Below, piece after piece: positions 1 through 64,000 of a stretch of DNA of 64,000 bases. Within the stretch, counting starts at the first letter, position 1. Each line of letters starts with the position of its first letter. The position numbers were made by a program, and so were the translations under genes. The stretch is from the NCBI GenBank assembly GCA_965246915.1, contig CBDFGB010000018.1, positions 11,617 through 75,616 on the forward strand. The letters are read 5' to 3'. A model generated the notes under the pieces. It was not told the origin of the DNA and searched no databases. It saw only the letters and a list, made by a program, of their open reading frames with translations. Source of the stretch: Acetobacteraceae bacterium (GTDB lineage: Bacteria > Pseudomonadota > Alphaproteobacteria > Acetobacterales > Acetobacteraceae).

Positions 1-671
1 CCGGTTCCCGCCGCACCGTGTTGACCGTGGTCGGCCTGCGCATGGCGGAAAACGGCAGCTCGTCGATCCACCAGTCACTCGCGATCAGCTTCATGGTGGG
101 CGTCGCTGGTCTTTCGAGCCAGGTGGGCACGGTGGCGCTGCTCGTGGCCGGTCTGACGGGCGCGGTCGTCGTGCCGCTCACCGGCCTGCTCTCCGACCGT
201 GTCGGCCGGGTGCCGGTCTATCGTGGCTTCGCGCTTTTTCAGCTCTTCGCCGCCTTTCCAACCTGGTGGGTGCTGAGCCAGGGCGACGCGACCCGCAGCG
301 TCATCGCCATCTCTGTCATCCTGGTGGCGGTCTGGGGCATGTTCGCCACGCAAGGCGCGCTGCTACCGGAACTGTTCGGCTCCACTCACCGCTACATCGG
401 CGTCGCCGTGGGACGGGAGATTTCGGCAGTGATCGCGGGCGGCATCGCCCCGCTGGTCGGCGCTTTCATCATCGCGCGGACGCAATCGATCTACGGCGGC
501 ACGAAGGACGCGGCGCTGCTGGCCTGGATCCCGCTCGCCGCCTATGTGGCCCTTCTCAGCCTTGTTTCGGTGCTGACGACGTTGCGCATGCCGGAGCCGC
601 GCGGGCGCGATCTCGACGATCCGAACGACGCGGGCGACATGCCCGTGCCCCGCATGGCCAGCCGGCCATGA
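1..671 (+). CDS. MFS transporter (MHS-type metabolite:H+ symporter), C-terminal part; 5' end lies outside the window
   Basis: Frame is open to the window edge. Successive hydrophobic helices and the motifs LSDRVGRVPVY and ELFGSTHRY are typical of the second half of MHS-family MFS permeases. Confidence 0.75.
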   Translation, partial: GSRRTVLTVVGLRMAENGSSSIHQSLAISFMVGVAGLSSQVGTVALLVAGLTGAVVVPLTGLLSDRVGRVPVYRGFALFQLFAAFPTWWVLSQGDATRSVIAISVILVAVWGMFATQGALLPELFGSTHRYIGVAVGREISAVIAGGIAPLVGAFIIARTQSIYGGTKDAALLAWIPLAAYVALLSLVSVLTTLRMPEPRGRDLDDPNDAGDMPVPRMASRP

Positions 672-684
672 AGCGCTCGCGGAC

Positions 685-1335
685 GTGCCGCGCGACGGGA
701 TGGCGCGACGCCGCACGCGCTCATCTGCGGCCGCGGGCCGCGGCAGATTCTTCTTGGCAAACCGTTCGGTCTGTGTCATTTCACGACTTGTGACCGTTTC
801 CCCCACCCCTGCTGCGCCCGGCCCCGACCTCGCGGCGCGATTCGCCGTGATTATCGAAGCTTTGATTGAGGACATCGCTAGGGCCGCCGGAAGCCGATGG
901 GGCTTGACGCCGCTGCTTCTCCTTCTGGTTCGTCCCTATCTCCGCGGCATCGCGAAAGACTTCGCGGCGGTGGTCGCCACGGCGCGACGAGCCGCCACGG
1001 ACCAACCCGACCCCGGCCGGGATGAAGCGGTGCCGCTCTCCGCCACAAACCCGCTCGTACAGCGGCCCTCACGGGGCCGTACGCCCCGGCACCGAACGCC
1101 GTCCGGCAAAGCGCTTCAGGACTCTCCGCCGCCCGACCTGGAGCGGACCGACCAGTGCGACCCCTCGTCAGCGCGGCGGACAGTCCCGGATATCCTCTCC
1201 GTGGATGCCCCCGCGACCTGGAAAGACTCGCAAGGGCGCTACCCCATGGCGCGGCTGCACCGTGACCAATGGCCGCCCATTCGACTCGACGATTTTACGG
1301 GAGCCTGTGGGACGCCAAAAGCCACGCACGCCTAA
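685..1335 (+). CDS. hypothetical protein; N-terminal segment is paralogous to the ORF at 37734-38522
   Basis: 216-aa ORF. PDLAARFAVIIEAL...W..PLLLLL..YL...VA aligns by eye with PDLAERLGPILLHL...W..PLGLLF..YL...VA of ORF 37734. No recognised domain; start uncertain. Confidence 0.35.
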   Translation: MPRDGMARRRTRSSAAAGRGRFFLANRSVCVISRLVTVSPTPAAPGPDLAARFAVIIEALIEDIARAAGSRWGLTPLLLLLVRPYLRGIAKDFAAVVATARRAATDQPDPGRDEAVPLSATNPLVQRPSRGRTPRHRTPSGKALQDSPPPDLERTDQCDPSSARRTVPDILSVDAPATWKDSQGRYPMARLHRDQWPPIRLDDFTGACGTPKATHA

Positions 1336-1459
1336 TTTGTTGCGATATCATAACATAAAACCAGGGTGTCGGGGGTTGCCGGCGCATTGTCGCGCACGCT
1401 CGCCGGGATGCCGGGAGTGTGCCTTGGCGCTTCCGGTGGGGGCGCGCTAGGACGGGGCG

Positions 1460-2128
1460 ATGCGCTACCTCCACCACCTGCCGCTGTCGCCCTATTGTCG
1501 CAAGGTCCGGCTTGTCCTCGCCGAGAAACGCCTGCCGTTCGAGCTGCGCGTCGAGAAGGTGTGGGAGCGGCGGGACGACTATTTGCACCTGAACCCGGCC
1601 GCGACCGTGCCGACCCTGTTGGAGGACAGCGGGCTCGTCGTTCCCGACAGCAGCGTGATCTGCGAATACCTGGAGGAAGCTTATCCCGACACGCCCCTGC
1701 TGGGCACGAGCCTCGGCGACAGGGTCGAGGTGCGGCGGCTGGTCGCCTGGTTCGACGGCAAGTTCGCGGTCGAGGTGACGGAAAACCTCACGGGCCAGAA
1801 ATACATCAAGCGGCTGGCGGGCCGGGGCCATCCGGACGCGGTGGCGCTGCGGGTCGGGTATGCGGCGCTGAAGGAGCATCTGCCCTATCTCGGCTGGCTC
1901 GCCGAGACGCGGAAATGGCTGGCGGGCAGCTCTATCTCTCTGGCGGATTTCGCCGCTGCCGCGCAATTGTCGGTGCTGGATTTTACCGGCGACGTCGACT
2001 GGACGCTGAGCCCGGCGGCGCGGGAATGGTATGCGCGCATGAAATCGCGGCCGAGCTTTCGCGCGCTGCTGAGCGACCGCGTGCCCGGCATGGCGCCGCC
2101 GATGCACTACGCGGATCTGGATTTCTGA
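1460..2128 (+). CDS. glutathione S-transferase family protein
   Basis: ATG preceded by AGGACGGGG. The N-terminal thioredoxin-like GST pattern (LSPYCRKVRLVLAEKRLPFEL..NPAATVPTL...SSVICEYLEE) is followed by a helical C-terminal domain. Confidence 0.85.
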   Translation: MRYLHHLPLSPYCRKVRLVLAEKRLPFELRVEKVWERRDDYLHLNPAATVPTLLEDSGLVVPDSSVICEYLEEAYPDTPLLGTSLGDRVEVRRLVAWFDGKFAVEVTENLTGQKYIKRLAGRGHPDAVALRVGYAALKEHLPYLGWLAETRKWLAGSSISLADFAAAAQLSVLDFTGDVDWTLSPAAREWYARMKSRPSFRALLSDRVPGMAPPMHYADLDF

Positions 2129-2229
2129 GTTCGTCCGTTGCGATGCCGCCACGACCTTGAAGTTAGCCCCTCCTTCACCCCGCCCCTCGAAACTCCCGCG
2201 AGACAAAGCGACTGAGCGAAGGGACGATC

Positions 2230-3684
2230 ATGGGAGCCGAACCAGCCCTGCGGCTGGACAACAGCCGGATCGTGGAGAGTTCCGACCGCGCCATCGCGTT
2301 CCCGGTCGTGGCACGGATCGTCGCCCTGCTCGACGTCGCCCTGCTCGCCGCGGGCGCGGCCCTCGTCGCGAGCTTTGTCGGGTCACCCCTGCCGACGGGC
2401 ACGACCATCGTCGCACTCGCCTTGTTCGTGCACGCCACGGCATTCCTGCTGCGCACCCGCGAAGCATACCGCACCGACCATCTCGGGCGGTTCGCGCGGG
2501 CGCTGCGGATCGTCCTGGTCGTGGTGATCGCCGCGACCGCCTGGCTTGGCGCGATCTGCGGATGGCTGCTCGACATGCCGGCGACCGGCGTGAGGTGGGT
2601 TTTGCTGACTGCGGTCATGAGCATCGCGCTCCTGACAAGCAGCCGCGCGGTGCTCGGCGTCCTTATCAGAAAATGGCGGGCGAGCGGGCTTCTGTCCCGC
2701 CACGTCGCGGTGATCGGCGCCAACGACTACAGCCGCAGTTTCATCGAGACGGTGCGCGCCGACCCGGCCTGCGGCTTGTCCATCATCGGGGTTTATGACG
2801 ACCGGCTGAACCGGGTGGCCGCCACGCATGCCGCCATTCGGGTGAATGGCAATGTCGGCAACCTGATCGCCGATTCACGGGGACGGCGCATCGACGCGAT
2901 CGTGGTCGCCCTCCCACTCACCGCGCATGACCGGATTGCCGACATCCGCCAGCGTTTGTCGCCCACGGTGGCCGATATCTTCCTGACGGCCGACACCGCT
3001 GGCCTGCGCTACGAAGGCCGCGATTTCGAGGCGCTGGGCCGCAATGGCGTCATCCGCGTCGGCAGCCGTCCGCTCAGCGACTGGGACGCGGCCGTCAAGG
3101 ACGCGTTCGATCGCGTTTGCGCGGCTGCGCTGCTGGTCGCGCTCTCACCGCTGCTGCTGACGATCGCCGCCGCGGTCCGGCTCGACAGCCCCGGGCCCGC
3201 GCTGTTCCGTCAGCCCCGCATCGGTTTCAACAATCGCCCGTTCAGCGTATTCAAGTTCCGGTCCATGTATGTGCACATGGCCGACCTCCACGCCGACCGG
3301 CAAACCACCCGAGACGACCGCCGCGTGACGCGCCTGGGCAAATTCCTCCGTCGCAGCAGCCTCGACGAATTGCCGCAACTGCTGAACGTGGTGCGCGGCG
3401 AGATGTCGCTGGTCGGACCCCGTCCGCACGCGGCGAACACCAAGGCGGAGAACCGGCTGTTCGACGAGGTCGTCGCGGACTATGCGCTCCGCCATCGCAT
3501 CCGGCCGGGCATAACCGGCTGGGCGCAGGTGAACGGCTGGCGTGGCGAGACCGCGCGGATCGAACAGATCGAACAGCGGGTCGCCCACGACCTCGCTTAT
3601 ATCGAGAACTGGTCGATGCTGTTGGACCTAAAGATCCTCATGATGACGGCTGTCGTCGGTTTCGGGGGGAAGCAGGCCTACTGA
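2230..3684 (+). CDS. undecaprenyl-phosphate hexose-1-phosphate transferase (polyprenyl glycosylphosphotransferase, WcaJ/ExoY-like)
   Basis: N-terminal TM helices plus a central domain. The C-terminal bacterial sugar transferase signature is present: PRIGFNNRPFSVFKFRSM...RLGKFLRRSSLDELPQLLNVVRGEMSLVGPRPH. Confidence 0.85.
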   Translation: MGAEPALRLDNSRIVESSDRAIAFPVVARIVALLDVALLAAGAALVASFVGSPLPTGTTIVALALFVHATAFLLRTREAYRTDHLGRFARALRIVLVVVIAATAWLGAICGWLLDMPATGVRWVLLTAVMSIALLTSSRAVLGVLIRKWRASGLLSRHVAVIGANDYSRSFIETVRADPACGLSIIGVYDDRLNRVAATHAAIRVNGNVGNLIADSRGRRIDAIVVALPLTAHDRIADIRQRLSPTVADIFLTADTAGLRYEGRDFEALGRNGVIRVGSRPLSDWDAAVKDAFDRVCAAALLVALSPLLLTIAAAVRLDSPGPALFRQPRIGFNNRPFSVFKFRSMYVHMADLHADRQTTRDDRRVTRLGKFLRRSSLDELPQLLNVVRGEMSLVGPRPHAANTKAENRLFDEVVADYALRHRIRPGITGWAQVNGWRGETARIEQIEQRVAHDLAYIENWSMLLDLKILMMTAVVGFGGKQAY

Positions 3685-3703
3685 GGTTTCGCCTCCCCCC
3701 GAA
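3661..3703. terminator. putative bidirectional hairpin between the convergent sugar transferase and clpA genes
   Basis: TTCGGGGGGA (3661-3670) pairs with TCCCCCCGAA (3694-3703), followed by CCGTTTT. The 23-nt loop is long, so the call is weak. Confidence 0.3.
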
Positions 3704-3713
3704 CCGTTTTGAG

Positions 3714-6056
3714 CTATGCCGTCTGCGGCTCCTTCTCGGTGCCGCCCTCGTCGGCCTCGCCGCTCTCCGGCTTCGGCAGCGCCGGCAGTGCGGCCTCGAC
3801 GATCTCGAAATCGAGCTTGCCGTCCTTCATTGTGACCTTGACCGCTCCACCCTTCACCAGCTTGCCGAACAGCAATTCCTCGGCGAGCGGCTTCTTGATG
3901 TGCTCCTGGATGACCCGGGCCAGCGGGCGGGCACCATACAGCCGGTCATAGCCGCGATCCGCGAGCCATTCCTTGGCCGCGCTGGACAGCTCGATCGTCA
4001 CGTTTCGGTCGGCGAGCTGTGCCTCCAGCTGCATGACGAATTTCTCGACCACGCGCCCGACGATCTCCTGCGTCAAGGCGGCGAACGGGATCACCGCGTC
4101 GAGCCGGTTGCGGAACTCCGGCGTGAACATCCGCTTGATCGCGTCCTCGTCCTCGCCGGTCCGCGCCTCGCGCCCGAAGCCCACGGCCTCCTTTGCCATG
4201 TCGGACGCGCCCGCGTTGGTCGTCATGATGAGGATGACGTTGCGGAAATCGACGGTCTTGCCGTTGTGGTCGGTCAGCTTCCCGTGGTCCATCACCTGCA
4301 GCAGGATATTGAACAGATCGGGATGGGCCTTCTCGATCTCGTCGAGCAGAAGCACGGTGTGCGGATGCTGGTCGATCGCGTCGGTCAGCAACCCGCCCTG
4401 ATCGAAGCCCACATATCCCGGCGGCGCGCCGATGAGGCGGCTGATGCTGTGCCGCTCCATGTATTCGCTCATGTCGAAGCGGGTCAGCTCGATGCCGAGC
4501 GTGCTGGCGAGCTGGCGCGCGACCTCGGTCTTGCCGACGCCCGTCGGGCCAGAGAAAAGATAGTTCCCGATAGGCTTCTCGGCGTCGCGCAGCCCGGCGC
4601 GGGACAGTTTGATCGCCGCGGCGAGCGCCGTGATCGCCGCGTCCTGGCCGAACACCATCGACTTCAGGTCGCGCTCGAGGTTGCGCAGCGTCTCCTTGTC
4701 GTCGGTCGACACGCTCTTGGGTGGGATGCGAGCGATCTTGGCGACGATGTCCTCGACGTCCTTCAAGGTCACCGTCTTGCGCCGCTTGTGCTCCGGCTGG
4801 AGCATCCGCGACGCGCCGACCTCGTCGATCACGTCGATCGCCTTGTCCGGAAGCTTGCGGTCGTGGATGTACTTCGCCGAGAGTTCCACCGCGCCGCGGA
4901 TGGCCTCGTCGGTGTAGCGGACCTTGTGGTGCTTCTCGTAGTTGGTCTTGAGGCCGCGGAGGATCTGCACCGCGTCGTCGAGCGAAGGCTCGTTCACGTC
5001 GATCTTCTGAAAGCGCCGGACCAGCGCGCGGTCCTTCTCGAAGTAGTTGCGGAATTCCTTGTAGGTCGTGCTGCCGATGCAGCGCAGAGTGCCCTGCGCC
5101 AGCGCGGGCTTCAGCAGGTTGGACGCGTCCATCGCCCCGCCACTGGTGGCACCCGCGCCGATCACCGTATGGATCTCGTCGATGAACAGAACGGCGGCCG
5201 GCTGGGCCTCGAGCTCGGTCACCACGGCCTTCAGCCGCTCCTCGAAATCGCCGCGATAGCGGGTGCCCGCCAGCAGCGCGCCCATGTCGAGCGCATAGAT
5301 CGTGCTCTTGGCGAGCACCTCCGGCACGTCGCCCTCGACGATGCGCTTGGCCAGGCCCTCGGCGATGGCGGTCTTGCCGACGCCGGGATCACCGACATAG
5401 AGTGGATTGTTCTTCGTACGGCGGCAGAGGATCTGGATCGTCCGCTCGATCTCCGAGTCGCGGCCGATCAGCGGATCGATCTTCCCGGCCTGCGCCTTGC
5501 GATTCAGATTCACGCAATAGGTCCCAAGCGCGTCCTGGCCGCGCTTGTTCGGCTTCTCCTCGCGCTCGCCGTCACTTGCCTCCGGTGGCGTGCCCTGCGC
5601 GGCGCGTGGCTGGCCCCGTCCGGGGGCCTTGGCGATGCCGTGGCTGATGAAGTTCACCGCGTCGAGCCGCGTCATGTCCTGCGTCTGCAGGAAGTAGACG
5701 GCATGGCTCTCGCGCTCGCTGAACAGGGCGACCAGGACGTTGGCCCCGGTCACTTCGTCGCGGTTGGAGCTCTGGACGTGGATGGCAGCTCGCTGGACGA
5801 CCCTCTGGAAGCCGGCGGTGGGTTTCGGCTCGGCCGCCCGTTCGGTCGCCAGGCCCGCCAGATCCTTGTTCAGGAACTCCGTCAGCTCGCCGCGGATCTT
5901 GTCGATATCGACGCCACAAGCTCGCAGAACCGTGGCGGCATCGGTATCGTCGAGAAGACCGAGCAAAAGATGCTCGAGCGTCGCGTATTCGTGCCGCCGC
6001 TCGCTGGCCAGCGAGAGAGCCCGGTGGATCGTCTGTTCGAGGTTGCGGGAGAGCAT
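3714..6056 (-). CDS. clpA: ATP-dependent Clp protease ATP-binding subunit ClpA
   Basis: Start taken at [37 protein letters not shown] (ATG at 6056). Two AAA+ modules are present ([15 protein letters not shown] and [15 protein letters not shown]) and clpS lies upstream. The extra 37 codons in the track ORF are ignored. Confidence 0.95.
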
Positions 6057-6393
6057 GGAACGACGCTCCTTATGGCTGCGAGGCTCGGCGCCGCGACCGG
6101 CGTCGACAGATGATAGTTGGTCCGACGCGACAGCCCGGCAAGCCGGCGCGGATCGCGTCCACCACACGCATTCTTTCGTGCCTTGCGACGAAGCGCACGA
6201 AGTTTCTTGTCTCGGTAACTTAAAAATGGTGGCGGCAGCCTACACCCCGCCGAATGACGGAGGCCCTTGGATCTAGACGACCGTTGGAGCGACGGAGCCC
6301 GTCCTGCCGCGCGCCGAACCGTCCCGCGATGAACCACCGTATCGTTTTCGGACGATCCGGCCGCCGGCGCGCGCTCGGCTCATTCGCCGCCGC

Positions 6394-6774
6394 TTAGTCC
6401 TTTTCGATTGTGCACTGCAGGGGATGCTGATTCTGCCGCGCGAGATCCATCACCTGCGTCACTTTCGTCTCGGCCACCTCGTAGGTGAACACGCCACACA
6501 CGCCGACCCCGCGCCGATGCACATGCAGCATGATGCGGGTCGCCTCCTCCCGGCTCTTCTGGAAAAACCGCTCGAGGACGTGCACGACGAACTCCATCGG
6601 AGTGTAGTCGTCGTTCAGCATCAAGACCTTGTACATCGCGGGCTTGCGTGTCCGGGCGCGGGTCTTGACGACGACGCCAGTGTTTGGACCGTCCGTGCCG
6701 TTATCGACGCGCCCATCCTCGCGCCGGAAGCCCGTCGACCGGACCGCACCATGTGGACTCGTCAGACGCATCAT
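6394..6774 (-). CDS. clpS: ATP-dependent Clp protease adaptor ClpS
   Basis: The core [24 protein letters not shown]...[24 protein letters not shown] is unmistakably ClpS. Start set at the ATGATG pair (6774/6771), the only in-frame start candidates near the core. Confidence 0.9.
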
Positions 6775-7023
6775 CGGCAAACCGCTCGTCCTCTGCTGCA
6801 CGGAGCCCGCCGGCGACGGCAACTCCACGCCCGGCGTCGCGGCACGACATCAAACAGGAATGGCGGCATCCGACATTCCAGTCGCGAATGTTGGCGCGAC
6901 GGCATGCAAAGTTCAAGGGAAAGGCCCCGACCAGCCATCGCGCTCACGCGCGTGGCCGGCCGGGGCCTTTGGCAATGACCGGGCGTGACACGGCCGGTCG
7001 ATGTCGATGGTCGGCGTCGATGC

Positions 7024-7389
7024 TCAGTTCGGGCGCGCGAACTTCTCGATCGCGCCGAACTTCTCGGTCGCCACCGTCAGTCTGGCGGTGATCGGCGCCA
7101 TCGCCTGCTCGGCCAGCTTCATCGAAGCATCGGTCAGGCGCCCGGTGTCGGCCACAACCTTCTCGAGCGAGGCGCGAGCCCGCGTGCTCTGGATGTCGAA
7201 AGCCTCCTTCACGGACTTGGTCCCGGCAAGCGCCTTCAAGGTGGCCATCGTGTGGTCGAACTGCGCCTGCGCGCTCTCGACGAAAGTACGACCGAGGTCC
7301 TGCATGCCGGTGGCCCAGATCTGGCCAGACTTCATGACGGCCTCGACATTGGCCTGCCCGTGATTGATGAATTCTTCCGTCGTGCTCAT
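7024..7389 (-). CDS. phasin family protein (PHA granule-associated)
   Basis: MSTTEEFINHGQANVEAVMKSGQIWATGMQDLGRTFVESAQAQFDHTMATLKAL... is a phasin_2-like helical pattern with an AAGGA RBS 8 nt upstream of ATG 7389. An alternative in-frame start at 7752 would add a 121-aa Ala/Pro/Thr-rich extension. Confidence 0.75.
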   Translation of the reverse strand: MSTTEEFINHGQANVEAVMKSGQIWATGMQDLGRTFVESAQAQFDHTMATLKALAGTKSVKEAFDIQSTRARASLEKVVADTGRLTDASMKLAEQAMAPITARLTVATEKFGAIEKFARPN

Positions 7390-8016
7390 GGTGATGTCCT
7401 TGGTTACTTTTTGGGTTTCAGGGATCTCGGTCGTTGAGGCGCGCGTCGCCTCCGTCGTCGTCATGGCCGCGTTCGGTTCTGTGGACCCCCTCGGGGTCGG
7501 GGAGATAGCCTCCGGCGCGACCGTGGCCGCCACGGGCGCCGACGCCTTGGAGGCCGCGGGCCTCGCAGCGGCGATCGCGGCGTGCCGAATGTCCGGCAAC
7601 GCCGACGTGACCGCCGCGATGCTGGTCGCCGAGGCCTGGCCCACGATCGGCTTCGCGGGCTTGGCGACAGACGGCGCCGACCGTACCGGAGGAATCGTTT
7701 TGCCCACTTGCTCGTTCGGGTTCGTCTGCTCGTTCGATATGTCAGCCGTCATGTTGCGCCTCCCCCATCCTGTCCGCGTTCGCGTTGTGCATCGCAGCAA
7801 AGTGCACATAGCGACGCGGAGCGGCGGCCTCAAGGGTTTTATGGTGCACCGCACAAAAAACCTTACGGGGCTGCATTCCACGGGGCGAGTCGCTCGGCCT
7901 CTTGCGCCCGAACCGCCGCGGCCGCCGATCGAACGTCGCCCGCCAACCCTCTCATCCCGCTCGCTTACACGCGGCAGACGCTGGACAACGCAACGCCCGG
8001 CGGCGATGATCCGGCC

Positions 8017-9141
8017 ATGCGTGGCCCCAGAAGACCGGTGACGATCGCGTCGGGGCGGGGCCTGTGCGTGCTTGCCGCCGTGGCGATCGGCCTGGTGGCG
8101 TTCAGCCGCCCGGCATGCGCCCAGATCGGCTCCGAGCGCTACAGCTCCCTCGTGATGCGCGCAGATGACGGCGGCGTGATCTCCGCGATGAGTCCCGACG
8201 AGCCTCGATTTCCCGCGAGCCTGACCAAAATGATGACGCTGTATATGGTGTTCGAGGCATTGCGCGACCGCCGAATCGATTTGCGCCAGGTCGTGCCGAT
8301 CAGCCTTCATGCCGCGTCGATGTCGCCGTCCAAGCTCGGATTGGTGCCCGGCAACCGGGTCGATGTTCAGCAGCTCATTCTCGGATTGGTGACGAAGTCG
8401 GCCAATGACGGAGCCGCCGCGCTGGGTGAAATGCTCGGCGGCGACGAGGCGCGCTTTGCCCAGATGATGACCCTGCGCGCAAGGGCGCTCGGCATGAGCC
8501 GCACCGTGTTCCGCAACGCGTCGGGCCTGCCGGACGCCGATCAGATCTCCACCGCCCGCGACCTCGCGCTGCTGGCGCGCCATCTGATCGAGGACTACCC
8601 CGACGAATATCGCTATTTCAGCGTCCCCCAATTCGTCTTTCGCGGCCGGGTGATCCCGAACCACGACCGCCTGCTGCAATCCTACCCCGGTGCCGACGGC
8701 ATCAAGACCGGCTACACGGAGGCGTCTGGCTTCAACCTCGTCACGTCGGCGACCCGCGGCGATGTGCGACTGATCGGTGTCGTGCTCGGTGCCGCCCGGC
8801 CAGGCGAGCGCGACCAGCATATGGCCGCCCTTTTGGACACCGCCTATGAGCAGCTCGGCGTGCCGATCGCGCCGCGCCGCGAGCCTCCGGGACGCCTGAA
8901 TCTGATCTCGAATGCACAGGCGGCGGGCCTCGCGTCGCTCGCGCTGCCAGCGGGACTGACCAAGCCCCCGCCACGCAAGGCATTCGCGAAGCCGCCGCCG
9001 CGGCCTGCGAAGGTTCAGGCCAAGGCCCCGGCCAAGCCGGCTGCCGTCCGCGCCGCCAAACCCGCCCCAGCCGCCAAGGCGCTCAAGGCACCGTCGCGCG
9101 GACGGGCGGAAGCCAAGCGAGGCGCTGACGGAGCAGGTTAG
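8017..9141 (+). CDS. D-alanyl-D-alanine carboxypeptidase (serine peptidase S11, PBP5/6-like) with Ala/Pro/Lys-rich tail
   Basis: Start chosen at MRGPRRPVTIASGRGLCVLAAVAIGLVAFSRPACA (signal peptide). SxxK motif SLTKMM, SAND (LVTKSANDGAAAL) and KTGYT motifs are present. Confidence 0.85.
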   Translation: MRGPRRPVTIASGRGLCVLAAVAIGLVAFSRPACAQIGSERYSSLVMRADDGGVISAMSPDEPRFPASLTKMMTLYMVFEALRDRRIDLRQVVPISLHAASMSPSKLGLVPGNRVDVQQLILGLVTKSANDGAAALGEMLGGDEARFAQMMTLRARALGMSRTVFRNASGLPDADQISTARDLALLARHLIEDYPDEYRYFSVPQFVFRGRVIPNHDRLLQSYPGADGIKTGYTEASGFNLVTSATRGDVRLIGVVLGAARPGERDQHMAALLDTAYEQLGVPIAPRREPPGRLNLISNAQAAGLASLALPAGLTKPPPRKAFAKPPPRPAKVQAKAPAKPAAVRAAKPAPAAKALKAPSRGRAEAKRGADGAG

Positions 9142-9254
9142 CCGCGCGCAAACCCTTGCACGCGGACGGTGTGTTGCGCATCTTCGGCCGATCCGGAGAG
9201 CCTGTCGCCGGTCGGCGAGCAGGTTTTCGCAATCTCAGGGAGAGCAACCCTACC

Positions 9255-10058
9255 ATGGACGGCAGCGCCGACGCCCGCCGGATCATCCTGCATCGCCCGG
9301 ACGAATTCGTCGGTATGCGAAATGCCGGCCGGCTGGCCGCCGAGACGCTGGACATGGTGACCGACCACGTCCGCCCGGGCGTGACGACCGACCGCCTCGA
9401 CCGGCTGTGCCATGACTTCATCATCGCGCATGGCGCGACCCCGGCGCCGCTGCACTATCGCGGCTACCCCAAATCGATCTGCACCTCGATCAACCACGTC
9501 GTCTGCCACGGCATCCCAGGTGAGCGGCGTCTTGAGACCGGCGATGTGCTGAACATCGACGTGACCGTCGTCCTCGACGGCTGGCACGGCGACAGCAGCC
9601 GGATGTATTGCGCGGGCCCACCCTCGACGCGGGCCAGCCGGCTGATCGACATCACGTACGAGGCGATGATGCGCGGCGTCGCCGCCGTCCGGCCGGGCGC
9701 CACGCTGGGCGATGTCGGCCACGCGATCCAGGTCTTCGTCGAGTCCAATCGCTGCAGCGTGGTACGCGATTTCTGCGGCCACGGGATCGGCCGCAAGTTC
9801 CACGAGGCGCCGAACGTGCTGCATTTCGGCAAGCCGGGGGAAGGTCCGCTCCTGCGCCCTGGCATGTTCTTCACCGTCGAGCCGATGGTCAACGCGGGTC
9901 GAGCGGAGGTCAAAGTGCTTGAGGATGGCTGGACCGCGGTGACCCGCGACCGCAGCCTGTCGGCGCAGTTCGAGCACATGGTCGGGGTGACCCCGGACGG
10001 GGTCGAGGTGTTCACCTTTTCCCCGGCCGGGCTGCATCGGCCGATCTTTACGTCGTAG
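9255..10058 (+). CDS. map: type I methionine aminopeptidase
   Basis: MDGSADARRIILHRPDEFVGMRNAGRLAAETLD... The metal ligand context is typical of MetAP-I (GDVLNIDVTVVLDGWHGDSS, HGIG, FTVEPM, EHM). ATG at 9255 gives 267 aa. Confidence 0.9.
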   Translation: MDGSADARRIILHRPDEFVGMRNAGRLAAETLDMVTDHVRPGVTTDRLDRLCHDFIIAHGATPAPLHYRGYPKSICTSINHVVCHGIPGERRLETGDVLNIDVTVVLDGWHGDSSRMYCAGPPSTRASRLIDITYEAMMRGVAAVRPGATLGDVGHAIQVFVESNRCSVVRDFCGHGIGRKFHEAPNVLHFGKPGEGPLLRPGMFFTVEPMVNAGRAEVKVLEDGWTAVTRDRSLSAQFEHMVGVTPDGVEVFTFSPAGLHRPIFTS

Positions 10059-10161
10059 ACCGTAGCGGATCCGGCACAGATTGTCGGATCAAGCTCATTG
10101 ATGTTGGTTTGACGGCCTTTTCGCTTCGCGGGTCCCGCGGCGCTGTGTCAGGGTCTCGTCG

Positions 10162-10941
10162 ATGCCGAAACCCCCCCGGCCTGCCAAATCGGGGCTTGCC
10201 GCAACGGGGTTCGCCGAACAGGCCGGCCTGCTGGAACAGGTGGACCCCCCTACTCCGGTCCCAGCGGCTGTCGGCGTCGACGGGCACCGCGCGCGCATGC
10301 GCGCGCGGTTGCTCGCCTCCGGGCCCGAAGCCCTGGCCGACTACGAAATCCTCGAGATGATGCTCTACATCGCGCTGCCGAGGCGCGACACCAAGGCCCT
10401 CGCAAAACACCTCCTGGAACGATTCAAGACGTTTACCGGCGTCGTCGCCGCACCGATCTCCGAGTTGCGTCGGGTCGACGGCATTGGCGACTCCGGCATC
10501 GCATCGCTCAAGACCGTGCACGCGGCCGCCCTTCGACTAGCCCGTGCCGAGGTGATGAAGAACCCCGTCCTCATGAATTGGGACGCGCTGATGGACTACC
10601 TCAACGTCGCCCTCGCGCGTGAGCGCGTCGAGCAGTTCCGCATCCTGTTTCTCGACCACCGCAACCGGCTCATCGCCGACGAGGCGCAGACCCGCGGCAC
10701 GGTCAACCACACCCCAGTCTATCCGCGCGAAGTGGCCAAACGCGCGCTCGAGCTGAATGCCAGCGCGCTGATCATTGCCCACAACCACCCGAGCGGCGAT
10801 CCGACCCCCTCGCCCGCCGACATCCATATGACCCGCGAGATCGCCGACGCGGCACGGGCCGTCGCCGTCACGCTGCACGACCACGTGGTCGTGGGCAACG
10901 GCGCCTGGATCAGTTTCCGGCGGGAGGGGCTGCTGGGCTGA
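10162..10941 (+). CDS. radC: RadC-family JAB/MPN domain protein
   Basis: HhH region (ISELRRVDGIGDSGIASL) and the C-terminal JAMM motif (ALIIAHNHPSGDPTPSPADI). N-terminal extent uncertain. Confidence 0.85.
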   Translation: MPKPPRPAKSGLAATGFAEQAGLLEQVDPPTPVPAAVGVDGHRARMRARLLASGPEALADYEILEMMLYIALPRRDTKALAKHLLERFKTFTGVVAAPISELRRVDGIGDSGIASLKTVHAAALRLARAEVMKNPVLMNWDALMDYLNVALARERVEQFRILFLDHRNRLIADEAQTRGTVNHTPVYPREVAKRALELNASALIIAHNHPSGDPTPSPADIHMTREIADAARAVAVTLHDHVVVGNGAWISFRREGLLG

Positions 10942-11551
10942 GCCCGTTGGGATACAGCGCCTCGAACACCTCGTGGCCGCCATCCCAAATCAGCTTGAGG
11001 GCGACGTAGAAGACGATCAACAGGCCGATCCAGGCGATCCAGCGGTATTTCTCCAGCAGACGCGCCACGAAGCTGGCGGCCACGCCCATCAGCACGACGG
11101 AGACCGCGAGCCCGGCGATCAAGACCCACATGTGGTCCTTGGCCGCGCCGGCCACCGCCAGCACGTTGTCCAGGCTCATCGAGATGTCGGCCAAGAGGAT
11201 CTGCAGCATAGCGGCGCGCAGCGTCTTGGGTTTTTCCGTCTCAGCCGACGCATGCCCGCCGCGCGGCCGGCGCAGTTCGCGAAACATCTTCCAGCAGACC
11301 CACAGCAGCAAGACGCCGCCGGCCAGCAGCAGGCCCACGATCTGCAGCAGCTGTAGCGTGAACAGGCCCATCACGATGCGCAGCACGGCCGCCGCACCGA
11401 TGCCCACGATGATCGCCGGGCGCTTCTGGTGGGCCGGCAGGCCGGACACGGCGAGACCCACGACCACCGCGTTGTCGCCGGCAAGCGTGATGTCGATGAG
11501 CAGGACCTGCACGAAGGCGGTCAGCTCGGAGATCAGCGTCGACTCGTCCAT
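10910..11551 (-). CDS. TerC-family integral membrane protein (YjbE-like)
   Basis: Duplicated DNAVVV / DNVLAV motifs in TM helices. ATG 11551 is preceded by GGGAGA. The 3' end overlaps convergent radC by 32 nt. Confidence 0.85.
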   Translation of the reverse strand: MDESTLISELTAFVQVLLIDITLAGDNAVVVGLAVSGLPAHQKRPAIIVGIGAAAVLRIVMGLFTLQLLQIVGLLLAGGVLLLWVCWKMFRELRRPRGGHASAETEKPKTLRAAMLQILLADISMSLDNVLAVAGAAKDHMWVLIAGLAVSVVLMGVAASFVARLLEKYRWIAWIGLLIVFYVALKLIWDGGHEVFEALYPNGLSPAAPPAGN

Positions 11552-11614
11552 CGTGGCCCCTGTCTCCCGGCCGGCCGCGTTGCCGGGCATCCTGCAACGC
11601 CTTAAGGGAGGAGC

Positions 11615-12958
11615 ATGGTTCCGCGCTACTCCCGACCCGAAATGGCCGCGATCTGGATGCCCGAGAACCGCTATCGCATCTGGTTCGAGATCGAGGCTCT
11701 AGCCGCCGAGGCAATGGCCGAGCGCGGCACGATCCCCGCCGAAGCGGCGCGAACGATCCGCGAGAAGGGCGGCGCGCGCCTCGCCGCGATCGGCCCCGAG
11801 GATGTGGCCCGCATCGACGAGATCGAACGCGAGACGCGCCATGACGTCATCGCCTTTCTCACCTGGCTCGCCGAGGCGGTCGGGCCGGACAGCCGCTATG
11901 TCCATTTGGGCCTGACCAGCAGCGATGTCCTGGACACCACTCTGTCGGTCCAGCTGACGCAGGCGACGGACCTGCTGCTCGAGGATCTCGATCGCGTGCT
12001 GGCCGCGCTGCGCGCCCGCGCGTTCGAGCACCGGCACACGCTGACGATTGGGCGGAGTCACGGCATCCACGCCGAGCCGACCAGCTTCGGCCTCAAGCTC
12101 GCCGGGCACTGGGCCGAGTTCAGCCGCAACCGCGCCCGACTGGTCGCGGCGCGGGCGGAAATCGCGATCGCGGCGCTGTCGGGCGCGGTCGGCACTTACG
12201 CGCATGTCGATCCGTCCGTCGAAGCCCATGTCGCCGACAAGCTGGGATTGGCCGTCGAGCAGGTCTCGACCCAGATCATCCCGCGCGATCGGCACGCGGC
12301 CTATTTCGCGACCCTCGGCGTGGTCGCCTGCGCGATCGAGCGGCTGGCGACGGAAGTGCGGCATCTGCAACGGTCCGAGGTGCGTGAGGCGGAGGAGTTC
12401 TTCCACCCCGGCCAGAAGGGCAGTTCGGCGATGCCCCACAAGCGCAACCCCGTGCTGAGCGAGAATCTGACCGGCCTCGCGCGGCTGGTGCGTTCAGCGG
12501 TGATCCCGGCGATGGAGAACGTGACCCTCTGGCACGAGCGCGACATCAGCCATTCCTCGGTCGAACGGGCGATCGCGCCGGACGCCACGGTGACGCTCGA
12601 CTTCGCGCTGGTGCGGCTCGCAGGGATGATCGAGCGGCTGGTTATTTATCCGGAGCGGATGGCCGAGAACCTCGAAGCCCTCGGGGGCGTGGTGCATTCC
12701 GGCGAGGTCCTGCTGACCCTCGCCCGCGCCGGCCTGTCGCGCGAGGAGGCGTATCGGGTCGTGCAACGCAATGCGATGGCGACCTGGACGCGGCTGGGCC
12801 AGCCGGACGGTGTCGGCTTCCGGGCCAACCTGGAGGCCGATCCGGACGTGGCAGGGCGGATTGAGGCCGGAATGCTCGACGAGGCAATGGACAGCCGCGT
12901 GCACCTGCGGGAGGTCGACCGAATTTTCGCACGGGTGTTCGGCGAGCCGGCCGCATGA
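11615..12958 (+). CDS. purB: adenylosuccinate lyase
   Basis: GGGAGGAG RBS. MVPRYSRPEMAAIW...; fumarate-lyase signature GSSAMPHKRNP; 447 aa. Confidence 0.95.
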   Translation: MVPRYSRPEMAAIWMPENRYRIWFEIEALAAEAMAERGTIPAEAARTIREKGGARLAAIGPEDVARIDEIERETRHDVIAFLTWLAEAVGPDSRYVHLGLTSSDVLDTTLSVQLTQATDLLLEDLDRVLAALRARAFEHRHTLTIGRSHGIHAEPTSFGLKLAGHWAEFSRNRARLVAARAEIAIAALSGAVGTYAHVDPSVEAHVADKLGLAVEQVSTQIIPRDRHAAYFATLGVVACAIERLATEVRHLQRSEVREAEEFFHPGQKGSSAMPHKRNPVLSENLTGLARLVRSAVIPAMENVTLWHERDISHSSVERAIAPDATVTLDFALVRLAGMIERLVIYPERMAENLEALGGVVHSGEVLLTLARAGLSREEAYRVVQRNAMATWTRLGQPDGVGFRANLEADPDVAGRIEAGMLDEAMDSRVHLREVDRIFARVFGEPAA

Positions 12959-13163
12959 ACGTGCGCCCCCTCGACGCGCCCGACCGACCTATGTTCCGGG
13001 TCTCCGACGATCCTGAAACTGACGTCGTTGCACGAATCGGCTTGGATCTGCTGCGACCGTACACGAGTCGAAGGCGTGGCGATTCACACACTGGCTACCG
13101 TGTCGTTCGTTCGCCGAGGATCAACACCCTCACGCCAGGAGACGAGCGGCGCTCGTAGGCCAC

Positions 13164-13739
13164 ATGACAGGAACGCCGTTGAGCGCGATCGCCCCCCGCC
13201 AAATCAAGTCGGACATACTGGGTGCCGAACAAACGCAGGCGAAGCACTCGGCCGTCGATGCGAACGGGATGATCCGCCGGGTTCCGGTGCACGACGTGAT
13301 CCTCCGCCCGACCCGGCCAGTTGCTCACGAGGATGGCCACGTGACGGAGGTCGCCCGGGCAAGCTGGGACGTGATCGGCGAGCCGATCGTCCAGATCCAT
13401 ACGACGACGACCTTCCCTGGCCGCCATCGCGCCTGGGGACTGCACCGGCGCAGTACCGACCGCCTGTTCGTCGTAAGCGGCCTGGTCAAGCTCGCGGTGT
13501 TCGATGGTCGCGTGGACTCACCGACCTTCAGATGCGTGACGGAGGTCATTCTCAGCGAGAAGAACCCGGGACTGCTGATCATCCCGCCCGATCTCTACCA
13601 TGGATGGAAGAACATCGGCGTGACGGAAGCCGTGGTCATCAACATGCCGACGGTCATGTATAACTACGACGAGCCCGACGCCCTGGACCTGCCATGGGAC
13701 TCCGAGGCGGCCGAAAGCCTGATCCCCTATCGGTTTTGA
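13164..13739 (+). CDS. dTDP-4-dehydrorhamnose 3,5-epimerase-like cupin protein
   Basis: RmlC-like pattern: WGLHRRSTDRLFVVSGLVKLAVFDGRVDSPTF...LIIPPDLYHGWKNIG. The start may be the internal ATG at 13266. Confidence 0.7.
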   Translation: MTGTPLSAIAPRQIKSDILGAEQTQAKHSAVDANGMIRRVPVHDVILRPTRPVAHEDGHVTEVARASWDVIGEPIVQIHTTTTFPGRHRAWGLHRRSTDRLFVVSGLVKLAVFDGRVDSPTFRCVTEVILSEKNPGLLIIPPDLYHGWKNIGVTEAVVINMPTVMYNYDEPDALDLPWDSEAAESLIPYRF

Positions 13740-13765
13740 TACTCGTCGATCGGACCCACGTCGCA

Positions 13766-14938
13766 GTGGAGCCGCGTGTCACCGTTCTGCTCCCGACCCA
13801 TAATCGTGCGGACGTGCTGGGCGTTGCCATCCGTTCGGTCCTGTCCCAGACGATGGCGGATTTCGAATTGCTCATCGTCGGCGATGGCTGCACCGATGGC
13901 ACGCGCGACGTCGTCGCCTCGTTCTTGGACCCTCGCATCGTCTGGTTCGACTTGCCGAAAGCCCCGTTCAGCGGCTACGCGAATCGCAACATCGCGCTTC
14001 GCCAAGCCCGCGGCCGGTACGTGGCCTACGCGCAGCACGACGATATCTGGTTTCCCGACCACCTGGCACTGCTGCTGAAGGCGATCGAAATCGCGGGCGC
14101 CGACTGGGCCTACAGCCGCCCGCTATGGGTCGGACGGAACGCCGCCATCGTCCCGTCGCCCGTCAACCTCACATTGCCCGATGAGCTCGACTTCTTCATG
14201 ACGATCGGGAACAGCGTGCCGTCCAACTGCGTCCTGCACACCCTCGGCGCGCTTCAGAGGGTCGGCTACTGGCCGGAGGACGTGGCGAATTTCGCCGACT
14301 GGAAATGCTGGCAGCTGATGATCGCCTCGAGCGCGACACCGAGCGTGGGCTACTGCCGATCAGCGACATCGCTGCACTTCCCGACGATCATGAGCACCCA
14401 GATCAGCATGCCCGAAAGCGCCTTGCGGGAGAGTGCCGCGTCCCCCTGGTGGCCCCCAATCCTGCGGTGCCCGTGCCCGCCCACCGAACGCGCGGCACAG
14501 GAGACGCTCTGGCGCGCACTGCGCGACGGCGGCGACGCATGGCTCGCCGCCATCCGCGACGCGGCGGACATGGTCGTCGATCACGTCGCCCTGACGACCA
14601 TGCGACAATGGCAGCCGCTCGCGGAGCGCGTAGCCGTGGCGGAGCGCGAAACCGCACGATATCGCGCGGAAGCCGAGGCCATCCGCGCCGACCTTGCCGC
14701 GCGAACAGCCGACGCGTCCCACGCGCGCGCGGAGTCCGAGGCCGCGAGCGCTGCGGCCGATGGCGCGATCACCGAGGCACGAAATGCGCGCGAGCTCGCG
14801 CAAGCCGCCGCCGAGGATGCCCGGCGGGCGCGAGCCGATACGGCCCAGCATCGCGCGACGCTGGACCTGTTGCATCGGAGCCGATCTTGGCGGCTAACGG
14901 CTCCATTGCGGGCGGCCGTCAACGCCCTGCGCGGCTGA
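13766..14938 (+). CDS. family 2 glycosyltransferase with C-terminal Ala/Glu/Arg coiled-coil tail
   Basis: GT-A N-terminus VTVLLPTHNRADVLGVAIRSVLSQTMADFELLIVGDGCTDGT..., then DD (HDD). The ~100-aa tail ends in SRSWRLTAPLR. A GTG start at 13766 avoids overlap with the upstream gene; the track ORF starts at 13694. Confidence 0.75.
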   Translation: MEPRVTVLLPTHNRADVLGVAIRSVLSQTMADFELLIVGDGCTDGTRDVVASFLDPRIVWFDLPKAPFSGYANRNIALRQARGRYVAYAQHDDIWFPDHLALLLKAIEIAGADWAYSRPLWVGRNAAIVPSPVNLTLPDELDFFMTIGNSVPSNCVLHTLGALQRVGYWPEDVANFADWKCWQLMIASSATPSVGYCRSATSLHFPTIMSTQISMPESALRESAASPWWPPILRCPCPPTERAAQETLWRALRDGGDAWLAAIRDAADMVVDHVALTTMRQWQPLAERVAVAERETARYRAEAEAIRADLAARTADASHARAESEAASAAADGAITEARNARELAQAAAEDARRARADTAQHRATLDLLHRSRSWRLTAPLRAAVNALRG

Positions 14939-14947
14939 CCCATCGGG

Positions 14948-17161
14948 TCACCCGAATTTCCCGCTCTTCGGAAACCCGGTCGGCGGCAACCGGCCCGCTT
15001 GCGCCCGAGCGCCGATCCACTCGCCCAGCGCCGCCTCCGTGCGGGTCCGCTCCCCCAGCGTCCACGTGAGGCCGGCGGCGAGCGTGAACACCCGCACATC
15101 GGCCAGCACGCCGTCGCGATACTTTTGCAACGTCACCCCCGCGCCGCGCGCCATGCGCGGGACCTGGTCGAGCGGAAACACCAACAGCTTGCGGCTGGTG
15201 CCGATGACCGCGACGTGGTCGCCCTCGGCCGGCACGCAGACGGCGGCGCGCTCGCCGTCGCGAAGGTTCAGCACCTGCTTGCCGGTCCGCTTCTCGGCGA
15301 CCAGCGCGTCCGGGGTGGTGACGAAGCCGCGCCCGGCATCGGAGGCGACCAGATAGGCCGCATCGCGCAGCACGAACAACGCGACGACATTGTCCTCGCC
15401 GCCCATGTCGACGAGCACCCGCACCGGCTGCCCGTCGCCCCGCCCGCGCGGCAGGTCGGCCGCCCGCACGGTGAACGCGCGCCCGTCGGTCGCGAACACG
15501 CACAACCGGTCGATCGTCTCGCAGCGCACCAGCAGACGCGCCGCGTCTCCCTCCTTGAACTTCAGCTCCGCGCCGTCCGCGGCGTGCCCCCGCACCGCGC
15601 GCAGCCAGCCCTGCTTCGACAGCACCACCGTGATCGGCTCGCGCTCGACCAGCGCCTCGGCGACGATCGCCACGTCCGACGGCGCGCCCGCGATATCGGT
15701 CCGCCGGTCACCAAGCCTCCCGCCGCCGAATGTCTTGCGGGTCTCCTCCAGCTCGCCGGCGATACGCCTCCAGCGCAGCTTCTCGCTATCGAGCAGTGCC
15801 GCCATGTCGCGTTTCTCGCGCGTCAGGGCCGTGTGCTCCTTGCGGATCGCCATCTCCTCCAGCCGGCGCAGGCTGCGCAGGCGCATGTTCAGGATCGCCT
15901 CGGCCTGCATTTCACTGAGCGAGAACGCGGCCATCAGCACCGGACGCGGCTCGTCCTCGGCGCGGATGATGCGGATCACCTCGTCGATGTTGAGGAACAC
16001 CGACAAGAACCCGTCGAGCACCTCCAGCCGCTTCTCGATCGCCGCCAAGCGATGACGCGTGCGGCGGATCAGCACCTCGTGGCGATGATCGAGCCACGCG
16101 CGAAACACCTCGCGAAGGCCCATGACGACCGGCGTGCGATCGGCGCGCAGCACGTTCATGTTGAGCGGGAAACGGGTCTCCAGCTGGGTCGCCCGAAACA
16201 ACGACTGCATGAGGACATCCGGCTCGACAGCTCGGCTTTTCGGCTCCAGCACGAGGCGGACGACATCGGTGCTCTCGTCGCGCACGTCGCCCAGCAGCGG
16301 CAGCTTCTTCTCCTCCAGCAGCGCCGCGAGCTGTTCCAGAAGCCGCGTCTTCTGCACCTGATAGGGGATCTCGGTGACCACGACCGACCACGTCCCGTGC
16401 TTGCCTTGTTCCACCGACCAGCGCGCGCGGAGCCGAAATCCGCCGCGGCCCGTTTCGTAGGCGGCTGCAATGGCGGAAGCGTCCTCGACGAGGATTCCGC
16501 CGGTCGGAAAATCCGGGCCGGGCATCAGCGCCAGCAGCTCGCCGGTGGTCGTATCGGGATTGGCCACCAGCGCGAGAGCGGCGGCGCACAATTCGCCCGC
16601 GTTGTGCGGCGGGATCGAAGTCGCCATGCCGACCGCGATGCCGGCCGCGCCATTGGCCAGAAGGTTCGGGAAGCCGCCGGGGAGCACCAGCGGTTCGCTC
16701 TCCTCGCCGTCATAGGTGGGCCGGAAGTCCACCGCGTCGTCGTCGATGCCGGCGAGCATCGCCCGGGCGACCTCGGTCAGCCGCGCCTCCGTGTAGCGCA
16801 TGGCCGCCGGGTTATCGCCGTCGATGTTGCCGAAATTGCCCTGGCCCTCGACCAGCGGATAGCGGACCGCGAAATCCTGCGCGAGCCGGACCATCGCGTC
16901 GTAGATCGAGGAATCGCCGTGCGGATGGTACTTGCCCATCACGTCGCCGACGATGCGGGCGCATTTCTTGAAGGCGGCGGCGGGATCGAGCCGCAATTGA
17001 TGCATCGCGTAGATCAGCCTTCGGTGCACCGGCTTCAGCCCGTCGCGCACGTCCGGCAGCGACCGCGCCATGATGGTGGACAGCGCATAAGCCAGATAGC
17101 GCTCCGACAGAGCGTCGATGAGCGGCGTGTCTTCGATGTTTCCGGCGAGATCGTCAGGCAT
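14948..17161 (-). CDS. parC: DNA topoisomerase IV subunit A
   Basis: N-terminus [19 protein letters not shown]...[22 protein letters not shown]...AMRYTEARL is the type IIA topoisomerase A-subunit signature. At 737 aa with no GyrA-box region it is more likely ParC than GyrA. Confidence 0.88.
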
Positions 17162-17879
17162 GGGCGCTCTCCGCGAGGGCGGTCACGCGGTCGTACAGCG
17201 CGACTCGCGCGGGCGGCAACGGACGGTGCTGGTGGCCGAACGCGTCGCGCGCCAGGAAATGCCCGGTCAGCCGCAACCCGTCCCGCCAGGTGGCAGCGTC
17301 GGCGGAGGCCGCCGGGTCGCGCAGGAACGCCGGCAGCGGCAGCAGGCGCGCGCGCCATCGTCCCGCCGCATCCCCGCGGACCGCCCGGCCGGTGCGTGGG
17401 GAGACAAAGACCAAATCCTCCGTGGTCCCGGTGATGGCGCATGACGAAAGATCGAGCCCGTAGCCGAGATCCGTCAGCAGCACCGCCTCCCACCGCACCG
17501 CGGCAGCAGGCTCGGGACGGGCCAGCAGCCGCACGAGATCGCCGAACACGCGCCCGTGCGGTTCACGCTCCGGCAGGCCGCCGGCCGCGACCGCGCAGCA
17601 GGACGCGATGACCGAGAGCGCCAGCGGGTCGTCAAGCGCCAGGGCCGCCGGCTGATGCACCGCCTCGGCGGTCAGGCTGCCGAGTTGGTCGGACAACCGC
17701 GCGGCCCAACGCGCCTGCAGCAAATTTCCCGGCTGCCAGGTCGCCGCCCGGGCGCGAGAAAATCCGCCGCGAACAAGGCCGCGCGTGACGCCCTCGTGTT
17801 CCGAAAACACAGTGGCGACCGCGTCGCCCTCACCGTACGGCCGCGCGTCGAGCACGGCGCAAGGCGCTTCCCACTCCAT
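17154..17879 (-). CDS. recO: DNA repair protein RecO
   Basis: [39 protein letters not shown]... is an OB-fold RecO N-terminus. 241 aa; 8-nt overlap with the parC start. Confidence 0.85.
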
Positions 17880-17918
17880 GCGCCCAGATGCGGCGCACGG
17901 CCGACGCTGGCAAGGGGC

Positions 17919-18509
17919 CTACATCGCGCGGTCCGGCACCGTCACCCCGATCATGTCGCCGTCGCGCACCAACCCGGCCAATTCCCCGGCGCTCCACCCC
18001 TCGGTCCCGGCGGGACGCAGCGGCAGGACCATCCAGCGATAATCCGCGGTGCTGTCCACGACACGCAGCCGCATGGCCTCGGGCAGAACGGTTCCCCATT
18101 CGGCCAGCAGCCCGCGCGGGTCGCGCACCGCCCGCGCGCGATAGGCGGCCGACTTGAACCAGAATGGAGGATAGCCCAGCACCGCGCGCGGATAGCAGCT
18201 GCAGAGCGTGCAGACGACCAGATGGTGCAGATCCGCCGTATTCTCCAGCACGCCGAGCGGCGGCAGGCCGCGCATCGGGATGCCCGCCTCCTCCGCCGCC
18301 GCCGACCCGTCGCGCAGCAGCAGCGCGCGATAGGCCGCATCGGTCCAGGCCCGCGCCACCATGCCGGCCCCACGCGCCGGCGTGGCCGCATCGGTGCTGG
18401 CGATCCGCTCAGCGATCTCGGGCTCGGTGACGTGCCCCTTCGCGGCGAGCACCGAGCGCAGCGCGCGTAGAATACGGTCCGCATCCTCCCGCCAATCCAG
18501 CTCCGTCAT
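17919..18509 (-). CDS. nitrile hydratase alpha-subunit-like protein (cobalt-type VCTLCSC centre), with no adjacent beta subunit
   Basis: Full-length similarity by eye to NHase alpha: ARAWTDAAYRALLL.DG..A, LHHLVVCTLCSCYPRAVLGYPPFWFKSAAYRARAVRDPR, LPLRPAGTEGWS..EL. ATG 18509 overlaps the lactonase stop (ATGA). Confidence 0.8.
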   Translation of the reverse strand: MTELDWREDADRILRALRSVLAAKGHVTEPEIAERIASTDAATPARGAGMVARAWTDAAYRALLLRDGSAAAEEAGIPMRGLPPLGVLENTADLHHLVVCTLCSCYPRAVLGYPPFWFKSAAYRARAVRDPRGLLAEWGTVLPEAMRLRVVDSTADYRWMVLPLRPAGTEGWSAGELAGLVRDGDMIGVTVPDRAM

Positions 18510-19597
18510 GGCGAGAGCCTCACGCACATGGGCGAGCCGATGTTCACCCGCGAAACCGGGTCGGACAGCAGCCCGGTCTCGGCGTCCCGGCGATGCACGG
18601 TCACCTCGTGCGCATCCTGGCCGGCGACCAGCACAAACCGCCCGGTCGGATCGAGGGTAAAGTTGCGCGGCGTGCGGCCTACCGCGCGATGGCCGATGAG
18701 CTTCAAGGTGCCCTCCCTGTCGACGGCGACGACCGCGATGCTGTCATGACCGCGGTTGGAGGCGTACACGAAACGCCCGTCGGGCGCGGCATGAATGTCG
18801 GCGGCGTGGTTCACCCCGGAAAACCCGTCCGGGAGCGTCGTCTCGGTCGCCAGCAATCGCGGGTCGCCGCCGCCATCCCACGCGAACGAGGTCACGGTAT
18901 TGTCCAACTCGCCGCTGACCACCGCGAGACCCGGCCGCACCCAGTCCAAATGGCGCGGCCCAGTTCCCGGCGGCATCACGGCCTCCCCCGCCTGCATCAG
19001 GTTGCCTGTGGCGGAATCAAACCGATACGCGATCAGCCGGTCGAGGCCGAGGTCGGCAACCAGCATGGCGCGCCCGTCCGGCGTCGCGAGGACGCAGTGC
19101 GGGTGCGGCCCCTCCTGCCGATCCGGATTGGGGCCCGGGTTGGCCCCCCGTCCAGAATGCGACACGCCATGCACGAACGGACCCACACCGCCATCCTCGG
19201 CGACCGAATGCACGCTGATCGCCAAAGGCTGCCGCACGCCGTCCGGGCCGAGCCGGTAGTTGACCACCAGGATCCAGCGACCCGACGGGTCCTGGATCGC
19301 CTGCGCCGCGATGCTCCCGCCCGTGGCCTGCTTGTTGATATAAGTCAAGACCCCGTCGGCGCGGATGCGATACGCGGTGACCACGCCCTCGTGCCACTCG
19401 TAGACTTCGCTGGTCGCATACAGCGTGCGGCCGTCGGCGGCGACGACCAGAAAACTCGGGTTGTCGACGCCGGTCGTCTCCGACAATGCGGTCAGCGCGC
19501 CGGTGTCCGGATCGAACGACAGCACGGCGATCCCTTGCCCGCGCGACTTCCCCTCATAGGGCGCCGCGCGGTTCAGACAGCCGACGAAGGCCAGCAC
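18506..19597 (-). CDS. lactonase family protein (7-bladed beta-propeller, 6-phosphogluconolactonase-like)
   Basis: Repeated blade motifs (NPSFLVV..DGRTLYA, GPHPHCVLATPDGRAMLVADLGLDRL, GPRHL, HAADIHAAPDGRFVYASNRGHDSI, PRNFTLDPTGRFVLVAGQ) are typical of PF10282-type lactonases. Confidence 0.8.
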   Translation of the reverse strand: MLAFVGCLNRAAPYEGKSRGQGIAVLSFDPDTGALTALSETTGVDNPSFLVVAADGRTLYATSEVYEWHEGVVTAYRIRADGVLTYINKQATGGSIAAQAIQDPSGRWILVVNYRLGPDGVRQPLAISVHSVAEDGGVGPFVHGVSHSGRGANPGPNPDRQEGPHPHCVLATPDGRAMLVADLGLDRLIAYRFDSATGNLMQAGEAVMPPGTGPRHLDWVRPGLAVVSGELDNTVTSFAWDGGGDPRLLATETTLPDGFSGVNHAADIHAAPDGRFVYASNRGHDSIAVVAVDREGTLKLIGHRAVGRTPRNFTLDPTGRFVLVAGQDAHEVTVHRRDAETGLLSDPVSRVNIGSPMCVRLSP

Positions 19598-19598
19598 C

Positions 19599-20927
19599 CT
19601 ATGCTCCGGCCAAGGCCTGCGTCAGGTCGGCCAGAATGTCGTCGATATGCTCGAGTCCGACCGACAGCCGGACGTATCCGGGGGTCACGCCGGTCGAGAA
19701 CTGCTCCTCTACCGTCAGCTGGGAGTGCGTGGTGCTTGCCGGATGGATCGCGAGGCTGCGCGCATCGCCGATATTGGCGACGTGGTAGAACAGCTGCAGT
19801 CCATCGATGAACCGCCGTCCGGCGTCCGCGCCGTCGGCCAGCTCGAACCCGACCAGACCGCCATAGCCGCCGCGCAGCAGCGCGTCCGCCCGCCGCCGCG
19901 CCTCGCCGCTCTGCAGGCCGGGATAGATCACGCGGGTCACCTTGGCATGGCCGGCCAGAAAATCCGCGACCCGGGCGGCGTTCTCGACATGCCGCTGCAG
20001 CCGGACCGGAAGGGACTCGAGGCCCTGGATGGTCTGGAAGGCGCTCAGCGGCGACACGGCGGCGCCGATGTCGCGCTGCAGGCTGACGCGCGCGCGCAGG
20101 ATGAAGGCAATCGGCCCGAGCGGCTTGGCCGCCTCGATCCAGTTGGCACCGTGGTAGGCCGGGTCCGGCTCCGACAGCAGCGGGAAGCGCGTCTTGTGCT
20201 CCTCCCACGGAAAGTTGCCGCCATCGACGATGACACCACCGATCGTCGTGCCATGGCCGCCGATGAATTTCGTCGTCGAATGGACGACCACCGCCGCCCC
20301 GTGATCGAGCGGCCGGGCCAGGATCGGGGCCGCCGTGTTGTCCATGATCAGCGGAATGCCCAGCCTGCGGCCGATCGCCGCGACGTCGGCCACCGGAAAC
20401 ACTTCCAGCTTCGGATTGGGCAACGTCTCGGCGTAATAGGCCCGGGTCCGCTGGTCGCTCGCGCGCGCGAAGCCGTCCGGATCGGCCGGATCGACGAACC
20501 GCACCTCGATGCCCAGCCGCTTGAACGTGTTGGCAAACAGCGCCCAGGTGCCGCCGTAAAGATCAGTGGAGCTGACGATGTTGTCGCCCGCTTGCGCCAC
20601 GGTCAGCACCGCGAAGGTCGACGCCGCCTGTCCGGAGGCGACGGCCAAGGCGGCCACACCGCCCTCGAGCCGGGCGATCCGCTGCTCCAGTGCGTCGGTC
20701 GTCGGGTTCATCAGCCGCGTGTAGACGTTGCCGAGTTCCTGCAACGCGAACAGGCGCGAAGCATGCGCCGTGTCCTGGAACTGGAACGAGGTGGTCTGGT
20801 AGATCGGCACCGCGACCGCGCCCGTGGTTGGATCGGCGCGATAGCTGCCGCCGTGCAGCACGATCGTTTCCGGATGCTGCGTGCGGTCGGCGAGCCGGAT
20901 CACGGGCGGGACATTTGTATCGGGCAT
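19599..20927 (-). CDS. metY: O-acetylhomoserine aminocarboxypropyltransferase / sulfhydrylase
   Basis: Cys/Met-metabolism PLP enzyme pattern: HGGSYRADPTTGAVAVPIYQTTSFQF...GNVYTRLMNPT...STTKFIGGHGT; 442 aa. Confidence 0.9.
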   Translation of the reverse strand: MPDTNVPPVIRLADRTQHPETIVLHGGSYRADPTTGAVAVPIYQTTSFQFQDTAHASRLFALQELGNVYTRLMNPTTDALEQRIARLEGGVAALAVASGQAASTFAVLTVAQAGDNIVSSTDLYGGTWALFANTFKRLGIEVRFVDPADPDGFARASDQRTRAYYAETLPNPKLEVFPVADVAAIGRRLGIPLIMDNTAAPILARPLDHGAAVVVHSTTKFIGGHGTTIGGVIVDGGNFPWEEHKTRFPLLSEPDPAYHGANWIEAAKPLGPIAFILRARVSLQRDIGAAVSPLSAFQTIQGLESLPVRLQRHVENAARVADFLAGHAKVTRVIYPGLQSGEARRRADALLRGGYGGLVGFELADGADAGRRFIDGLQLFYHVANIGDARSLAIHPASTTHSQLTVEEQFSTGVTPGYVRLSVGLEHIDDILADLTQALAGA

Positions 20928-20944
20928 GCGAATGGGCTCCTGTG

Positions 20945-22000
20945 TCAGGGAACGCCGTTGTCAGGGAACGCGTCTGGCGAGACGGGGGCGAGCAAATCGG
21001 CATGGTGGCGGGCCGCCACGTCGGGATGCGACCGCAGCCGCCCCTTCAACGTGTTCTGCCCGACCTGATGGAACAGCGGATTTTTCGGGTCCCGCTCGAA
21101 CCCGGCCGCCTGCGCCGCAAGGTCGGGCGGCAGCGTCAGGGCCGGTACGGTGGCGTCGAGCCGCGCGCCCAGGAAGAACGCGAGCGAGATGCGGTCACGC
21201 CCCGCCGGCGGGCTCACCACGCGATGCACGGTGGCGCGCAGGAACCCGTCGGAGGCAAGTTCCAGCAACTCGCCGATATTGACGACGAAATGGCCCGGCC
21301 GGGGGCTCGCATCGATCCACCCGGACGCGCCCTCGACCTGCAAGCCGCCCTGCCCGTCTTGGCAGATCAGCGACAGCAGGCCGCTGTCCTTGTGCGCGCC
21401 GACCCCCTGATCCCCCTCGCCCGCCTCCCGCCCCGGATAGCGGATGATTTTCACGAGCTGATGCGGGCTGCCGTCATAGATCGGCGCGAAGGCGTTCTCA
21501 TCCTGTCCGAGCGCGAGTGCGAACGCCCGCAGCAGCCGGACCAGGACCCGGGTCACCGCCTCCTGCCATGCCAGCACCGTCTCGCGAAACTCCGGCAGCG
21601 CCGCCGGCCACTGGTTCGGGCCTTGCAGCCGGGTCCAAGCCGGCACGCCCGGCCGCCGCGGCACCGCGTCCCGCTCCGCGCCGATATCGATCTGCTCGCG
21701 CCAGTCCGGTTTGCCGCGCGTGATCTCGCCGCCGGCCCGCGTATAGCCCCTGAAATGTGGCGAACGAACCATCTCGACCGCCAGCTTGTCGTCGAGCGGC
21801 AGGTCGAAGAATTGCCTTCCCAGCGCGACGGTCCGCTGGTTCAGGGCTTCGGGCACGCCATGGCCGGTGACATAGAAGAAGCCAACCTCCCGCGCCGCGC
21901 GTCGAAGCCGATCCAGGAATTTTTCGCGTTCCACCGGCCCCGCGTCGAAGGCTGCAAGATCGAGGATCGGCAGGCCCGTCACCGCGACGTTCGTGTCCAT
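20945..22000 (-). CDS. 2-oxoglutarate/Fe(II)-dependent oxygenase (isopenicillin N synthase family)
   Basis: Start at MDTNVAVTGLPILDL (ATG 22000, RBS GGAGGAG). N-terminal DIOX_N-like region; HxD...H facial triad context (GAHKDSGLLSLI...ATVHRV). The upstream 63 codons of the track ORF are ignored. Confidence 0.85.
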   Translation of the reverse strand: MDTNVAVTGLPILDLAAFDAGPVEREKFLDRLRRAAREVGFFYVTGHGVPEALNQRTVALGRQFFDLPLDDKLAVEMVRSPHFRGYTRAGGEITRGKPDWREQIDIGAERDAVPRRPGVPAWTRLQGPNQWPAALPEFRETVLAWQEAVTRVLVRLLRAFALALGQDENAFAPIYDGSPHQLVKIIRYPGREAGEGDQGVGAHKDSGLLSLICQDGQGGLQVEGASGWIDASPRPGHFVVNIGELLELASDGFLRATVHRVVSPPAGRDRISLAFFLGARLDATVPALTLPPDLAAQAAGFERDPKNPLFHQVGQNTLKGRLRSHPDVAARHHADLLAPVSPDAFPDNGVP

Positions 22001-22088
22001 GGGCTCCTCCCCGCGTAGCGCTTGCACTCGAATGAAGCATTCACGCTTAGGAATGTCTACTCTGCCGATTTCACGACAGCTAGACGTT

Positions 22089-22382
22089 TTATCCGTCGCT
22101 CGAGCCGGGCGGCGTATCCCAGACGTTCTGGTAAACCGCCGCCAGCGGCAGCTCGATCCCAACTTCCGGCAATGGGATCGCGCCCTCAATGACGACTCGC
22201 CCCACCCAGTCGTCGCCCGCGCGTGAGAGGACGGTGGCCGCCGTGCGGTCCTGCTCCAGCATGACGTAATGCTGGATCGGGCGGGTCCGCCGACGCAACG
22301 CCTGGCTGGCCTCCCAGTCGAGAAACCGGGCCAAGCTCCATCGCAGCGGTCGTTGGGCGAAGTACATAATCGATAGTATCAT
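22089..22382 (-). CDS. possible Uma2-family endonuclease C-terminal fragment (97 aa)
   Basis: ...[52 protein letters not shown] resembles the C-terminal third of Uma2/DUF820 proteins. No N-terminal catalytic part, and the start region is A/T-rich. Weak call. Confidence 0.3.
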
Positions 22383-22467
22383 TCGCTCCCTGGGCTCGTC
22401 GATGTTGCCGCCCCGCCGCGGGCGCATTAGGCACGGTCGAGCCATTCCCGAAGGAACTCCGCCCGCC

Positions 22468-23697
<1,230 letters not shown>

Positions 23698-23797
23698 CGA
23701 AGGCGTCAAACAAATGTCGGCTGGTAGAATGACGTCTCGACGGATGTTCAGGTAGTCTCGGTCACGCTGACGCAGATGACGGCACGAGCGTGTTTGC

Positions 23798-25317
23798 TTA
23801 AATTGCGCGGGCGGCACTGCCCTGCCGAAGAATTTCCCGGAGCTCGGCCACGGGCTCAGGCCCAATTCCGTAGCCCCTGTCGCGCTGGGATGGGGCAGGA
23901 CTGTTCGCAGCAGTGAGCCGATGTCGCGGTAGCCGCGCACGCGGATGTCGCGCAGGGCCGCCAGCAGCATCATCTCGACCGACTTGAAGCACGAGACCAT
24001 TGCCTGTCGGGGATAGGCGGCGAGAGCAAATGAAAACAGGATTCCAAGCGCCTGTTCCTCCGCCGCCTGGGTGTCCACGTCCTTAGATATGCCGGATAAT
24101 ACCTTCTCGGTGGCGGTCACGGCGGCGAGCAAGGCGTCTTCCATCCCGGCTGCAACGGCAGATTTCATGCAAAGGTCGATATAGAAGACGGGACTGTGGG
24201 CCAGCGGCGCGGTCTTTTGCCGGTCGGAGATATGCACCATCGTCATTGCATGGGCGGCCATATCGCCTAGCGTCGCGATACAGCCCCGAACTACGGCCTC
24301 ATTCGGATGCTTCGCGGCGTCCTCGCAGATGGCCTTGATGTTTTCGTAGATGGGGCCGAGCACGTCGTCGATGTCGCTCACCCCAATAGGCATTCCACCG
24401 CTCCAATCGGGCAACAGCAGCATGCTGTCGCGCCGCGCCTCGGCGTAAGTCTTGCCGATTTCGGCCATGGTGCGGACGATGGCGTTGACCGCATGGGTGT
24501 CACGCCGTGCGATTGCCCTGCGGGCGAATTCCTCAAGCTGCGTGGTCCAGACGTTCAGCGCGTTCGCCAGCTTCGACTTGGAATAACAGGCGTACCGGAA
24601 GGCTTCGATGTTGATGTCATCTCCCAGTGCAACACGTTGGATGCGGACAAGCCGCTCAACTCCGCTCCTGGTTTGTCGGACGTATCGGCTGCATTCATTG
24701 CTTACCAGACTGAGCGCTGTCGCCGGGTCGAGCAAATCCAGCGCACGGCTGTAGAATGCGCGCAGCGCGTCCAATGACGCGCCCAGCAGGACGAACTGCC
24801 CGGCAAGCGCGTATCGGGGGCTGAGCGAAAATGTCCAGCCTGCGCCGAGCAGCAACGAGGCCAGCGCCGCACATGACAGCAGCGCAAAAGCGCCGAGCGT
24901 TGTCGCGTCGCGCGCGTACAGCTTGAGGATGGCGGAAGAGAAAACGTCGGCAGCCTTCTGGGCGGGCACGATGGAAAGAGACAGAACCAGCGCGAGCGCG
25001 GTGCCGATGATACCCGCGCTCGCCAGATGCACCTCGCTCGCCTTGAGCGCGGCGCTCGTCGCCACAGCTTCCGGCAGGGTGAGCGCGAACAGCGCCGCAA
25101 GCAGCAGCCCTACGGCCGTTGCTATCCACCTAGTTGCGAAGGTCACGGCAGTGCGCACCGTCACATGCGCCTGATTGCGCACCTCGAGGAGCGCCAGACG
25201 CGTGCGGAGAATGTTGCGTTTCCTCGCGACGCGAAGTTTACGCCGAAACAGGCGATATCGCGCCTTCGCCGCGTGCTTGGTTCTTTGGGCGAGAAGGGAC
25301 AGGCGTAGAAGCCGCAT
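23798..25317 (-). CDS. hypothetical ~500-aa membrane protein (basic N-terminus, about 4 TM helices, helical C-terminal domain); apparent frameshift near the 3' end, possible pseudogene
   Basis: Protein-like sequence runs from MRLLRLSLLAQRTK... (ATG 25317) to ...RGYRDIGSLLRTVLPHPS. The frame then has no stop until 22186, antisense to all of argG. The adjacent frame gives a plausible end ...RGYGIGPEPVAELREILRQGSAARAI-TAA at 23798. The 1520-nt span is not a multiple of 3. Confidence 0.5.
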
Positions 25318-25330
25318 GAGAATGCTCACG

Positions 25331-25765
25331 TCAGTCCCTAGGCGTGGCTTTCCCCTGTCCCTCGGTCCAGACTTCGGCGAGCTTCGCCATGAGTGCATTG
25401 AACAGACGAGGCGGGAGAAACCCGTAGGCGTAGGTGTCGCGCGATCGGGGAACTGAGCGCAGGTCGAAGCCCGGCCACGTGAATTCGTTCACCTCGTCGA
25501 CCACAACCCATGAGCGGTCGGCATCGAGGCCGAGGTGACGTTTCACCGCAGTGGGCAACTCTATCGCAGTCGCCGGATGGTCGGGTGGGCAGTGCGTCAC
25601 GGGCGCCACCCGGACCATCGTGGAGCCGTCGGCTGCTTTCTGCGCCGCGAGGACGACGACGCAGGGGCGGTTCTTGACGCCCTCTTCCCGACCAGCCCTG
25701 TGTTCGTGATGCCATAGATACGCGTAGGAAACAACCATGCCAGGCTGCGGTTCGGGAAACGCCAT
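25331..25765 (-). CDS. PemK/MazF-like type II toxin
   Basis: N-terminal pattern PQPGMVVSYAYLWHHEHRAGREEGVKNRPCVVVLA matches the PemK-fold P.pG.vv....G.E..K.RP.vVv. 144 aa, directly downstream of a small antitoxin-like gene. Confidence 0.6.
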   Translation of the reverse strand: MAFPEPQPGMVVSYAYLWHHEHRAGREEGVKNRPCVVVLAAQKAADGSTMVRVAPVTHCPPDHPATAIELPTAVKRHLGLDADRSWVVVDEVNEFTWPGFDLRSVPRSRDTYAYGFLPPRLFNALMAKLAEVWTEGQGKATPRD

Positions 25766-25776
25766 ATTTGGACAGG

Positions 25777-26046
25777 CTATTCCTTGTCCAACAGTGCGTT
25801 GAGGTGGTCGTGCTCGGGGGCCATGCGGCCGGCCGCCATCTGCTCGATTTCTTCCTTCGTCATATCGACGACGGCCCGGCTGCGCCGCGCATAAGCCCGA
25901 AGGCGTTGCAGCTCCTCGAACTCGACGGCCGACACGAAATAACCCGTAGCCCGGCCATGGCTGGTCACCGCCACTGGCTCGCGCTGGGCGATTTCCCGGT
26001 ATTGCCCGAAGTTGCGGGTGAACTCGGTCGCTGGAACCTCACGCAT
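25777..26046 (-). CDS. Phd/YefM-family type II antitoxin
   Basis: MREVPATEFTRNFGQYREIAQREPVAVTSHGRATGYFVSAVEFEELQ is the classic Phd/YefM N-terminal fold. 89 aa; GAGG RBS; its stop lies 11 nt upstream of the toxin start. Confidence 0.7.
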   Translation of the reverse strand: MREVPATEFTRNFGQYREIAQREPVAVTSHGRATGYFVSAVEFEELQRLRAYARRSRAVVDMTKEEIEQMAAGRMAPEHDHLNALLDKE

Positions 26047-26067
26047 AGCGCCTCGCTTTCTATACGC

Positions 26068-26096
26068 AATTTACGCATTTTGTGCGAAATTATCAA
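26068..26096 (-). promoter_or_regulatory. sigma70-like promoter of the toxin-antitoxin operon with an embedded dyad
   Basis: On the minus strand: TTGATA, 17 nt, TAAATT, then about 20 nt to ATG 26046. The spacer contains the inverted repeat CGCA-CAAAA-TGCG, a plausible autoregulatory operator. Confidence 0.45.
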
Positions 26097-26238
26097 GGTG
26101 ATCGGGCGACAGCGATGGGCAAGGCCGCCGAACCAGCGGCATAGCTCGCTACATGTCGGACGTCGGCACGTGCCGCGCATTCTCCAATCGGGCGATCACC
26201 GATTGCATGTATCGAGCTCCCCGGCGAGGAGCGGTGCC

Positions 26239-27135
26239 TCAAACCTTCCTCGTCGAAGCCCCATAAATCTCCTCGATCGCCTCGCCCAGCGCCGCATCGA
26301 ACTCCGCCTCGCTCATGGAATGCCGCAAATCGCCGATCAACGCGCGCGAGAAACTCGCGATCATGCCGTGGTTCTCAGCCAGCCGACGGCACGCGTCGGC
26401 CCGCGTGTACCCGCCAGACAGCGCCACCACCCGCATCACCCGCGGATGCGCGATCAGCCCCGCATACAGATCCGGCACGTCCGGAATCGTGAGCTTCAGC
26501 ATCACCTGCCGCCCCTCCGGCAGCGCGTCGGCATGGCGGCTCAACTCCGCAAGCAGGATCGCCTCCGCCCCCGCCTTGTCCGGGCTCTTGATGGAGACTT
26601 CCGGCTCGATGATCGGCATCAGCCCGTGCGCCGCGATCCGCGCGGCCACGTCGAATTGCTGCGCCACGATCGCCGCGATCCCCGCCTGCGAGGGCAGATT
26701 GATCACCGAACGCATCTTGGTGCCGAAAATCCCGAGCCCGACCGCACGCGCCAGCAATTCATCGAGGCCAGAAATCGGCTTCATCAACTGGACCCCGTCC
26801 GCCTCGGCCTCCAGCCCCTTGTCGACCTTCAGGAACGGCACGATGCCCCGGTCCTGCCAAAGATACGAAGGCACCGCCTTGCCCTTCGCCTGTCCGTCCA
26901 TCGTGCGCTCGAACAGGATCGCGGCGATGACCTTGTCGCCGCTGAACGCCGGCGCGGTGATGATGCGCACCCGCATCTCATGCACCAGCCGGAACATCTC
27001 CGCCTCGCCGCTGTAGGCGCTCTCGGGAATGCCGTACAGACGCAGCGCCCCCGGCGTGGAGCCGCCGCTCTGGTCGAGGGCGGCGATGAAACCGCCCTTG
27101 CCGGCCATCTGCGCCGTCATCGTCTCGTCGGCCAT
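26239..27135 (-). CDS. fba: class I fructose-bisphosphate aldolase
   Basis: GFIAALDQSGGSTPGALRLYGI...ILFERTMD...PFLKVDKGL is the class I (Schiff-base) FBA pattern. ATG 27135 is preferred over 27144 because of the GAGGATGAGGA RBS. Confidence 0.9.
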   Translation of the reverse strand: MADETMTAQMAGKGGFIAALDQSGGSTPGALRLYGIPESAYSGEAEMFRLVHEMRVRIITAPAFSGDKVIAAILFERTMDGQAKGKAVPSYLWQDRGIVPFLKVDKGLEAEADGVQLMKPISGLDELLARAVGLGIFGTKMRSVINLPSQAGIAAIVAQQFDVAARIAAHGLMPIIEPEVSIKSPDKAGAEAILLAELSRHADALPEGRQVMLKLTIPDVPDLYAGLIAHPRVMRVVALSGGYTRADACRRLAENHGMIASFSRALIGDLRHSMSEAEFDAALGEAIEEIYGASTRKV

Positions 27136-27210
27136 TTTCCTCATCCTCGCTCGGACCAGCGCCGACGACCTAATGACATGGCCCGCAAGAGGCGTGCAAT
27201 CGCGCGGCAG

Positions 27211-27606
27211 TTACGCGGCCGGACCCCGCCAGGCCGGCGCGGGGCGGACCGTGCGCCGGATCAGCCGCAGGATCCGGTCCTCGGACGGGCGCACCACGCC
27301 GTCCGCGCGGGCGACATGCTCGGCGCAGGCGACAACCAGCCGTGCCTTCGGATGGCCGGCGATGCGGCGCAGCGTGGCCACCGCCTCGTCGAGTCCGTCC
27401 TGGCCCTCGATCTGCCGCAGCCGCAGGTCGAAGCTCGCGGCCGCCTCGCGCGCGCAGGTGCCTCCCAACAGCCCTGCGTCCGCGAGCCAGGCGACCAGTC
27501 GCTCCCGCTCGGACGCCTCGACCCAGCGGTCCGACCGCGCGACGCAGGCCGCCGCCGTGACGGCCGCGACCATCAGCAAATGCGCGTCGGCTGGATCGGA
27601 ACTCAT
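27211..27606 (-). CDS. TerB-like (tellurite-resistance TerB family) domain protein
   Basis: 131 aa from MSSDPADAHLLMVAAVTAAACVARSDRWVEASERERL...ACAEHVARADGVVRPSEDRILRLI, a TerB-type helical bundle with paired acidic motifs. The rest of the 509-aa track ORF is antisense to the next gene. Confidence 0.55.
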   Translation of the reverse strand: MSSDPADAHLLMVAAVTAAACVARSDRWVEASERERLVAWLADAGLLGGTCAREAAASFDLRLRQIEGQDGLDEAVATLRRIAGHPKARLVVACAEHVARADGVVRPSEDRILRLIRRTVRPAPAWRGPAA

Positions 27607-27735
27607 CTCGCGTTGTTTGGCGCGCGGCGTCTTGCGTCGATCCCGCCGGGCGATGACAACGTCGCAACCCGAGGCGCTTGACGGCGTGCGCGCGCATGCC
27701 AAGAAGCAGACGACGCCACAACCCGGGAGGCCGCC

Positions 27736-28974
27736 ATGCCGTTGGACGCGATCGATCTCACGCCACGCATCGTCGAGGCCAAGGCGGCGCTGCGTGCCCG
27801 TCTGCCCGCCTACCGCGAGGTTTTCGCCGAGGTGGCCGACGCGCTCGGCCGGGAGGCAAACGACATCGCAGGCCGCCTCGCCGATGGCGACCCGGTCGTC
27901 CCCTCGGTCGAGTTCGCCGACATCGAGGCGGGTCGGGTGCCCGACGAGACGGTGGCAAAAATCCGCCGCCATGGCTGCGCCATTGTCCGCGGCGTGTTCC
28001 CGCGCGCGCAGGCCGAGGCCTGGGACCGCGCATTGCTCGACTACGTCACGCGCAACGATTACATCGAACGCGCCAAGGACAAAATGGGCCTCGACAAGTA
28101 TTTCTCGCAGCTTAAAAGCGGCCGTCCGCAGATTTACGGAATCTACTGGTCGAAGCCGCAGGTCGAGGCGCGCCAAGGCCCGACGCTTGCCGCCGCGCGC
28201 GCCTGGCTGAACGGGCTGTGGGACGCGGCCGGTGCCTTCACGCCAGACCGCGAATGCACCTATGCCGACCGCATCCGGCAGCGTGAGCCGGGCGACAACA
28301 CGCTCGGTCTGTCGGCGCACATGGACGGCGGCTCGGTGGAGCGCTGGATCGACCCGTCGTATCATGACGTCTACCGCCATGTGTTCGATGGCGATTGGCG
28401 GGCGCACGACCCCTGGGACGGCGCGGGGCGGACCGAGACGAAGGAAATTCCCTCCCCCGCCGTCTGCCGCATGTTCCGTACCTATCAGGGCTGGACGGCG
28501 CTGACGCCGCAGGGGCCGGGCGACGGCACGCTGCAGATCGTGCCGATGGCCAACTCGATCGTCTACATGCTGTTGCGCGCCATTCAGGACGACGTGCCAG
28601 AGGGTGAGCTGTGCGGCGCGGCGGCCGGCCGGGCGCTGCGCATGAACGAGCAATGGCACGCGCCGCTGCTGCGCGCGATGGTCCCCATCCCGCTGGTGCA
28701 GCCGGGCGACACGGTCTGGTGGCACCCCGACGTGGTCCACGCCGTCGAGGACGCCAATCGGGGGACCGGCTACAGCAGCGTCATCTACATCGGCTCCGCG
28801 CCCGACTGCGCCAAGAACCGCGCCTTTCTGCCCTTGCAGCAGGAGGCATTCCTCGCGGGACGCAGTTCGCCGGACTTCGCGCCCGAGGATTACGAGGTCG
28901 ATTTTGCGGGCCGCGCGACGGAGGCCGACCTGTCGCCGCTCGGCCGCCAGCAGATGGGTTTTGCTCCCTGGTAG
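27736..28974 (+). CDS. DUF1479 (YbiU-like) family protein
   Basis: GGGAGG RBS; 412 aa. The overall pattern (..HGCAIVRGVF..., LGLSAHMDGGSVERW, TYQGWTALTPQGPGDGTLQIVP, WWHPDVVHAVE) is as seen in YbiU-type proteins. Confidence 0.75.
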   Translation: MPLDAIDLTPRIVEAKAALRARLPAYREVFAEVADALGREANDIAGRLADGDPVVPSVEFADIEAGRVPDETVAKIRRHGCAIVRGVFPRAQAEAWDRALLDYVTRNDYIERAKDKMGLDKYFSQLKSGRPQIYGIYWSKPQVEARQGPTLAAARAWLNGLWDAAGAFTPDRECTYADRIRQREPGDNTLGLSAHMDGGSVERWIDPSYHDVYRHVFDGDWRAHDPWDGAGRTETKEIPSPAVCRMFRTYQGWTALTPQGPGDGTLQIVPMANSIVYMLLRAIQDDVPEGELCGAAAGRALRMNEQWHAPLLRAMVPIPLVQPGDTVWWHPDVVHAVEDANRGTGYSSVIYIGSAPDCAKNRAFLPLQQEAFLAGRSSPDFAPEDYEVDFAGRATEADLSPLGRQQMGFAPW

Positions 28975-29002
28975 CTCGCCGCTCGCGGGCGCTCATGCAA
29001 CG

Positions 29003-29998
29003 GTGATTGCAGCCGCCGCCCCCTACCCGGCCCCTCGCCACGAGGGGGACGGAGCAAGTTATTCTCCCTCCCCCTCGTGGGGAGGGACGGGTTGGGGGGT
29101 CTGGTTCACACGCGATATTGCGGTCATCCTGGCAGCAACAGTCCTTGGGTGGATACTGCTGCTATCCTCGTCATTCGCGAGGGCTAACGACAGCGAGCTC
29201 CTCGACCGCCTGATTGCCGCCTACCCGGAACAACTCGCTGGCCGCTCCGGCTCGGTCCTTCTGTGGCGCGACGGCACGGCCATGGACGCGGACGACGGAC
29301 GCCCCGACAAGACTGCGGCCGAAGCGCTGGAGAACGGTTCGCTGCTCGACCAGCTCCGCCCCGACCCCGCCGACCCCGGTCGGATTCGCAACCGCGCGTT
29401 CTTCGACAAACTCTACGGCGATTGCCACGACGGAAGCGTGACGCCAAACCTCGTGCGGGTCGTCTGGCTGCCCAAGACCTATGGCCGCGCGTTGCAGGTC
29501 ACCTCGGTCGCCGGCGTCGCGGGCGAGGTCGCCGCCATCTCGCGCGAACTCGACGAGTTGCCCGAAGACGAGAAACGGTTCGCCTATCCGCCCGGCGGAA
29601 CCTACGCCTGCCGCACCGTGGCCCACACCGATCGGCCGAGCATGCACGCCTGGGGAGCGGCCATCGACATCAACACGTCACTGACGAGCTACTGGGCGTG
29701 GGGCGGCAAGCGACGCGACGTGCCGGCGTCGGTCACAAACATCTTCCGCCGGCACGGCTTCATCTGGGGCGGCGACTGGGCGCATTTCGACACGATGCAC
29801 TTCGAGTATCGCCCGGAACTGCTCCCGGACTACGTCGCGAGCCGATCGAGCGCGGCCAGCAACGCATCGCCCATCCCCGTCGTGCCGACCGCGGTGCAGC
29901 CCGGCGCCATCACGTCGGGCGTGCGCAGACCCGACGCCAGCACCTCGGTGCAGGCCCGCTCGACCAACGCCGCGTCGTCGGACAAGCCGAACGAGTAA
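29003..29998 (+). CDS. M15-family D-Ala-D-Ala carboxypeptidase/peptidase (VanY/extensin-like); start uncertain
   Basis: TM/signal segment [24 protein letters not shown]-terminal metal motif context [11 protein letters not shown]...[18 protein letters not shown]. No canonical start lies after the hairpins at 29031-29087, so GTG 29003 was chosen. The 3' end overlaps leuB by 169 nt. Confidence 0.6.
29031..29087. repeat. two adjacent GC-rich REP-like hairpins
   Basis: CCCCTCG-cca-CGAGGGG (29031-29047) and TCCCTCCCC-ctcgt-GGGGAGGGA (29065-29087). This sequence type is common as an intergenic palindromic repeat in alphaproteobacteria. Confidence 0.5.
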
Positions 29999-30942
29999 CG
30001 CAACAGCATCGCGAAACTGAGCGCCTGCGCCAGCGGGTTCGCGACCCCCCTGCCGGCGATATCCGGCGCGCTGCCATGGATCGGCTCGTACAGCGCATGC
30101 CGCCGCCCCGCCTTGTCCAACCCGCCAAGCGTGGCCGAAGGCAGCATGCCGAGGCTGCCGGTCAGCATGGAGGCGAGATCCGACAGCAGATCGCCGAACA
30201 GGTTGGTGGTCACGATGACATCGAACTGGCGCGGATTGCGCACCAGCTGCATCGCGCAATTGTCGGCGTACATGTGCGACAGCGCGACATCCGGGTAGTC
30301 GCGCGCGCCGAGGGCCGCGACCGTCTGCCGCCACAGCAGGCCGCTCTCCATCACGTTGGCCTTTTCCGTGCTGCACAGCCGCCCCTGCCGCGTGCGCGCC
30401 AATTCGAATCCGACCCGCGCGACACGCTCGATTTCCTCTGTCGTGTAGACCTCCGTGTTGACGCCCCGCTTGCTGCCATCAGGAAGGGTTTCGATGCCGC
30501 GCGGCTCGCCGAAATAGATCCCGCCGGTGCTCTCGCGCACGATCATGAGGTCCAAGCCACGCACGACGTCGGGCTTCAGGGTACTCGCGTCGATCAACGG
30601 CTCCAGCACCAGCGCGGGACGCAGATTGGCGAACAGCCCCAGGTCGCGGCGCAACGTGAGGATTGCAAGTTCGGGCCGCTTGTCGAAGCCGAGACTGTCG
30701 TAGTGAGGCCCGCCCACCGCGCCGAACAGCACCGCGTCGGCGTCCTTCGCGGCCGCGACGGTGGCCTCCGTGATCGGCACGCCGCGCGCGTCGAGCGATG
30801 CGCCGCCGACCAGGTCTTCCGCCACGTCGAAGGTCACCACCTTCTTCGCATCGAACCAGTCGATGACACGGCGCACCTCGCGCATCACTTCGGGACCGAT
30901 CCCGTCGCCGGGCAGAAGCAGCAGACGCTTGTTCGATGCCAT
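29830..30942 (-). CDS. leuB: 3-isopropylmalate dehydrogenase
   Basis: [20 protein letters not shown]...; [24 protein letters not shown] signature; 370 aa. Confidence 0.95.
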
Positions 30943-30970
30943 GATGTCTCGGACTACGACTGATTGGGGT

Positions 30971-31417
30971 CTACGGGGGCGGACCGGGGTCGTGCAGGGT
31001 GGTCGGCCGAATGGTCGCGGTCGCCTCGACGTGCTGCTCGATACAGGCGCCGGTCAGCCGGTCGCGACAGTTCGTGTTGAAGGCGACCCAGGCATTGACC
31101 CAGTTGTTGTTGAACACGAATTGCTGGATGGCGATGGCCGAGAACACATCGGGATGGGCGATCATCTCGTCGGCGCAGGCGGCGGCGCGTCGCTGTTGCG
31201 TGTCTCGGACAAGCTGGGTCAGCGGAACGCGGTCGAGCGCCCGATCGTGCGGCCGCGCCAGTTGCTCGCGGATCGCCGGGACGAGATTGGACGAATCGAG
31301 CGCTGGCTGCGCCATGCACAGATTGATCGCGTCCTGCCTGGTGACCTGCGCAAGCGCCGGGTGCGCCGCCATGAGCCCCAATGCCGCACATGCCGCACAT
31401 GCCGCGACGAGCTTCAC
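30971..31417 (-). CDS. secreted hypothetical protein
   Basis: Signal peptide [24 protein letters not shown]. Only GTG starts are available (31435/31423/31417). GTG 31417 overlaps the ybaK stop as GTGA. Confidence 0.5.
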
Positions 31418-31872
31418 TGGCACACATCCACCCACCGCGCGCCGGTGAGTTCGGCCATACGATCAGGCGCGATCCGAAGCGCCGCGCGGATGCCACCCGC
31501 CGCCGGAATGACCTCGTCATGCGCACGCAACGACACGTCGCAGCAGACGGGAAGCGCGGCCAACAGTCCGAACGGGCAGACCCCACCGACCGGATGGCCG
31601 GTGATCGGCTCCACCTCCGCAGCATCGAGCATCTTGATCCGTCCGCCAAATTCCGCCTTGGCCTTGCGGTTGTCGAGCCGCGCGAGCCCGGCTGTTACCA
31701 CCAGGATCACACCATCGGGCACGCGCAGCGAAAGCGTCTTGGCGATGCGGTCGGGGTCCACCCCATGCGCCGCCGCGGCCTCGGCCACCGTCGCGGTGCT
31801 GACATCCAGCTCGACGACGGCCAGATCAGGTGCGCGCTCCGCCAGGAATGCCCGCACGGAGTCCACGCTCAT
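31414..31872 (-). CDS. YbaK/EbsC-family aminoacyl-tRNA deacylase domain protein
   Basis: ...IAKTLSLRVPDGVILVVTAGLARLDNRKAK...ITGHPVGGVCPFGL is the YbaK/ProRS-associated editing domain pattern; 152 aa. Confidence 0.8.
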   Translation of the reverse strand: MSVDSVRAFLAERAPDLAVVELDVSTATVAEAAAAHGVDPDRIAKTLSLRVPDGVILVVTAGLARLDNRKAKAEFGGRIKMLDAAEVEPITGHPVGGVCPFGLLAALPVCCDVSLRAHDEVIPAAGGIRAALRIAPDRMAELTGARWVDVCQ

Positions 31873-31879
31873 CAGCCGG

Positions 31880-32497
31880 TCACGCGAGTGCGGGATGCCA
31901 GGGATGGTCGACGTCGCGCCGCGCCTCGAAGGCGTCGATGTCGGCGGTGTGGCGAAGCGTCTGGCCGATCTCGTCCATCCCCTCCAGCAGCGCGTGTCGC
32001 TGATGCGGGTCGACGTCGAACGCGATCTCGTCGCCGCTGGGGCGGATCACCACGCAGCGGTGCAGATCGACGGTGATGCGTGCATTGCCGCCGAGACGGG
32101 CATCGTCCATCAACTCGTCGCACACGTGGCGTGGCAGGCGGATCGGCAGGATCCCGTTCTTGAAGCAGTTGCCATGGAAGATGTCGGCGAAATCGGGTGC
32201 GATGACGCAGCGTATGCCGAAATCCAGCAGCGCCCAGGGCGCATGCTCGCGCGACGAGCCGCAGCCAAAATTCTCGTGCGCGATCAGGATTTTAGCGTCC
32301 CGATACGGCTTCTGGTTCAGCACGAACTCCGGCCGCTCGGCCCCGGCCGCATCATAGCGCATCGCGTCGAACAGGTGGACGCCGAGACCGGTGCGCTTGA
32401 TGGTTTTCAGAAACCGCGCCGGAATGATCTTGTCGGTGTCGACATTGGCCAGCGGCAAGGGCGCTGCGATGGCGGTTAGGGTGGTGAACGGCTGCAT
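31880..32497 (-). CDS. leuD: 3-isopropylmalate dehydratase small subunit
   Basis: [33 protein letters not shown]...[16 protein letters not shown]; ATG 32497; 205 aa. Confidence 0.95.
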
Positions 32498-32718
32498 CAC
32501 GGACCGTAGTACCACTTGAAGAATGCCAGCGCGCCAGCGAACAGAGCCGCCCCGGCGCCCAGGGACGCCACCACCACGCTCGACAGCGTGGCGATCACCT
32601 TCCACGCTTCCCAGCGCGTTTGCTCGACCTTCAGTGCTGTGTCGGCTCGCATCATCTCGATCCTCACCACACGTTCATCACGGTCACTCGGATATAAGTC
32701 GTCCGCGGCCTCAGACAC
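32497..32718 (-). CDS. small single-pass membrane protein encoded between leuC and leuD
   Basis: 73-aa ORF with a C-terminal TM helix ([27 protein letters not shown]). Its stop overlaps the leuD ATG (TGATG) and its start overlaps the leuC stop by 8 nt. Confidence 0.5.
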
Positions 32719-34129
32719 CGACCAGCTCGCGCACGTCGGCGAGCCGTCCCGTCACCGCCGCCGCCGCCGCCATCGCGGGTGACAGCAGATGCGTCCGCCC
32801 GCCCGGACCCTGCCGCCCCTCGAAATTGCGGTTCGACGTGCTGGCGCAGCGCTGGCCCGGCGTCAGCTTGTCCGGATTCATGCCGAGGCACATCGAACAC
32901 CCGGCCTCGCGCCACTCGAACCCCGCCTCCATCAGGACACGGTCGATCCCCTCCGCCTCGGCCTGCTTCTTAACCAGGCCGGAGCCGGGAACGACCAGCG
33001 CCCGCACGCCCTCGGCCACGTGGCGGCCGCGCGCCACGGCCGCGGCCGCCCGCAGGTCCTCGATGCGGCCATTGGTGCAACTGCCGATGAACACCACGTC
33101 GACCGCGAGGTCGGTCAGCTTCTGGCCGGCCCGCAGCCCCATGTAGTCCAGCATCCGCAGCAGCTGCGCGCGCTTGGCGTCGTCGGCCGACTCCGCGGGA
33201 TCGGGCACGCGGCCGGTGACCGGCAGAACCGCCTCGGGGCTCGTGCCCCACGTCACCATCGGCGCGATCTGCGCGGCGTCCATCGCCACGGTCCGATCGT
33301 ACGTGGCCCCCGGATCGGACCGCAGCGTGCGCCAGTAGTCCACCGCGCGATCGAAATCCTCGCCCTTGGGCGCGTAGGGCCGACCCTTGATCCATGCGAA
33401 CGTGGTGTCGTCCGGCGCCACCATCCCGGCCCGCGCCCCGCCCTCGATCGACATGTTGCAGACGGTCATCCGCCCGGCCATGTCGAGGGCGGCGATTACA
33501 TCGCCAGCGTATTCGATGACGTGCCCGTTGCCGCCGGCCGTGCCGATCCGGCCGATGATCGCGAGTGCGATGTCCTTTGCCGAACAGCCGAAGCCCAGCG
33601 TGCCGTCCACCTGCACGCGCATGTTCAGCGCCGGCTTCTGCAGCAGCGTCTGGGTCGCCAGCACGTGCTCGACCTCGGACGTGCCGATGCCGAACGCCAG
33701 CGCCCCCAACGCGCCGTGTGTCGACGTATGGCTGTCGCCGCAGACGATGGTCATGCCCGGCAGGCTGATCCCCTGCTCCGGGCCGACGATGTGGACGATG
33801 CCCTGCCGGTCGTCCAAGACCGGGAAATAGGGCACGCCGAACTCCGCGACGTTGGCCTCCAGCGTCTCGACCTGCAGCCGGCTCTCCGGTTCGGCGATCC
33901 CGTCACGCCGGTTGCTCGTCGGCAGGTTGTGGTCGGCCACCGCGATCGTCGCATCGGGCCGGCGCACCCTGCGGCCCGCCACGCGCAGACCCTCGAACGC
34001 CTGCGGGCTGGTCACCTCGTGAACGAGATGGCGATCGATATACAGGATGGCCGTCCCGTCCGGGAGCAGGCTGACGACGTGGGCGTCCCACACCTTGTCG
34101 AACAGCGTGCGCGGACGGGCGGCACTCAT
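32711..34129 (-). CDS. leuC: 3-isopropylmalate dehydratase large subunit
   Basis: [19 protein letters not shown]...[12 protein letters not shown]...; aconitase-family Cys ligand motifs ([20 protein letters not shown]); 472 aa. Confidence 0.95.
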
Positions 34130-34557
34130 TCGCTGGCGACGTCCGCGGGGCTTTCCGCCGGCGTGGCGGCGGCCGCGGCCGGCGCGACCGAGGTCGTGTC
34201 ACGCGCCCGCTCGGCGATGCGCGCCGACTTGCCGCTCCGGCCGCGCAGATAATAAAGCTTGGCGCGCCGCACGTCGCCGCGCCGCACCACCGCGATCTCA
34301 GAGATCGTCGGCGCATACAGGGCGAAAACGCGCTCGACCCCCTCGCCATAGCTGATCTTGCGGACCGTGAAGTTGCTGTTGAGCCCCTTGTTGGAGCGGG
34401 CGATGCACACGCCCTCGAACGCCTGAACGCGGGTGCGCTCGCCTTCGACGACCTTGACCGAGACGCGCAGCGTGTCGCCGGCCACGAATTTCGGGATGGG
34501 GCGTATCGCCGACAGACGCGCGACCTGCTCGGCCTCGTAGGTCTGGATGATGTTCAT
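34126..34557 (-). CDS. rplS: 50S ribosomal protein L19
   Basis: [72 protein letters not shown] 34557; the stop overlaps the leuC ATG (ATGA). Confidence 0.95.
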
Positions 34558-34583
34558 GGTCGTGGTCCTTCTCTCGATTGGGT

Positions 34584-35309
34584 CTAGGGGCTGGCCAGGG
34601 TTGGCGCAATCCGCGCCGGCGCGACACGCGCGGCATTCAGACCAGCCCACAAATCGGGGCGCCGCTCGCGGGTGATCGCCTCCGCTTCGGCCCGCCGCCA
34701 CGCGGCGATCGCGGCGTGGTGGCCGGACAGCAGCACCGGCGGCACCGCACGGCCGTGCCAGTCGGAGGGGCGCGTGTAGTGCGGGTATTCCAGCAGGCCC
34801 GCGGCGAAACTCTCGTCCTCGGCGCTCTCCGCCGCGCCCATGACGCCGGGCAGCAGCCGCACGCAGGCGTCCAGCAAGATCAGCGCGGCCGGCTCGCCGC
34901 CCGACAGCACGTAGTCGCCGACGCTGAGTTCCATGAGGCCGCGCGCCTCGATCACCCGCTGATCGATGCCCTCGTAGCGGCCGCACACGACAACGACGCC
35001 CGACCCGGTCGCCAGATCGCGGACATGCGTCTGGGTGAGCGGCAAGCCGCGCGGCGTCAGGCAGATCGCCGGCCGGCCATCGCTGACCCGGCCAAGCGCC
35101 GAATCCAGGACATCCGCGCGAAGAATCATCCCCGCCCCGCCGCCGAACGGCGTGTCGTCGACGTTGCGGTGCGGCCCGACGCCGTGCGCGCGCAGGTCCA
35201 CGGCCTCCAGCGACCACGCGGATCCGAGCGCCCGCCCCGCCAGTGAATACCCGAGCGGTCCGGGAAACATCTCCGGGAACAACGTCACGACGCTCGCTCG
35301 CCAGGTCAC
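34584..35309 (-). CDS. trmD: tRNA (guanine37-N1)-methyltransferase
   Basis: [27 protein letters not shown]...[11 protein letters not shown]...[11 protein letters not shown] start overlaps the rimM stop (GTGA). Confidence 0.95.
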
Positions 35310-35809
35310 GACGCCACGACCTCTGACGGCGGCATGACGGTCATCCGTCCCGCCGCCATGTCGATGCTCGGTACCGCCGCTCGCGTGAACGGCACCAGAA
35401 GCGCTCCGATCTCCAGGCTCGCGCCCGCGCCATAGTCGTGCACCGCGGCAACCTGACCGAGCACCTGACCGTCCGGTCCGACCGCCTCCATGCCGACCAG
35501 ATCGGCCAGATAGAACTCATCCTCGGCCGGTGCCGGCAGACGTTCGCGCGGCAGATACAGCCGCAGATTGACCAGGCGCTCGGCCGCCGTCCGATCGGCG
35601 ATCGGCGCCCGCTTGCCGCCGACGATTTCGGCCACCTCGCATATGCCCGCGCCCTGCGGCCGCAGGCTGAACCAGCGGCCGCCGTCGTCGCAGAGCGGCC
35701 CGTAGGCGAACAGACCCTCCGGCTCGGCCGTGTAGGCGTGAACCCGCAACAGGCCCCGCACGCCATGCGGTCGGCCGATCACGCCCAGCAAGACACGCGC
35801 GTCGGTCAT
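35306..35809 (-). CDS. rimM: 16S rRNA processing protein RimM
   Basis: [23 protein letters not shown]... followed by a PRC-barrel C-terminus. Only the last 167 codons of the 774-aa track ORF are protein-like. Confidence 0.9.
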
Positions 35810-36153
35810 CAGCCCGCGGCGGCGGCGGCCTTGGCGCGCTCTTGCGCCTTCTTCTTCGGGGCGGCCTGGATCGGCTGCGCGCGCTCCGAGAGCTTTGGCA
35901 TCGGCGCGAGGCCGGCATTGCCCAAGAACCGCGCGACCCGATCGGTCGCCAGCGCGCCCTGGCTCAGCCAATGGGTGATGCGCTCGCCCTGCAGCCGGAT
36001 CCGCTCGGCGTGCTCGGCCGGCAGCATCGGGTTGTAGCTGCCGACCTTCTCGATGAACCGGCCGTCGCGCGGGCTGCGGCTGTCGGCGACGACGATGTGA
36101 TAATACGGCCGCTTCTTGGCGCCGGCGCGGGAGAGGCGAATTTTCAGGCCCAT
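35809..36153 (-). CDS. rpsP: 30S ribosomal protein S16
   Basis: [42 protein letters not shown]. Confidence 0.95.
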
Positions 36154-36177
36154 GCGAAGTGTGTCTCCAATAAAGGT

Positions 36178-37545
36178 TCAGTAAGGGCGGCGATTGCCGG
36201 GCATCAACGCGGCCAGACCGCCGCGCATCAGACCCTTCTGCCCCAGCTTGTTCATTCGCTTCATCATGCCGGACATGTCGTCGAACTGCTTCAGCAGCTT
36301 GTTGACCTCCTGCACGCTCGTTCCCGACCCGGCGGCGATGCGCTTCTTGCGGCTCGCCTTGATGATGTCCGGGGTCCTGCGCTCCTTCGGCGTCATGCTG
36401 CCGATGATCGCCGCCTGCCGCGCCAGCATGGTCTTGTCGAGATTGGCACCCTCCAGCTGCTGCTGGATCTTGCCCGCCCCCGGCAGCATGCCGACGATCG
36501 ACGACAGGCTGCCCATCTTGGTGATCTGCTTGAGCTGCTTGGCATAGTCCGCGAGGTCGAACTGCCCGCGCGCCATCTTCTTGGCGAGCTTCTCGGCGTC
36601 CTCCTGGTCGATCGTCTCGCTGGCTTTCTCCACCAGCCCCACGACGTCGCCCATGCCGAGGATACGGCCGGCCACGCGCTCCGGATGGAACTCCTCCAGC
36701 GCGTCGATCTTCTCGCCCGAGCCCGTCAGCTTGATCGGCGCGCCGGTGATCGCCCGCATCGACAGAGCCGCACCGCCGCGCGCGTCGCCGTCCATGCGGG
36801 TCATGACGATGCCGGTCACGCCCACCGCCTCGTGGAACGCGCGGGCCGTGTTGACCGCGTCCTGGCCGGTCATCGCGTCGACCACCAGCAGCGTCTCGGC
36901 CGGATTGGTGGCCGCGCGCACCTGACGCACCTCGTCCATCAGCGCCGCGTCGATCGACAATCGGCCCGCCGTGTCGAGCACGACGACGTCGAACCCCTCG
37001 CGCCGCCCGGTGTCCATGGCCCGCGCCGCAATCTCCAGCGGCCCCTGGCCCGCCACGATCGGCAGGCTCGCCACCCCTGCCCGCTCGGCGAGTTGCGCGA
37101 GCTGCAGCTGTGCCGCCGGCCGCTGCACATCGAGCGAGGCCAAAAGCACCTTCTTGCGCAGCCGCTGGCTCAGCCGCAGCCCGATCTTGCCGCACGTCGT
37201 GGTCTTGCCCGACCCCTGCAGACCCACCATCAGGATCGCCAGCGGCGCGGGAGCGTTCAGGTTCAGCGGCACGGCGCCCGCGCCGCCCAGCGCCTCGATC
37301 ATCACGTCGTTGACGATCTTCACGACCTGCTGGGCCGGCGAGACGCTGTCCAGCACCTCCTGCCCGACCGCCCGCTCCCGGATCTTGGCGATGAAGTCCT
37401 TGACGACCGGGAGTGCCACGTCGGCATCCAGCAACGCGAGGCGAACCTCGCGCAGGGCTTCCATGACGTCGGTCTCGTTCAGCGCCCCGCGTCGCCGCAG
37501 GCCGTCGAACACGCCGGTCAGCTTGCCGGAAAGGGACTCGAACAA
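36178..37545 (-). CDS. ffh: signal recognition particle protein Ffh
   Basis: (M)FESLSGKLTGVFDGLRRRG with a TTG start and GAGG RBS. GTPase motifs GLQGSGKTTT, DTAGR, TRMD; Met-rich M domain. Confidence 0.95.
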   Translation of the reverse strand: MFESLSGKLTGVFDGLRRRGALNETDVMEALREVRLALLDADVALPVVKDFIAKIRERAVGQEVLDSVSPAQQVVKIVNDVMIEALGGAGAVPLNLNAPAPLAILMVGLQGSGKTTTCGKIGLRLSQRLRKKVLLASLDVQRPAAQLQLAQLAERAGVASLPIVAGQGPLEIAARAMDTGRREGFDVVVLDTAGRLSIDAALMDEVRQVRAATNPAETLLVVDAMTGQDAVNTARAFHEAVGVTGIVMTRMDGDARGGAALSMRAITGAPIKLTGSGEKIDALEEFHPERVAGRILGMGDVVGLVEKASETIDQEDAEKLAKKMARGQFDLADYAKQLKQITKMGSLSSIVGMLPGAGKIQQQLEGANLDKTMLARQAAIIGSMTPKERRTPDIIKASRKKRIAAGSGTSVQEVNKLLKQFDDMSGMMKRMNKLGQKGLMRGGLAALMPGNRRPY

Positions 37546-37733
37546 GGGACCTCAACGCAAAACGAGCCGGTGCGCGACACTCGCGGACCGGCGGAGGAGG
37601 GTGTATGACCGTGCTTGGTTGGGGCGTCAAGGCGATGCGCGGTTCGACCGCCTGACGCGACGGCTGACAGGCTTGGCGACGACGACTCGACCGTGCTTCG
37701 CGGCCGACCTTCGGGCAAACATCGCAAACCTTA

Positions 37734-38522
37734 TTGACACCATTTGCATTATGTGTTCAGTATGCGTTCGTGTATAACATCCACGCCCTGTTTCCGCCCG
37801 AGCCCATAGGACCTCCCGACCTCGCGGAGCGGCTGGGGCCGATCCTGCTGCATCTGCGCCGGGCGGCGGCCGACCGGGCGGTGAAATACTGGGCCTATGT
37901 TCCGCTCGGTCTGCTGTTCGCGGCCTATCTCAGCAGCGTCATGCGACGGGTCGAATCCCTCGTCGCCCGCCATCGCGCCGGCCGGCTCCGGGTCCGTCCG
38001 TCCCGGCCGCGGACGGTTCAACCGCAAGAGGAACGGGAGAAGGTCGCGCCAAAACGCCGGCTGCCAGCGCGGTTCGGCTGGGTGGTCGAATGGCTCGGCC
38101 ATCACGCCGCCGGCTGCGCCGCGCAGCTCCGGCACATGCTGACCCACGACCCCGATCTGATGGCCCTGCTGGACGCCGGGCCGCAGGCGGGTCGGGTCCT
38201 CAGGCCGCTCTGCCGGATGCTGGGGATGGAGCCCGGGCCCGATCTGCCCCCTTCGCTGTTTCCGCATCGCGTATCCAAAGCAACTTCGGCCGAACCAAAC
38301 TCACTCGCGCCACAGCGGTCACCCAATCGGTCATCGCACGCATCGAGCCCGCGATCTCGACTCGAAGACCCTCGCGAAGGCGCCGCCGCCCCCTGTGCGA
38401 GGGTCGATCCCCCGGTCACGCCCGAAGGCTCGCGGCACCTTCCCCGGGATGCACAACGGGCCTGTGAGAGTGGCACCTACGCCCCCGTCGTCTCGACCGC
38501 CGCCCTTCCAAAACCGGCCTGA
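37734..38522 (+). CDS. hypothetical protein (conserved-looking core RFGWVVEWLGHHAAGCAAQLRHMLT.DPDLMALLDAGPQAGRVLRPLCRMLG)
   Basis: 262-aa ORF divergent from ffh. Its N-terminal segment is paralogous to ORF 685-1335. The start (TTG 37734 or downstream GTG) is uncertain. Confidence 0.45.
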   Translation: MTPFALCVQYAFVYNIHALFPPEPIGPPDLAERLGPILLHLRRAAADRAVKYWAYVPLGLLFAAYLSSVMRRVESLVARHRAGRLRVRPSRPRTVQPQEEREKVAPKRRLPARFGWVVEWLGHHAAGCAAQLRHMLTHDPDLMALLDAGPQAGRVLRPLCRMLGMEPGPDLPPSLFPHRVSKATSAEPNSLAPQRSPNRSSHASSPRSRLEDPREGAAAPCARVDPPVTPEGSRHLPRDAQRACESGTYAPVVSTAALPKPA

Positions 38523-38565
38523 AGCCCGCCGGGAGTCGCCCGCCAAATTCATTACGATATCATTA

Positions 38566-39642
38566 TTACAATCCGGCGGGCGAAGAAGCGCGCAACCACC
38601 TGCGGCACGGAGTCTCGATCAGGACATGCGTCGCAATCGCGATCGCCAAAAGGCAGACCAGGAACAGGGCAAGCTCGACTTCCGCACTCAGCGAAAAGCG
38701 TGGCCTGACGAACCGTATCCACGCGGTATAGGCCGGGAACTGCAAAATATAGAAGGCGTAGCTGGCCTCGCCCAACAGGATCACGCTCGGCCAGCGCAAG
38801 ACAGGCAGGTCGGCTGTCGCGAGACCGCAGAGCGTGAGCGCGAAGACTGGCGCCAGCAGACCGCTATCGAAACTGAGCCAGAACCCGTGCCCGGCCGCCA
38901 CGTCATGTCCTGACGTGACGACCAACAGGGACAGGGCGACGCCCAGCAACGTCAGCGCGGCCCCCGCCCCGCGGCCCGGGCGGTAGCGCCGGACGAGCTC
39001 GGCGCCCGCCATGCCGATCAAGAAGCTGTTGAGATGAAGCAACGGAAAATAGTGCAACAGGTCGTGCATGCGCGACGGGAACGGGATCGGACCCTGATTC
39101 ACGCCGACCATGAACAGCGCTTGCGTGATGGCCCAGCAGAGCGCCGCGACCCCGCACCACGCCCACGGACCCAGCCGTGTCGCCCGCACGATGAGGAACG
39201 GGAAGACCGCGTAGAAGAACGCTTCGACCGACAGCGACCAGCCTGGTGAATTTAGCGCGCCCGCGAAGCCCGGCACCCAGGCCTGCATGAGGGTCGCGCT
39301 CAACAGCCAGGCGGCGGGCTCGAGGAGAGGCGACAAGCCCAGAGCCGCGCCTTCGAGCGCCAGCGCAATGACATAGACGGGATAGATGCGGGCGAACCTG
39401 TTCCGCCAATAGCGGACCGCCGCGCCACGACCCTGAAGATCGCCATGCACGGACGCCATGACGAAGCCCGACAAAGTGAAGAACCACGTGACCGCGAGCG
39501 GACCGTCGCGAAGCAATGCGCTCGCCCATGGACCTGCGAGCGCGGGGATCGATCCTCCGAAATGGAACAGGACGACCACGACGCTCGCGGCGAAGCGCGT
39601 CGGCGTCAGCTGCACCAGCAGTGGCCGAGGCACCGCCCTCAC
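38566..39642 (-). CDS. acyltransferase family 3 (OafA/NolL-like O-acyltransferase) membrane protein
   Basis: About 10 TM helices. N-terminal RFAASVVVVLFHFG and FFTLSGFVM motifs typical of Acyl_transf_3. GTG 39642 was chosen so that the gene does not run through the upstream NIPSNAP gene. Confidence 0.75.
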   Translation of the reverse strand: MRAVPRPLLVQLTPTRFAASVVVVLFHFGGSIPALAGPWASALLRDGPLAVTWFFTLSGFVMASVHGDLQGRGAAVRYWRNRFARIYPVYVIALALEGAALGLSPLLEPAAWLLSATLMQAWVPGFAGALNSPGWSLSVEAFFYAVFPFLIVRATRLGPWAWCGVAALCWAITQALFMVGVNQGPIPFPSRMHDLLHYFPLLHLNSFLIGMAGAELVRRYRPGRGAGAALTLLGVALSLLVVTSGHDVAAGHGFWLSFDSGLLAPVFALTLCGLATADLPVLRWPSVILLGEASYAFYILQFPAYTAWIRFVRPRFSLSAEVELALFLVCLLAIAIATHVLIETPCRRWLRASSPAGL

Positions 39643-39674
39643 GCGATCGGGCCTGACCCAAACGCGATGGCGCG

Positions 39675-40001
39675 CTAGCGCACCGACGAGAAGCGGGTGG
39701 GTTGCAGGAACGAATTCGTCACGTTGGCGACGATCGGGCCGGCCTTCTCCGTCTCGGCGCGGGCGGCGATCCATTCCGGATCGGCGAGGAAGGCGGCCCA
39801 CTTCGTCTCGCGCTCGGCCATCGAGTCCCAGGCAATCAGATAGGTCAGCTCGTTGTTCGACGCGCCGACCACGGTCGTCCAGAACCCCGCCTGCCGGATG
39901 CCGTGCTTCTCCCACAGCGCGAGGGTGATGGTCTCGAAACGCCGCAGCAGATCCGGCAGCCGGCCGGACGGCGAGGTGTAGACGCGCGACTCGTGGATCA
40001 C
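39675..40001 (-). CDS. NIPSNAP family protein
   Basis: (M)IHESRVYTSPSGRLPDLLRRFETITLALWEKHGIRQAGFWTTVVGASNNELTYLIAWDSMAERE. GTG start, GGGAG RBS; 108 aa. Confidence 0.8.
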   Translation of the reverse strand: MIHESRVYTSPSGRLPDLLRRFETITLALWEKHGIRQAGFWTTVVGASNNELTYLIAWDSMAERETKWAAFLADPEWIAARAETEKAGPIVANVTNSFLQPTRFSSVR

Positions 40002-40029
40002 GGCACGGCTCCCGGAGCGATGAAGCGGA

Positions 40030-42099
40030 TCAGGCGACGGTTTGCAGCACGCCCACGATTCGCAACGACACGCCCTCGTAGCCGTCCAGTTCGATCGTCA
40101 GCGCGCCGGACTCCGGCAGGTCGCCGATAACCCGGCCCTTGATCATGTCGACGATCGGCCCGGCCTGCACGTTCGGCAACGAGATCACGTCGTGGACCGG
40201 ATGGGGCCCGAAATTCAGCGCCGTGACCTGGGTGCCGCGCGCGTCGGCCAGTTCGTGGATCATGACAAGAAGGCTGGGGGCGGTCACGTCGGGTATCGCC
40301 ACCTGCCGGCTCGCCGCCAGCCCATAGGCTTGCCGCACGCTCATCAGATGCTTCAGCTGGCTCGCGAACGAGTCCGGATGCTGCAACTGGTCGGTCAGCG
40401 AGCCATACAGCATCCGCGCGCGCGGCAGCCCCTCCGACGAGCCGGAGGCGGCGGGATTTTCATCGACAAGGTCATACGCGCCGCGCTCGATCCATCGCGT
40501 GTCGCCGTCGGCCATCAGCGGCTGCACCGAGGCGACCGATACCGGCAGCGCGCCGACCAGATCCCACCCCGACAATGCGAAGACGCCGGGCTGAAAGGCG
40601 TTGTACATCACCAGCAGGATGTGGACCTTCTGGATGAGCGCGCGCTGATCATCGGTGATCGTCTCGAGATCGCGGATCCCGAGCGTGGCGGTGATGAGGC
40701 TCGCGGTCGTGCAGGCGACGCCGTTGGTCACGAAGCGGAGGTTGTACGGCGCGTTCTCGCCGGTCAGCCGTTCGTACATCGTCTGGCGGATGTGCATGCG
40801 CAGCAGCCTGCCCTGCCAAGTCTGGCCCTGAAACGTATAGATGTCGTGTTCGTGCAGCGTCCAGAAATGCACCAGCTCCAGGGTCAGCTCGTCATGGTTC
40901 TGCAGCGCGTGGATGAGACAGGCCGGATCGATCTTGTACTCGTGCACGGTGCGCAGCATGAGGCGCAGGAACTCCGTGTCGCCAGTGACAAGCGCGTGCT
41001 GATAGGCCGGCCGGGTGATGAAGTCGTACGACAGGTCGGCGCCGCCATGCGTCATCGCGGCGATGTCGTCGACGGTCAGGTTCAGCTCCTGAAAACTGAA
41101 CCCGCCCGCCTTGCGGATCATGCCCGCAAGCAGCTGGTTGCCCACCAGCGACAGCGGGTGGCTCTCCGACCATGCGAGCCCGCTCGCCCGGGATTCGACG
41201 CCGAGGAACCCGTTGGCGTCGAGCCGCAAGCCGACCGCGCCCAGCGCGTCGATCGAGTGCAGCGCGTCGCCGATGATCATCTGCTGTGCCGCGAATGTGG
41301 GATCGAGCCAGTTGAGCGAGGGCTGGCCCTCCTTGAAGTAATGCAGATAGACCCAGCGCCGCGTCGTGCCGTCGACGCCCTCGATCGGGCCGGTGGCACT
41401 CCAGTCGGTCTCCTTGATGCCCGGCTCGAAGAAGATCACGCGTTGCAGCTGGCCCACGATGTAGCCGCGCTTCTTCAGCGCATCGACCGCGGCGGGCGAG
41501 AGGTTGACCGCCTCGCGGCCCTCGGCCACGTCCGGCAGCATCTCCCAGTCGTCGGGCCTGATCTCGACCATGTGGTAGATGCCGGGATAGTCGCCGTAGC
41601 CCATCTCGGCGAGCCGGAAATCCGCACCCTTGCCGGTATGCGCCGGCACCACGTCGTCGATGACCACCGCGTTATGGGCGGCGGCCATGCGACTGACCGC
41701 GATAAACTCGTCCTGCGTGCCGAATTTCGGGTCGATATCAAAGCCGATCCGATCGAAGCTGCCGTCGATGGTCGACGTATACTCGCGGCCGCGGATCCCG
41801 CCGGCACGCTTCATCGGCCCGGTATGGATGCCCTGCACGCCGATCGAGGACAGCGCTTGCCACAGGGTCGCGCTGCCGAGGGCGGCGAGCACGGAATGGC
41901 CCTTGCCGGTAATGATCGCCGGCGGATAGGCGGTGAACCACACCGAGGCGATCGCCGACGCCGCGCGCGGCCGGGCCTCCGCGTACGGGCGCTGCCAGAG
42001 GCGGCTCTGTCCCGCGTATTTGAGGGCGCGAGTCTTGGCGTTGTGCAGCATCGACTGGTCGACAAGCCATTCGACGTAATCGGGGTCCGGAACCGTCAT
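40030..42099 (-). CDS. alpha-amylase family (GH13) enzyme, trehalose-synthase/glucosyltransferase-like
   Basis: 689 aa. GH13-like segments ([55 protein letters not shown]). Exact specificity cannot be assigned by eye. Confidence 0.7.
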
Positions 42100-42207
42100 G
42101 CATCCTGTTTCAGTTGTCGACCGTCACGCGGCCGCGGGCTGGCAGCCGCGGGATGCGGCGCGCAGCGTGGGGCAAACGGGTCGCCGCGGGCGCGGTTTCG
42201 TGCCCGC

Positions 42208-43383
42208 CTATGACGCGGCACGGCGGGAGGGGGCGACCACGTTGGCGATCACCTCGCCGAACGGCCCGGCGTTGCGGGCCGGGCCGAGGTCGTTCCCCGT
42301 CGTCGCCCGCAATGGCAGCAGCGGGAACACCAGCTCGGCGAAGCGGTAGCACTCCTCCAGATGCGGATAGCCGGACAGGATGAAGCGGTCGATCCCGATG
42401 GCCATGTAGTCGCGCATCCGCGCCGCCACCTGGTGCGGGTCGCCGACCAGCGCGGTGCCGGCCCCGCCGCGCACCAGCCCCACGCCGGCCCAAAGGTTCG
42501 GGCTGATCTCGAGCTTGTCGCGCCGGCCGCCATGCAGCCGGGCCATCCGCTGCTGGCCGACCGAGTCGAAGCGCGAAAACGCCGTCTGCGCGATCGCGAT
42601 CGCCGCGTCGTCGACATGGCGGATCAACTCGTCGGCCGCCCGCCACGCCGCCTCGGCGGTCTCGCGCACGATGACGTGCAGCCTGATGCCGAATTGCAGG
42701 GAGCGGCCCCGCGCCGCGGCGGCGGCGCGGACTTGCGCGATCTTCTCGGCGACGTCGCCCGGCGGCTCGCCCCAGGTGAGGTAGACGTCGACATGCTCGG
42801 CCGCCACCGCCTGCCCCGCGTCGGACGAACCGCCGAAATAAAGCGGCGGATGCGGCGATTGCAGCGGCGGATACAGCAGGCGGCCGGCCTCGCAGCGAAA
42901 ATGCTGTCCGGCGAAGTCGACGGTCTCGCCGCGCAGCAGCGCGCGCCAGACCGTGAGGTATTCGTCGGTGGCGGCATATCGTTCGGCGTGATCGAGCCAT
43001 ACCCCGTCACCGTGCAATTCCACCGGATCGCCGCCGGTCACCACGTTGACCAGCAGCCGGCCGCCCGAGAGCCGGTCGAAGGTCGCGGCCATCCGCGCGG
43101 TCATCGACGGCTCGGACAGGCCGGGGCGCACCGCGACCAGAAAGCGCAGCCGTTCGGTAAGCGGGATCATCGTGGACGCGACGACCCAGGAATCCTCGCA
43201 GGATTTGCCGGTCGGCAGCAGCACGCCGAAATAGCCGAGTTCGTCGGCGGCGCGCGCGATCTGACCCAGATAGCCCAGGGTCACATGCCGCGCGCCGATC
43301 TCCGAGCCGAGATAGCGCCCGTCCCCATGGGTCGGCAGGAACCACAGGACATCCGCCTCGGCGGCGCCGCCCGTCGATGTCAT
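42208..43383 (-). CDS. ssuD: FMNH2-dependent alkanesulfonate monooxygenase (LLM class)
   Basis: [15 protein letters not shown]...[17 protein letters not shown]...LVAVRPG...NVVTGGD is the SsuD pattern; 391 aa. Confidence 0.85.
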
Positions 43384-43399
43384 TCGAACTCTCCTCGGG

Positions 43400-43422
43400 A
43401 TACACGCTTGCCGATCGTGTAT
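43400..43422. promoter_or_regulatory. dyad-symmetric site in the divergent ssuD / dszA-like promoter region
   Basis: ATACACG-N9-CGTGTAT, with a further TGTATCACG half-site at 43428-43436. Resembles a LysR-type (CysB/Cbl/SsuR-like) T-N11-A box. Confidence 0.35.
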
Positions 43423-43478
43423 AACGCTGTATCACGAAGGAACACGCCCGTGATAGGGCGTCCGCGTCGAGGGGTGCG

Positions 43479-44858
43479 ATGGCGATGATCCGCCTCAATG
43501 CGTTCGCGATGAATTGCGTCGGGCATCAATCGCCCGGATTGTGGACCCACCCACGCGACCGTTCGAGCGAGTACAACACCCTCGGCTATTGGACGGAACT
43601 CGCCCGCACGCTGGAACGCGGACTGTTCGACGGCATCTTTCTGGCCGATGTACTCGGCGCCTATGACGTCTATGGCGGCAGTGCCGACGCCGCGTTGCGG
43701 ACCGCGACGCAGATCCCCGTCCACGACCCGCTGCTGATCATCCCGGTCATGGCGCAGGCGACGACGCATCTCGGCTTCGGCGTGACCTCGACCCTGACAT
43801 GGGAGCCGCCCTTTCCGTTCGCCCGGCGCATGTCGACGCTGGATCACCTGACCGGCGGACGCATCGGCTGGAACATCGTGACCGGCTATCTGGCCAGCGC
43901 CGCTCGCGCCATGGGCCGCGACGGGCTGACCGCGCATGATGCACGCTACGACCTCGCCGAGGACTACATGCAGGTCGTGTATAAATTATGGGAAGGCAGC
44001 TGGGAGGATCGGGCGGTGTCGCGCGACCGCGGGAGCGGCGTGTTCGCCCGGCCGGAGTTCGTCCATCGGGTCCGCCACGACAGCGCGCATTACCAGCTTG
44101 ACGCGATCCACTTGGCCGAGCCGTCGCCGCAACGCACGCCTGTGCTGTATCAGGCCGGCAGCAGTCCGCGCGGCCGCGCCTTCGCCGCCCGTCACGCTGA
44201 ATGCGTGTTCGTCTCCGGCCCGTCGCCGAAAGTCGTCGCGCCCCGTGTCGCCGACATAAGACGCCTGGCCGCCGAGGCGGGACGCGATCCGGCCGCGATC
44301 ACCGTATTCGCCTTGGCCACGATCATCGTTGCCGAGACATCCGCCGCCGCGCGGGCACTGCTCGCGGAGTATCAGCACTACGTCAGCCACGAAGGCGCGC
44401 TGGTGCTGATGTCGGGCTGGACCGGCGTCGATTTGTCCGCCTACGCGCTCGATCAGCCGATCCGCCATATCGAGAACGATGCCGGGCGCTCGGCCATGGA
44501 CAACATCACCCGCGCCGATCCCGACCGGGTCTGGACGGTGCGCGACGTGGCCGAGCATGTGGCGATCGGCGGCATCGGGCCGTTGTTCGTGGGCGACGCC
44601 GTCGAGGTGGCCGACGAGATGGAGCGCTGGGTCGCGGCCACCGGCATCGACGGCTTCAACCTCGCCTACGTCGTCTCGCCGGAGACGTTTTCCGGCGTCG
44701 CGGACATCCTGGTGCCCGAGCTCCAGCGCCGCGGCCGCTTCAAGACTGCGTACGAGCCGGGCACGTTGCGGGAAAAACTCGGCGGTTCCGCTCGCCTGGC
44801 GTCGCCGCATCCGGCCACCATCCATCGCTTTCCTCGCGAGAAAACGCCCCATGAATGA
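43479..44858 (+). CDS. LLM-class flavin-dependent monooxygenase, NtaA/SnaA/DszA/SoxA family
   Basis: MAMIRLNAFAMNCVGHQSPGLWTHPRD.S..Y..L.YW..LA..LERG.FDGIFLAD is the hallmark N-terminus of this family; 459 aa. Confidence 0.85.
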   Translation: MAMIRLNAFAMNCVGHQSPGLWTHPRDRSSEYNTLGYWTELARTLERGLFDGIFLADVLGAYDVYGGSADAALRTATQIPVHDPLLIIPVMAQATTHLGFGVTSTLTWEPPFPFARRMSTLDHLTGGRIGWNIVTGYLASAARAMGRDGLTAHDARYDLAEDYMQVVYKLWEGSWEDRAVSRDRGSGVFARPEFVHRVRHDSAHYQLDAIHLAEPSPQRTPVLYQAGSSPRGRAFAARHAECVFVSGPSPKVVAPRVADIRRLAAEAGRDPAAITVFALATIIVAETSAAARALLAEYQHYVSHEGALVLMSGWTGVDLSAYALDQPIRHIENDAGRSAMDNITRADPDRVWTVRDVAEHVAIGGIGPLFVGDAVEVADEMERWVAATGIDGFNLAYVVSPETFSGVADILVPELQRRGRFKTAYEPGTLREKLGGSARLASPHPATIHRFPREKTPHE

Positions 44859-46086
44859 CGGTCCAGAGCCACGCCCCAGCCCGTTCCCGGTCGCCCCTCC
44901 AGCCGCGCCCGCGCACCGGATACGCTCCGACGCGGAGGCGATCGCCGCTGCCCACCGGCTCGCCGAGACCTTCCGCCCGGGCGCCGGCAAGCGGGATCGC
45001 GAGCGGGTCCTGCCGCTCGCCGAGTTCGACACCTTTTCGGCCAGCGGCCTCGGCGCCATCACCGTCCCGCGTCGGTGGGGCGGCGTTGACGTATCGAATG
45101 TCACCCTGGCCGAGGTGATCGCGATCATTTCCGCCGCCGACGCCTCGCTCGGACAGCTGCCGCAGAACCAGTTGGCGTTCTGGCGGATGCTCGACTTGAC
45201 CGAGGCGGACGCCGTCAAAGCGTGGGTCTATCCGCGCGCGCTCGACGGCTGGCGGTTCAGCTCGGCCACGGCGGAGGCCCACAGCAAAGCCGCGAACGAC
45301 CTCACCGCGCGCAGCCGCCGCGACGGCGACGGCCACGTCGTCTCCGGCCGCAAGGGATATTCGACCGCCGCGCTGTTCGCCCACTACGCGACGGTGCAGG
45401 TGTTGAACGAGGACGGGCGGGGAACCCGCGCGATCATTCCCAATCATGCGCCCGGACTACAGGTGATCGACGACTGGTCCAGCTTCGGACAGCGCACGAC
45501 GGCGAGCGGCACAATCCTGATGGACGACATAAGGCTGCCGAACGACCACGTGTTCGAAACTCACGCGCTGACCCAGCGCGCCACACTGTATGGCCCGACG
45601 TCGCAGATCATCCAGGCGGCCATCGACATGGGCATCGCCCGCGAGGCCCTGGCCGAGACCATCGCTTTCGTGCGGACCAGGTCGCGCCCGTGGATCGACG
45701 CGGGCGTGGAGCGCGCCAGCGACGACCCGTTCACGATCGCAGCCGTTGGCGACCTCGCGATCCGCGTCCATGCGGCCGACGCGATCCTGCGACGCGCGGC
45801 CGAGGTGCTCGATGCGAGTACGCTCGACGTGACGCCGGACACCGTGGCCGCCAGTTCGGTCGCCGTGGCCGAGGCCAAGGTGCTGACGACGGAGGCGGCG
45901 TTGTTGGCCAGCAACCGGCTGTTCGAGCTGGCGGGCACGCGCTCCACGCTCGCGGAGTTCATGCTCGACCGGCACTGGCGAAATGCGCGCACCCACACGC
46001 TGCACGATCCGGTCCGGTGGAAGTTCCACGCGATCGGGAACTACTATCTCAACGATACGCCTCCGCCTCGACACGCCTGGATCTGA
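44851..46086 (+). CDS. sfnB: SfnB/DszC-type acyl-CoA dehydrogenase-like sulfur-acquisition oxidoreductase
   Basis: ATG 44851 overlaps the upstream stop (ATGAATGA). ACAD fold; C-terminal RHWRNARTHTLHDPVRWKFHAIGNYYLN is typical of the SfnB family. Confidence 0.8.
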   Translation: MNDGPEPRPSPFPVAPPAAPAHRIRSDAEAIAAAHRLAETFRPGAGKRDRERVLPLAEFDTFSASGLGAITVPRRWGGVDVSNVTLAEVIAIISAADASLGQLPQNQLAFWRMLDLTEADAVKAWVYPRALDGWRFSSATAEAHSKAANDLTARSRRDGDGHVVSGRKGYSTAALFAHYATVQVLNEDGRGTRAIIPNHAPGLQVIDDWSSFGQRTTASGTILMDDIRLPNDHVFETHALTQRATLYGPTSQIIQAAIDMGIAREALAETIAFVRTRSRPWIDAGVERASDDPFTIAAVGDLAIRVHAADAILRRAAEVLDASTLDVTPDTVAASSVAVAEAKVLTTEAALLASNRLFELAGTRSTLAEFMLDRHWRNARTHTLHDPVRWKFHAIGNYYLNDTPPPRHAWI

Positions 46087-46137
46087 GGCGCGACGCAGGT
46101 TCCGTCCGGTGGGCGGGTCGTGCTATGGGCGCGCCGG

Positions 46138-47385
<1,248 letters not shown>

Positions 47386-47464
47386 GCTCGCCCGCTCCGC
47401 TATGCCCGCGGAGAACCTACACCGCGCACACCTGTCCGAGAACGTGCGCCGGCAGCATATTGCG

Positions 47465-47700
47465 GAGTGGGTCAGGTTGACGGACGATGCGGCGCAACCT
47501 GCGCCTCATTGCAAAGCCGGACAGAAGCAATTTCGGCCCAAGTTGGGCCGAAAGGTCGGAGCACCTCGCCGAGTGGGTCAGGCTGACGGAGAAGGTGGCT
47601 CAACTTGAGCCACCTTTGGGAGATCGCCGCGTGGAGCAGGCTGACGGATAAACCGGCGCAACTTTCGCCGATATTCCTAAAGGTTCTGCGCAACCTGCGC
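47465..47700. repeat. three degenerate direct repeats, each followed by a CAAC(Y)T-loop hairpin, plus a 23-bp palindrome
   Basis: The repeats GAGTGGGTCAGGTTGACGGA (47465), GAGTGGGTCAGGCTGACGGA (47571) and GCGTGGAGCAGGCTGACGGA (47629) each contain the dyad GTCAG-N-CTGAC or a near match. Hairpins lie at 47491-47505, 47594-47614 and 47655-47669, and GCGCAACCTGCGC recurs at 47688-47700. The palindrome TTTCGGCCCAA-G-TTGGGCCGAAA is at 47531-47553. Confidence 0.7.
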
Positions 47701-47784
47701 AAAACCCAAAGGGCGGTCGTCCTGGCGTATTCTCCGCTGCCGTCCGTGAACTCGGCATCGAACGAACGAGGCCCAGCGCGCCGT

Positions 47785-48045
47785 CTAAAGGATTTGCAGC
47801 TCGAATCGCGTCGCGCCGGCAACGCCGGAGGCGGGATGATCGACAAGCAGGATGCCTGAGGGCCGCGCGCCGCAGCCTCCGCACCGGAGCCGAGTGACGA
47901 CACGATAGACGGTCTTCGCCGGCGGGAAGCGTCGCAGAGGCAGGGTTCCGGCTCGTTTGCACGCGCATCGGACGTCTAACCAGTAGGCGGATAGGCCGCC
48001 GCATGTGGCCTCCAGTGCGTCAATCGAGGTAGCCGGATGCCCCAT
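47785..48045 (-). CDS. hypothetical Cys-rich small protein (possible zinc ribbon) heading the leftward int-proximal transcript
   Basis: 86-aa ORF with an ATG start and C..C...C.C......C..C spacing (TCGG, CAC, RLRCGGCG). Competing overlapping ORFs exist on both strands. Confidence 0.3.
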   Translation of the reverse strand: MGHPATSIDALEATCGGLSAYWLDVRCACKRAGTLPLRRFPPAKTVYRVVTRLRCGGCGARPSGILLVDHPASGVAGATRFELQIL

Positions 48046-48114
48046 CCCTGGAGCCTAGGGCCGTCGGGGTGAGAGAACAAGACGTGAACGATGTTCATTC
48101 CGGGTAAAGTAGCT

Positions 48115-48221
48115 TGTAGCCCTTTCCACTACAGTTTGGTTCATAGGAGTGTAGCCCTTTCCGCTACCACGTTTTAGTGAAACACCGCGCAGTAGATTAC
48201 GCATCGTCTGTCAGTTATAGT
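48115..48221 (+). promoter_or_regulatory. promoter/operator module of the rightward replication operon
   Basis: Two copies of TGTAGCCCTTTCC(A/G)CTAC lie at 48115 and 48150. They are followed by CACCGCGCAGTAGATT (48183-48198), a 17-nt spacer and TATAGT (48216-48221). The same CACCGCGCAGTAGATT-N17-CATAGT module recurs at 52224-52262. Confidence 0.5.
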
Positions 48222-48254
48222 GTGTCGAACACCACCTGATAGAGAGGCTAGACC

Positions 48255-48872
48255 ATGCTCAACACCATGAGCCATAGCGAGCGCCGGCATGCGAAGCCGG
48301 TCACGAACCATACGCCGGACCAAATCCGATACCTCCGCCAGTCGTTCTCTGACGCGAAGGACGAGCATCTGACCGCGGCGCGATGCGGCCCACACGGCGG
48401 CCCGCCCGCCACGCCCTACGCATGGGCCAAGGAGTGCGTGTATTCGTGGGCAGATGCCCCGTTCACCCGAGCGGCGGATTCGACGACCTACGGCAAGATC
48501 TATACGTGCCCGCTGGCCGGCTCGGTCCAGGCGGATGCCGCGAACCATCAACGCTTCGATGGCCAGCCTGCAGTTGTCGAGACGGTCCCGCTAGGCCGCT
48601 GCGGCGTGACGGGCGCGTGGTGCTGGGGCGATGCGGTCGTGGCGCTGCTGTCCGACGCGAACCTTTGCGACCAGGTCCTCCGGATCGTGGTGCGCCGCGG
48701 CGATCGCCCCGACGCGGGCATCTTCATGAAAGACGGTCGGGTCAGCCGCTTCTGCGCCGACGCGGACCAGCTGCACCTGGACGCGCTCGATGCACAGGGT
48801 CATTGCGCGGAATGGACGTTCGTCGGTGGGGCGGTCCTCGCGGCGTTGGCTCGCGAGTTGGCCGCGTCATGA
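48255..48872 (+). CDS. hypothetical protein (first gene of the rightward operon)
   Basis: AGAGAGG RBS; 205 aa. The stop overlaps the next ATG (ATGA). The antisense alternative is Arg-rich junk. Confidence 0.5.
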   Translation: MLNTMSHSERRHAKPVTNHTPDQIRYLRQSFSDAKDEHLTAARCGPHGGPPATPYAWAKECVYSWADAPFTRAADSTTYGKIYTCPLAGSVQADAANHQRFDGQPAVVETVPLGRCGVTGAWCWGDAVVALLSDANLCDQVLRIVVRRGDRPDAGIFMKDGRVSRFCADADQLHLDALDAQGHCAEWTFVGGAVLAALARELAAS

Positions 48873-50866
48873 GCGGTGCCCCGGCTGTTGCGCGCGCGGC
48901 CGGGGCAACCGTCCTGGAGCGCATGCTTGCCGTTGCGGCGGAAGGCTATCCCGTGTTTCTCGGGCGACTCGTATCCAAGCCGGGCGGCGGGCATGACAAG
49001 AAACCCGCGATGAAAGGTTGGCAGAAGCGCGCCACTCGTGACCCCGAAGCCATCCGGCGCATGTGTGCCGAGTATCCAAACGCGACGTTGATATGCGTCC
49101 GGACTGGCGAGACCTCTGGCATCGATGCAGTCGACGTGGACCCGCGTAGCGGAGGTGACGTCTGGGAGCGAGACAATTTAGATCTCCTACCCACTACGCG
49201 GGTACACAAGACGCTTTCGGGTGGATCGCACTATATCTATCGGCATGCGTCGGGCGTGCATAACACGGCCGGAGCGATCGCGAAGGGAATCGACACGCGC
49301 GGGACAGGCGGATTCATCGTCTGGTGGCCTGTCTGCGGGGGCAGCGTCCGCGTCAATGCTCCGGTATCCGAGTGGCACGAAGACCTTCGCGCTCTTGCCG
49401 TGAGGAAGTCCGAACCAAGCCCCATTTTGGCGCCACTACCATCCGTTGTGACCACGGACGAAGCCCAAGCCATCTTGCAAGACGCATGCATCGTCATGGA
49501 GTGCGCGGCGAGAGGCGAGCGATATGCCGTTGCGACTAAAATAACGTGGGAGCTGGCACCACTCGCCATCCGCGGCGATCTCGACCCAACAGAAGCCGAA
49601 GAAGCGATCGTCGCCGCTGCGGAGGCTGCCGGCGGCGAGGACATGAACAAGGTTCGCGTTCTGTGGCGGGGCGCCCTCGAAAAGCGAGATAAGAAGCCCT
49701 GGATCGAGCCGCCCCCTCCCGAGGAGGACTTTGGCGAAGGCACGGATGGTTCGCCTCTGTCCGGCGATCGCGAACCGGAACCCGTTACCGATGGTCATAA
49801 GCGGGGCAGCATGCTTGATCGCATGCTCTCGCCGGCACAGTGCGAGGACGGTCCGCGGCGGGAGTACATCATCAAGGGGCTAGCCGCGCGTCAAGACTTG
49901 TCCGTCATCTTTGGTCACCCCGGATCGGGCAAAAGCATCATAACGCCGCATATAGCTTACGCGCTCGCGCAAGGTCGCAATGTGTTTGGGCGGCGTACAC
50001 GCCAAGGCCGAGTCCTTTACATCGCTGCTGAAGATTTCCATGGCATGTGCGCGCGGATCACCGCGCTACGGCGAAAGTATGGAGATGCGGAGGACTTCCG
50101 CGTTGTTGGCTGTGGCAATCTGAACGAACAGCGCGAACGGGATGACGTGAAGTCCGCCGTCACTGTGTTCCGACCAATGCTAGTCGTTATAGACACGGTC
50201 GCGACCGGATGGGCGGGCATGGACGAGAATGACAACTCCGATAAGGGAATGGGCGCGGTTGTAGCTTTCGGAAAGGCTCTTACAGCGCTCGGCCCTGCCG
50301 TGATCCTCGTCCACCATCCCGCCAAGAATGGCGACACGCCTCGCGGGGGCTACGTCTTAGAAGGAGCGGCAGATCTAAGCGCGCGACTTGACGTGAAAGA
50401 CGACTCAGGAATCGTACAGGTTTACGCGCTAAAGAACCGTAACGGTGCGTCGATGCAAAACATCATCGACTTCCGCTTTGAAGTCGTCGGTCTCGGGACT
50501 GACGAGGACGGCGACCCGATCACGACGGTCCGGTGTGTCGAGCTAGAGGCGGGCGAGACGGCGAAGCGCAGCAAGAAATTGGCGCCCGCTGCCGCAGCTG
50601 CGTTGCATGAGCTGCGGGCGCTGGCCTTGGACCGCAAAGACGGACGGGTCGCGGAGTCCGAATGGCGGGCCGCCTGCGTCGAAGGGCGTCGGGTTAGCGC
50701 GATGGAAGACGCGGCCAGCCGCGCGAAAGCGTTCACCCGCGCCGTGACGGCCCTAACCCGTAGCGGCATCGTCGGTTCAAGTTCGGGCAACGTCTGGGTT
50801 ATCGAGGGCGCAAGTGCCTCCCTTGCCGATCTCGTCTCGGGATCTCCAGAGGAGGACTTCGCATGA
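48869..50866 (+). CDS. bifunctional Prim-Pol primase/polymerase with C-terminal RecA-like AAA (RepA/AAA_25-type) domain
   Basis: Prim-Pol N-terminus (YPVFL..., IDAVDVDPRSGG, SGGSHYIYR, KGIDTRGTGGFIVWWP). Walker A GHPGSGKS, Walker B LVVIDT, then ILVHHPAKNG. ATG 48869 chosen; the track ORF begins 162 codons earlier in non-protein-like sequence. Confidence 0.85.
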   Translation: MSGAPAVARAAGATVLERMLAVAAEGYPVFLGRLVSKPGGGHDKKPAMKGWQKRATRDPEAIRRMCAEYPNATLICVRTGETSGIDAVDVDPRSGGDVWERDNLDLLPTTRVHKTLSGGSHYIYRHASGVHNTAGAIAKGIDTRGTGGFIVWWPVCGGSVRVNAPVSEWHEDLRALAVRKSEPSPILAPLPSVVTTDEAQAILQDACIVMECAARGERYAVATKITWELAPLAIRGDLDPTEAEEAIVAAAEAAGGEDMNKVRVLWRGALEKRDKKPWIEPPPPEEDFGEGTDGSPLSGDREPEPVTDGHKRGSMLDRMLSPAQCEDGPRREYIIKGLAARQDLSVIFGHPGSGKSIITPHIAYALAQGRNVFGRRTRQGRVLYIAAEDFHGMCARITALRRKYGDAEDFRVVGCGNLNEQRERDDVKSAVTVFRPMLVVIDTVATGWAGMDENDNSDKGMGAVVAFGKALTALGPAVILVHHPAKNGDTPRGGYVLEGAADLSARLDVKDDSGIVQVYALKNRNGASMQNIIDFRFEVVGLGTDEDGDPITTVRCVELEAGETAKRSKKLAPAAAAALHELRALALDRKDGRVAESEWRAACVEGRRVSAMEDAASRAKAFTRAVTALTRSGIVGSSSGNVWVIEGASASLADLVSGSPEEDFA

Positions 50867-51033
50867 CCGGACAACTGGACAAGATCGGACATGTCCGGGA
50901 CAAGTCCGACATGTCTACCCGCCAAAGCGGCGGTCCCGGCCGGACAGACACGGACACCCCCCTTAAGGGGTGTCTTGTCCTGTCCGTCCGTCCGATGGCC
51001 CATCTATTTGAAGGGGAAGGACGCAAACCATGA
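50863..51033 (+). CDS. possible 56-aa ORF spanning the GGACA cluster
   Basis: Its ATG overlaps the replicase stop (ATGA) and its TGA overlaps the next ATG (ATGA). The product MTGQLDKIGHVRDKSDMSTRQSGGPGRTDTDTPLKGCLVLSVRPMAHLFEGEGRKP has no recognisable domain. It is below the track length cut-off and was found by hand. Confidence 0.3.
   Translation: MTGQLDKIGHVRDKSDMSTRQSGGPGRTDTDTPLKGCLVLSVRPMAHLFEGEGRKP
50869..50985. repeat. iteron-like cluster of GGACA/TGTCC pentamers and palindromes immediately 3' of the replicase gene
   Basis: GGACA occurs at 50869, 50877, 50887, 50898, 50942 and 50952; TGTCC occurs at 50892, 50976 and 50981. A 12-bp palindrome CGGACATGTCCG lies at 50886-50897 and GACATGTC at 50908-50915. 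A hairpin GACACCCC-ccttaa-GGGGTGTC spans 50953-50974. Confidence 0.6.
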
Positions 51034-51203
51034 ACCAGAACGTTCCCGCGGCGCGCTGCCCCTGCGGACGCGACTCGCAAGCGAAGCGGCAAGGCTGCGA
51101 GCGGTGCGCGGATGCCCCGAAGTCCAGCCGGGCGAGCAAGACCGATCGGCGCTGGACGAGACACGGCCGGAAAGCCAAGGCGAGCCGCTACTACGCGTCC
51201 TGA
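51030..51203 (+). CDS. small basic Cys-rich protein (57 aa, CxC...CxxC)
   Basis: AAGGGGAAGGA RBS. Product MNQNVPAARCPCGRDSQAKRQGCERCADAPKSSRASKTDRRWTRHGRKAKASRYYAS. Hand-translated. Confidence 0.4.
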   Translation: MNQNVPAARCPCGRDSQAKRQGCERCADAPKSSRASKTDRRWTRHGRKAKASRYYAS

Positions 51204-51215
51204 AGGGTTCAAGCC

Positions 51216-51947
51216 ATGAATCAAAACCAAGCCGCCCGCATCAAGGCTGCCAAGACGCGCACCTATATCGCGCGGACCATGGCAGCGTTACCCGCAGAAG
51301 ACCGATCCCCGTTCAAGGCTGCACTGGACGGCACCCGCGATGCGTTCGAAGTCTGGGCACTCGCGCCCGAACAGAACCGCCCGGCCGTGCTCCTGGCGTT
51401 CTACTTGAACCACTGCCCGCCCGATCGCTGGCGCGAGATGATGCGGCTTCAATGGTTGCAGGCTCATCGTGCGTTGTCCGATGCTGCCAAGGCCGCGGGA
51501 GTCGACCGGGTTGAACTGTTCCGCGCCGCGCAATTCGCTATCCCAGCGGACTTGCCCGAGACGTTGACCGTCTTCCGCGGAACCGTGGGCATCATTCCGC
51601 GCGTAGCGGCAACCGGCCTCAGTTGGACCACTGACCGTGCTGGCGCTGCCTGGGTGGCATGCGGGCTGTTGCGAGCGAGAGGCATCGACCCGAGCAAAAC
51701 GCCATGCGTGCTCCGACGCGACGTCCGCCCATCGGAGGTGCTGTTCTTTGAACCGCGGAACGATGCGCTCCAACGCATCGACGAGATCGTCCTGGCGCCC
51801 GGGCCGGCAAGGGTGGATGGCACACCGGCCGATTGGCGCGCGTTTGCCGCCGAGTGGGAGGAAGGCGAGTTGGCGCGGCCGATCGTGAGCGACGAAGTCC
51901 GTGAGGCCATCGCTACAGCGAGGCGTAGGCTGGGCGTAGCGGCCTGA
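51216..51947 (+). CDS. hypothetical protein (243 aa)
   Basis: AAGGG RBS and protein-like composition; the antisense ORFs look spurious. No domain recognised with confidence. Confidence 0.55.
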   Translation: MNQNQAARIKAAKTRTYIARTMAALPAEDRSPFKAALDGTRDAFEVWALAPEQNRPAVLLAFYLNHCPPDRWREMMRLQWLQAHRALSDAAKAAGVDRVELFRAAQFAIPADLPETLTVFRGTVGIIPRVAATGLSWTTDRAGAAWVACGLLRARGIDPSKTPCVLRRDVRPSEVLFFEPRNDALQRIDEIVLAPGPARVDGTPADWRAFAAEWEEGELARPIVSDEVREAIATARRRLGVAA

Positions 51948-52198
51948 GACATGCTGCGCACCTCTCGCGGGCCGCACGGCGCGTGGCGCGAACGTGGAGG
52001 CTGCAGCGTGGCACTGGAACGATGGAGGGGAGGGTTAAGCGTAAAGCGAGTTAGGCGGCGTAACCGTGCCAGTGGTCCATTTTCACCGAGAACAAAAATT
52101 TGAGCCCCGACCCTTCCGTGTTAGGTCAATAATCCTGTCCTGATCTAAGACTATCGCAAAACGCAGATCGGAAAAGCGTCGGGCGCATAGTGTTGCTC

Positions 52199-52262
52199 TG
52201 TAGCGGAAACCACTACGTTACTTCACCGCGCAGTAGATTTTCTTTCGTCTTGACGTCATAGT
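52199..52262 (+). promoter_or_regulatory. promoter/operator module of the head-gene operon (paralogue of 48150-48221)
   Basis: TGTAGCGGAAACCACTAC is the dyad of the 48150 site in inverted orientation. It is followed by CACCGCGCAGTAGATT (52224-52239), a 17-nt spacer and CATAGT (52257-52262), only 6 nt before ATG 52269. Confidence 0.5.
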
Positions 52263-52268
52263 CAGAGT

Positions 52269-52694
52269 ATGAGTTACGCTATACACGCCAGCGCGACGAT
52301 GACCATGCGAGACGTGGCTTTTGCCAGCGGGGTCGGCGCGCGTCGGCTTTGGGAGCTACGTCGACACGGCTTGGAATTGTCCGCGGACGATGTCTCGCGC
52401 CCGCGCGGCATCCATGCGCGATTCACCGAGGCCGATGCTGTAGCCGTCGCGATCCTGGAAGCGACGATTCGCGCTGGCGATCCGCCATCGCGCGCGCTCC
52501 GTCTCGTTGGACATGTGCTCCGCATGATCGGCGGCGCGTACCGCGATAGCCGGGCCGCAGATCTAACCGTGATGTTCGCGAATCTCCGGCTGACCGTCCC
52601 CTGCACGACGATCGAGATTCGCCTTGACGAGATCGCCCGCGGGGTCGCGTCGCGCATCGAATCCCTCAACCTCATAAGGCAGCAATCCCAATGA
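52269..52694 (+). CDS. MerR/excisionase-type HTH protein; small-terminase-like candidate
   Basis: N-terminal MTMRDVAFASGVGARRLWELRRHGL looks like a MerR-type winged HTH. 141 aa; the stop overlaps the capsid ATG (ATGA). The true start may be the internal ATG at 52299 or 52305. Confidence 0.45.
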   Translation: MSYAIHASATMTMRDVAFASGVGARRLWELRRHGLELSADDVSRPRGIHARFTEADAVAVAILEATIRAGDPPSRALRLVGHVLRMIGGAYRDSRAADLTVMFANLRLTVPCTTIEIRLDEIARGVASRIESLNLIRQQSQ

Positions 52695-53938
52695 CCATCC
52701 GTGAGATCCAGGCGAAGCGCAGTGCTGTCGCGACAGAGATGCGCAGCATTCACGCCGGCGCGGCGGATGGCGCCCTATCCTCCGAGGCACAAGTCCGGTG
52801 GACAGCACTAAGCGATCAGGCGGAATCGCTTGCCGCCCAGGAACAGCGCGCCGCGATGTTGGACACCCTCGACCGCGCGGCGACAGGACAACCCCTTGAC
52901 GCAGCTTTCGACCGCGAGCGTGACCGCGTGTCCCTCGGCGATGCGATCCGCGCCGGCCTCGGTGCTACCGATCACGGTGCGGGCCGTGCGCGCGAGATGT
53001 CCGCGGAGATGGCGCGACGGAGCGGGCGCAGCCCGGAAGGCATCCTGTGGTCCATGGGCCATGAGAAGCGCGTGAGCACCGCGGCTGGCAGTGCGGCAAA
53101 CCTGATCGCCACCAACCTGCAGGCTGCGAGCTTCATCGAGCGGCTTTATGCCGCCACTCGCGTGAAGCAGCTGGGCGCCACGGTGCTTTCCGGGCTTCAA
53201 GGCAATGTGGATATCCCCCGCCTAGCCGGCAGCACCACGGCTTACTGGATCGCCGATAACGCTGCAGTGACTGCCTCCGACGCGACCTTCGACAAGGTCT
53301 CGCTACGACCGAAGACCGTAGGCGTGCTGTCCGAGGTGAGCCGCCTCACGCTGCTACAGTCCACGCCCTCGATTGACTCGCTCATTGAGAGTGACATGGC
53401 CCGCGTCCTGGCGCTGGCCTTGGACGCCGCGGCTATTAGCGGACCCGGCACGGGCAATCAGCCGACCGGCATCCTTAATACGGCGGGAATCGGGAACGTC
53501 GCCATGGGCGCCACCGGCGGCGCCCTGACGTATGCCGCGGTCGTCGACCTGATGGGCGAAATTCAGGACGACAGTGCGGATGCGGGCGCGCTGGCGTTCC
53601 TCTCAAACCCCAAGGTCCGCCGGGCTGCTGCCAAGTTGACCACGACCTACAACGAACCCTTGACCGAGGAGGTGGTGTGGCAGTCGATGCCGCGGCAGTT
53701 CACGACCGCAGTTCCGTCAAACCTTACGAAGTCGACGGCTACCGGCTTGTCCGCTCTGATCTACGGCAACTGGTCAGATCTAATCATGGGCATGTGGAGT
53801 GAACTCGATATATTGGTGAATCCTTACGAGTCGACCGCTTACCCGAAAGGGAACGTGCAGATCCGCGCCATGGCAACCATGGACATCGCGGTCCGGCATC
53901 CGGAGTCGTTCGCCGCGATCAAAGACATCGTAGCGTAG
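52691..53938 (+). CDS. HK97-family phage major capsid protein with N-terminal delta/scaffold-like coiled coil
   Basis: MTIREIQAKRSAVATEMRSIHAG...AQEQRAAMLDTLDRA, followed by an HK97-fold body (…LRPKTVGVLSEVSRLTLLQS…, …DILVNPYES…). 415 aa. Confidence 0.9.
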   Translation: MTIREIQAKRSAVATEMRSIHAGAADGALSSEAQVRWTALSDQAESLAAQEQRAAMLDTLDRAATGQPLDAAFDRERDRVSLGDAIRAGLGATDHGAGRAREMSAEMARRSGRSPEGILWSMGHEKRVSTAAGSAANLIATNLQAASFIERLYAATRVKQLGATVLSGLQGNVDIPRLAGSTTAYWIADNAAVTASDATFDKVSLRPKTVGVLSEVSRLTLLQSTPSIDSLIESDMARVLALALDAAAISGPGTGNQPTGILNTAGIGNVAMGATGGALTYAAVVDLMGEIQDDSADAGALAFLSNPKVRRAAAKLTTTYNEPLTEEVVWQSMPRQFTTAVPSNLTKSTATGLSALIYGNWSDLIMGMWSELDILVNPYESTAYPKGNVQIRAMATMDIAVRHPESFAAIKDIVA

Positions 53939-53948
53939 GACTGGGGAC

Positions 53949-54275
53949 GTGGCATCGATCGTCGGCACCGGCACGCTATCGGCGATCGGCCCCGGTGAGG
54001 CCGTGCGTATCTCTGGCGTGTTCAACGTGAGCATTACGACCGCGTCGACCGTCGCGCAGCTGGGCATAGAGCGCAGCTTCGACAATGGGTCGACGTGGCT
54101 CCCGCTGTCGGTTCTCCCCCCGACGGGCAATCAACCCGTGGCGATACAGCTAGGCGTCCCGGGCAGCATCGTCCTGACCGAGCCGGAGGGCGGCACTCTG
54201 TATCGCGTGGTCGCGCGAGCCGACCTTGGCAGTACGACGGTCGCGACTCCGATTACCTGGAGGATCTCGCAATGA
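53949..54275 (+). CDS. hypothetical phage protein (108 aa, beta-rich; possible decoration or head accessory protein)
   Basis: GTG start after GGGGA. The stop overlaps the protease ATG (ATGA). Lies between capsid and protease. Confidence 0.45.
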   Translation: MASIVGTGTLSAIGPGEAVRISGVFNVSITTASTVAQLGIERSFDNGSTWLPLSVLPPTGNQPVAIQLGVPGSIVLTEPEGGTLYRVVARADLGSTTVATPITWRISQ

Positions 54276-54808
54276 GCATTGAGCGACGACATGCGCCGTG
54301 CGAGTTCCGGGCCGCGGCGGCCGGGACGAAGCTGGAGGGTTACGCGGCCGTGTTCGCCAGTCCGGCGCGGATCGGTCAGTTCGTGGAGTCGATTCGCGCG
54401 GGCGCGTTCCGCACGACGTTGGCCAACAAGACGCGCGACGTCCTGGCTCTCGTAGATCACGACTCGACACGCCTGCTCGCCCGCACGTCCAGTGGCACGC
54501 TGCGGCTTGCGGAGGATACGCGCGGCCTGCATTTCAGCCTGGACATCCCCGACACGACGCTAGGCCGCGACGTCCGCGCCCTGGCCGAACGTGGCGACCT
54601 AGGCGGCATGTCCCTAGGCTTCGATCTAGTACCCGGCGGCGACTTCTGGGCCTCAAAAGACATCCGAGAGATTCGCGCGGTGCGGCTGTTCGAAGTCAGC
54701 GTCATCAACGCATTTGCGGCCTACCAAGCGACAAGCATCGCCATCCGCTCCATCGCTCGCGCCGCCGCGGATGCCCGCATACGTGAGATGCGGCTCGCGT
54801 CGTTATGA
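54272..54808 (+). CDS. HK97-family prohead serine protease (S78)
   Basis: LEGYAAVFASPARIGQFVESIRAGAF....LALVDHD....LART.SGTLRL.ED..GL.F......T..G.D......RGDL.GMS.GF is the S78 pattern. ATG 54272. Confidence 0.85.
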   Translation: MSIERRHAPCEFRAAAAGTKLEGYAAVFASPARIGQFVESIRAGAFRTTLANKTRDVLALVDHDSTRLLARTSSGTLRLAEDTRGLHFSLDIPDTTLGRDVRALAERGDLGGMSLGFDLVPGGDFWASKDIREIRAVRLFEVSVINAFAAYQATSIAIRSIARAAADARIREMRLASL

Positions 54809-56094
54809 GCGCAATGGGCCGTCTGTTCCGGCGCAAGCCACGTCCGTCGCCAGCGATCGAGCATCGCGTGATGCAGTGGCCTGCAGCGACGCTGGGCGGC
54901 TTGAACGCGCGTAGCGTCGACACGATCGCCGCGAGCAATCTGACCGCGTATATCGCCTGCATCGACCTCATATCGAAGGCTGTAGCCGGTCTACCGGCAT
55001 CGATCATGCGCGACGATGGGCGGGGAGGACGTGTCCCGGCGCCGGGTGCTCCGGCATCGCGACTGCTGACGCGACCGAGCAAGCATCAACCGTGGCCCTC
55101 GTATATCTCGACCGTGGTCGGGTCCCTCCTCGAACATGGCAACAGCGTCTCCTTGATTCAGACCGACGGACGCGGCAACGTGACTGGTCTTGTGCATGTG
55201 CCGTATGCTTGGCTCGCGCCGGTCATTCTGCAGAGCGACGCTGGCGCGCGGCTCGCGTTCGATCTGCGACAGATCACGGCGCAGTCGACCTTGCTCGGGA
55301 TTCCGCGGCGCATGATCTCGGGCGAAGATTGCGTACACGTCATGATGGGCAGCGCGGACGGCATCGTTGGCCGCGGGGTCCTGGAGCGCGCGCCACGGCC
55401 GATTCAAGCCGCGCTAGAGATCAACGAGTGGGCCGCGCAGTTCTATCGCAATGGCACCGCTGCAACCGGAGTCGTCTCGCTCCCTCCGAACATCAGCAAG
55501 CCCGGCATGGACCGGCTTGAAGCGTGGTTCACGGACAAGTACACCGGCATCGACAACGTCGGCCGTCCGCTGTTCCTGGACGCCGGGTCGGAGTTCACAC
55601 CGCTCTCGGCCACGTCAGTTGAAGCGCAAGTCCTGGAGTCGCGCCGGTTCGCGGTCGAGGAGATATGCAGGCTATTCGGAGTCCCGGTGGAACTGGTCAT
55701 GAGCGGAACCAGTGCGCCAGCCAGCTTGACCCCTTATCTCGCGGCCTTCGCAACGATGAGCGTGGGGCCGCTGGTCCAACTGATCGAATGGGCGTTCGAC
55801 GATATCCTCCCGGTGGGCGAGCACCTGTTCCTTGATACGGCTGGTCTGGTTCGTGGCGATTGGACGGCAGTGGCAGCTGCACAAGCCGTACTCGTGCAAT
55901 CAGGCATCGCGACCGCGAACGATGCCCGCCGGGCAATCGGCCTCCAGCCGCATAAGGACGGTGATGCGCTCCGCGTCGGCTCACCGCCGTCATACCCCGC
56001 CGACGCGACCGGCTCGCCGAGTCTGGCCCCGAAACCCGGGCCGGGCGGCAATCTACCCAATGTAGGTACGCACCAGAACGAAGGCCGCGGCTAG
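54805..56094 (+). CDS. HK97-family phage portal protein
   Basis: 429 aa. The ATG overlaps the protease stop. Portal-like segments: SNLTAYIACIDLISKAVAGLP, HGNSVSLI, FYRNGTAATGVVS, DAGSEFTPLS, ...EEICRLFGVP. Confidence 0.85.
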   Translation: MSAMGRLFRRKPRPSPAIEHRVMQWPAATLGGLNARSVDTIAASNLTAYIACIDLISKAVAGLPASIMRDDGRGGRVPAPGAPASRLLTRPSKHQPWPSYISTVVGSLLEHGNSVSLIQTDGRGNVTGLVHVPYAWLAPVILQSDAGARLAFDLRQITAQSTLLGIPRRMISGEDCVHVMMGSADGIVGRGVLERAPRPIQAALEINEWAAQFYRNGTAATGVVSLPPNISKPGMDRLEAWFTDKYTGIDNVGRPLFLDAGSEFTPLSATSVEAQVLESRRFAVEEICRLFGVPVELVMSGTSAPASLTPYLAAFATMSVGPLVQLIEWAFDDILPVGEHLFLDTAGLVRGDWTAVAAAQAVLVQSGIATANDARRAIGLQPHKDGDALRVGSPPSYPADATGSPSLAPKPGPGGNLPNVGTHQNEGRG

Positions 56095-56184
56095 CAAAAT
56101 GCGTGCGATGTAGCCGGAGATGCTACTTGCGCAATGATCGGAAGCCGGTCCAGATGGCGTCGGTTCAACCGAGGGAAACATACA

Positions 56185-56463
56185 ATGCCCAACGATACGA
56201 TGTTCCTGGCACGCGCCGCCCGTGAGGCCGAGGACGCGATGAACACTGCGCCCGATCCGGCAGCGCTCCAGCGGTTTATGTCGGAATGGTCGAGGCTAAT
56301 GCGCAAGCTGGCGACGCGGCCCGCCCGGACGATGGCGGAGGCTCATGCCAAGGCGGAGGCGATACGGGCCACGGTCCAGGGGAATGACTGGCAGTCTCGT
56401 TTTGTGACCGGGTTGATCGACGACGTGAAGCGAATTGCAGGGGTGCGGGCAGGCGGGGCTTAG
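56185..56463 (+). CDS. hypothetical helical protein (92 aa)
   Basis: GAGGGAAA RBS before the ATG at 56185. Followed by the hairpin GGCCCGGGGA...TCCCCGGGCC (56484-56518). Confidence 0.4.
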   Translation: MPNDTMFLARAAREAEDAMNTAPDPAALQRFMSEWSRLMRKLATRPARTMAEAHAKAEAIRATVQGNDWQSRFVTGLIDDVKRIAGVRAGGA

Positions 56464-56586
56464 GCGCTCGTCGCGCAGTCGGCGGCCCGGGGATTTCGGT
56501 GGCCCGAGTCCCCGGGCCGATCTACGCAATAGGTTCCATCCGTCTCCTCACCTTACGCCTACCGGACCAACACATGAGGTCCGGAA

Positions 56587-56664
56587 ATGACAACGATGCA
56601 CTCCATCAGCCTTGCAATCCTGATCCTGGAGATCGTCAAGATGTTCCTCGAATTGCGACGCTGA
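56587..56664 (+). CDS. candidate 25-aa hydrophobic peptide (MTTMHSISLAILILEIVKMFLELRR)
   Basis: GAGG lies 7 nt upstream of the ATG, and the SD can pair in the hairpin CCGGACC-N9-GGTCCGG (56563-56585). A/T-richer locus next to attR. Hand-found, below the track cut-off. Confidence 0.3.
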   Translation: MTTMHSISLAILILEIVKMFLELRR

Positions 56665-56677
56665 TGGCAGTTCAAAT

Positions 56678-56731
56678 CCTTCCAACTAGCTTTTCCCGCC
56701 TCGCGGTTTGCTGGCCTTGTGAGTTGGAAGG
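56678..56731 (+). terminator. hairpin made of two inverted CCTTCCAACT motifs followed by a T-rich tract (terminator and/or integrase arm sites)
   Basis: CCTTCCAACT (56678-56687) pairs with AGTTGGAAGG (56722-56731), followed by TTTACGAGGCTTTTAT. The same decamer occurs at 46256 and 46290 beside attL. Confidence 0.4.
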
Positions 56732-56759
56732 TTTACGAGGCTTTTATCCGACTGTTCGC

Positions 56760-56803
<44 letters not shown>

Positions 56804-56805
56804 GC

Positions 56806-59800
56806 CTACTCAATCCTCAGTATTCCTAGCGTCTCGCCGCCCTTGACCTCACGGCCGGGCGCGCAGAGCCACCTTTGAATACGCCCGGCGGCGCCGGCCA
56901 CGACGCTGATCTCCGTCTTCATCGATTCGATGATGGCAACCGCCTGGCCGGGGAACACGCGCTCGCCCACCGTCACGAGAACCTTCCAGACGATCCCCGG
57001 CACCGGGGACGCAAGGGCGGCGCAGCCGGTGGGGATGTCATCGGTGGCGACATCGGCTGTCTCCGCCGGCTCGAACCGGTCCAGTCCGCGCGCCGTCCAG
57101 TCCTGGCGTTCCGCCTCGAAGGCCGCCTGCTGGCACGCCCGCGCGACGGCGATCTCAGCCGCATGCCGGGCCAGGAACGTGTCGTACGCGACGGTCTCGA
57201 AGGCCGTCTCCTCAATACGGATATCGTAGCGGCCGTGCGGAAACGCCGCTCGCGCATCGAGAAGTTCCTCCTCCGAAACCGGAAAGAACCGGATCTGGTC
57301 GAAAAACCTCAGCAGCGGCCGCTTCGTGAACGCCGTCGTCCTGCGCCAGGAGTTCCAGACCTGGATGGTGCGGCCGAACAGCTGGTATCCGCCTGGCCCC
57401 TCCATTCCGTAGATGCACATATACGCCCCGCCGATCCCCACCGCGTTCTGCGGGGTCCAGGGCCGGGCTGGATTGTATTTGGTCGTGACCAGCCGGTGCC
57501 GAGGGTCCAGCGGCGTGGCGACCGGCGCGCCCAGATAGACGTCGCCCAGCCCCATCACGAGGTAGCTCGCGTCGAAGACGATCGCGCGCACGTCGTCTTC
57601 CGACGCGAGGCCGTTGATGCGGCGGATGAACTCGATGTTGGACGGGCACCAGGGCGCGTCGGCTCGCACCAGATCCTGATACCGCAGCATCGCGAGCCGC
57701 GTCTGTGGATCGTCCCACGACAGCGGCAAATGGACGATGCGGCTCGGGATCTTGACGTCGGCGGTAGACGACAGGCCCGCCTCGATCCGCGTCACGGCAT
57801 CCAGCAGGTATTGTAGCGACAGCGCCGCCGGATCGTAATGCACTTGGAGCGATCGGATGCCGGGCGTCAGGTCGATCACGCCCGGCAAGGCTTCGTCCTT
57901 CAGCGCGTCATGGAGCAGCTGCACCCGAAGGCGCAGGCGGATGTCGAGCATCAGCGGCCCGTATTCGATCAGGATGTTGGCGTCCCCGGCACGACGGACG
58001 ACGACGCTCGTCTCGCCGTCGATCCGCAGCAACACGGGATCGCCCGCCGGCTGCGACGCACTGTCCGGCGGGCCAAGCGACGGCGTCGCCAGGCGTCGGA
58101 AGCGGACCGTGTCGCCGGGCCGAAGGTGCCCCAGCTTCCACAGATCCTCGCTTGCCACCACGGCCGGGCAGACGAATCCGCCGAGGCTCGGCCCGTCCGG
58201 CCCGAGGATGATCGGCATGTCGCCGGTGAAGTCGACCGCCCCGATCGCATAGGCGTTGTCGTGGATGTTCGATGGATGCAGGCCCGCCTCGCCACCGTCG
58301 CGACGCGCCCATCGCGGCTTCGGGCCGATCAACCGGATGCCGGTCCGGGCGCTGTTGTAGTGCACCTCGTACTCACGGCCGAACAGATCGGCGATGTCGT
58401 CCGGATGGAAAAAATCCGGCGCGCCGTGCGGCCCGTAGAGGACGAGGAGATCCCACGCGCCGGTCAGCGGCGCGGGCGGCAGCGGCGGGCTTTCGACAGG
58501 TGGCTGATCGTCGAGCCGCAGCACATCGCCGACCCGCAGAACGCCGGTGGCATGGCCGCCAAACCCACCCAATGCGAAAGTCGCGCGCGAGCCCATGAAG
58601 ACGGGGGCCGCGATCCCGCCCCGCACCGCGAGCGTGGCGCGCATTCCGCGGCCCTCGATCGCACCGATCGTCAAGATTTCGCCACGCCGGACGCCGAACG
58701 CCGTGTCGTGCGGGACAACCGCGCCGTCGACGGTGGCCACCATTACCGCGCCGCAGATCGCGACGAGCGCGTCCGTGTCGAACCGCAACGTCGGGCCCGC
58801 CAGCGTCATCTCCAGCGCCGCCATCTCGGGCGGGTTGCGGACCAGCGCGTTGGCGCGGCGGTGGCTCCAGGGGTCCATCGGCCCGCTGGGCGGCACGCCC
58901 ACCGCCCAGGCGCCAAGCCGCCCGGGCAGTTCCTGCACGCTGCTTTGGGTGCCTGGCGACAGGACCGCGACCGCACGTGGCGCGAACGCGACGGCCGCGA
59001 GCGTGGCGGTCGTCATTTTCGCGTCGCCGAACGCCGGCACGTCGAGGATCGTCGCCAGATAGTCGAGGTTGGTTTCGACACCCCAGATCGCGCTCTCCGT
59101 CACGGCGCGTCGCAGGTTCGCGACGGCCTCGGCGCGTGTGTTGCCGCGGCCGATCAGTTTTGCCAGGAGCGGATCGTAGTGGGGCGTCACCTCCACGCCG
59201 GTTTCGATCCAGGTCTCGACGCGCACATTCGGCGCCCATCGCACCTCGGTCAGCAGCCCGGTGCTGGGGCGGAAATTCTCCGCGGCGTTCTCCGCATAGA
59301 CGCGCGCCTCGATCGCATGGCCGCGCGACATCAGCCGGTCCTGCGGAGGCAGGTCGAATTCGCCCGCCGCGTGCCGCACCATCCATTCGACCAGATCGAC
59401 GTCGAACACGTCTTCCGTCACGCAGTGCTCGACCTGCAGACGTGTGTTCACTTCCAGGAAGTAGAACGCCTCGGCGTGCGCGTCGTACAGGAACTCCACG
59501 GTCCCGGCGCTCGCGTAGCGAGCTCTTCGACACAGCGCGCGCGCGGCCTCATGCAGCGCCAAGCGCACCCTGTCCGACAGCCCCGGCGCGGGCGTCTCCT
59601 CAATGACCTTCTGATGGCGTCGCTGCAACGAACAATCGCGGTCGCCGAGGCTGACCACGCGACCCTCGCCATCGCCAAAGATCTGCACCTCGACGTGGCG
59701 AGCCTGAGCGACATATTTCTCGAGGTATACGCGCTCATCGCCGAAATTGGCCCGCGCCATCCGTTGCACGATCGTGAACTTCTCCACCAGCTCAACCGCG

Positions 59801-60315
59801 TCGCGGCAGACCTGCATGCCGATCCCGCCGCCGCCCGCGGTGCTCTTCAAGATCACCGGAAAACCGATGGTATCCGCCGCCTCCCGAGCCGCCGCGGCGT
59901 CGGCGAGGACCGGGCTGCCCGGCAGCAGCGCGACATCGCTCGCCACGGCCAGTTCGCGCGCGGTATGCTTCAGGCCGAACGCGCGGATCGTATCGGCCGA
60001 GGGGCCGATGAAGCGGATGCCAGCCGTCTCCAGGGCTTCGGCGAAGGCGGGCCGTTCGCTCAGAAATCCGTAGCCTGGATGAACAGCTTCGGCGCCGGTC
60101 GCGCGACAGGCATCGACGATCGCCTCGATGCGCAGATAGCTCTCGGCCGCCGCCGACGCGCCGATCGCCACGGCCTCGTCGGCCGCCAGCACCGGCGGGG
60201 TAAAGCGGTCGGCCTCGGAATGCACCGCCACCGACGCGATACCCATGCGTCGCAGGGTCCGTCCGATGCGCGCGGCGATCTCGCCCCGGTTGGCGATCAG
60301 AACCTTCTTGAACAT
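56806..60315 (-). CDS. urea carboxylase family enzyme (biotin carboxylase + KipI/KipA-like carboxyltransferase + biotinyl domain); probably a guanidine carboxylase given its neighbours
   Basis: MFKKVLIANRGEIAARI... is the ATP-grasp biotin carboxylase N-terminus. The central allophanate-hydrolase-subunit-like domains are present and the C-terminus has the AMKTE-like biotinylation site IESMKTEI. 1169 aa. Confidence 0.9.
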   Translation of the reverse strand: MFKKVLIANRGEIAARIGRTLRRMGIASVAVHSEADRFTPPVLAADEAVAIGASAAAESYLRIEAIVDACRATGAEAVHPGYGFLSERPAFAEALETAGIRFIGPSADTIRAFGLKHTARELAVASDVALLPGSPVLADAAAAREAADTIGFPVILKSTAGGGGIGMQVCRDAVELVEKFTIVQRMARANFGDERVYLEKYVAQARHVEVQIFGDGEGRVVSLGDRDCSLQRRHQKVIEETPAPGLSDRVRLALHEAARALCRRARYASAGTVEFLYDAHAEAFYFLEVNTRLQVEHCVTEDVFDVDLVEWMVRHAAGEFDLPPQDRLMSRGHAIEARVYAENAAENFRPSTGLLTEVRWAPNVRVETWIETGVEVTPHYDPLLAKLIGRGNTRAEAVANLRRAVTESAIWGVETNLDYLATILDVPAFGDAKMTTATLAAVAFAPRAVAVLSPGTQSSVQELPGRLGAWAVGVPPSGPMDPWSHRRANALVRNPPEMAALEMTLAGPTLRFDTDALVAICGAVMVATVDGAVVPHDTAFGVRRGEILTIGAIEGRGMRATLAVRGGIAAPVFMGSRATFALGGFGGHATGVLRVGDVLRLDDQPPVESPPLPPAPLTGAWDLLVLYGPHGAPDFFHPDDIADLFGREYEVHYNSARTGIRLIGPKPRWARRDGGEAGLHPSNIHDNAYAIGAVDFTGDMPIILGPDGPSLGGFVCPAVVASEDLWKLGHLRPGDTVRFRRLATPSLGPPDSASQPAGDPVLLRIDGETSVVVRRAGDANILIEYGPLMLDIRLRLRVQLLHDALKDEALPGVIDLTPGIRSLQVHYDPAALSLQYLLDAVTRIEAGLSSTADVKIPSRIVHLPLSWDDPQTRLAMLRYQDLVRADAPWCPSNIEFIRRINGLASEDDVRAIVFDASYLVMGLGDVYLGAPVATPLDPRHRLVTTKYNPARPWTPQNAVGIGGAYMCIYGMEGPGGYQLFGRTIQVWNSWRRTTAFTKRPLLRFFDQIRFFPVSEEELLDARAAFPHGRYDIRIEETAFETVAYDTFLARHAAEIAVARACQQAAFEAERQDWTARGLDRFEPAETADVATDDIPTGCAALASPVPGIVWKVLVTVGERVFPGQAVAIIESMKTEISVVAGAAGRIQRWLCAPGREVKGGETLGILRIE

Positions 60316-60331
60316 CTCGCTCGACGGCCGG

Positions 60332-60955
60332 TCAGCGCGCGTCCCACACCAGAATGCGGATCGGCGTCGGATTGAATCCGTTGCAGGGATTGTTCACCTG
60401 CGGACAGTTCGACAGCACGACCAGCACATCCATGTCGGCCCTCAGGTCCACGTGTCCGCCCGGGTCGGACAGGCCGTCGACGATCGCCAGTTCACCGTCC
60501 GGGCTGATCGGCACGTTCATGAAGAAATTGACGTTTCCCACGATATCGCGTTTGCCCATGCCGTGACGGCCCACTTCCAGCAGGAAGTTCTCGCGGCACG
60601 CATGCAGGTATTTCGTGTCGTGGCCAAATCTGACCGTGTTCGCCTCGCACGAACAGGCGCCGGCCGACGTGTCGTGCCGGCCACAGGTGTCGCCAACCAC
60701 GGTCATCAGCACCCGGCCCTCGTTGGACATCAACCGCGTGCCGAGCCCGACATACGCCGCCCGCTGCGCCAGCAGCGTGTCGTGCGCGCTGTAGCGTTCG
60801 CCGTAGTCATTCGCATTATAGAACAGCGCATCGACCGCCTGTTGGCCTTCAAGGTCGATGATGCGCAGGGTCTGGCCGGCCCGCAGCACCGAGGACCAGG
60901 GCGCGCGAGCGGGCACGACGACGTCCAGCACCGCGCCGGCGGCATCCAGGGCCAT
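60332..60955 (-). CDS. urea carboxylase-associated family protein 2 (DUF1989)
   Basis: ATG 60955 overlaps the upstream stop (TGATG). Motifs LRIIDLEGQQAVD...DTCGRHD...VDLRADMDVLVVLSNCPQ are characteristic of DUF1989. Confidence 0.85.
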   Translation of the reverse strand: MALDAAGAVLDVVVPARAPWSSVLRAGQTLRIIDLEGQQAVDALFYNANDYGERYSAHDTLLAQRAAYVGLGTRLMSNEGRVLMTVVGDTCGRHDTSAGACSCEANTVRFGHDTKYLHACRENFLLEVGRHGMGKRDIVGNVNFFMNVPISPDGELAIVDGLSDPGGHVDLRADMDVLVVLSNCPQVNNPCNGFNPTPIRILVWDAR

Positions 60956-61719
60956 CAGATCGCTCCATCGGTGTTTTGGAATCCTCGCACCGCCTCGTCG
61001 CTCAAATTGCGGCACTCGTCATCCACGCCGGGCGGCGGCGCCTGCCAAAGAATCGCCTCGACCGAGCCGGCCGCCTCGGCATCGGGCGACAGTGGATGCG
61101 GGCAATTCGACAGGGCGACGAGAAGATCCATCTCGGCGCGCAGATCGACATGCTGGCCAGGCCGGAGCACGCCCGGCTCCCACGCGAGCGTGCCGTCGTC
61201 GGCCACCGCGACCGGCGCGAAGAACGTCATGCAGGGTGCGATGTCGCGGCGGTCGAGGCCCTGTTTGCCGGCCGCGAGCCGCAGGTTGTCGCGCGTGTTG
61301 CGGCCGCGGCCGCCGCCGCCGCCGCCAACCAGCGCGTCATGGCGCCCGCACGTGTCCCCCACGATCGAGACGAGCACCCGACCCATGTCGGAGAACAGGA
61401 CCCGTCCCCGGCCGAGGCGCGCGGTCCATTGCAGCTTGACGGTGTCGCCGGCATTGAAGCGCTCCGTCGTGTCGTGCGCGTTCCAGAGCATCGCGGCGAT
61501 GCCCGATGTCGCATGCGTGTTCACGAGCCGAAGCGCCTGACCGCGCAGGATGCGCGCCGACCAGTACCAGCCGGACGGCACAACCTCTTGTCGAATCACG
61601 CGATCGGCCGTGAAATGATCGGCCACCTCCCGCGCGGCGAGGGTTCGCGACCGAGCCGTGTCACGCAACTGGGTGTAGCGCTGGCGGTGCTGCTCCGGCG
61701 TCATTCGGTCAAGTTGCAT
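60955..61719 (-). CDS. urea carboxylase-associated family protein 1 (DUF1989)
   Basis: GGAGG RBS; start MQLDRMTPEQ. Motifs LRLVNTHATSGIAAMLWN...GDTCGRHD...VDLRAEMDLLVALSNCPHP; paralogue of the downstream gene. Confidence 0.85.
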   Translation of the reverse strand: MQLDRMTPEQHRQRYTQLRDTARSRTLAAREVADHFTADRVIRQEVVPSGWYWSARILRGQALRLVNTHATSGIAAMLWNAHDTTERFNAGDTVKLQWTARLGRGRVLFSDMGRVLVSIVGDTCGRHDALVGGGGGGRGRNTRDNLRLAAGKQGLDRRDIAPCMTFFAPVAVADDGTLAWEPGVLRPGQHVDLRAEMDLLVALSNCPHPLSPDAEAAGSVEAILWQAPPPGVDDECRNLSDEAVRGFQNTDGAI

Positions 61720-62458
61720 GCGAACCTCCTGCCGCGCGCTTGCGCGGCCACACATCGATGTCATAGGTCGGACGCGCGCCATACCGCCACGCGGCATCGC
61801 CTTGTACGTCCGGCCGCTCCAGCGCGATAACCCGCGTGCCGAGCCGGAACGCCTCGCTGAGATCATGCGTGACCATCACGACCGTCATGCCGACCTCGCG
61901 CCACAGAGCCTGCATCAACGTGTGGATCTCGATCTTGATGCCGGGATCGAGCGCACCGAACGGCTCGTCGAGCAGCAGCACCCGCGGCTTGCGAAACAGC
62001 GCCTGCGCCAAGGCCAGCCGCTGCTGCATGCCGCCCGACAACTGCGCCGGATACTGGCGCTCGGCGTGCGACAGCCCAACCTCGGCGATCAGCGCCCGCG
62101 CCTCGGACGCCAGCGCCCGCCTCGCCGCACCGAACAAGCGACCGAAGCCCGCGGCCTGGAATTCGCGACCCAGCATGACGTTGCCCAGCACGGTCAGATG
62201 CGGGAAAACAGAATATCGCTGGAATACCACGCCGCGCTCGGCGGTCGGCTCCCGCGGGATCGGCTTGCCATCGATCAGCACCTCGCCGCGGGTCGGCCGC
62301 TCCTCGCTCAGCAGCATGCGCAAAAGCGTGGTCTTGCCGCATCCGGACGGACCGACCAGCGCCACGAAACTACCGGCGGCGATTTCAAGATCGAGCCGTT
62401 CCAGCACGACGCGGTCGCCATACTCCTTCCACACGCCGCGCACACTGATGGCGCTCAC
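61709..62458 (-). CDS. ABC transporter ATP-binding protein (NitT/TauT family)
   Basis: GTG 62458 overlaps the permease stop (GTGA). Walker A GPSGCGKTT, signature LSGGMQQR, Walker B LLLDEP. Confidence 0.85.
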   Translation of the reverse strand: MSAISVRGVWKEYGDRVVLERLDLEIAAGSFVALVGPSGCGKTTLLRMLLSEERPTRGEVLIDGKPIPREPTAERGVVFQRYSVFPHLTVLGNVMLGREFQAAGFGRLFGAARRALASEARALIAEVGLSHAERQYPAQLSGGMQQRLALAQALFRKPRVLLLDEPFGALDPGIKIEIHTLMQALWREVGMTVVMVTHDLSEAFRLGTRVIALERPDVQGDAAWRYGARPTYDIDVWPRKRAAGGSHAT

Positions 62459-63273
62459 GAATGGCCGGTCGGGAGGAACCAAGGAAAGGCCGCGCGGCGC
62501 AGCCCGCCAAGCCCGAGATCGAGCAGGAACGCGAGCAGCGTGATCCAGGCGACATACGGGAGAATGACATCCATTGCGAAGTAGCGTCGGACGAGAAAGA
62601 TGCGATAGCCGAGCCCACTGTCGGACGCGATCGCCTCGGCGGATATCAGAAACAGCCAAGCAGGCCCGAGCGACAATCGGACGCTGTCGAGGAGCCGTGG
62701 CAGAGTCTGCGGGATCACTACGCGCCATGCCATCTGTAGTGAGGTAGCGCCGAGCGTCTGCGCCTTGACCATCTGCTCGCGAGGCAATTCGAGAACGCGC
62801 GCCGCGAGATCGCGGATCAGGAACGGGGCGGTGCCGATCACGATCAGCACGATCTTCGACGTCTCGCCGAGCCCGACCGAGATGAACAGGATCGGCAGCA
62901 CCGCCAAAGGCGGGATCATCGACACGACGTCGACGAACCGGCCCAGAAGGGACCGGGCCACCGGCAGCATCCCGATCAAGATGCCAATGAAAAACGCCAA
63001 CGCCGCGGAGCATGTCAAGCCGATGAGCAGCCGATACAGGCTGGCGACGGTGTCCGACCACAAAAGGACGTCGCCGGTGCGACGATCCTCGGCGAACGCC
63101 ACGCGCCCGATCGCGTCGAGCAGCGACGCGGCGGACGGCAGCAGCTTGTCGTCCGGATTGAGCGACAGCCGCGCCGACGACGCGAACCAATACGCCGCGA
63201 TCGCCAATGCGAACGGCAGAACCGGCAGGAGGAGGCTGCTCGCCGCGTCGGGTCGCCGGTTGATCAGCCGCAT
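62455..63273 (-). CDS. ABC transporter permease (NitT/TauT family)
   Basis: 6 TM helices and an EAA-like loop (…AEAIASDSGLGYRI…); 272 aa. Confidence 0.85.
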   Translation of the reverse strand: MRLINRRPDAASSLLLPVLPFALAIAAYWFASSARLSLNPDDKLLPSAASLLDAIGRVAFAEDRRTGDVLLWSDTVASLYRLLIGLTCSAALAFFIGILIGMLPVARSLLGRFVDVVSMIPPLAVLPILFISVGLGETSKIVLIVIGTAPFLIRDLAARVLELPREQMVKAQTLGATSLQMAWRVVIPQTLPRLLDSVRLSLGPAWLFLISAEAIASDSGLGYRIFLVRRYFAMDVILPYVAWITLLAFLLDLGLGGLRRAAFPWFLPTGHS

Positions 63274-63275
63274 CG

Positions 63276-64000
63276 CTAGAGCTGTCCGGCCGCCGCCATC
63301 GCCATATAGGTATCTTCAAAGCGGAATTTCACGTTGGCCGGGTTGCCCTGGACCCTGCCGCCCGGAAAGCCGATCCCGACGACGTCGGCGGATTTGGCGC
63401 TGTCGCCCATCAGCCCGTGCTCGAAAAGGAAGTCCGAGACCAGGCGCATGGTCGTCGGCAGCGCCGCGCTTCGCGCGAAGGCGACGGCATCGGCCGGCGT
63501 CACGAACAACCGTGTGGTTTTCAGCTGCGCGTCGAAGCCGGCCAGATCGGTCCCCGACAGCTTGCCCATCTCGGCGCGCGCCGCCCGGCCTGCGTCGTTG
63601 TCGCCCGTCAATACGCCCAACGTCTCGAACCACGCGCCGGTCAGCGCCTTGGCGAAATCCGGATTGTCTCTCAGCGTCTCGGTGTTGACGATCGCCAGAT
63701 CCATGATTTCGCCTGGAATTTTCGACGAGTCGAAGACCGCGTGGGCGGACGCGTCCCCCAGGATCTCGCCGACGATCGGCTGCCACGTGACGACCGCCGT
63801 CACGTCGGCGGTCTTGTAGGCGGCTGTCATATCGGCGTCCGACGTATTGACGACCTTGACGTCGCGCTCGGCCATGCCCGCCGATTGCAACGCGCGAGCC
63901 AGCAGGTAGTGGGAGACCGAGAACTGCACCAGATTGACCTTCTGGCCCGTGATATCCGCCAGCGCGGCCTTGTCCTTAAGGATCAACGCGTCGTTGCCGT
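63276..64000 (-). CDS. ABC transporter substrate-binding protein (urea-carboxylase-associated, NitT/TauT type); 5' end lies outside the window
   Basis: C-terminal SBP-like sequence ends with TAG at 63276. The frame is still open at the window edge. Confidence 0.8.
   Translation of the reverse strand, partial: GNDALILKDKAALADITGQKVNLVQFSVSHYLLARALQSAGMAERDVKVVNTSDADMTAAYKTADVTAVVTWQPIVGEILGDASAHAVFDSSKIPGEIMDLAIVNTETLRDNPDFAKALTGAWFETLGVLTGDNDAGRAARAEMGKLSGTDLAGFDAQLKTTRLFVTPADAVAFARSAALPTTMRLVSDFLFEHGLMGDSAKSADVVGIGFPGGRVQGNPANVKFRFEDTYMAMAAAGQL

Follow-up and report, generated by a model that had tools for sequence, protein, structure and literature searches.

Type II toxin-antitoxin (TA) pairs that join an antitoxin of the Phd/YefM superfamily to a toxin of the CcdB/MazF superfamily are known hybrids and have been described as instances of 'mix and match' (PMC3337138). 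The locus analysed here, which lies between argG and fba in a 64,000-nt stretch of DNA (hereafter the window) from an Acetobacteraceae bacterium, shares with these hybrid pairs the leading position of the antitoxin gene, a short spacer, a promoter with repeats and a MazF-fold toxin, as well as a patchy, multi-copy and horizontally mobile distribution. It differs from them in that its toxin belongs to a divergent 144-aa subfamily that carries a C-terminal helix extension and is covered by no NCBIfam model. In addition, the toxin gene is followed on the same strand by a gene for a membrane protein. Three-gene TA operons are known as well. In those with a separate regulator, the third gene encodes a small regulator and lies upstream of the antitoxin and toxin genes (PMC3337138). 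In toxin-antitoxin-chaperone systems, the third gene encodes a SecB-like chaperone. Within a shallow clade, the cassette resembles these three-gene operons in that all its genes share one orientation and one promoter and follow each other closely; however, its third gene is located downstream and encodes a membrane/solenoid protein of ~750 aa. This protein shares a four-helix transmembrane (TM) region and weak profile similarity with DUF2254 (PF10011), for which no functional information was found in the literature, whereas the ~550-aa alpha-solenoid of its family has no counterpart in that model. The locus is also reminiscent of the TA modules that stabilise genomic islands and integrative elements and persist when the cargo decays, with an intact TA pair beside degraded cargo at a synteny breakpoint and with recombinase genes adjoining relatives of the cargo; unlike these elements, the window locus retains neither an integrase nor att repeats nor IS ends. 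Our analyses make it likely that the islet is a horizontally acquired cassette consisting of an autonomous type II TA pair and a decaying cargo gene derived from a mobile element.

The toxin-antitoxin pair and its promoter

The sequence-only reading of this DNA had described three same-strand genes behind a single promoter, and all of these elements are present on the minus strand of the window (Table 1). The promoter proposed there, the sigma70-like TTGATA-17-TAAATT, is the sole promoter-like match in positions 23600-26300. A TTGACA ... TAAAtT promoter is kept upstream of the Phd gene in the related loci L001, L017, L049, L061 and L062, and that of L063 is more diverged.

Table 1. Features of the argG-fba islet and its flanks (positions in the window)
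Feature	Position	Strand	Basis or remark
argG (argininosuccinate synthase), left flank	22402..23697	+	Pfam Arginosuc_synth, Arginosuc_syn_C
3' remnant of membrane pseudogene, other frame, residues ~737-764 of P0001	23798..23886	-	tblastn/blastn
Deletion junction	23886..23893	-	blastn against L001, L033, L017, L030
5' part of membrane pseudogene, residues 1 to ~478-483	23893..25329	-	blast against P0001
MazF/PemK-fold toxin, 144 aa, intact	25331..25765	-	11 nt past antitoxin stop
Phd/YefM-family antitoxin, 89 aa, intact	25777..26046	-	Pfam and NCBIfam profiles
Operator-like repeats CGCACAAAAT GCGTAAATT GCGTA	26063..26086	-	overlap spacer and -10
Sigma70-like promoter	26068..26096	-	TTGATA 26096-26091, 17 nt, TAAATT 26073-26068
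Class I fructose-bisphosphate aldolase (fba), right flank	26239..27144	-	Pfam Glycolytic, 34.1 bits

A dyad operator had also been proposed within the promoter. Operator-like repeats do lie over the promoter, but what is conserved is not a clean dyad. It is a series of GCGTAAA(A/T)T-type repeats, two or three in number and spaced 9 bp from each other, across the spacer and the -10 element; the CGCA..TGCG dyad is seen in the window because the first GCGTAAA-type repeat is degenerate there. The motif GCGTAAAATGCGTAAA(A/T)T(G/A)CG is kept both where the TA pair is accompanied by the membrane gene (L001, L017 and L049) and where it is not (L061 and L062). These repeats presumably form the binding site of Phd or of a Phd-toxin complex, and their conservation in the promoter would speak for autoregulation of the TA pair. 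The operator (26065-26077) also matches the 3' end of the cassette (23795-23807) over 13 nt in inverted orientation, but the relatives do not preserve this match, and it was discarded.

The first gene, which had been read as an 89-aa Phd/YefM-like antitoxin, scores above the curated thresholds of both Pfam PF02604 (PhdYeFM_antitox; 36.5 bits, cut-off 29.8, E 4.1e-9, residues 1-71) and NCBIfam TIGR01552 (phd_fam; 26.5 bits, cut-off 20.8), which confirms the assignment. Its product shares 93-98% identity with the L001 and L017 antitoxins, and the gene lies directly upstream of the co-oriented toxin gene, with a spacer of 11 nt. The assignment of the second gene as a 144-aa PemK/MazF-like toxin was likewise upheld, by a marginal match above the cut-off of Pfam PF02452 (PemK_toxin; 26.5 bits, cut-off 23.1, E 7.6e-6, residues 25-130) and by structure prediction. 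Although no NCBIfam model matches the toxin and no PDB entry does so at the sequence level, its AF2 model (pLDDT 85.3, pTM 0.83) has the SH3-like beta-barrel of the MazF fold, and a Foldseek search of the PDB with this model returned MazF structures as all of the top 23 matches and as 25 of the top 26 (probability 1.0, TM 0.66-0.73 normalised to the target), the one exception being the type III toxin CptN. In an alignment of the toxin family (A2), K31, R33 and H58 are invariant, P34 and T57 are near-invariant, and all 25 invariant columns are, by construction, present in the window copy. These five residues may correspond to the Arg-Pro and Thr motifs of MazF, whose RNase site has a catalytic Arg and Thr/Ser, as judged by motif position and not by superposition.

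The toxin family was found in 102 of the 401 genomes of the order. A Phd gene is located directly upstream in 26 of the 29 best non-self toxin loci, and the membrane gene is present at none of the 29. Judged by these gene neighbourhoods, the Phd-MazF pair, together with the promoter and the GCGTAAA repeats, is a widespread module of two genes that stands alone. In such a module, the antitoxin, alone or together with the toxin, would bind the GCGTAAA(A/T)T repeats and repress the operon, and the toxin would act as a sequence-specific endoribonuclease that arrests growth once the labile antitoxin is lost. Through this effect, the cassette would be difficult to lose. The operator binding, RNase activity, co-transcription and addiction proposed in this work are drawn from established knowledge of Phd/YefM and MazF proteins and from the 'mix and match' of TA components (PMC3337138).

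A deletion in the third gene

The third gene had been read as encoding a protein of ~500 aa with four TM helices, starting about 13 nt after the toxin gene. An open reading frame for a TM protein is indeed present and directly follows the toxin gene, but it is the remnant of a longer protein, of a family of ~750-780 aa, and the 13-nt spacer was counted from ATG 25317, whereas the start is most likely GTG 25329, 1 nt past the toxin stop, as in the L001 homologue. The 5' part of the gene keeps the basic N-terminal helix, the four TM helices and the first part of the alpha-solenoid, and shows 81% identity to residues 1-478 of the full-length relative P0001. In tblastn searches, residues 3-483 of P0001 match in one frame, to about 23882-23893, and the 3' remnant matches in a different frame (23886-23804; 68% identity, E 2e-7); in blastn, this remnant is 75-81% identical to L001, L033, L017 and L030, and it ends at the natural stop TAA 23800-23798. 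As residues 3-483 and 737-764 of P0001 are thus found in different frames, 764-766 bp (residues ~481-736) are missing in comparison with the intact relatives, and the frame is changed. By these alignments, the third gene of the window is a pseudogene inactivated by an internal deletion of ~765 bp with a frameshift. This replaces two simpler possibilities, a +/-1 frameshift at the 3' end and a 3' truncation; relocation of the C-terminal half was also considered, and no such half was found elsewhere in the genome assembly. Because the deletion shifts the frame, the reading frame of the pseudogene continues out of frame and antisense through argG to 22186 (ORF 22186-25398). It should not be annotated as a 1,070-aa ORF antisense to argG; rather, the genome annotation should list an intact TA pair of the Phd-MazF type and a single pseudogene, both within a small foreign islet. 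The cassette is ~2.3 kb long here and would be ~3.07 kb if intact.

Because the genome is a 33-contig draft of 95.6% completeness, one might suppose that the deletion and frameshift arose as an artefact of the assembly or consensus, or belong to a minority variant of a metagenome bin, and that an intact gene of ~770 aa is really present. This is very improbable, since the junction is clean, with no long repeat in the junction sequences that could have collapsed the assembly, and since the lost 765 bp occur nowhere in the assembly. Moreover, comparable natural truncations occur independently in relatives, at L049 (243 aa) and at L090 (636 aa, beside an IS). Together with the deletion in the window, these truncations agree with the second possibility that the sequence-only reading had raised, namely that the membrane gene is unrelated cargo that is decaying.

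The membrane-protein family

The family of the third gene is rare and uncharacterised. Its members consist of a basic N-terminal helix, four TM helices and an alpha-solenoid of ~550 aa (from the AF2 model of full-length P0001), and the most conserved block of the 4-TM domain is SEVHLASAGIIGTALALVLSLSIVPAQKAADVF. By this architecture, an intact cargo gene would encode an inner-membrane protein of ~750 aa in which the basic N-terminus and the large alpha-solenoid are cytoplasmic and four TM helices span the membrane. The family comprises ~655 representative clusters at 50% identity, with members in Alphaproteobacteria and in an Acidimicrobiales MAG. Among 72,556 plasmids searched, a single one, an Ensifer megaplasmid, carries a match, which is unannotated. 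No model in Pfam, NCBIfam, PADLOC or PHROG represents the family. A likeness to DUF2254 had been suggested earlier, and weak similarity of the TM part was in fact detected: residues 71-221 of P0001 align with profile positions 11-168 of 368, that is, with the TM half only, and 7 of 26 family members match at E <= 0.01. However, the best score (19.7 bits) and hence all members fall below the curated cut-off of 28.8, and no match extends over the whole model. A Foldseek search with the solenoid against the PDB and BFVD yielded no specific structural homologue; all matches were to HEAT/ARM/TPR proteins of a generic kind or to designed repeat proteins, and their TM scores were low. A further match in genome G257 (L021) was treated as spurious TM-region similarity, because the long ORF there looks, by its motifs, like a GGDEF/EAL signalling protein.

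The gene neighbourhoods of the family are diverse. In 8 of the 11 gene-called contexts, recombinase or transposase genes or their remnants were found within ~3 kb. Approximately 30 loci lack the Phd-MazF pair, the gene being solitary or located beside integrases, resolvases or restriction genes, and some members adjoin type I or type III restriction genes, Eco57I/XhoI, AbiEi or HerA. Other members lie near TA pairs of several kinds (PrlF-PemK, Fic with a small ORF, and Phd-PIN), and in P0066 an N-terminal Fic/Doc toxin domain is fused to the same membrane protein; given this fusion and the nearby TA pairs, some functional tie between the family and TA toxins is conceivable. At 22 further loci, no recurrent partner gene was found, the neighbours were mostly diverse metabolic genes, and PADLOC matches were few and scattered. 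In PADLOC-DB v2, no match was obtained for the three window proteins or for full-length P0001, P0017, P0078 and P0062, and P0066 gave a weak match restricted to its Fic part. The resemblance to a defence cassette that had been proposed from the sequence is thus not borne out, as no PADLOC model matches and the neighbours show no clear enrichment in defence genes. The membrane protein may serve in defence, though support for this is weak.

Several distant members sit among the metabolic genes cbiD, ubiD, metH and truA, which would be expected if the membrane protein were a housekeeping or core envelope protein that came to lie beside a TA pair by chance. This explanation is scarcely credible, and we regard it as effectively refuted by the distribution of the family, which occurs in only 3 of the 301 genomes of Acetobacteraceae and in none of the three congeners; in addition, the GC3 of the gene is below that of its neighbours, its relatives are often found beside recombinases, and it is dispensable here. 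The locus points to an unannotated family whose members travel on small mobile elements and are now and then linked to TA toxins. For a screen of intact relatives for phage defence or exclusion, the family is therefore a sensible and inexpensive choice.

Probable horizontal acquisition of the islet and linkage of the three genes

The islet had been judged A/T-richer than its flanks. Its G + C content and GC3 are indeed lower, but the difference is smaller than had been estimated by hand: the G + C content of 23698-26238 is 62.4%, against 67.0 +/- 2.1% for the window, and ranks third from the bottom among 615 segments of 2.5 kb. The GC3 values, 0.74-0.79, likewise fall below those of the four flanking genes that were measured, argG and fba among them (0.85-0.88). 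Synteny with the congener G092 breaks at this site: in G092, the fba orthologue is located 29 kb from argG and the genes downstream of argG correspond to genes on another contig of the window's genome. As the congeners lack the argG-fba adjacency, there is no simple empty site for comparison. The compositional deviation, the rarity of the membrane gene in the family and its absence from the congeners, and the synteny breakpoint support the horizontal acquisition that had been suspected. Around the islet, searches for att-like direct repeats and for terminal inverted repeats gave only short matches at chance level, and each of the three genes occurs only once in the genome.

At the DNA level, homology to L001 and L017, which lie in different contexts, extends from the -35 element (26096-26104) to ~23808, and that to L049 extends from the -35 element only as far as 24638, because the membrane gene is truncated there. 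The promoter, the Phd and MazF genes and the membrane gene thus form one block in four contexts (the window, L001, L017 and L049), the flanks of which all differ. The TA-linked copies of the membrane gene are confined to a single shallow clade of six rows (support 100/99), and in two of the four TA-linked contexts the membrane gene is lost or truncated while the TA pair is intact. With regard to the co-occurrence of the membrane gene with such TA pairs, linkage therefore holds for this block within one shallow clade, but elsewhere the two are unlinked. Since the three genes occur together only in a few close relatives, they do not constitute a general three-part system, and the idea of a conserved three-component module finds no support at the 29 best toxin loci or at the ~30 membrane-gene loci without the pair. 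By these comparisons, nearly all homologous TA pairs lack the membrane gene, which is dispensable for the persistence of the pair.

The TA pair and the membrane gene are probably co-transcribed, as they are separated by a 1-nt gap and no terminator was found between them. The 1-nt junction and the movement of the block into four contexts could also be explained if the three genes worked as one unit in this clade. Accordingly, a true three-component module restricted to the shallow clade was weighed, in which the membrane protein would serve as effector or sensor, such as an abortive-infection or exclusion factor, its expression would depend on the TA promoter, and degradation of the antitoxin during phage attack or stress would de-repress the membrane gene and the toxin; the window would then hold a dead example. 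The tight spacing without a terminator, the homology from the -35 element to the stop of the membrane gene, the Doc-fused P0066, the members beside restriction, AbiEi and HerA genes, and the combination of a membrane part with a large repeat 'sensor' domain, which may resemble many single-gene defence proteins, are in favour of such a module. It is nevertheless unlikely, because the membrane gene is missing from all 29 toxin loci and occurs at ~30 loci of its own without the pair, neither PADLOC nor PHROG provides a match, the neighbours at the 22 further loci are mainly housekeeping genes with scattered PADLOC matches, and half of the TA-linked contexts have lost or truncated the gene and retained the pair.

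The preferred explanation, an autonomous TA pair with decaying cargo, would proceed as follows. In one recent lineage, the TA pair was probably placed directly upstream of a cargo gene of a mobile element, and the resulting block would then have spread to several genomic contexts. In the present genome, the cargo gene would have been killed by the ~765-bp deletion and frameshift, and the addictive TA pair would have stayed intact. As the cargo is inactivated and the TA pair is not, the membrane gene is no required component of the pair and is inactive here. The locus is a clear example of an addictive TA pair that outlives cargo of the same arrival.

It is quite unlikely, yet conceivable, that the ~750-aa protein represents a new family of mobile-element effectors, acting in abortive infection, exclusion or membrane perturbation, that has been coupled to TA toxins repeatedly and is switched on by loss of the antitoxin. 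The gene is found behind a Phd-MazF promoter in one clade and as a Doc fusion in another, an arrangement that would fit such repeated coupling, with the window copy as a recently killed member.

The toxin-antitoxin pair and its promoter

Between argG and a class I aldolase gene, three co-oriented minus-strand ORFs lie behind one promoter, the only sigma70-like site found by a promoter scan of 23600-26300; the single promoter and three same-strand genes first described are thus present. The first two genes, both full length, are separated by 11 nt, and the Phd/YefM antitoxin and PemK/MazF-like toxin identities proposed for them are supported by Pfam and TIGR01552 scores, with the toxin also supported by its predicted fold. 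The PemK_toxin match is barely over the cut-off, and a PDB sequence search with the toxin, including the family profile, returned no match. An AlphaFold2 model of the toxin was built on 20 homologues (pLDDT 85.3), and in a Foldseek search with it the 23 best hits were all MazF structures, as were 25 of the best 26 (target-normalised TM 0.66-0.73). All invariant columns of the family alignment, K31, R33 and H58 among them, are present in the window toxin; P34 and T57 are near-invariant in the alignment.

Features of the cassette, its flanks and comparison loci (L numbers, loci in other genomes with their own coordinates)
Feature	Coordinates	Strand	Evidence or remark
argG	22402-23697	+	left flank
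Gene 2, toxin, 144 aa	25331-25765	-	Pfam PemK_toxin 26.5 bits, cut-off 23.1
Gene 1, Phd/YefM antitoxin, 89 aa	25777-26046	-	Pfam PhdYeFM_antitox 36.5 bits, cut-off 29.8; TIGR01552
sigma70-like promoter	TTGATA 26096-26091, 17 nt, TAAATT 26073-26068	-	promoter scan
Class I aldolase gene (fba)	26239-27144	-	right flank
Membrane gene with adjoining tyrosine recombinase gene	L019 3030-6283; L015 2919-6241; L003 5001-8416
Truncated membrane gene, 243 aa	L049 2604-3335		followed by putative acetyltransferase-like ORF and serine recombinase
Truncated membrane gene, 636 aa	L090 3001-4911		adjoining DDE transposase (IS)
P0066, 926 aa	L014 460-3240		N-terminal Fic/Doc domain (PF02661, E 8.7e-13) fused to complete 4TM-solenoid protein
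HNH_5 nuclease gene, 332 aa	L017 6241-7239; L018 3964-4962		20 nt past P0012-type membrane gene

The toxin occurs in 102 of the 401 genomes of the order, frequently in multiple copies. Among the best 29 non-self toxin loci, a Phd-like gene lies directly upstream in 26 and the membrane gene downstream in none, among them loci whose products are close to those of the window (toxin 67-72%, antitoxin 82-87% identical); the proposal of a conserved three-component module is therefore not borne out. As two-gene loci without the membrane gene likewise retain both the promoter and the GCGTAAA(A/T)T repeats, these are assigned to the toxin-antitoxin pair, which is itself new but a member of an already known kind. 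Antitoxin and toxin families recombine freely (reviewed in PMC3337138). A 13-nt inverted match (TGCTTAAATTGCG / CGCAATTTACGCA) between the 3' end of the cassette (23795-23807) and the operator region (26065-26077) is probably due to chance, since it is not conserved in the loci L001, L017 and L033.

The membrane protein family and its broken copy

An ORF with four membrane helices, read from sequence as about 500 aa long, does follow the toxin, but it is a remnant of a larger protein: a database search returned 94 homologues, nearly all 740-780 aa long and lacking a Pfam domain. The window copy is 81% identical to residues 1-478 of the full-length reference homologue P0001, and tblastn matched residues 737-764 in another frame, up to the TAA at 23800-23798. 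DNA alignment to four relatives showed that 764-766 bp are absent and that the break falls at 23893/23886; no long repeat was found there, and the missing segment was not found across the whole 4.02-Mb assembly. A point frameshift at the 3' end was rejected, as the alignments show an internal deletion of about 765 bp. Judged by these alignments, the third gene in the window is a deletion pseudogene, a copy predicted to be dead, and the deletion looks recent, because the retained 5' part is free of further lesions. By comparison with L001, its start is likely the GTG at 25329, 1 nt past the toxin stop. The ORF 3' of the toxin is open to 22186, running antisense across argG. This frame of 1,070 codons (22186-25398, minus strand) exists because the shifted frame of the pseudogene meets no stop within argG in a genome of 67% GC, and automatic annotation may report it as a long hypothetical protein.

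When 1.84 billion representatives were searched with a profile, 655 clusters matched at E <= 1e-3, of which 247 reached E <= 1e-30; most are full length (700-790 aa). Pfam, NCBIfam, PADLOC and PHROG contain no family for the protein. Its sole resemblance to a known family is a faint similarity to DUF2254 in the TM region alone, below the cut-off (best 19.7 versus 28.8 bits; E <= 0.01 in 7 of 26 members). The AlphaFold2 model of P0001 (pLDDT 85.6, pTM 0.76) opens with a long, basic helix at the N-terminus; four membrane helices follow, the best-conserved block of the family lying around TM2 and the next loop, and then a repeat domain of about 550 aa that is helical throughout. Foldseek matched this model only to generic HEAT/ARM/TPR-like and designed repeat proteins, with nothing significant among viral models. 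By the positive-inside rule, the basic N-terminus and the solenoid would both be cytoplasmic; no catalytic motif is evident. The family is uncharacterised and worth a functional screen using intact relatives.

Linkage and mobility of the membrane gene

Membrane-gene loci were gathered by exact look-up and by scanning genomes and metagenomes; among them, an upstream Phd-toxin pair was found only in the window, L001 (equivalent to L002 and L027), L017 (equivalent to L018, L028 and L029) and L049. DNA homology to the window begins at the -35 box (26090-26104). In L001 and L017 it extends as far as the stop of the membrane gene (~23808), and in L049 to 24638, where that copy is truncated. The flanks are unrelated, so the three genes moved as a single block.

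Such block transfer is also consistent with a functional three-gene unit in which loss of the antitoxin would switch the membrane protein on, and the Doc domain fused to the membrane protein in P0066 helps to keep this alternative alive; upstream of that fusion lies a 5'-nucleotidase fragment instead of a Phd antitoxin gene, and downstream an HTH_17 gene. What weakens the three-gene reading is first that the linkage is lacking family-wide. In a maximum-likelihood tree, every copy linked to the pair falls inside one shallow six-member clade (support 100/99), together with L015 (integrase upstream, PrlF-PemK downstream) and L030, and none of 15 deeper members is linked. The cassette proteins, moreover, match no defence model; PADLOC matches in 100 neighbouring ORFs are few and scattered. 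The reading is also weakened by repeated loss of the third gene: the truncations in L049, where the adjacent pair is intact, and L090 are natural and independent.

Elsewhere the membrane gene adjoins tyrosine integrases, with a 1-base overlap in L019, and a short piece of an integrase (about 2389-2505) persists in L001 ahead of the Phd gene there, which suggests that small integrative elements carry the family as cargo. Further neighbours include serine resolvases, an rve transposase with AbiEi at one locus, type I and type III restriction genes and HerA; at many loci the gene stands alone amid metabolic genes. In the P0012-type cassette, resolvase genes follow the HNH_5 nuclease gene, and the window has no counterpart of either.

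The reading with the best support is a Phd-MazF-type pair, autonomous and autoregulated, joined to mobile-element cargo. The two would have been joined in one recent lineage and spread together, and in the window genome the cargo gene has been inactivated while the addictive pair was retained. Operator binding, RNase activity, co-transcription and a stabilising effect would be expected from the established behaviour of these families.

Composition and the argG/fba junction

The A/T-richer composition noted by the sequence-only reading is real but smaller than its hand count: at 62.4% GC, the islet (23698-26238) ranks third lowest among 615 segments of 2.5 kb, the window having 67.0 +/- 2.1%, and its GC3 is 0.74-0.79, compared with 0.85-0.88 for the four flanking genes that were measured. 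Only 3 of the 301 genomes from the organism's family carry the membrane gene, and the three from its genus all lack it. The interval 23697-26239 was compared with the same-genus genome G092 (L022, L026) and with contigs C29, C11 and C1 of the window's own assembly. In G092, other genes come after argG and fba is 29 kb off, and part of this post-argG region matches contig C29 in the window's own genome; the cassette thus sits at a synteny breakpoint, with no simple empty site. No flanking repeats, tRNA or recombinase were found at the locus. One of the three ORFs after argG in G092 is, by appearance, a putative MarC-type membrane protein. The lowest-GC part of the window is 46138-50866, which has no relation to the islet and carries a tRNA-Thr (46138-46209), a tyrosine integrase ORF (46144-47385, minus strand) and a Prim-Pol/AAA_25 replicase (48383-50866, plus strand).

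Follow-up and report, generated by a model that had tools for sequence, protein, structure and literature searches.

The window, a stretch of 64,000 nucleotides, contains a tRNA-Thr island of 10.6 kb that looks like a capsid-encoding satellite dependent on a helper. The integrase end of the island and its surroundings carry the following features (all positions are those of the window):

46138-46209, + strand: tRNA-Thr(UGU), found with ARAGORN and Rfam
46167-46210: attL core, an exact repeat of the identical 44-bp attR core at 56760-56803
46144-47385, - strand: tyrosine integrase gene (int; Pfam Phage_integrase, E = 2.8e-16), head-to-head with a ParB-like relic
48115-48221, + strand: two GTAGC-N7-GCTAC dyad repeats and a promoter-like cassette, outside the relic; the cassette occurs again at 52224-52262

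Three units of about 57 nt and five palindromes occupy 47454-47706, far beyond what is expected by chance. The direct-repeat copies start at 47454, 47560 and 47618 (spacing 106 and 58), the second and third being 75% and 67% identical to the first, and GCGCAACCTGCGC is present twice, at 47492 and 47688. Within the 869-bp gap next to int, the best 54-nt ungapped self-match is 41/54, while 100 shuffles gave a mean of 28.8 and a maximum of 32. For a 231-nt stretch, folding gives z = -5.5 when the + strand is treated as DNA and z = -4.6 when the - strand is treated as RNA, and 0/200 shuffles were as good in either case. When the whole genome (4.02 Mb) was scanned for a two-part helix (CA-NNN-TG, 4 inner pairs and at least three of four outer pairs), 16 matches were found, 4 of them within 200 bp in this array; likewise, two of the four copies of GCNCAANTTGNGC in 4 Mb lie here. 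The first-pass annotation of this region thus gave the repeat units, palindromes, coordinates, sequences and spacing correctly. Its grouping into three hairpins and two extras was wrong, however, as there are five palindromes. The GTCAG-N-CTGAC dyad that it singled out is also present, but as a by-product of the W-V-R-L-T codons rather than as a site, and it is not kept in homologues.

A probable broken ParB-like gene beside the integrase

The 20-bp repeat consists of the codons for (H/E)(I/L)A(E/A)W(V/S)RLT(D/E), the helix that follows ParB box III. The three units encode this peptide in three frames (H/E-I/L-A-E/A-W-V/S-R-L-T-D/E..AQ..P) within overlapping mini-ORFs, both as had been noted before, and the synonymous changes agree: 3-5 codons differ only synonymously between units read in their own frames, versus 1 in a wrong frame. 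A read-through peptide matches proteins reading WEIAENLHRAELT..ER.EHIAEWVRLTE..SAQLAPK..GGINAA.RELGIERTEAQRAVKIA, and the PHROG ParB-like matches align mid-profile on long ParB-like profiles. Box III and the following helix are present at 47411-47485 as ENLHRAHLSENVRRQHIAEWVRLTD, which aligns with ENLQRADLNPIEEAEGYKRLVDE of a solved ParB; the equivalent segment in solved ParB reads ENLQRADL..AEGYKRLVDE. We therefore consider it likely that the repeat and hairpin region is the wreck of a ParB-like gene together with a palindrome that is conserved family-wide. Its parts are listed here, with the palindromes named W1 to W5; relatives are given by their locus numbers, and the assignment of cassettes to types is based on short stretches of 42-75 nt.

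47402-47485, + strand: coding relic of cassette A, frame 1, MPAENLHRAHLSENVRRQHIAEWVRLTD, comprising ParB box III and the following helix
47486-47510: W1, centre 47498, GATGcGGCGCA-ACC-TGCGCCtCATT, two-part helix kept; type as in L088, L031 and L054 (93% over 42 nt to L088)
47531-47553: W2, centre 47542, perfect 11+1+11 palindrome TTTCGGCCCAAGTTGGGCCGAAA, which frame 0 reads as ISAQVGPK; type as in L042
47547-47591, + strand: coding relic of cassette C, frame 2, AERSEHLAEWVRLTE, 81% over 75 nt to L090
47592-47616: W3, centre 47604, perfect 12+1+12 palindrome AAGGTGGCTCAACTTGAGCCACCTT; type as in L090 and L055
47614-47649, + strand: coding relic of cassette D, frame 0, LWEIA^AWSRLTD
47650-47674: W4, centre 47662, decayed, with T in place of the invariant G of CA..TG and with breaks in the outer stem; type as in L045 and L076, the latter at 85% over 46 nt
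47682-47706: W5, centre 47694, GGTTcTGCGCA-ACC-TGCGCAaAACC, two-part helix kept; type as in L078 and L079
47712-47876, + strand: relic of the HTH and C-terminal tail, 75-90% identical to many loci over 47724-47785, in the pieces GGRPGVFSAAVRELGIERT (frame 2), EAQRAV*RI (frame 1, with a TAA stop), RIAS (frame 2), TPEAG* (frame 1) and DDRQAGCLRAARRS (frame 2)

The coding capacity of the relic is gone. No intact ORF exists: the cassettes are spread over three frames, an open stretch in frame 2 lacks a start codon, and the tail, compared with the family, has acquired two stops and changes frame at least four times. In cassette D, a deletion between two ATCGCCG repeats has fused box III to the AEW helix. 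The HTH survives as a frameshifted trace only (AAVRELGIERT | EAQRAV*). Homology to family DNA begins at about 47389 with box III, and the ParB_N domain with its GxxRxxA box, the CTP-binding region, is missing. In this likely reading, 47387-47890 is a dead and rearranged copy of a "short-form" ParB-like gene, formerly the first rightward gene next to int. The annotators had seen no recognisable DNA-binding regulator here, which is true only because the ParB-like gene is broken; its box III, HTH and C-terminal tail are still visible. A repressor or Cro gene was not found either, and there is hence no divergent repressor/Cro pair flanking the repeats. An 86-aa minus-strand ORF at 47785-48045 was considered as a regulator and rejected; it has no family match and overlaps the tail of the relic.

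The supposed lysis-lysogeny switch is thereby removed: the repeats are coding relics rather than a phage operator array, and most of the "control region" near int is a dead gene. An operator, attenuator or small-RNA module, which had been offered for the region, receives no direct support, with neither Rfam matches nor promoter-like sites in the repeats; the tRNA was the sole match of the Rfam scan, and no promoter-like site was found in 47200-48500. Instead of a purpose-built control array near int, a promoter/operator-like cassette lies further right, at 48115-48221. This is likely the real control region of the rightward operons, and places the control signals about 400 bp to the right of the int-proximal region.

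Relatives with intact genes show what has been lost. In the family, the box III helix is followed by a disordered linker of 15-30 residues, which separates the N-domain from the HTH DNA-binding domain, and by an LDDNQS tail. Of five full-length relatives, four match PF02195 (ParB_N) at E = 1e-8 to 6e-6, while the score of L044 is under the gathering threshold (18.0 vs 26.3 bits); by sequence, full-length relatives match solved ParB, Noc and sulfiredoxin. The motif AG.HRLEA is found in about 10 of 56 loci. The AF2 model of L110, whose type of protein has 279 aa (pLDDT 87, with linker residues 131-151 at ~63), matches Noc, ParB and KorB across both domains over ~215 columns with a Foldseek probability of 1.00; for Noc 7nfu the TM-scores range from 0.55 to 0.72. 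The majority of genomic copies are short forms that lack the CTP-binding N-domain, and the dN/dS values for pairs of short forms are 0.18-0.31. Neighbouring genes are often replication-related (AAA_25, VapE, Prim-Pol, "replication protein"), and no ParA partner accompanies the family genes. Some of the loci come from hosts in culture, for example Pararoseomonas baculiformis SSH11, Siculibacillus lacustris SA-279 and Methylocystis rosea SV97.

A palindrome in the linker-coding DNA of relatives

A palindrome with the consensus GGCGCAA-S-TTGCGCC and a covarying outer stem lies in the linker-coding DNA, 7-30 nt after AEWVRLT, at 49 of the 56 homologous sites drawn from 74 loci. The hairpins had been proposed as a cis feature that should recur in related elements, and they are indeed conserved in related genes. 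Around an invariant CA-NNN-TG apex, 7 bp rich in GC form the inner stem, which in most cases is GGCGCAA / TTGCGCC, so that the conserved inner palindrome measures 15 bp with a single central S; position 8 is often mismatched, and an outer stem of 4-7 bp covaries freely, with arms that reach up to 15 bp. CA..TG is kept in 49/49 palindromes, with d2-d3 invariant; d4-7 are Watson-Crick pairs in 48-49 of 49, with compensated changes, and d9-12 are paired in 39-43 of 49, with 3-4 pair types. Covariation scores 0.56, whereas shuffles give 0.126 (0/500) and slid controls 0.06-0.15.

It is the DNA and not the peptide that is conserved, because at least two frames run through the palindrome (frame 0 at 38 sites and frame 1 at 10), and because it shows no tolerance for G·U and forces a rare CAA codon: its Gln is encoded by CAA in 32 of 36 cases vs 42% at other Gln codons in the same ORFs. 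The unpaired cells (GT 4, AC 4, other 24) occur in random proportions; the lone excess of G·T, at d1, arises because CAA and CAG are synonymous. A complete 60-kb provirus has one copy of the palindrome, and in other genomes the number is 0-5, on a par with controls, with the copies clustered in ParB-like loci. As the palindrome is undispersed and always at the same position in one gene family, it is ancestral to that family rather than a mobile insert, and a mobile palindrome of the REP, MITE or RPE kind was ruled out by the lack of dispersed genomic copies. Distant ParB-like genes with different HTHs also have a palindrome at the same linker position, namely POA1180 (CGACAACTTGTCG), phage Aussie (12-bp arms) and the C17 relic (GAGTCGCCAACTTGGCGACTC). 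Three further candidates for its function were rejected: programmed frameshifting (no conserved slippery site ahead of the palindrome), intrinsic terminators (stems in the family have no following T-run) and a sigma-54 promoter (GG-GC spacing of 10, not 12). The linker palindrome is apparently undescribed so far; a literature search found no paper containing these sequences.

The covariation data bear directly on a function as RNA, whether as small RNAs or, within a long int leader read leftward, as sites of attenuation or processing. The - strand folds well (z = -4.6) and has a single terminator-like site, at 47553-47531, and the palindromes, located upstream of int, would fold in transcripts of either strand. 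The 49 homologues without G·U tolerance argue against this, as do the lack of an Rfam match and of promoter-like sites, and the homologous elements sit in coding sequence, in many contexts that are not int leaders. We thus regard RNA elements as very improbable.

In intact genes, the palindrome is a candidate docking or loading site, like parS, OB or NBS, of the cognate ParB/Noc/KorB-fold protein, a reading that we put forward tentatively and at somewhat less than an even chance. The site would then be written into the protein's own gene. The d4-d7 positions are 80-94% conserved and symmetric throughout, and a palindrome with a conserved half-site is also what is seen in docking sites of 13-16 bp. 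However, a site for an HTH dimer leaves the complementary, sequence-variable outer arms of up to 15 bp unexplained, and near-identical HTHs pair with differing inner arms (GTCCCAA, GTCGCAA, GGCGCAA); no clear co-variation between HTH and site was seen in 30 sequences. The outer arms fit better with a structure-specific DNA hairpin or cruciform, acting either as a hot spot for recombination and module exchange, with the stacks as its footprints, or as a replication site (priming, origin). The arms covary with all four bases and by Watson-Crick pairing only, and the apex is AT-rich while the arms flanking it are GC-rich; many loci show rearrangements clustered at the palindrome, the gene often lies beside replication genes, and linker palindromes recur in the distant genes with different HTHs. 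Nevertheless, the invariant CA..TG and the GGCGCAA half-site, conserved at about 80-90%, point to recognition of sequence, intact genes hold one copy and no iterons, and Mu-like relatives, which replicate by transposition, in some cases keep the palindrome, which argues against an origin. Overall we judge a structure-specific element unlikely, and rank it second to the docking site.

Stacked cassettes and a possible remaining role

In the array of this island, five linker cassettes resembling five family types are stacked, with out-of-frame joins at short direct repeats (ATCGCCG and microhomologies). Every cassette matches some family locus, a different one each time, at 81-93%, which is closer than the 67-75% that it shares with its sister units. 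The earlier suggestion of debris from a triplicated small gene is therefore essentially right as far as debris goes, from a ParB-like HTH gene, but simple triplication is not, since different types appear to have been stacked by recombination. Stacks with junctions at ATCGCCGAG or GGAGGAGAAG are also present in L089, L141, L094, L060, L080, L042 and L064, and isolated palindromes without coding flanks persist in L140 and L094. Among 66 genomic loci, 25 have a tRNA within 3.4 kb, in 25/25 cases with its 3' end toward the locus, and L054 shows the same order of tRNA, int and short ParB. The stack probably arose when elements met at the locus and their homologous ParB-like genes underwent unequal or illegitimate recombination; tRNA att sites gather such elements, and the hairpin-prone palindromes probably helped recombination.

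An assembly chimera of prophage ParB-like genes, or sequencing errors near GC-rich hairpins, could in principle produce a similar picture: the genome is a 33-contig draft, and the family is multi-copy in some genomes, whose contigs break there. Yet the few bases shared at the junctions would not suffice for a join in a k-mer graph, and the region, with int on one side and the replicase on the other, lies away from the ends of an 84-kb contig. Comparable stacks are also present in assemblies made independently, among them isolates and complete MAG chromosomes, and the defects include the large-scale order of cassettes, beyond base errors. We hardly believe in an artefact.

We think that the five-cassette array is most likely inert debris. 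Still, the two-part helix is kept in four of its five palindromes despite at least four frame changes and two stops in the tail, and this, along with the isolated palindromes in L140 and L094, hints at selection on the DNA element in dead copies and hence at some residual function of the array. If so, the gene would be dead while the array of five palindrome types is selected as a landing pad, with multi-specific, putative docking or loading sites for ParB-like proteins. CTP clamps of an incoming or helper phage would load, slide, and activate either int or the replication operon at a distance of 400-700 bp; or else the array would draw them off from the phage by titration. BisD and KorB are reportedly ParB-fold clamps that act at a distance in this manner, by loading and then sliding. 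Survival of the helix within a wrecked gene speaks for such reuse; the types of palindrome differ, as several partners would predict, the island has the look of a helper-needing, capsid-encoding satellite, and other relics, too, contain perfect palindromes, either stacked or isolated. The source genome contains no intact member of the family and so encodes no cognate protein, which means that any partner must come from outside.

Several points weigh against the landing pad. Binding is putative, W4 has decayed, and the junctions resemble accidental microhomology recombination. Survival of the palindromes could mean recent acquisition or hairpin-templated self-correction, and zero indels in four palindromes is not significant at a tail-like indel rate (rough P ~0.1). 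No sister island showing a conserved array was found: a search via the replicase or integrase gave none among genome contigs or viral contigs, and the best relatives of the island are 38-39% identical, organised differently and without a nearby ParB-like motif. The DNA of the 869-bp gap gave nothing against 60 relatives except a chance 33-nt match in an AMP-ligase gene, and the read-through peptide gave nothing at E = 1e-3 in tblastn against plasmids and phages. We thus find reuse as a landing pad improbable. The broadest form of the idea, that the palindrome is the loading site of a widespread, undescribed group of phage ParB-like CTP clamps and that the five-type array is a sensor or decoy for helper clamps, we consider a long shot.

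Returning to the relic with its family-wide palindrome, what emerges is a ParB-like family of alphaproteobacterial phages and islands in which the DNA for a disordered linker holds a palindrome maintained at the nucleotide level. The palindrome survives in wrecks of the gene, and cassettes of differing types accumulate next to tRNA att sites. Should it be a docking site, the family would offer a ready protein-site pair for non-partition clamps of the ParB fold in phages; a structure-specific element would instead mark a recombination hot spot that shuffles protein domains, and a sensor or decoy array would couple the life cycle of the island to helper infection. The role of the palindrome can be tested directly in the cultured hosts that carry family members.

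Comparison with known systems

ParB, Noc and KorB use palindromic sites: parS of 16 bp, NBS of 14 bp and OB of 13 bp (TTTAGCSGCTAAA); in B. subtilis, one parS lies inside spo0J. The family resembles these systems in that intact homologues have ParB_N with a box of the GxxRxxA type as well as box III and an HTH, and in that the model superposes on Noc, ParB and KorB; in its inner palindrome of 15 bp with a single central S, as in OB; and in a candidate site within its own gene. It differs in having a disordered linker of 15-30 residues with the candidate site exactly there, in arms of up to 15 bp with hairpin-like covariation, and in consisting mostly of short forms with no ParA partner and one candidate site per provirus; the copy in this island, moreover, is a pseudogene.

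The lambda ori lies in the linker-coding part of the initiator gene O and consists of four iterons and an AT-rich region. As in lambda, the family has a putative cis DNA element where the flexible interdomain linker of an early, DNA-binding protein is encoded, related phages differ by discrete allelic types, and replication genes are nearby. In contrast to lambda's four iterons and AT-rich region, intact family genes carry one palindrome, and the Mu-like relatives need no origin. Compared with iteron origins in general, five palindromes are seen in this array and one in intact genes, with replication genes often nearby.

Like the Rickettsia palindromic elements and REP, the family shows that in-frame palindromic DNA is tolerated in alphaproteobacterial protein genes; unlike them, its palindrome has 0-5 copies per genome and a fixed position in one gene family. 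Finally, the array resembles the stacks of relics at tRNA hot spots, since the relic lies beside int in a tRNA-Thr island, its pieces resemble different donors, and the 3' end of each of the 25 nearby tRNAs points to the ParB-like locus. It departs from such stacks in that its pieces are centred on the palindrome cassette, and in that its palindromes are still intact, which plain decay does not predict.

Remains of a ParB-like gene beside the integrase

The repeat region is enclosed in an island of 10.6 kb, which also contains an HK97-type capsid gene, and whose other features are as follows:

46138-46209, tRNA-Thr
Starting 46167 and 56760, att cores of 44 bp each
46144-47385, minus strand, tyrosine integrase (int)
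48383-50866, Prim-Pol/AAA_25 replicase

A repeat search recovered one family of 57-nt repeats with three members at 47454, 47560 and 47618 (spacing 106 and 58), the second and third being 75% and 67% identical to the first, as well as perfect palindromes at 47531-47553 and 47592-47616; the sequence description in the first-pass annotation is thus borne out. The palindromes listed there are real, but their total is five (W1 to W5 from left to right, centred at 47498, 47542, 47604, 47662 and 47694). Within the 869-bp int-replicase gap, the strongest self-match over 54 nt scores 41/54, compared to a mean of 28.8 and a maximum of 32 in 100 shuffles, and the folding of 47480-47710 goes far beyond shuffled sequences (z = -5.5 as DNA, z = -4.6 as minus-strand RNA).

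Three-frame translation of the gap yields a string of peptides that each lie in a different frame: MPAENLHRAHLSENVRRQHIAEWVRLTDDAAQPAPHCKAGQK, ERSEHLAEWVRLTEKVAQLEPP, LWEIAAWSRLTDKPAQLSP and GSAQPAQNPKGGRPGVFSAAVRELGIERT, the last continuing as EAQRAV*. Joined into one read-through peptide, they match proteins reading WEIAENLHRAELT..ER.EHIAEWVRLTE..(S)AQ(L/V)AP..GGINAA.RELGIERTEAQRAVKIA..PEAK, and PHROG "ParB-like partition protein" profiles align to the middle part of these proteins. The 20-bp repeat is therefore the coding sequence of one helix (the AEW helix, which follows ParB box III) and not a purpose-built operator or attenuator; compared in their own frames, the three sister units differ at 3-5 codons by synonymous changes only, whereas a wrong frame gives 1. 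The GTCAG-N-CTGAC dyad within it is a codon by-product that is missing from the homologues. The minus-strand ORF of 86 aa at 47785-48045, put forward as a small regulator, overlaps the tail of the relic on the other strand and matches neither Pfam nor PHROG; in DNA this rich in GC it is probably spurious. The region as a whole is a ParB-like gene that is dead and rearranged.

The island's real control region likely lies at 48115-48221 and 52224-52262. At 48115-48221, two 18-nt direct repeats, TGTAGCCCTTTCC(A/G)CTAC, each with a GTAGC-N7-GCTAC dyad, come before the promoter-like cassette CACCGCGCAGTAGATT..TCGTC..(T/C)ATAGT, which is repeated upstream of the capsid operon at 52224-52262. Nearby, a 205-aa ORF (48255-48872) runs in another frame across codons 1-160 of the replicase ORF (827 aa), whose Prim-Pol domain begins only at residue 182; the true start of the replicase may differ, or a separate small gene may lie upstream.

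Full-length relatives have 260-330 aa; Pfam ParB_N was passed in 4/5, and sequence comparison matches them to solved ParB, Noc and sulfiredoxin, with ENLHRAEL..AEWARLAEE of the relatives aligning to ENLQRADL..AEGYKRLVDE of solved ParB. An AlphaFold model of one relative, with pLDDT 87, can be superposed on Noc, ParB and KorB over the N-domain and the HTH domain, while the ~20 residues separating the AEW helix from the HTH form a low-confidence linker. The family belongs in the ParB/Noc/KorB superfamily; the window copy does not come out as an intact member in these tests, and no intact family member was found in this genome. The N-terminal GxHRLEA box occurs in only about 10/56 sites, the remainder being fragments or short forms from box III; the dN/dS of short-form pairs (0.18-0.31) indicates that the short forms encode, or once encoded, genuine proteins. 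Phage copies of the gene occur in early or replication modules, adjoining a "replication protein" in Mvi-Yong1342-1 and lying between Ner and transposase A in Mu-like phages; neighbours in the fetched loci include AAA_25 helicases, VapE, integrases and tail genes.

Anatomy of the relic and related stacks

The relic consists of five successive cassettes, each with one palindrome:

Cassettes of the relic, with the loci of relatives (L-numbers) whose palindrome type each resembles
47402-47527, frame 1, cassette A: box III, AEW helix, W1, then ..HCKAGQK; like L088, L031, L054
About 47527-47556, frame 0, cassette B: W2, only ~10 nt of flank per side; like L042
47547-47621, frame 2, cassette C: ERSEH-AEW helix, W3; like L090, L055
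47614-47673, frame 0, cassette D: LWEIA fused to AWSRLTD, then W4; like L076, L045
47679 onwards, frame 2, cassette E: W5, HTH, tail; like L078, L079

The fusion in cassette D is a deletion between two ATCGCCG repeats, and the tail of cassette E has at least four frame switches and, in the frame used by the family, runs into TAA and TGA stops. The two-part helix is kept in W1, W2, W3 and W5; in W4 both the invariant G and the outer stem are gone. Identity of the cassette pieces to their type loci is 81-93% over 42-75 nt (blastn), while the sister units are mutually 67-75% identical. Each cassette thus appears to resemble a different family type, with moderate support because the matching stretches are short. 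Of the earlier suggestion of a triplicated small gene in debris, the debris stands; the cassettes look like different family types rather than the products of a simple triplication.

Similar stacks with junctions at ATCGCCGAG or GGAGGAGAAG are present at L089, L141, L094, L060, L080, L042 and L064, and ATCGCCGAG occurs three times per gene (WEIAEN, HIAEW, KIA). Since such stacks recur in independent assemblies, and the junctions in the window have only few bases in common, an assembly artefact is scarcely credible. The AEW-helix and palindrome cassette is duplicated in tandem and in frame at L079 (4058-4250), L089 (4000-4340) and L141 (1880-2200), again with ATCGCCGAG or GGAGGAGAAG at the junctions, resulting in ORFs that contain two or three palindromes; lone palindromes without coding flanks are found at L140 and L094.

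A tRNA lies within 3.4 kb at 25/66 genomic loci, its 3' end toward the ParB-like locus in 25/25, which places the gene near the ends of tRNA-integrated elements. In 10 cases among L042-L107 the gene ends <1 kb from the tRNA, leaving no space for an integrase, so that what survives innermost at tRNA att sites is often a relic. L054 has the order tRNA, int, short ParB-like gene, as in the window. We suggest that unequal or illegitimate recombination at short repeats built the stack, that the partners would have been homologous genes of different elements meeting at this tRNA hot spot, and that the palindromes probably promoted these events.

A palindrome conserved in linker-coding DNA

We compared 74 loci with relatives (Acetobacteraceae, Methylocystis, Methylobacterium, Stellaceae and others) and eight IMG/VR contigs. 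A palindrome lies 7-30 nt downstream in 49/56 AEW[VI]RLT sites. When these 49 sequences are aligned on their centres (alignment A2), CA..TG is invariant, and positions 4-7 are Watson-Crick in 48-49/49 with compensated changes (GGCGCAA, GGCCCAA, GGCTCAA, GCGTCAA, GTCGCAA and others), these inner pairs, but not the outer ones, being partly selected by the search itself. Position 8 is mismatched in one third, positions 9-12 are paired in 39-43/49 with three or four pair types each, and past position 14 pairing is at background. The covariation score is 0.56, versus 0.126 ± 0.016 when shuffled (0/500) and 0.06-0.15 with a slid partner.

At 38 sites the palindrome is translated in one frame (..SAQVAPK..), at 10 sites in another (..GATCAG..). 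Its Gln codon is CAA in 32/36, compared to 42% for other Gln codons of the same ORFs. Unpaired cells occur in random proportions (GT 4, AC 4, other 24), with no G·U tolerance, pointing to pairing or symmetry at the DNA level rather than an RNA helix; that the palindrome acts as an RNA element is highly improbable. The two frames, the CAA bias and the absent G·U tolerance all show that the nucleotides are conserved rather than the peptide. The hairpins of the region are copies of this palindrome, conserved at the DNA level within the ParB-like family.

GCNCAANTTGNGC has four copies in the 4-Mb genome, two of them in the relic region, and the two-part helix pattern has 16 matches genome-wide, four in the relic region. 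Other genomes hold 0-5 copies of the core, clustered at ParB-like loci, and a complete 60-kb provirus holds one. A dispersed genomic repeat was rejected, given few copies per genome, at control level. The same linker position holds a palindrome in more distant ParB-like genes whose HTH sequences differ, that of phage POA1180 being CGACAACTTGTCG.

The Mu-like Sinorhizobium phage Aussie (L118) has a perfect 12+3+12 palindrome, ATCGAAGGGCACCGAGTGCCCTTCGAT, at nt 402-428 of its ParB-like gene, with the same linker position and 12-bp arms and a different apex sequence. Outside the window, contig C17 of the same genome contains a second relic at C17:49791 (within C17:49502-49830; L006, L144) of a different HTH subfamily, reading ..GEWVRLTAEK.. 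and ..EKSRQVGDSTSDRFTADTAAKTGQSERVVQRDA.. and adjoining an IS-like fragment; its CAACTTG-centred palindrome, GAGTCGCCAACTTGGCGACTC, occupies the same linker position.

Possible role and known systems

In intact genes we tentatively favour the palindrome as a candidate site at which the cognate ParB/Noc/KorB-fold protein docks or loads, because it spans 15 bp around a central S, has a conserved half-site, is present once per phage and lies within the protein's own gene. The long arms covary and no co-variation between HTH and site is visible, both of which make a structure-specific DNA hairpin the next, less likely, candidate role. The array in the window is most probably inert; four intact palindromes of different types survive in a satellite-like island, as might be expected of a reused landing pad or decoy, but such reuse seems unlikely.

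No paper in the literature collection that was searched contains these palindromes. The window feature itself is ordinary gene debris; the conserved palindrome is the new part, cis sites inside their own gene being already known, as with parS within spo0J and lambda ori within gene O. As a putative docking site, the palindrome resembles KorB OB in being a palindrome around a single central S. It shares with parS the location inside its own gene, here in linker-coding DNA, and with lambda ori the location inside the linker-coding DNA of that gene.

Follow-up and report, generated by a model that had tools for sequence, protein, structure and literature searches.

The window analysed here, a 64-kb stretch from an Acetobacteraceae bacterium (GCA_965246915.1, contig CBDFGB010000018.1, positions 11,617 to 75,616, forward strand), carries an island of 10,593 bp (46164-56806) whose ends are 44-bp att repeats in tRNA-Thr. 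On the plus strand, attL is a 50-nt repeat (46164-46213) with a 44-bp exact core (46167-46210) that corresponds to the 3' part of tRNA-Thr(TGT) (46138-46209), and attR (56757-56806) is identical to it at 48 of 50 positions. A tyrosine integrase is encoded on the minus strand (46144-47385; PF00589, 2.8e-16), its 3' end running into the tRNA/att core, and arm-type decamers CCTTCCAACT are found on the attL side at 46256 and 46290 and on the attR side at 56678 (+) and 56722 (-). A search for the empty site with the joined flanks found none; in genomes of the same genus, the tRNA is retained, but its flanks are not syntenic. Rfam returned no match in the island apart from the tRNA, and annotation with Pfam, PHROGs, and NCBIfam revealed no tail, holin, or lysis gene in any island ORF.

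All further features lie on the plus strand. A control region with three 57-nt repeat-plus-hairpin modules (47454-47674) is followed, upstream of the replication operon, by two GTAGC-N7-GCTAC dyads (48116 and 48151) and then a promoter-like cassette (together 48116-48221), the first copy of which reads CACCGCGCAGTAGATT-N17-TATAGT (48183-48221). The operon comprises orf205 (48255-48872; GC3 0.82), ATGA-coupled to the gene of a PrimPol and AAA_25 replicase/helicase (48869-50866; PF09250, 3.8e-22; PF13481, 6.2e-28), and nine GGACA/TGTCC iterons immediately downstream (50869-50985) are a candidate replication origin. The next gene, orf243 (51216-51947), has a weak match to phrog_4776, and its sole homologue in a word-indexed homology search (P0009) lies on a phage-like contig, beside a gene for Peptidase_S78_2. 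The structure model of orf243 (pLDDT 44.8) was too poor for a fold search, and therefore, a tentative assignment to an ADP-ribosyltransferase or MuF-like fold was dropped. A third dyad (52200-52216) and the second copy of the promoter cassette (52224-52262) lie ahead of the head operon (together 52200-52262), which the cassette is predicted to drive; the fourth dyad (56110-56126) is located between the portal gene and orf109. These four are the only exact GTAGC-N7-GCTAC dyads in the 64 kb, and all of them are inside the island at regulatory positions. Neither a cos or pac site nor a helper mimic was found: compared with phage records and with the rest of the genome, the intergenic DNA gave no match.

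The head operon (52269-56094) has the one-strand order described in the initial annotation, that is, a 141-aa HTH protein, capsid, a 108-aa ORF, protease, and portal, with three ATGA junctions. The first of these overlaps joins orf141 (52269-52694, although translation may actually begin at M11 or M13) to the gene of an HK97-fold major capsid protein (52691-53938; PF05065, 1e-35; TIGR01554), the second joins orf108 (53949-54275) to a prohead serine protease of family S78 (54272-54808, with 54272 as the most likely start; PF04586, 5.9e-37), and the third joins the protease to the portal gene (54805-56094; PF04860, 1.1e-58; TIGR01537). The capsid gene and orf108 do not overlap and are spaced by a 10-nt gap. 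GC3 frame analysis supports both orf141 and orf108 as coding. The latter is an orphan: a word-indexed homology search returned its own protein alone, and a weak counterpart (24% identity) occupies the same position in one related locus (L094). A helical protein, orf109 (56134-56463), follows the portal.

The order capsid, protease, portal had been regarded as non-canonical, on the premise that described capsid-forming satellites, too, almost always have terminase, portal, protease, and then capsid. This premise is wrong: the order published for proteobacterial cf-PICIs is capsid-protease-portal-connectors first, followed by hnh-terS-terL (Alqurainy et al., bioRxiv 10.1101/2022.09.08.507074). 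To collect related capsid loci, an alignment-based query worked where a single-sequence query had returned nothing. The order capsid-protease-portal is shared by 60 of the 63 capsid homologues analysed, which group apart from the three loci with the portal ahead of the capsid (SH-aLRT 74, a weak branch, in the capsid tree and 97 in the portal tree). Hence, the suggestion that the permuted order marks a separate lineage holds insofar as these loci group apart, but the lineage is that of the cf-PICIs, already described with exactly this arrangement, and the gene order is not novel. The two closest complete phages inspected, with at most 38% identity, have the canonical order TerS-TerL-portal-capsid instead. 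A Klebsiella record (MK433583) considered as a cf-PICI was rejected as an ordinary HK97-like prophage fragment.

What sets the island apart is its lack of a packaging module. Consistent with the large terminase having been noted as missing, HMMs built from related elements found no TerL, HNH, P27-type TerS, adaptor (ADAPT), or connector (CONa, CONb) among the island proteins, nor did a search of the six-frame translation of 42691-64000, which covers the whole island. A tblastn search over the whole genome also returned none of these packaging genes, and neither it nor the six-frame HMM search of 42691-64000 revealed traces of a TerL pseudogene. A TerL of the PF03354 (Terminase_1) type is absent from the genome altogether. 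With HNH, TerS, TerL, connector, and adaptor missing, the island is left with 6 of the 11 cfPICI core genes. Since seven of nine other hosts of terminase-less elements likewise have no Terminase_1-type TerL, the motor would need to be supplied by an infecting phage or drawn from another terminase family.

The island is not alone in this respect. The 50 loci that could be typed comprise 20 complete elements (INT..CAP-PRO-POR-HNH-TerS-TerL, most of them also with adaptor and/or connector genes), 17 elements of an alphaproteobacterial type, in which HNH-TerL precedes the capsid gene, and 13 elements that have no TerL, a form that has arisen at least six times. Repeated loss of TerL along the tree is what decay predicts, and one may ask whether the element is the remnant of a cf-PICI-like one in decay, which has lost HNH-TerL and no longer transfers, its head genes being relics or reused, for example, for interference with phage assembly. 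The presence of just 6 of 11 core genes and the lack of a cognate TerL in most host genomes would fit such a fate, as would the strongly accelerated portal of the window, which is only 34 to 39% identical to its relatives, compared to 47 to 70% among those relatives, and sits on a branch about 10 times the median length in the portal tree; relaxed constraint could be one meaning of this long branch. However, none of the island ORFs is disrupted, and they are coupled; the two att repeats match almost perfectly, the island still has its arm sites, iterons, and promoters, and there is no trace of a TerL pseudogene. Furthermore, the nine of the 13 terminase-less elements that have att repeats, mostly tRNA-derived, hold a size of 8.6 to 11.3 kb, with other genes replacing TerL (TerL-bearing relatives mostly have 10.2 to 11.2 kb), and the head-gene dN/dS of TerL-less pairs is 0.16 to 0.50, like that of a TerL-bearing pair. 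Judged by these ratios, the head genes of terminase-less elements are under purifying selection, and the elements look like working units. We consider decay unlikely.

No helper phage was identified. The terminase could also be supplied by another satellite, either a TerL-bearing relative or an island at tRNA-Ser on another contig (C17) of the same genome. The latter encodes an integrase, a primase, a D5_N helicase, a complete TerL (Terminase_6N/6C), and a scaffold-like DUF6651 protein, with no recognised capsid or portal, and its gene content complements that of the island studied here. However, its TerL is of a different family than the Terminase_1 TerL of the lineage and has its closest matches in other alphaproteobacterial families, and no TerL of this type co-occurs with terminase-less elements in two further genomes (G006 and G029) or elsewhere in the family set. 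A relative as the donor is opposed by the absence of the PF03354 TerL from most hosts of terminase-less elements. The tRNA-Ser island was rejected as the partner, and dependence on any other satellite appears very improbable.

The gene that opens the head operon, orf141, had been proposed to encode a TerS-like specificity factor that redirects a helper TerL. The MerR/excisionase-like HTH at its N terminus, on which this proposal was built, is genuine: a profile built from orf141 plus its three homologues matches MerR (5crl; E 2.6e-5, residues 8 to 72), and Pfam MerR_1 is matched by the family members P0006, L048, and L033, the last two passing the cut-off, whereas a word-indexed homology search with orf141 returned nothing. 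The structure model (pLDDT 81.6) has a MerR-type winged HTH, a beta-hairpin, and a long C-terminal helix (residues 119 to 140) predicted with high confidence. Its best PDB match, over the full length, is CvkR (7xn2; TM 0.60/0.57), a MerR-type transcriptional regulator of 148 aa, followed by CarH, SoxR, CueR, and MerR. The identity to CvkR is 12%, the Foldseek E value is 0.046, and the genetic contexts differ; DNA binding by orf141 is a prediction. No similarity to TerS was found with Pfam, PHROGs, NCBIfam, or the P27-type HMMs from relatives, and there is no terminase among the best 50 matches listed for the PDB or the best 50 listed for BFVD.

The HTH of lambda Nu1 is itself a MerR-like winged HTH. 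A small terminase or packaging-specificity factor of this kind, whose winged HTH binds repeats of the element and whose C-terminal part recruits the TerL of a helper or of the element itself, would fit the setting of orf141, which opens the head operon and is coupled to the capsid gene: gpNu1 and P27-type TerS are likewise small, have an N-terminal HTH, and are encoded where a head or packaging operon begins. In addition, alphaproteobacterial-type elements with HNH-TerL have no P27-type TerS between the two, while beta/gamma-type elements have a P27-type TerS and not the orf141 HTH family, so that the two are largely complementary. One homologue of orf141 is only about 39% identical beside an 88%-identical capsid, as a specificity determinant would be, and the four repeated dyads are possible terminase-binding sites. 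On the other hand, orf141 matches gpNu1 and P27-type TerS in neither sequence nor fold, with MerR-family regulators leading the PDB matches listed; it is not adjacent to any TerL; the single long C-terminal helix of the model would fit a dimer better than a ring; and dyads directly precede two promoters, that of the replication operon included. Two terminase-less loci (L028 and L032) even have a P27-type TerS plus an ORF just upstream of the capsid gene, although membership of this ORF in the orf141 family is not established. The family precedes the capsid gene in TerL-bearing as well as TerL-less relatives, in the former away from TerL; therefore, orf141 is not a substitute gained upon loss of TerL. 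In sum, a Nu1-like role is doubtful, and orf141 is probably not a small terminase.

We rather infer from sequence and model that orf141 is a MerR-type dimeric DNA-binding regulator, conserved across this branch as the leading gene of the head operon. The four dyads and the duplicated promoter suggest a regulator role, and the dyads near promoters are most likely its site of action. Classical MerR proteins bind in the spacer between the -35 and -10 elements; the candidate dyads are upstream of the -35 element and outside the spacer. Moreover, regulators are not usually translationally coupled to the structural protein of highest abundance, which speaks against this role.

Like cf-PICIs, of which EcCIEDL933 is the prototype, the island has an integrase, a replicase, and an HK97 capsid, protease, and portal of its own, in the order published for Proteobacteria, but no tail or lysis genes, and its capsid and portal group with elements carrying the full cfPICI gene set. 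It differs from cf-PICIs in the missing packaging and head-tail connector genes, in the MerR-type protein that heads the capsid operon, and in its size of about 10.6 kb (the published median is 14 kb). The cfPICI model of SatelliteFinder (PMC10085698) accepts 9 to 11 of 11 core genes, with AlpA, MerR, or Stl as regulators; of its components, the island has the integrase, regulator, and primase/replicase module (PF00589, the MerR-type protein, PF09250 plus PF13481) and its own capsid, protease, and portal, but not its own HNH/TerS/TerL. The term Alphaproteobacteria is absent from the text of that paper; the host here is a member of the Acetobacteraceae. With classical PICIs/SaPIs and P4, the island shares a small genome and its own integrase and replicon, and it would need the TerL of a helper as well. 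However, those satellites remodel the capsid proteins of the helper and do not encode a portal or major capsid protein themselves, whereas the full procapsid set is encoded in the island, in which no analogue of TerS, Rpp, Sid, or Cpm is recognisable. Described capsid-encoding satellites (cf-PICIs, MulchRoom/MiniFlayer), in turn, carry their own terminase. What is new here is the gene content, the terminase-less form, and not the gene order.

Taken together, we favour, with a probability of roughly 0.55, a reading in which these genes form the head operon of an integrative phage satellite of 10.6 kb that replicates itself and belongs to an alphaproteobacterial cf-PICI branch, with orf141 as a MerR-type regulator. 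In this model, induction by a helper phage would lead to excision and replication of the island, the two rightward operons would fire from the duplicated promoters, and the island proteins would build their own small procapsid, while the helper would provide terminase, head-completion proteins, tail, and lysis functions in trans. More tentatively, capsid-forming satellites without terminase and connector may represent a distinct, recurrent strategy between classical PICIs and cf-PICIs, in which a private procapsid, portal included, fixes the capacity at about 10 kb and a foreign helper terminase docks on the satellite's own portal and fills the procapsid. The accelerated portal might then reflect re-matching to a heterologous motor and connector, and the fast-diverging MerR-type protein might be a switch or specificity factor.

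The retention of portal, protease, and capsid without a motor turns the specificity of portal-terminase docking into a testable question. Those classical satellites that borrow the helper terminase bring neither portal nor capsid, and the combination found here differs from theirs; its recurrence suggests that the packaging module can be shed repeatedly at a fixed satellite genome size. Our data extend cf-PICI-like elements to the Acetobacteraceae and other Alphaproteobacteria, where detection models that demand 9 to 11 of 11 core genes would miss them. Roseomonas sp. KE0001, an apparent isolate (RefSeq NZ_RCVQ01) with two such elements, is a possible experimental system.

The head genes of the island form a single, co-directional module at 52269-56094. 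The gene for orf141, a MerR-type winged helix-turn-helix (wHTH) protein (52269-52694), is followed by genes for an HK97-type major capsid protein (52691-53938; PF05065, 1e-35; TIGR01554), orf108 (53949-54275), an S78 prohead protease (best start at 54272; PF04586, 5.9e-37) and an HK97-type portal protein (54805-56094; PF04860, 1.1e-58; TIGR01537). All five open reading frames (ORFs) read as coding by third-position GC, and ATGA overlaps couple orf141 to capsid, orf108 to protease and protease to portal. The five-gene, one-strand, coupled head module of the initial annotation was thus confirmed by Pfam and NCBIfam matches, codon composition and overlaps.

A direct repeat of 50 nt with an exact core of 44 bp (46164-46213 and 56757-56806) delimits an island of 10,593 bp, whose GC content is a few points lower than that of the flanks. 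The left copy is the 3′ part of tRNA-Thr(TGT). An empty site could not be demonstrated, flanking synteny being lost in the species-level relatives compared. At the left end lies the gene of a tyrosine integrase, and four CCTTCCAACT arm-type decamers adjoin the att sites; the integrase frame overlaps the tRNA-Thr gene and the att core by 66 nt (46144-46209), so that its last 22 codons are att sequence. The next element in left-to-right order is a control region with three repeat-plus-hairpin modules, followed by orf205, a PrimPol+AAA_25 replicase, nine GGACA iterons, orf57 and orf243, the head operon and, at the right end, orf109.

Both rightward operons are preceded by the cassette CACCGCGCAGTAGATT-N17-(T/C)ATAGT (at 48183 and 52224), a duplication that we read as a putative −35/−10 promoter. 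Exact GTAGC-N7-GCTAC dyads occur four times in the 64-kb window, all within the island (48116, 48151, 52200 and 56110); the control sites at 48116-48221 and 52200-52262 combine dyads with promoter cassettes, and the one at 56110-56126 is a dyad only. In L033, one of the homologous loci collected from other genomes, a comparable motif is common to the upstream regions of the replicase and HTH genes. The modules of the control region (47454-47674) are 57 nt long and consist of a GTCAGG(Y)TGAC dyad and a hairpin with variable stem and conserved CAAC(C/T)T loop; an Rfam search with them gave no match. The three copies fall in three different reading frames, and therefore, the repeat acts as nucleic acid (DNA or RNA). 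The nine GGACA/TGTCC pentamers are packed into ~120 bp (50869-50985) directly 3′ of the replicase gene and are a candidate replication origin; related CGGACA(A/C)GCCGGACA iterons lie 3′ of the replicase gene in L035, which comes from a congeneric genome.

The order capsid-protease-portal had been taken as a departure from that of described capsid-forming satellites. This premise was wrong: the paper on capsid-forming phage satellites (cf-PICIs) gives the same order for the proteobacterial head genes, with the packaging genes hnh-terS-terL (bioRxiv 10.1101/2022.09.08.507074), and the order is, therefore, no novelty. To place the island, 80 loci, many of them from metagenome-assembled genomes, were gathered by alignment of capsid homologues (one genome per species), and their genes were mapped by tblastn, clustering and HMMs. 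In a tree of 63 capsids, the 60 from capsid-protease-portal loci grouped together, and three distant loci with the portal before the capsid fell outside; the branch separating the two orders had weak support (SH-aLRT 74) in the capsid tree and good support (97) in the portal tree. The closest complete phages reached a capsid identity of at most 38%, and the two closest that were inspected have the order TerS-TerL-portal-capsid. Given this grouping and the different order in the inspected phages, capsid-protease-portal is the signature of the known cf-PICI lineage. The suggestion that the permuted order marks a distinct lineage hence holds as far as the trees are concerned, but the lineage is not a new one.

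The missing motor gene, in turn, was borne out. Pfam, PHROGs and NCBIfam found no terminase, HNH, connector, tail or lysis gene among the island ORFs, and genome-wide searches of the window's genome revealed no relative of the lineage's TerL, HNH, TerS or connectors. The PF03354 TerL is absent from this entire genome; of nine other type C hosts, seven lack it as well. Types were defined among the capsid-protease-portal loci, by our own clustering and HMMs. Type A (20 loci, beta- and gammaproteobacteria) has the order INT..CAP-PRO-POR-HNH-TerS(P27)-TerL, in most loci with adaptor and/or connector genes as well, and represents the published cfPICI gene set in full. Type B (17 loci, mainly Alphaproteobacteria) is arranged as rep-HNH-TerL-x-HTH-(c21)-CAP-PRO-POR-(Xis-like)-INT. 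Type C, with 13 loci of which the window is one, has the same head operon without TerL; Roseomonas sp. KE0001 has two terminase-less elements. In none of the type C loci did a six-frame HMM search reveal a TerL, adaptor or connector; an HNH gene lies 3′ of the portal gene in one of them, another has a weak HNH-like match outside the att-bounded element, and two have retained a P27-type TerS. In these two (L028:8317-8772 and L032:8339-8995), the small terminase gene lies 5′ of the capsid gene without a TerL, an arrangement reminiscent of classical PICIs, which redirect the TerL of a helper. The SatelliteFinder model for cfPICIs has 11 core genes and accepts 9 to 11 (PMC10085698). With 6 of 11, the window's element, although related to cf-PICIs and working partly alike, falls outside this definition.

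It had been proposed that orf141 is a TerS-like factor that redirects a helper TerL. Only three real homologues (33 to 40% identity) were found in 1.84 billion representative proteins. Two are encoded directly 5′ of capsid genes (L093 and L094, the latter with the order HTH-capsid-112 aa-protease-portal-78 aa-integrase), and the third matches Pfam MerR_1. Iterative searches placed the family 5′ of the capsid in six type C loci (L048, L033, L023, L013, L017 and L021) and four type B loci (L030, L027, L081 and L072); the L048 and L033 members exceed the MerR_1 gathering score. A four-sequence profile matched MerR (5crl) across the wHTH (2.6e-5). The AlphaFold model (pLDDT 81.6, pTM 0.79) has a MerR-type four-helix wHTH with a disordered wing (residues 39-49), continued by a short helix, a β-hairpin and a C-terminal helix of 22 residues. 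Its best PDB match, over the full length, is CvkR (TM 0.60/0.57), described as a novel MerR-type transcriptional regulator, followed by CarH, SoxR, CueR and MerR. No terminase was among the best 50 matches listed for PDB and for BFVD, and the P27-type TerS HMMs of the relatives failed to match orf141. Judged by sequence and predicted fold, orf141 is a putative MerR-type DNA-binding protein that most likely regulates through the dyads of the island. Nor does it replace the lost motor, since TerL-bearing relatives have it too. A packaging role like that of Nu1 appears unlikely, even if the gene is translationally coupled to the capsid gene and the family's distribution is largely complementary to that of P27 TerS across types A and B. 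The comparison with the metagenome contig L093 (HTH gene at L093:120-572) also speaks for such a role: orf141 is only ~39% identical there beside an 88%-identical capsid (capsid dN/dS 0.15), a contrast that in itself points to an exchange of modules or to fast divergence of the HTH protein.

Is type C simply a decayed form? Several points argue against it. Within the alphaproteobacterial clade, type C is interspersed among type B and has at least six separate origins. Nine type C elements have flanking att repeats, mostly tRNA-derived, and measure 8.6 to 11.3 kb, compared to mostly 10.2 to 10.9 kb in type B and mostly 10.8 to 11.2 kb in type A (loci L013-L091); all of these are shorter, near 10 to 11 kb, than the published cfPICIs (median 14 kb). 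Since the HNH-TerL space in type C is filled by other genes while overall length is maintained, we infer a capsid-capacity constraint. Furthermore, dN/dS of capsid, protease and portal was 0.16 to 0.50 in three type C pairs and 0.08 to 0.33 in a type B pair, values that are rough with dS near saturation. The window's element has kept att, arm sites, iterons and promoters, and all its genes are intact and coupled. On the other side stands the window's portal, whose long branch favors decay or else re-adaptation. Its terminal branch in the portal tree is 2.48 substitutions/site (median, 0.26), although it is placed within the expected subclade; it is 34 to 39% identical to relatives that share 47 to 70% among themselves. 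The divergence is uniform along its length, and neither the capsid nor the protease of this element stands out. The L093 contig, whose capsid is so similar, stops short of the portal gene. The acceleration could mean that the portal adapted to a terminase or connector of foreign origin, or else that constraint was relaxed.

One of orf108, orf109, orf205 and orf243 could be an unrecognized head-completion or packaging factor. On a phage-like contig, the sole homologue of orf243 (51216-51947), L097:2734-3651 (37% identity), immediately precedes a Peptidase_S78_2 gene, and therefore, orf243 may be head associated.

In our model, a helper signal would derepress or activate both duplicated promoters. 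The integrase would excise the island at the tRNA-Thr att sites, and the PrimPol-helicase would replicate it from the GGACA iterons, as the anatomy suggests. By the precedent of cf-PICIs, and consistent with purifying selection, capsid, protease and portal would form a private small procapsid, and the functions absent from the island (terminase, head-completion proteins, tail and lysis) would be provided by a helper phage to finish the particle. A possible resident helper is a myovirus-like prophage in the same genome (contig C29, ~60000-75000) that has a TerL (Terminase_6N), genes resembling those of portal and capsid, and ORFs interpreted from sequence as genes for tail sheath and tube. A second satellite-like island lies beside tRNA-Ser (contig C17, ~51600-61900; L108:8661-18923) and encodes an integrase, a primase-like protein, a D5_N/DUF5906 helicase, a 123-aa ORF, a complete Terminase_6N/6C TerL and a scaffold-like DUF6651 protein (phrog_206); neither a capsid or portal nor an att repeat was recognized in it. 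Its TerL was considered as a partner of type C and rejected, as it does not co-occur with type C elements elsewhere. Neither prophage nor second island has DNA in common with the island of the window.

In sum, a terminase-less and connector-less variant of cf-PICI-like satellites, of which no description was found in the satellite literature examined, recurs in Alphaproteobacteria and is apparently functional.
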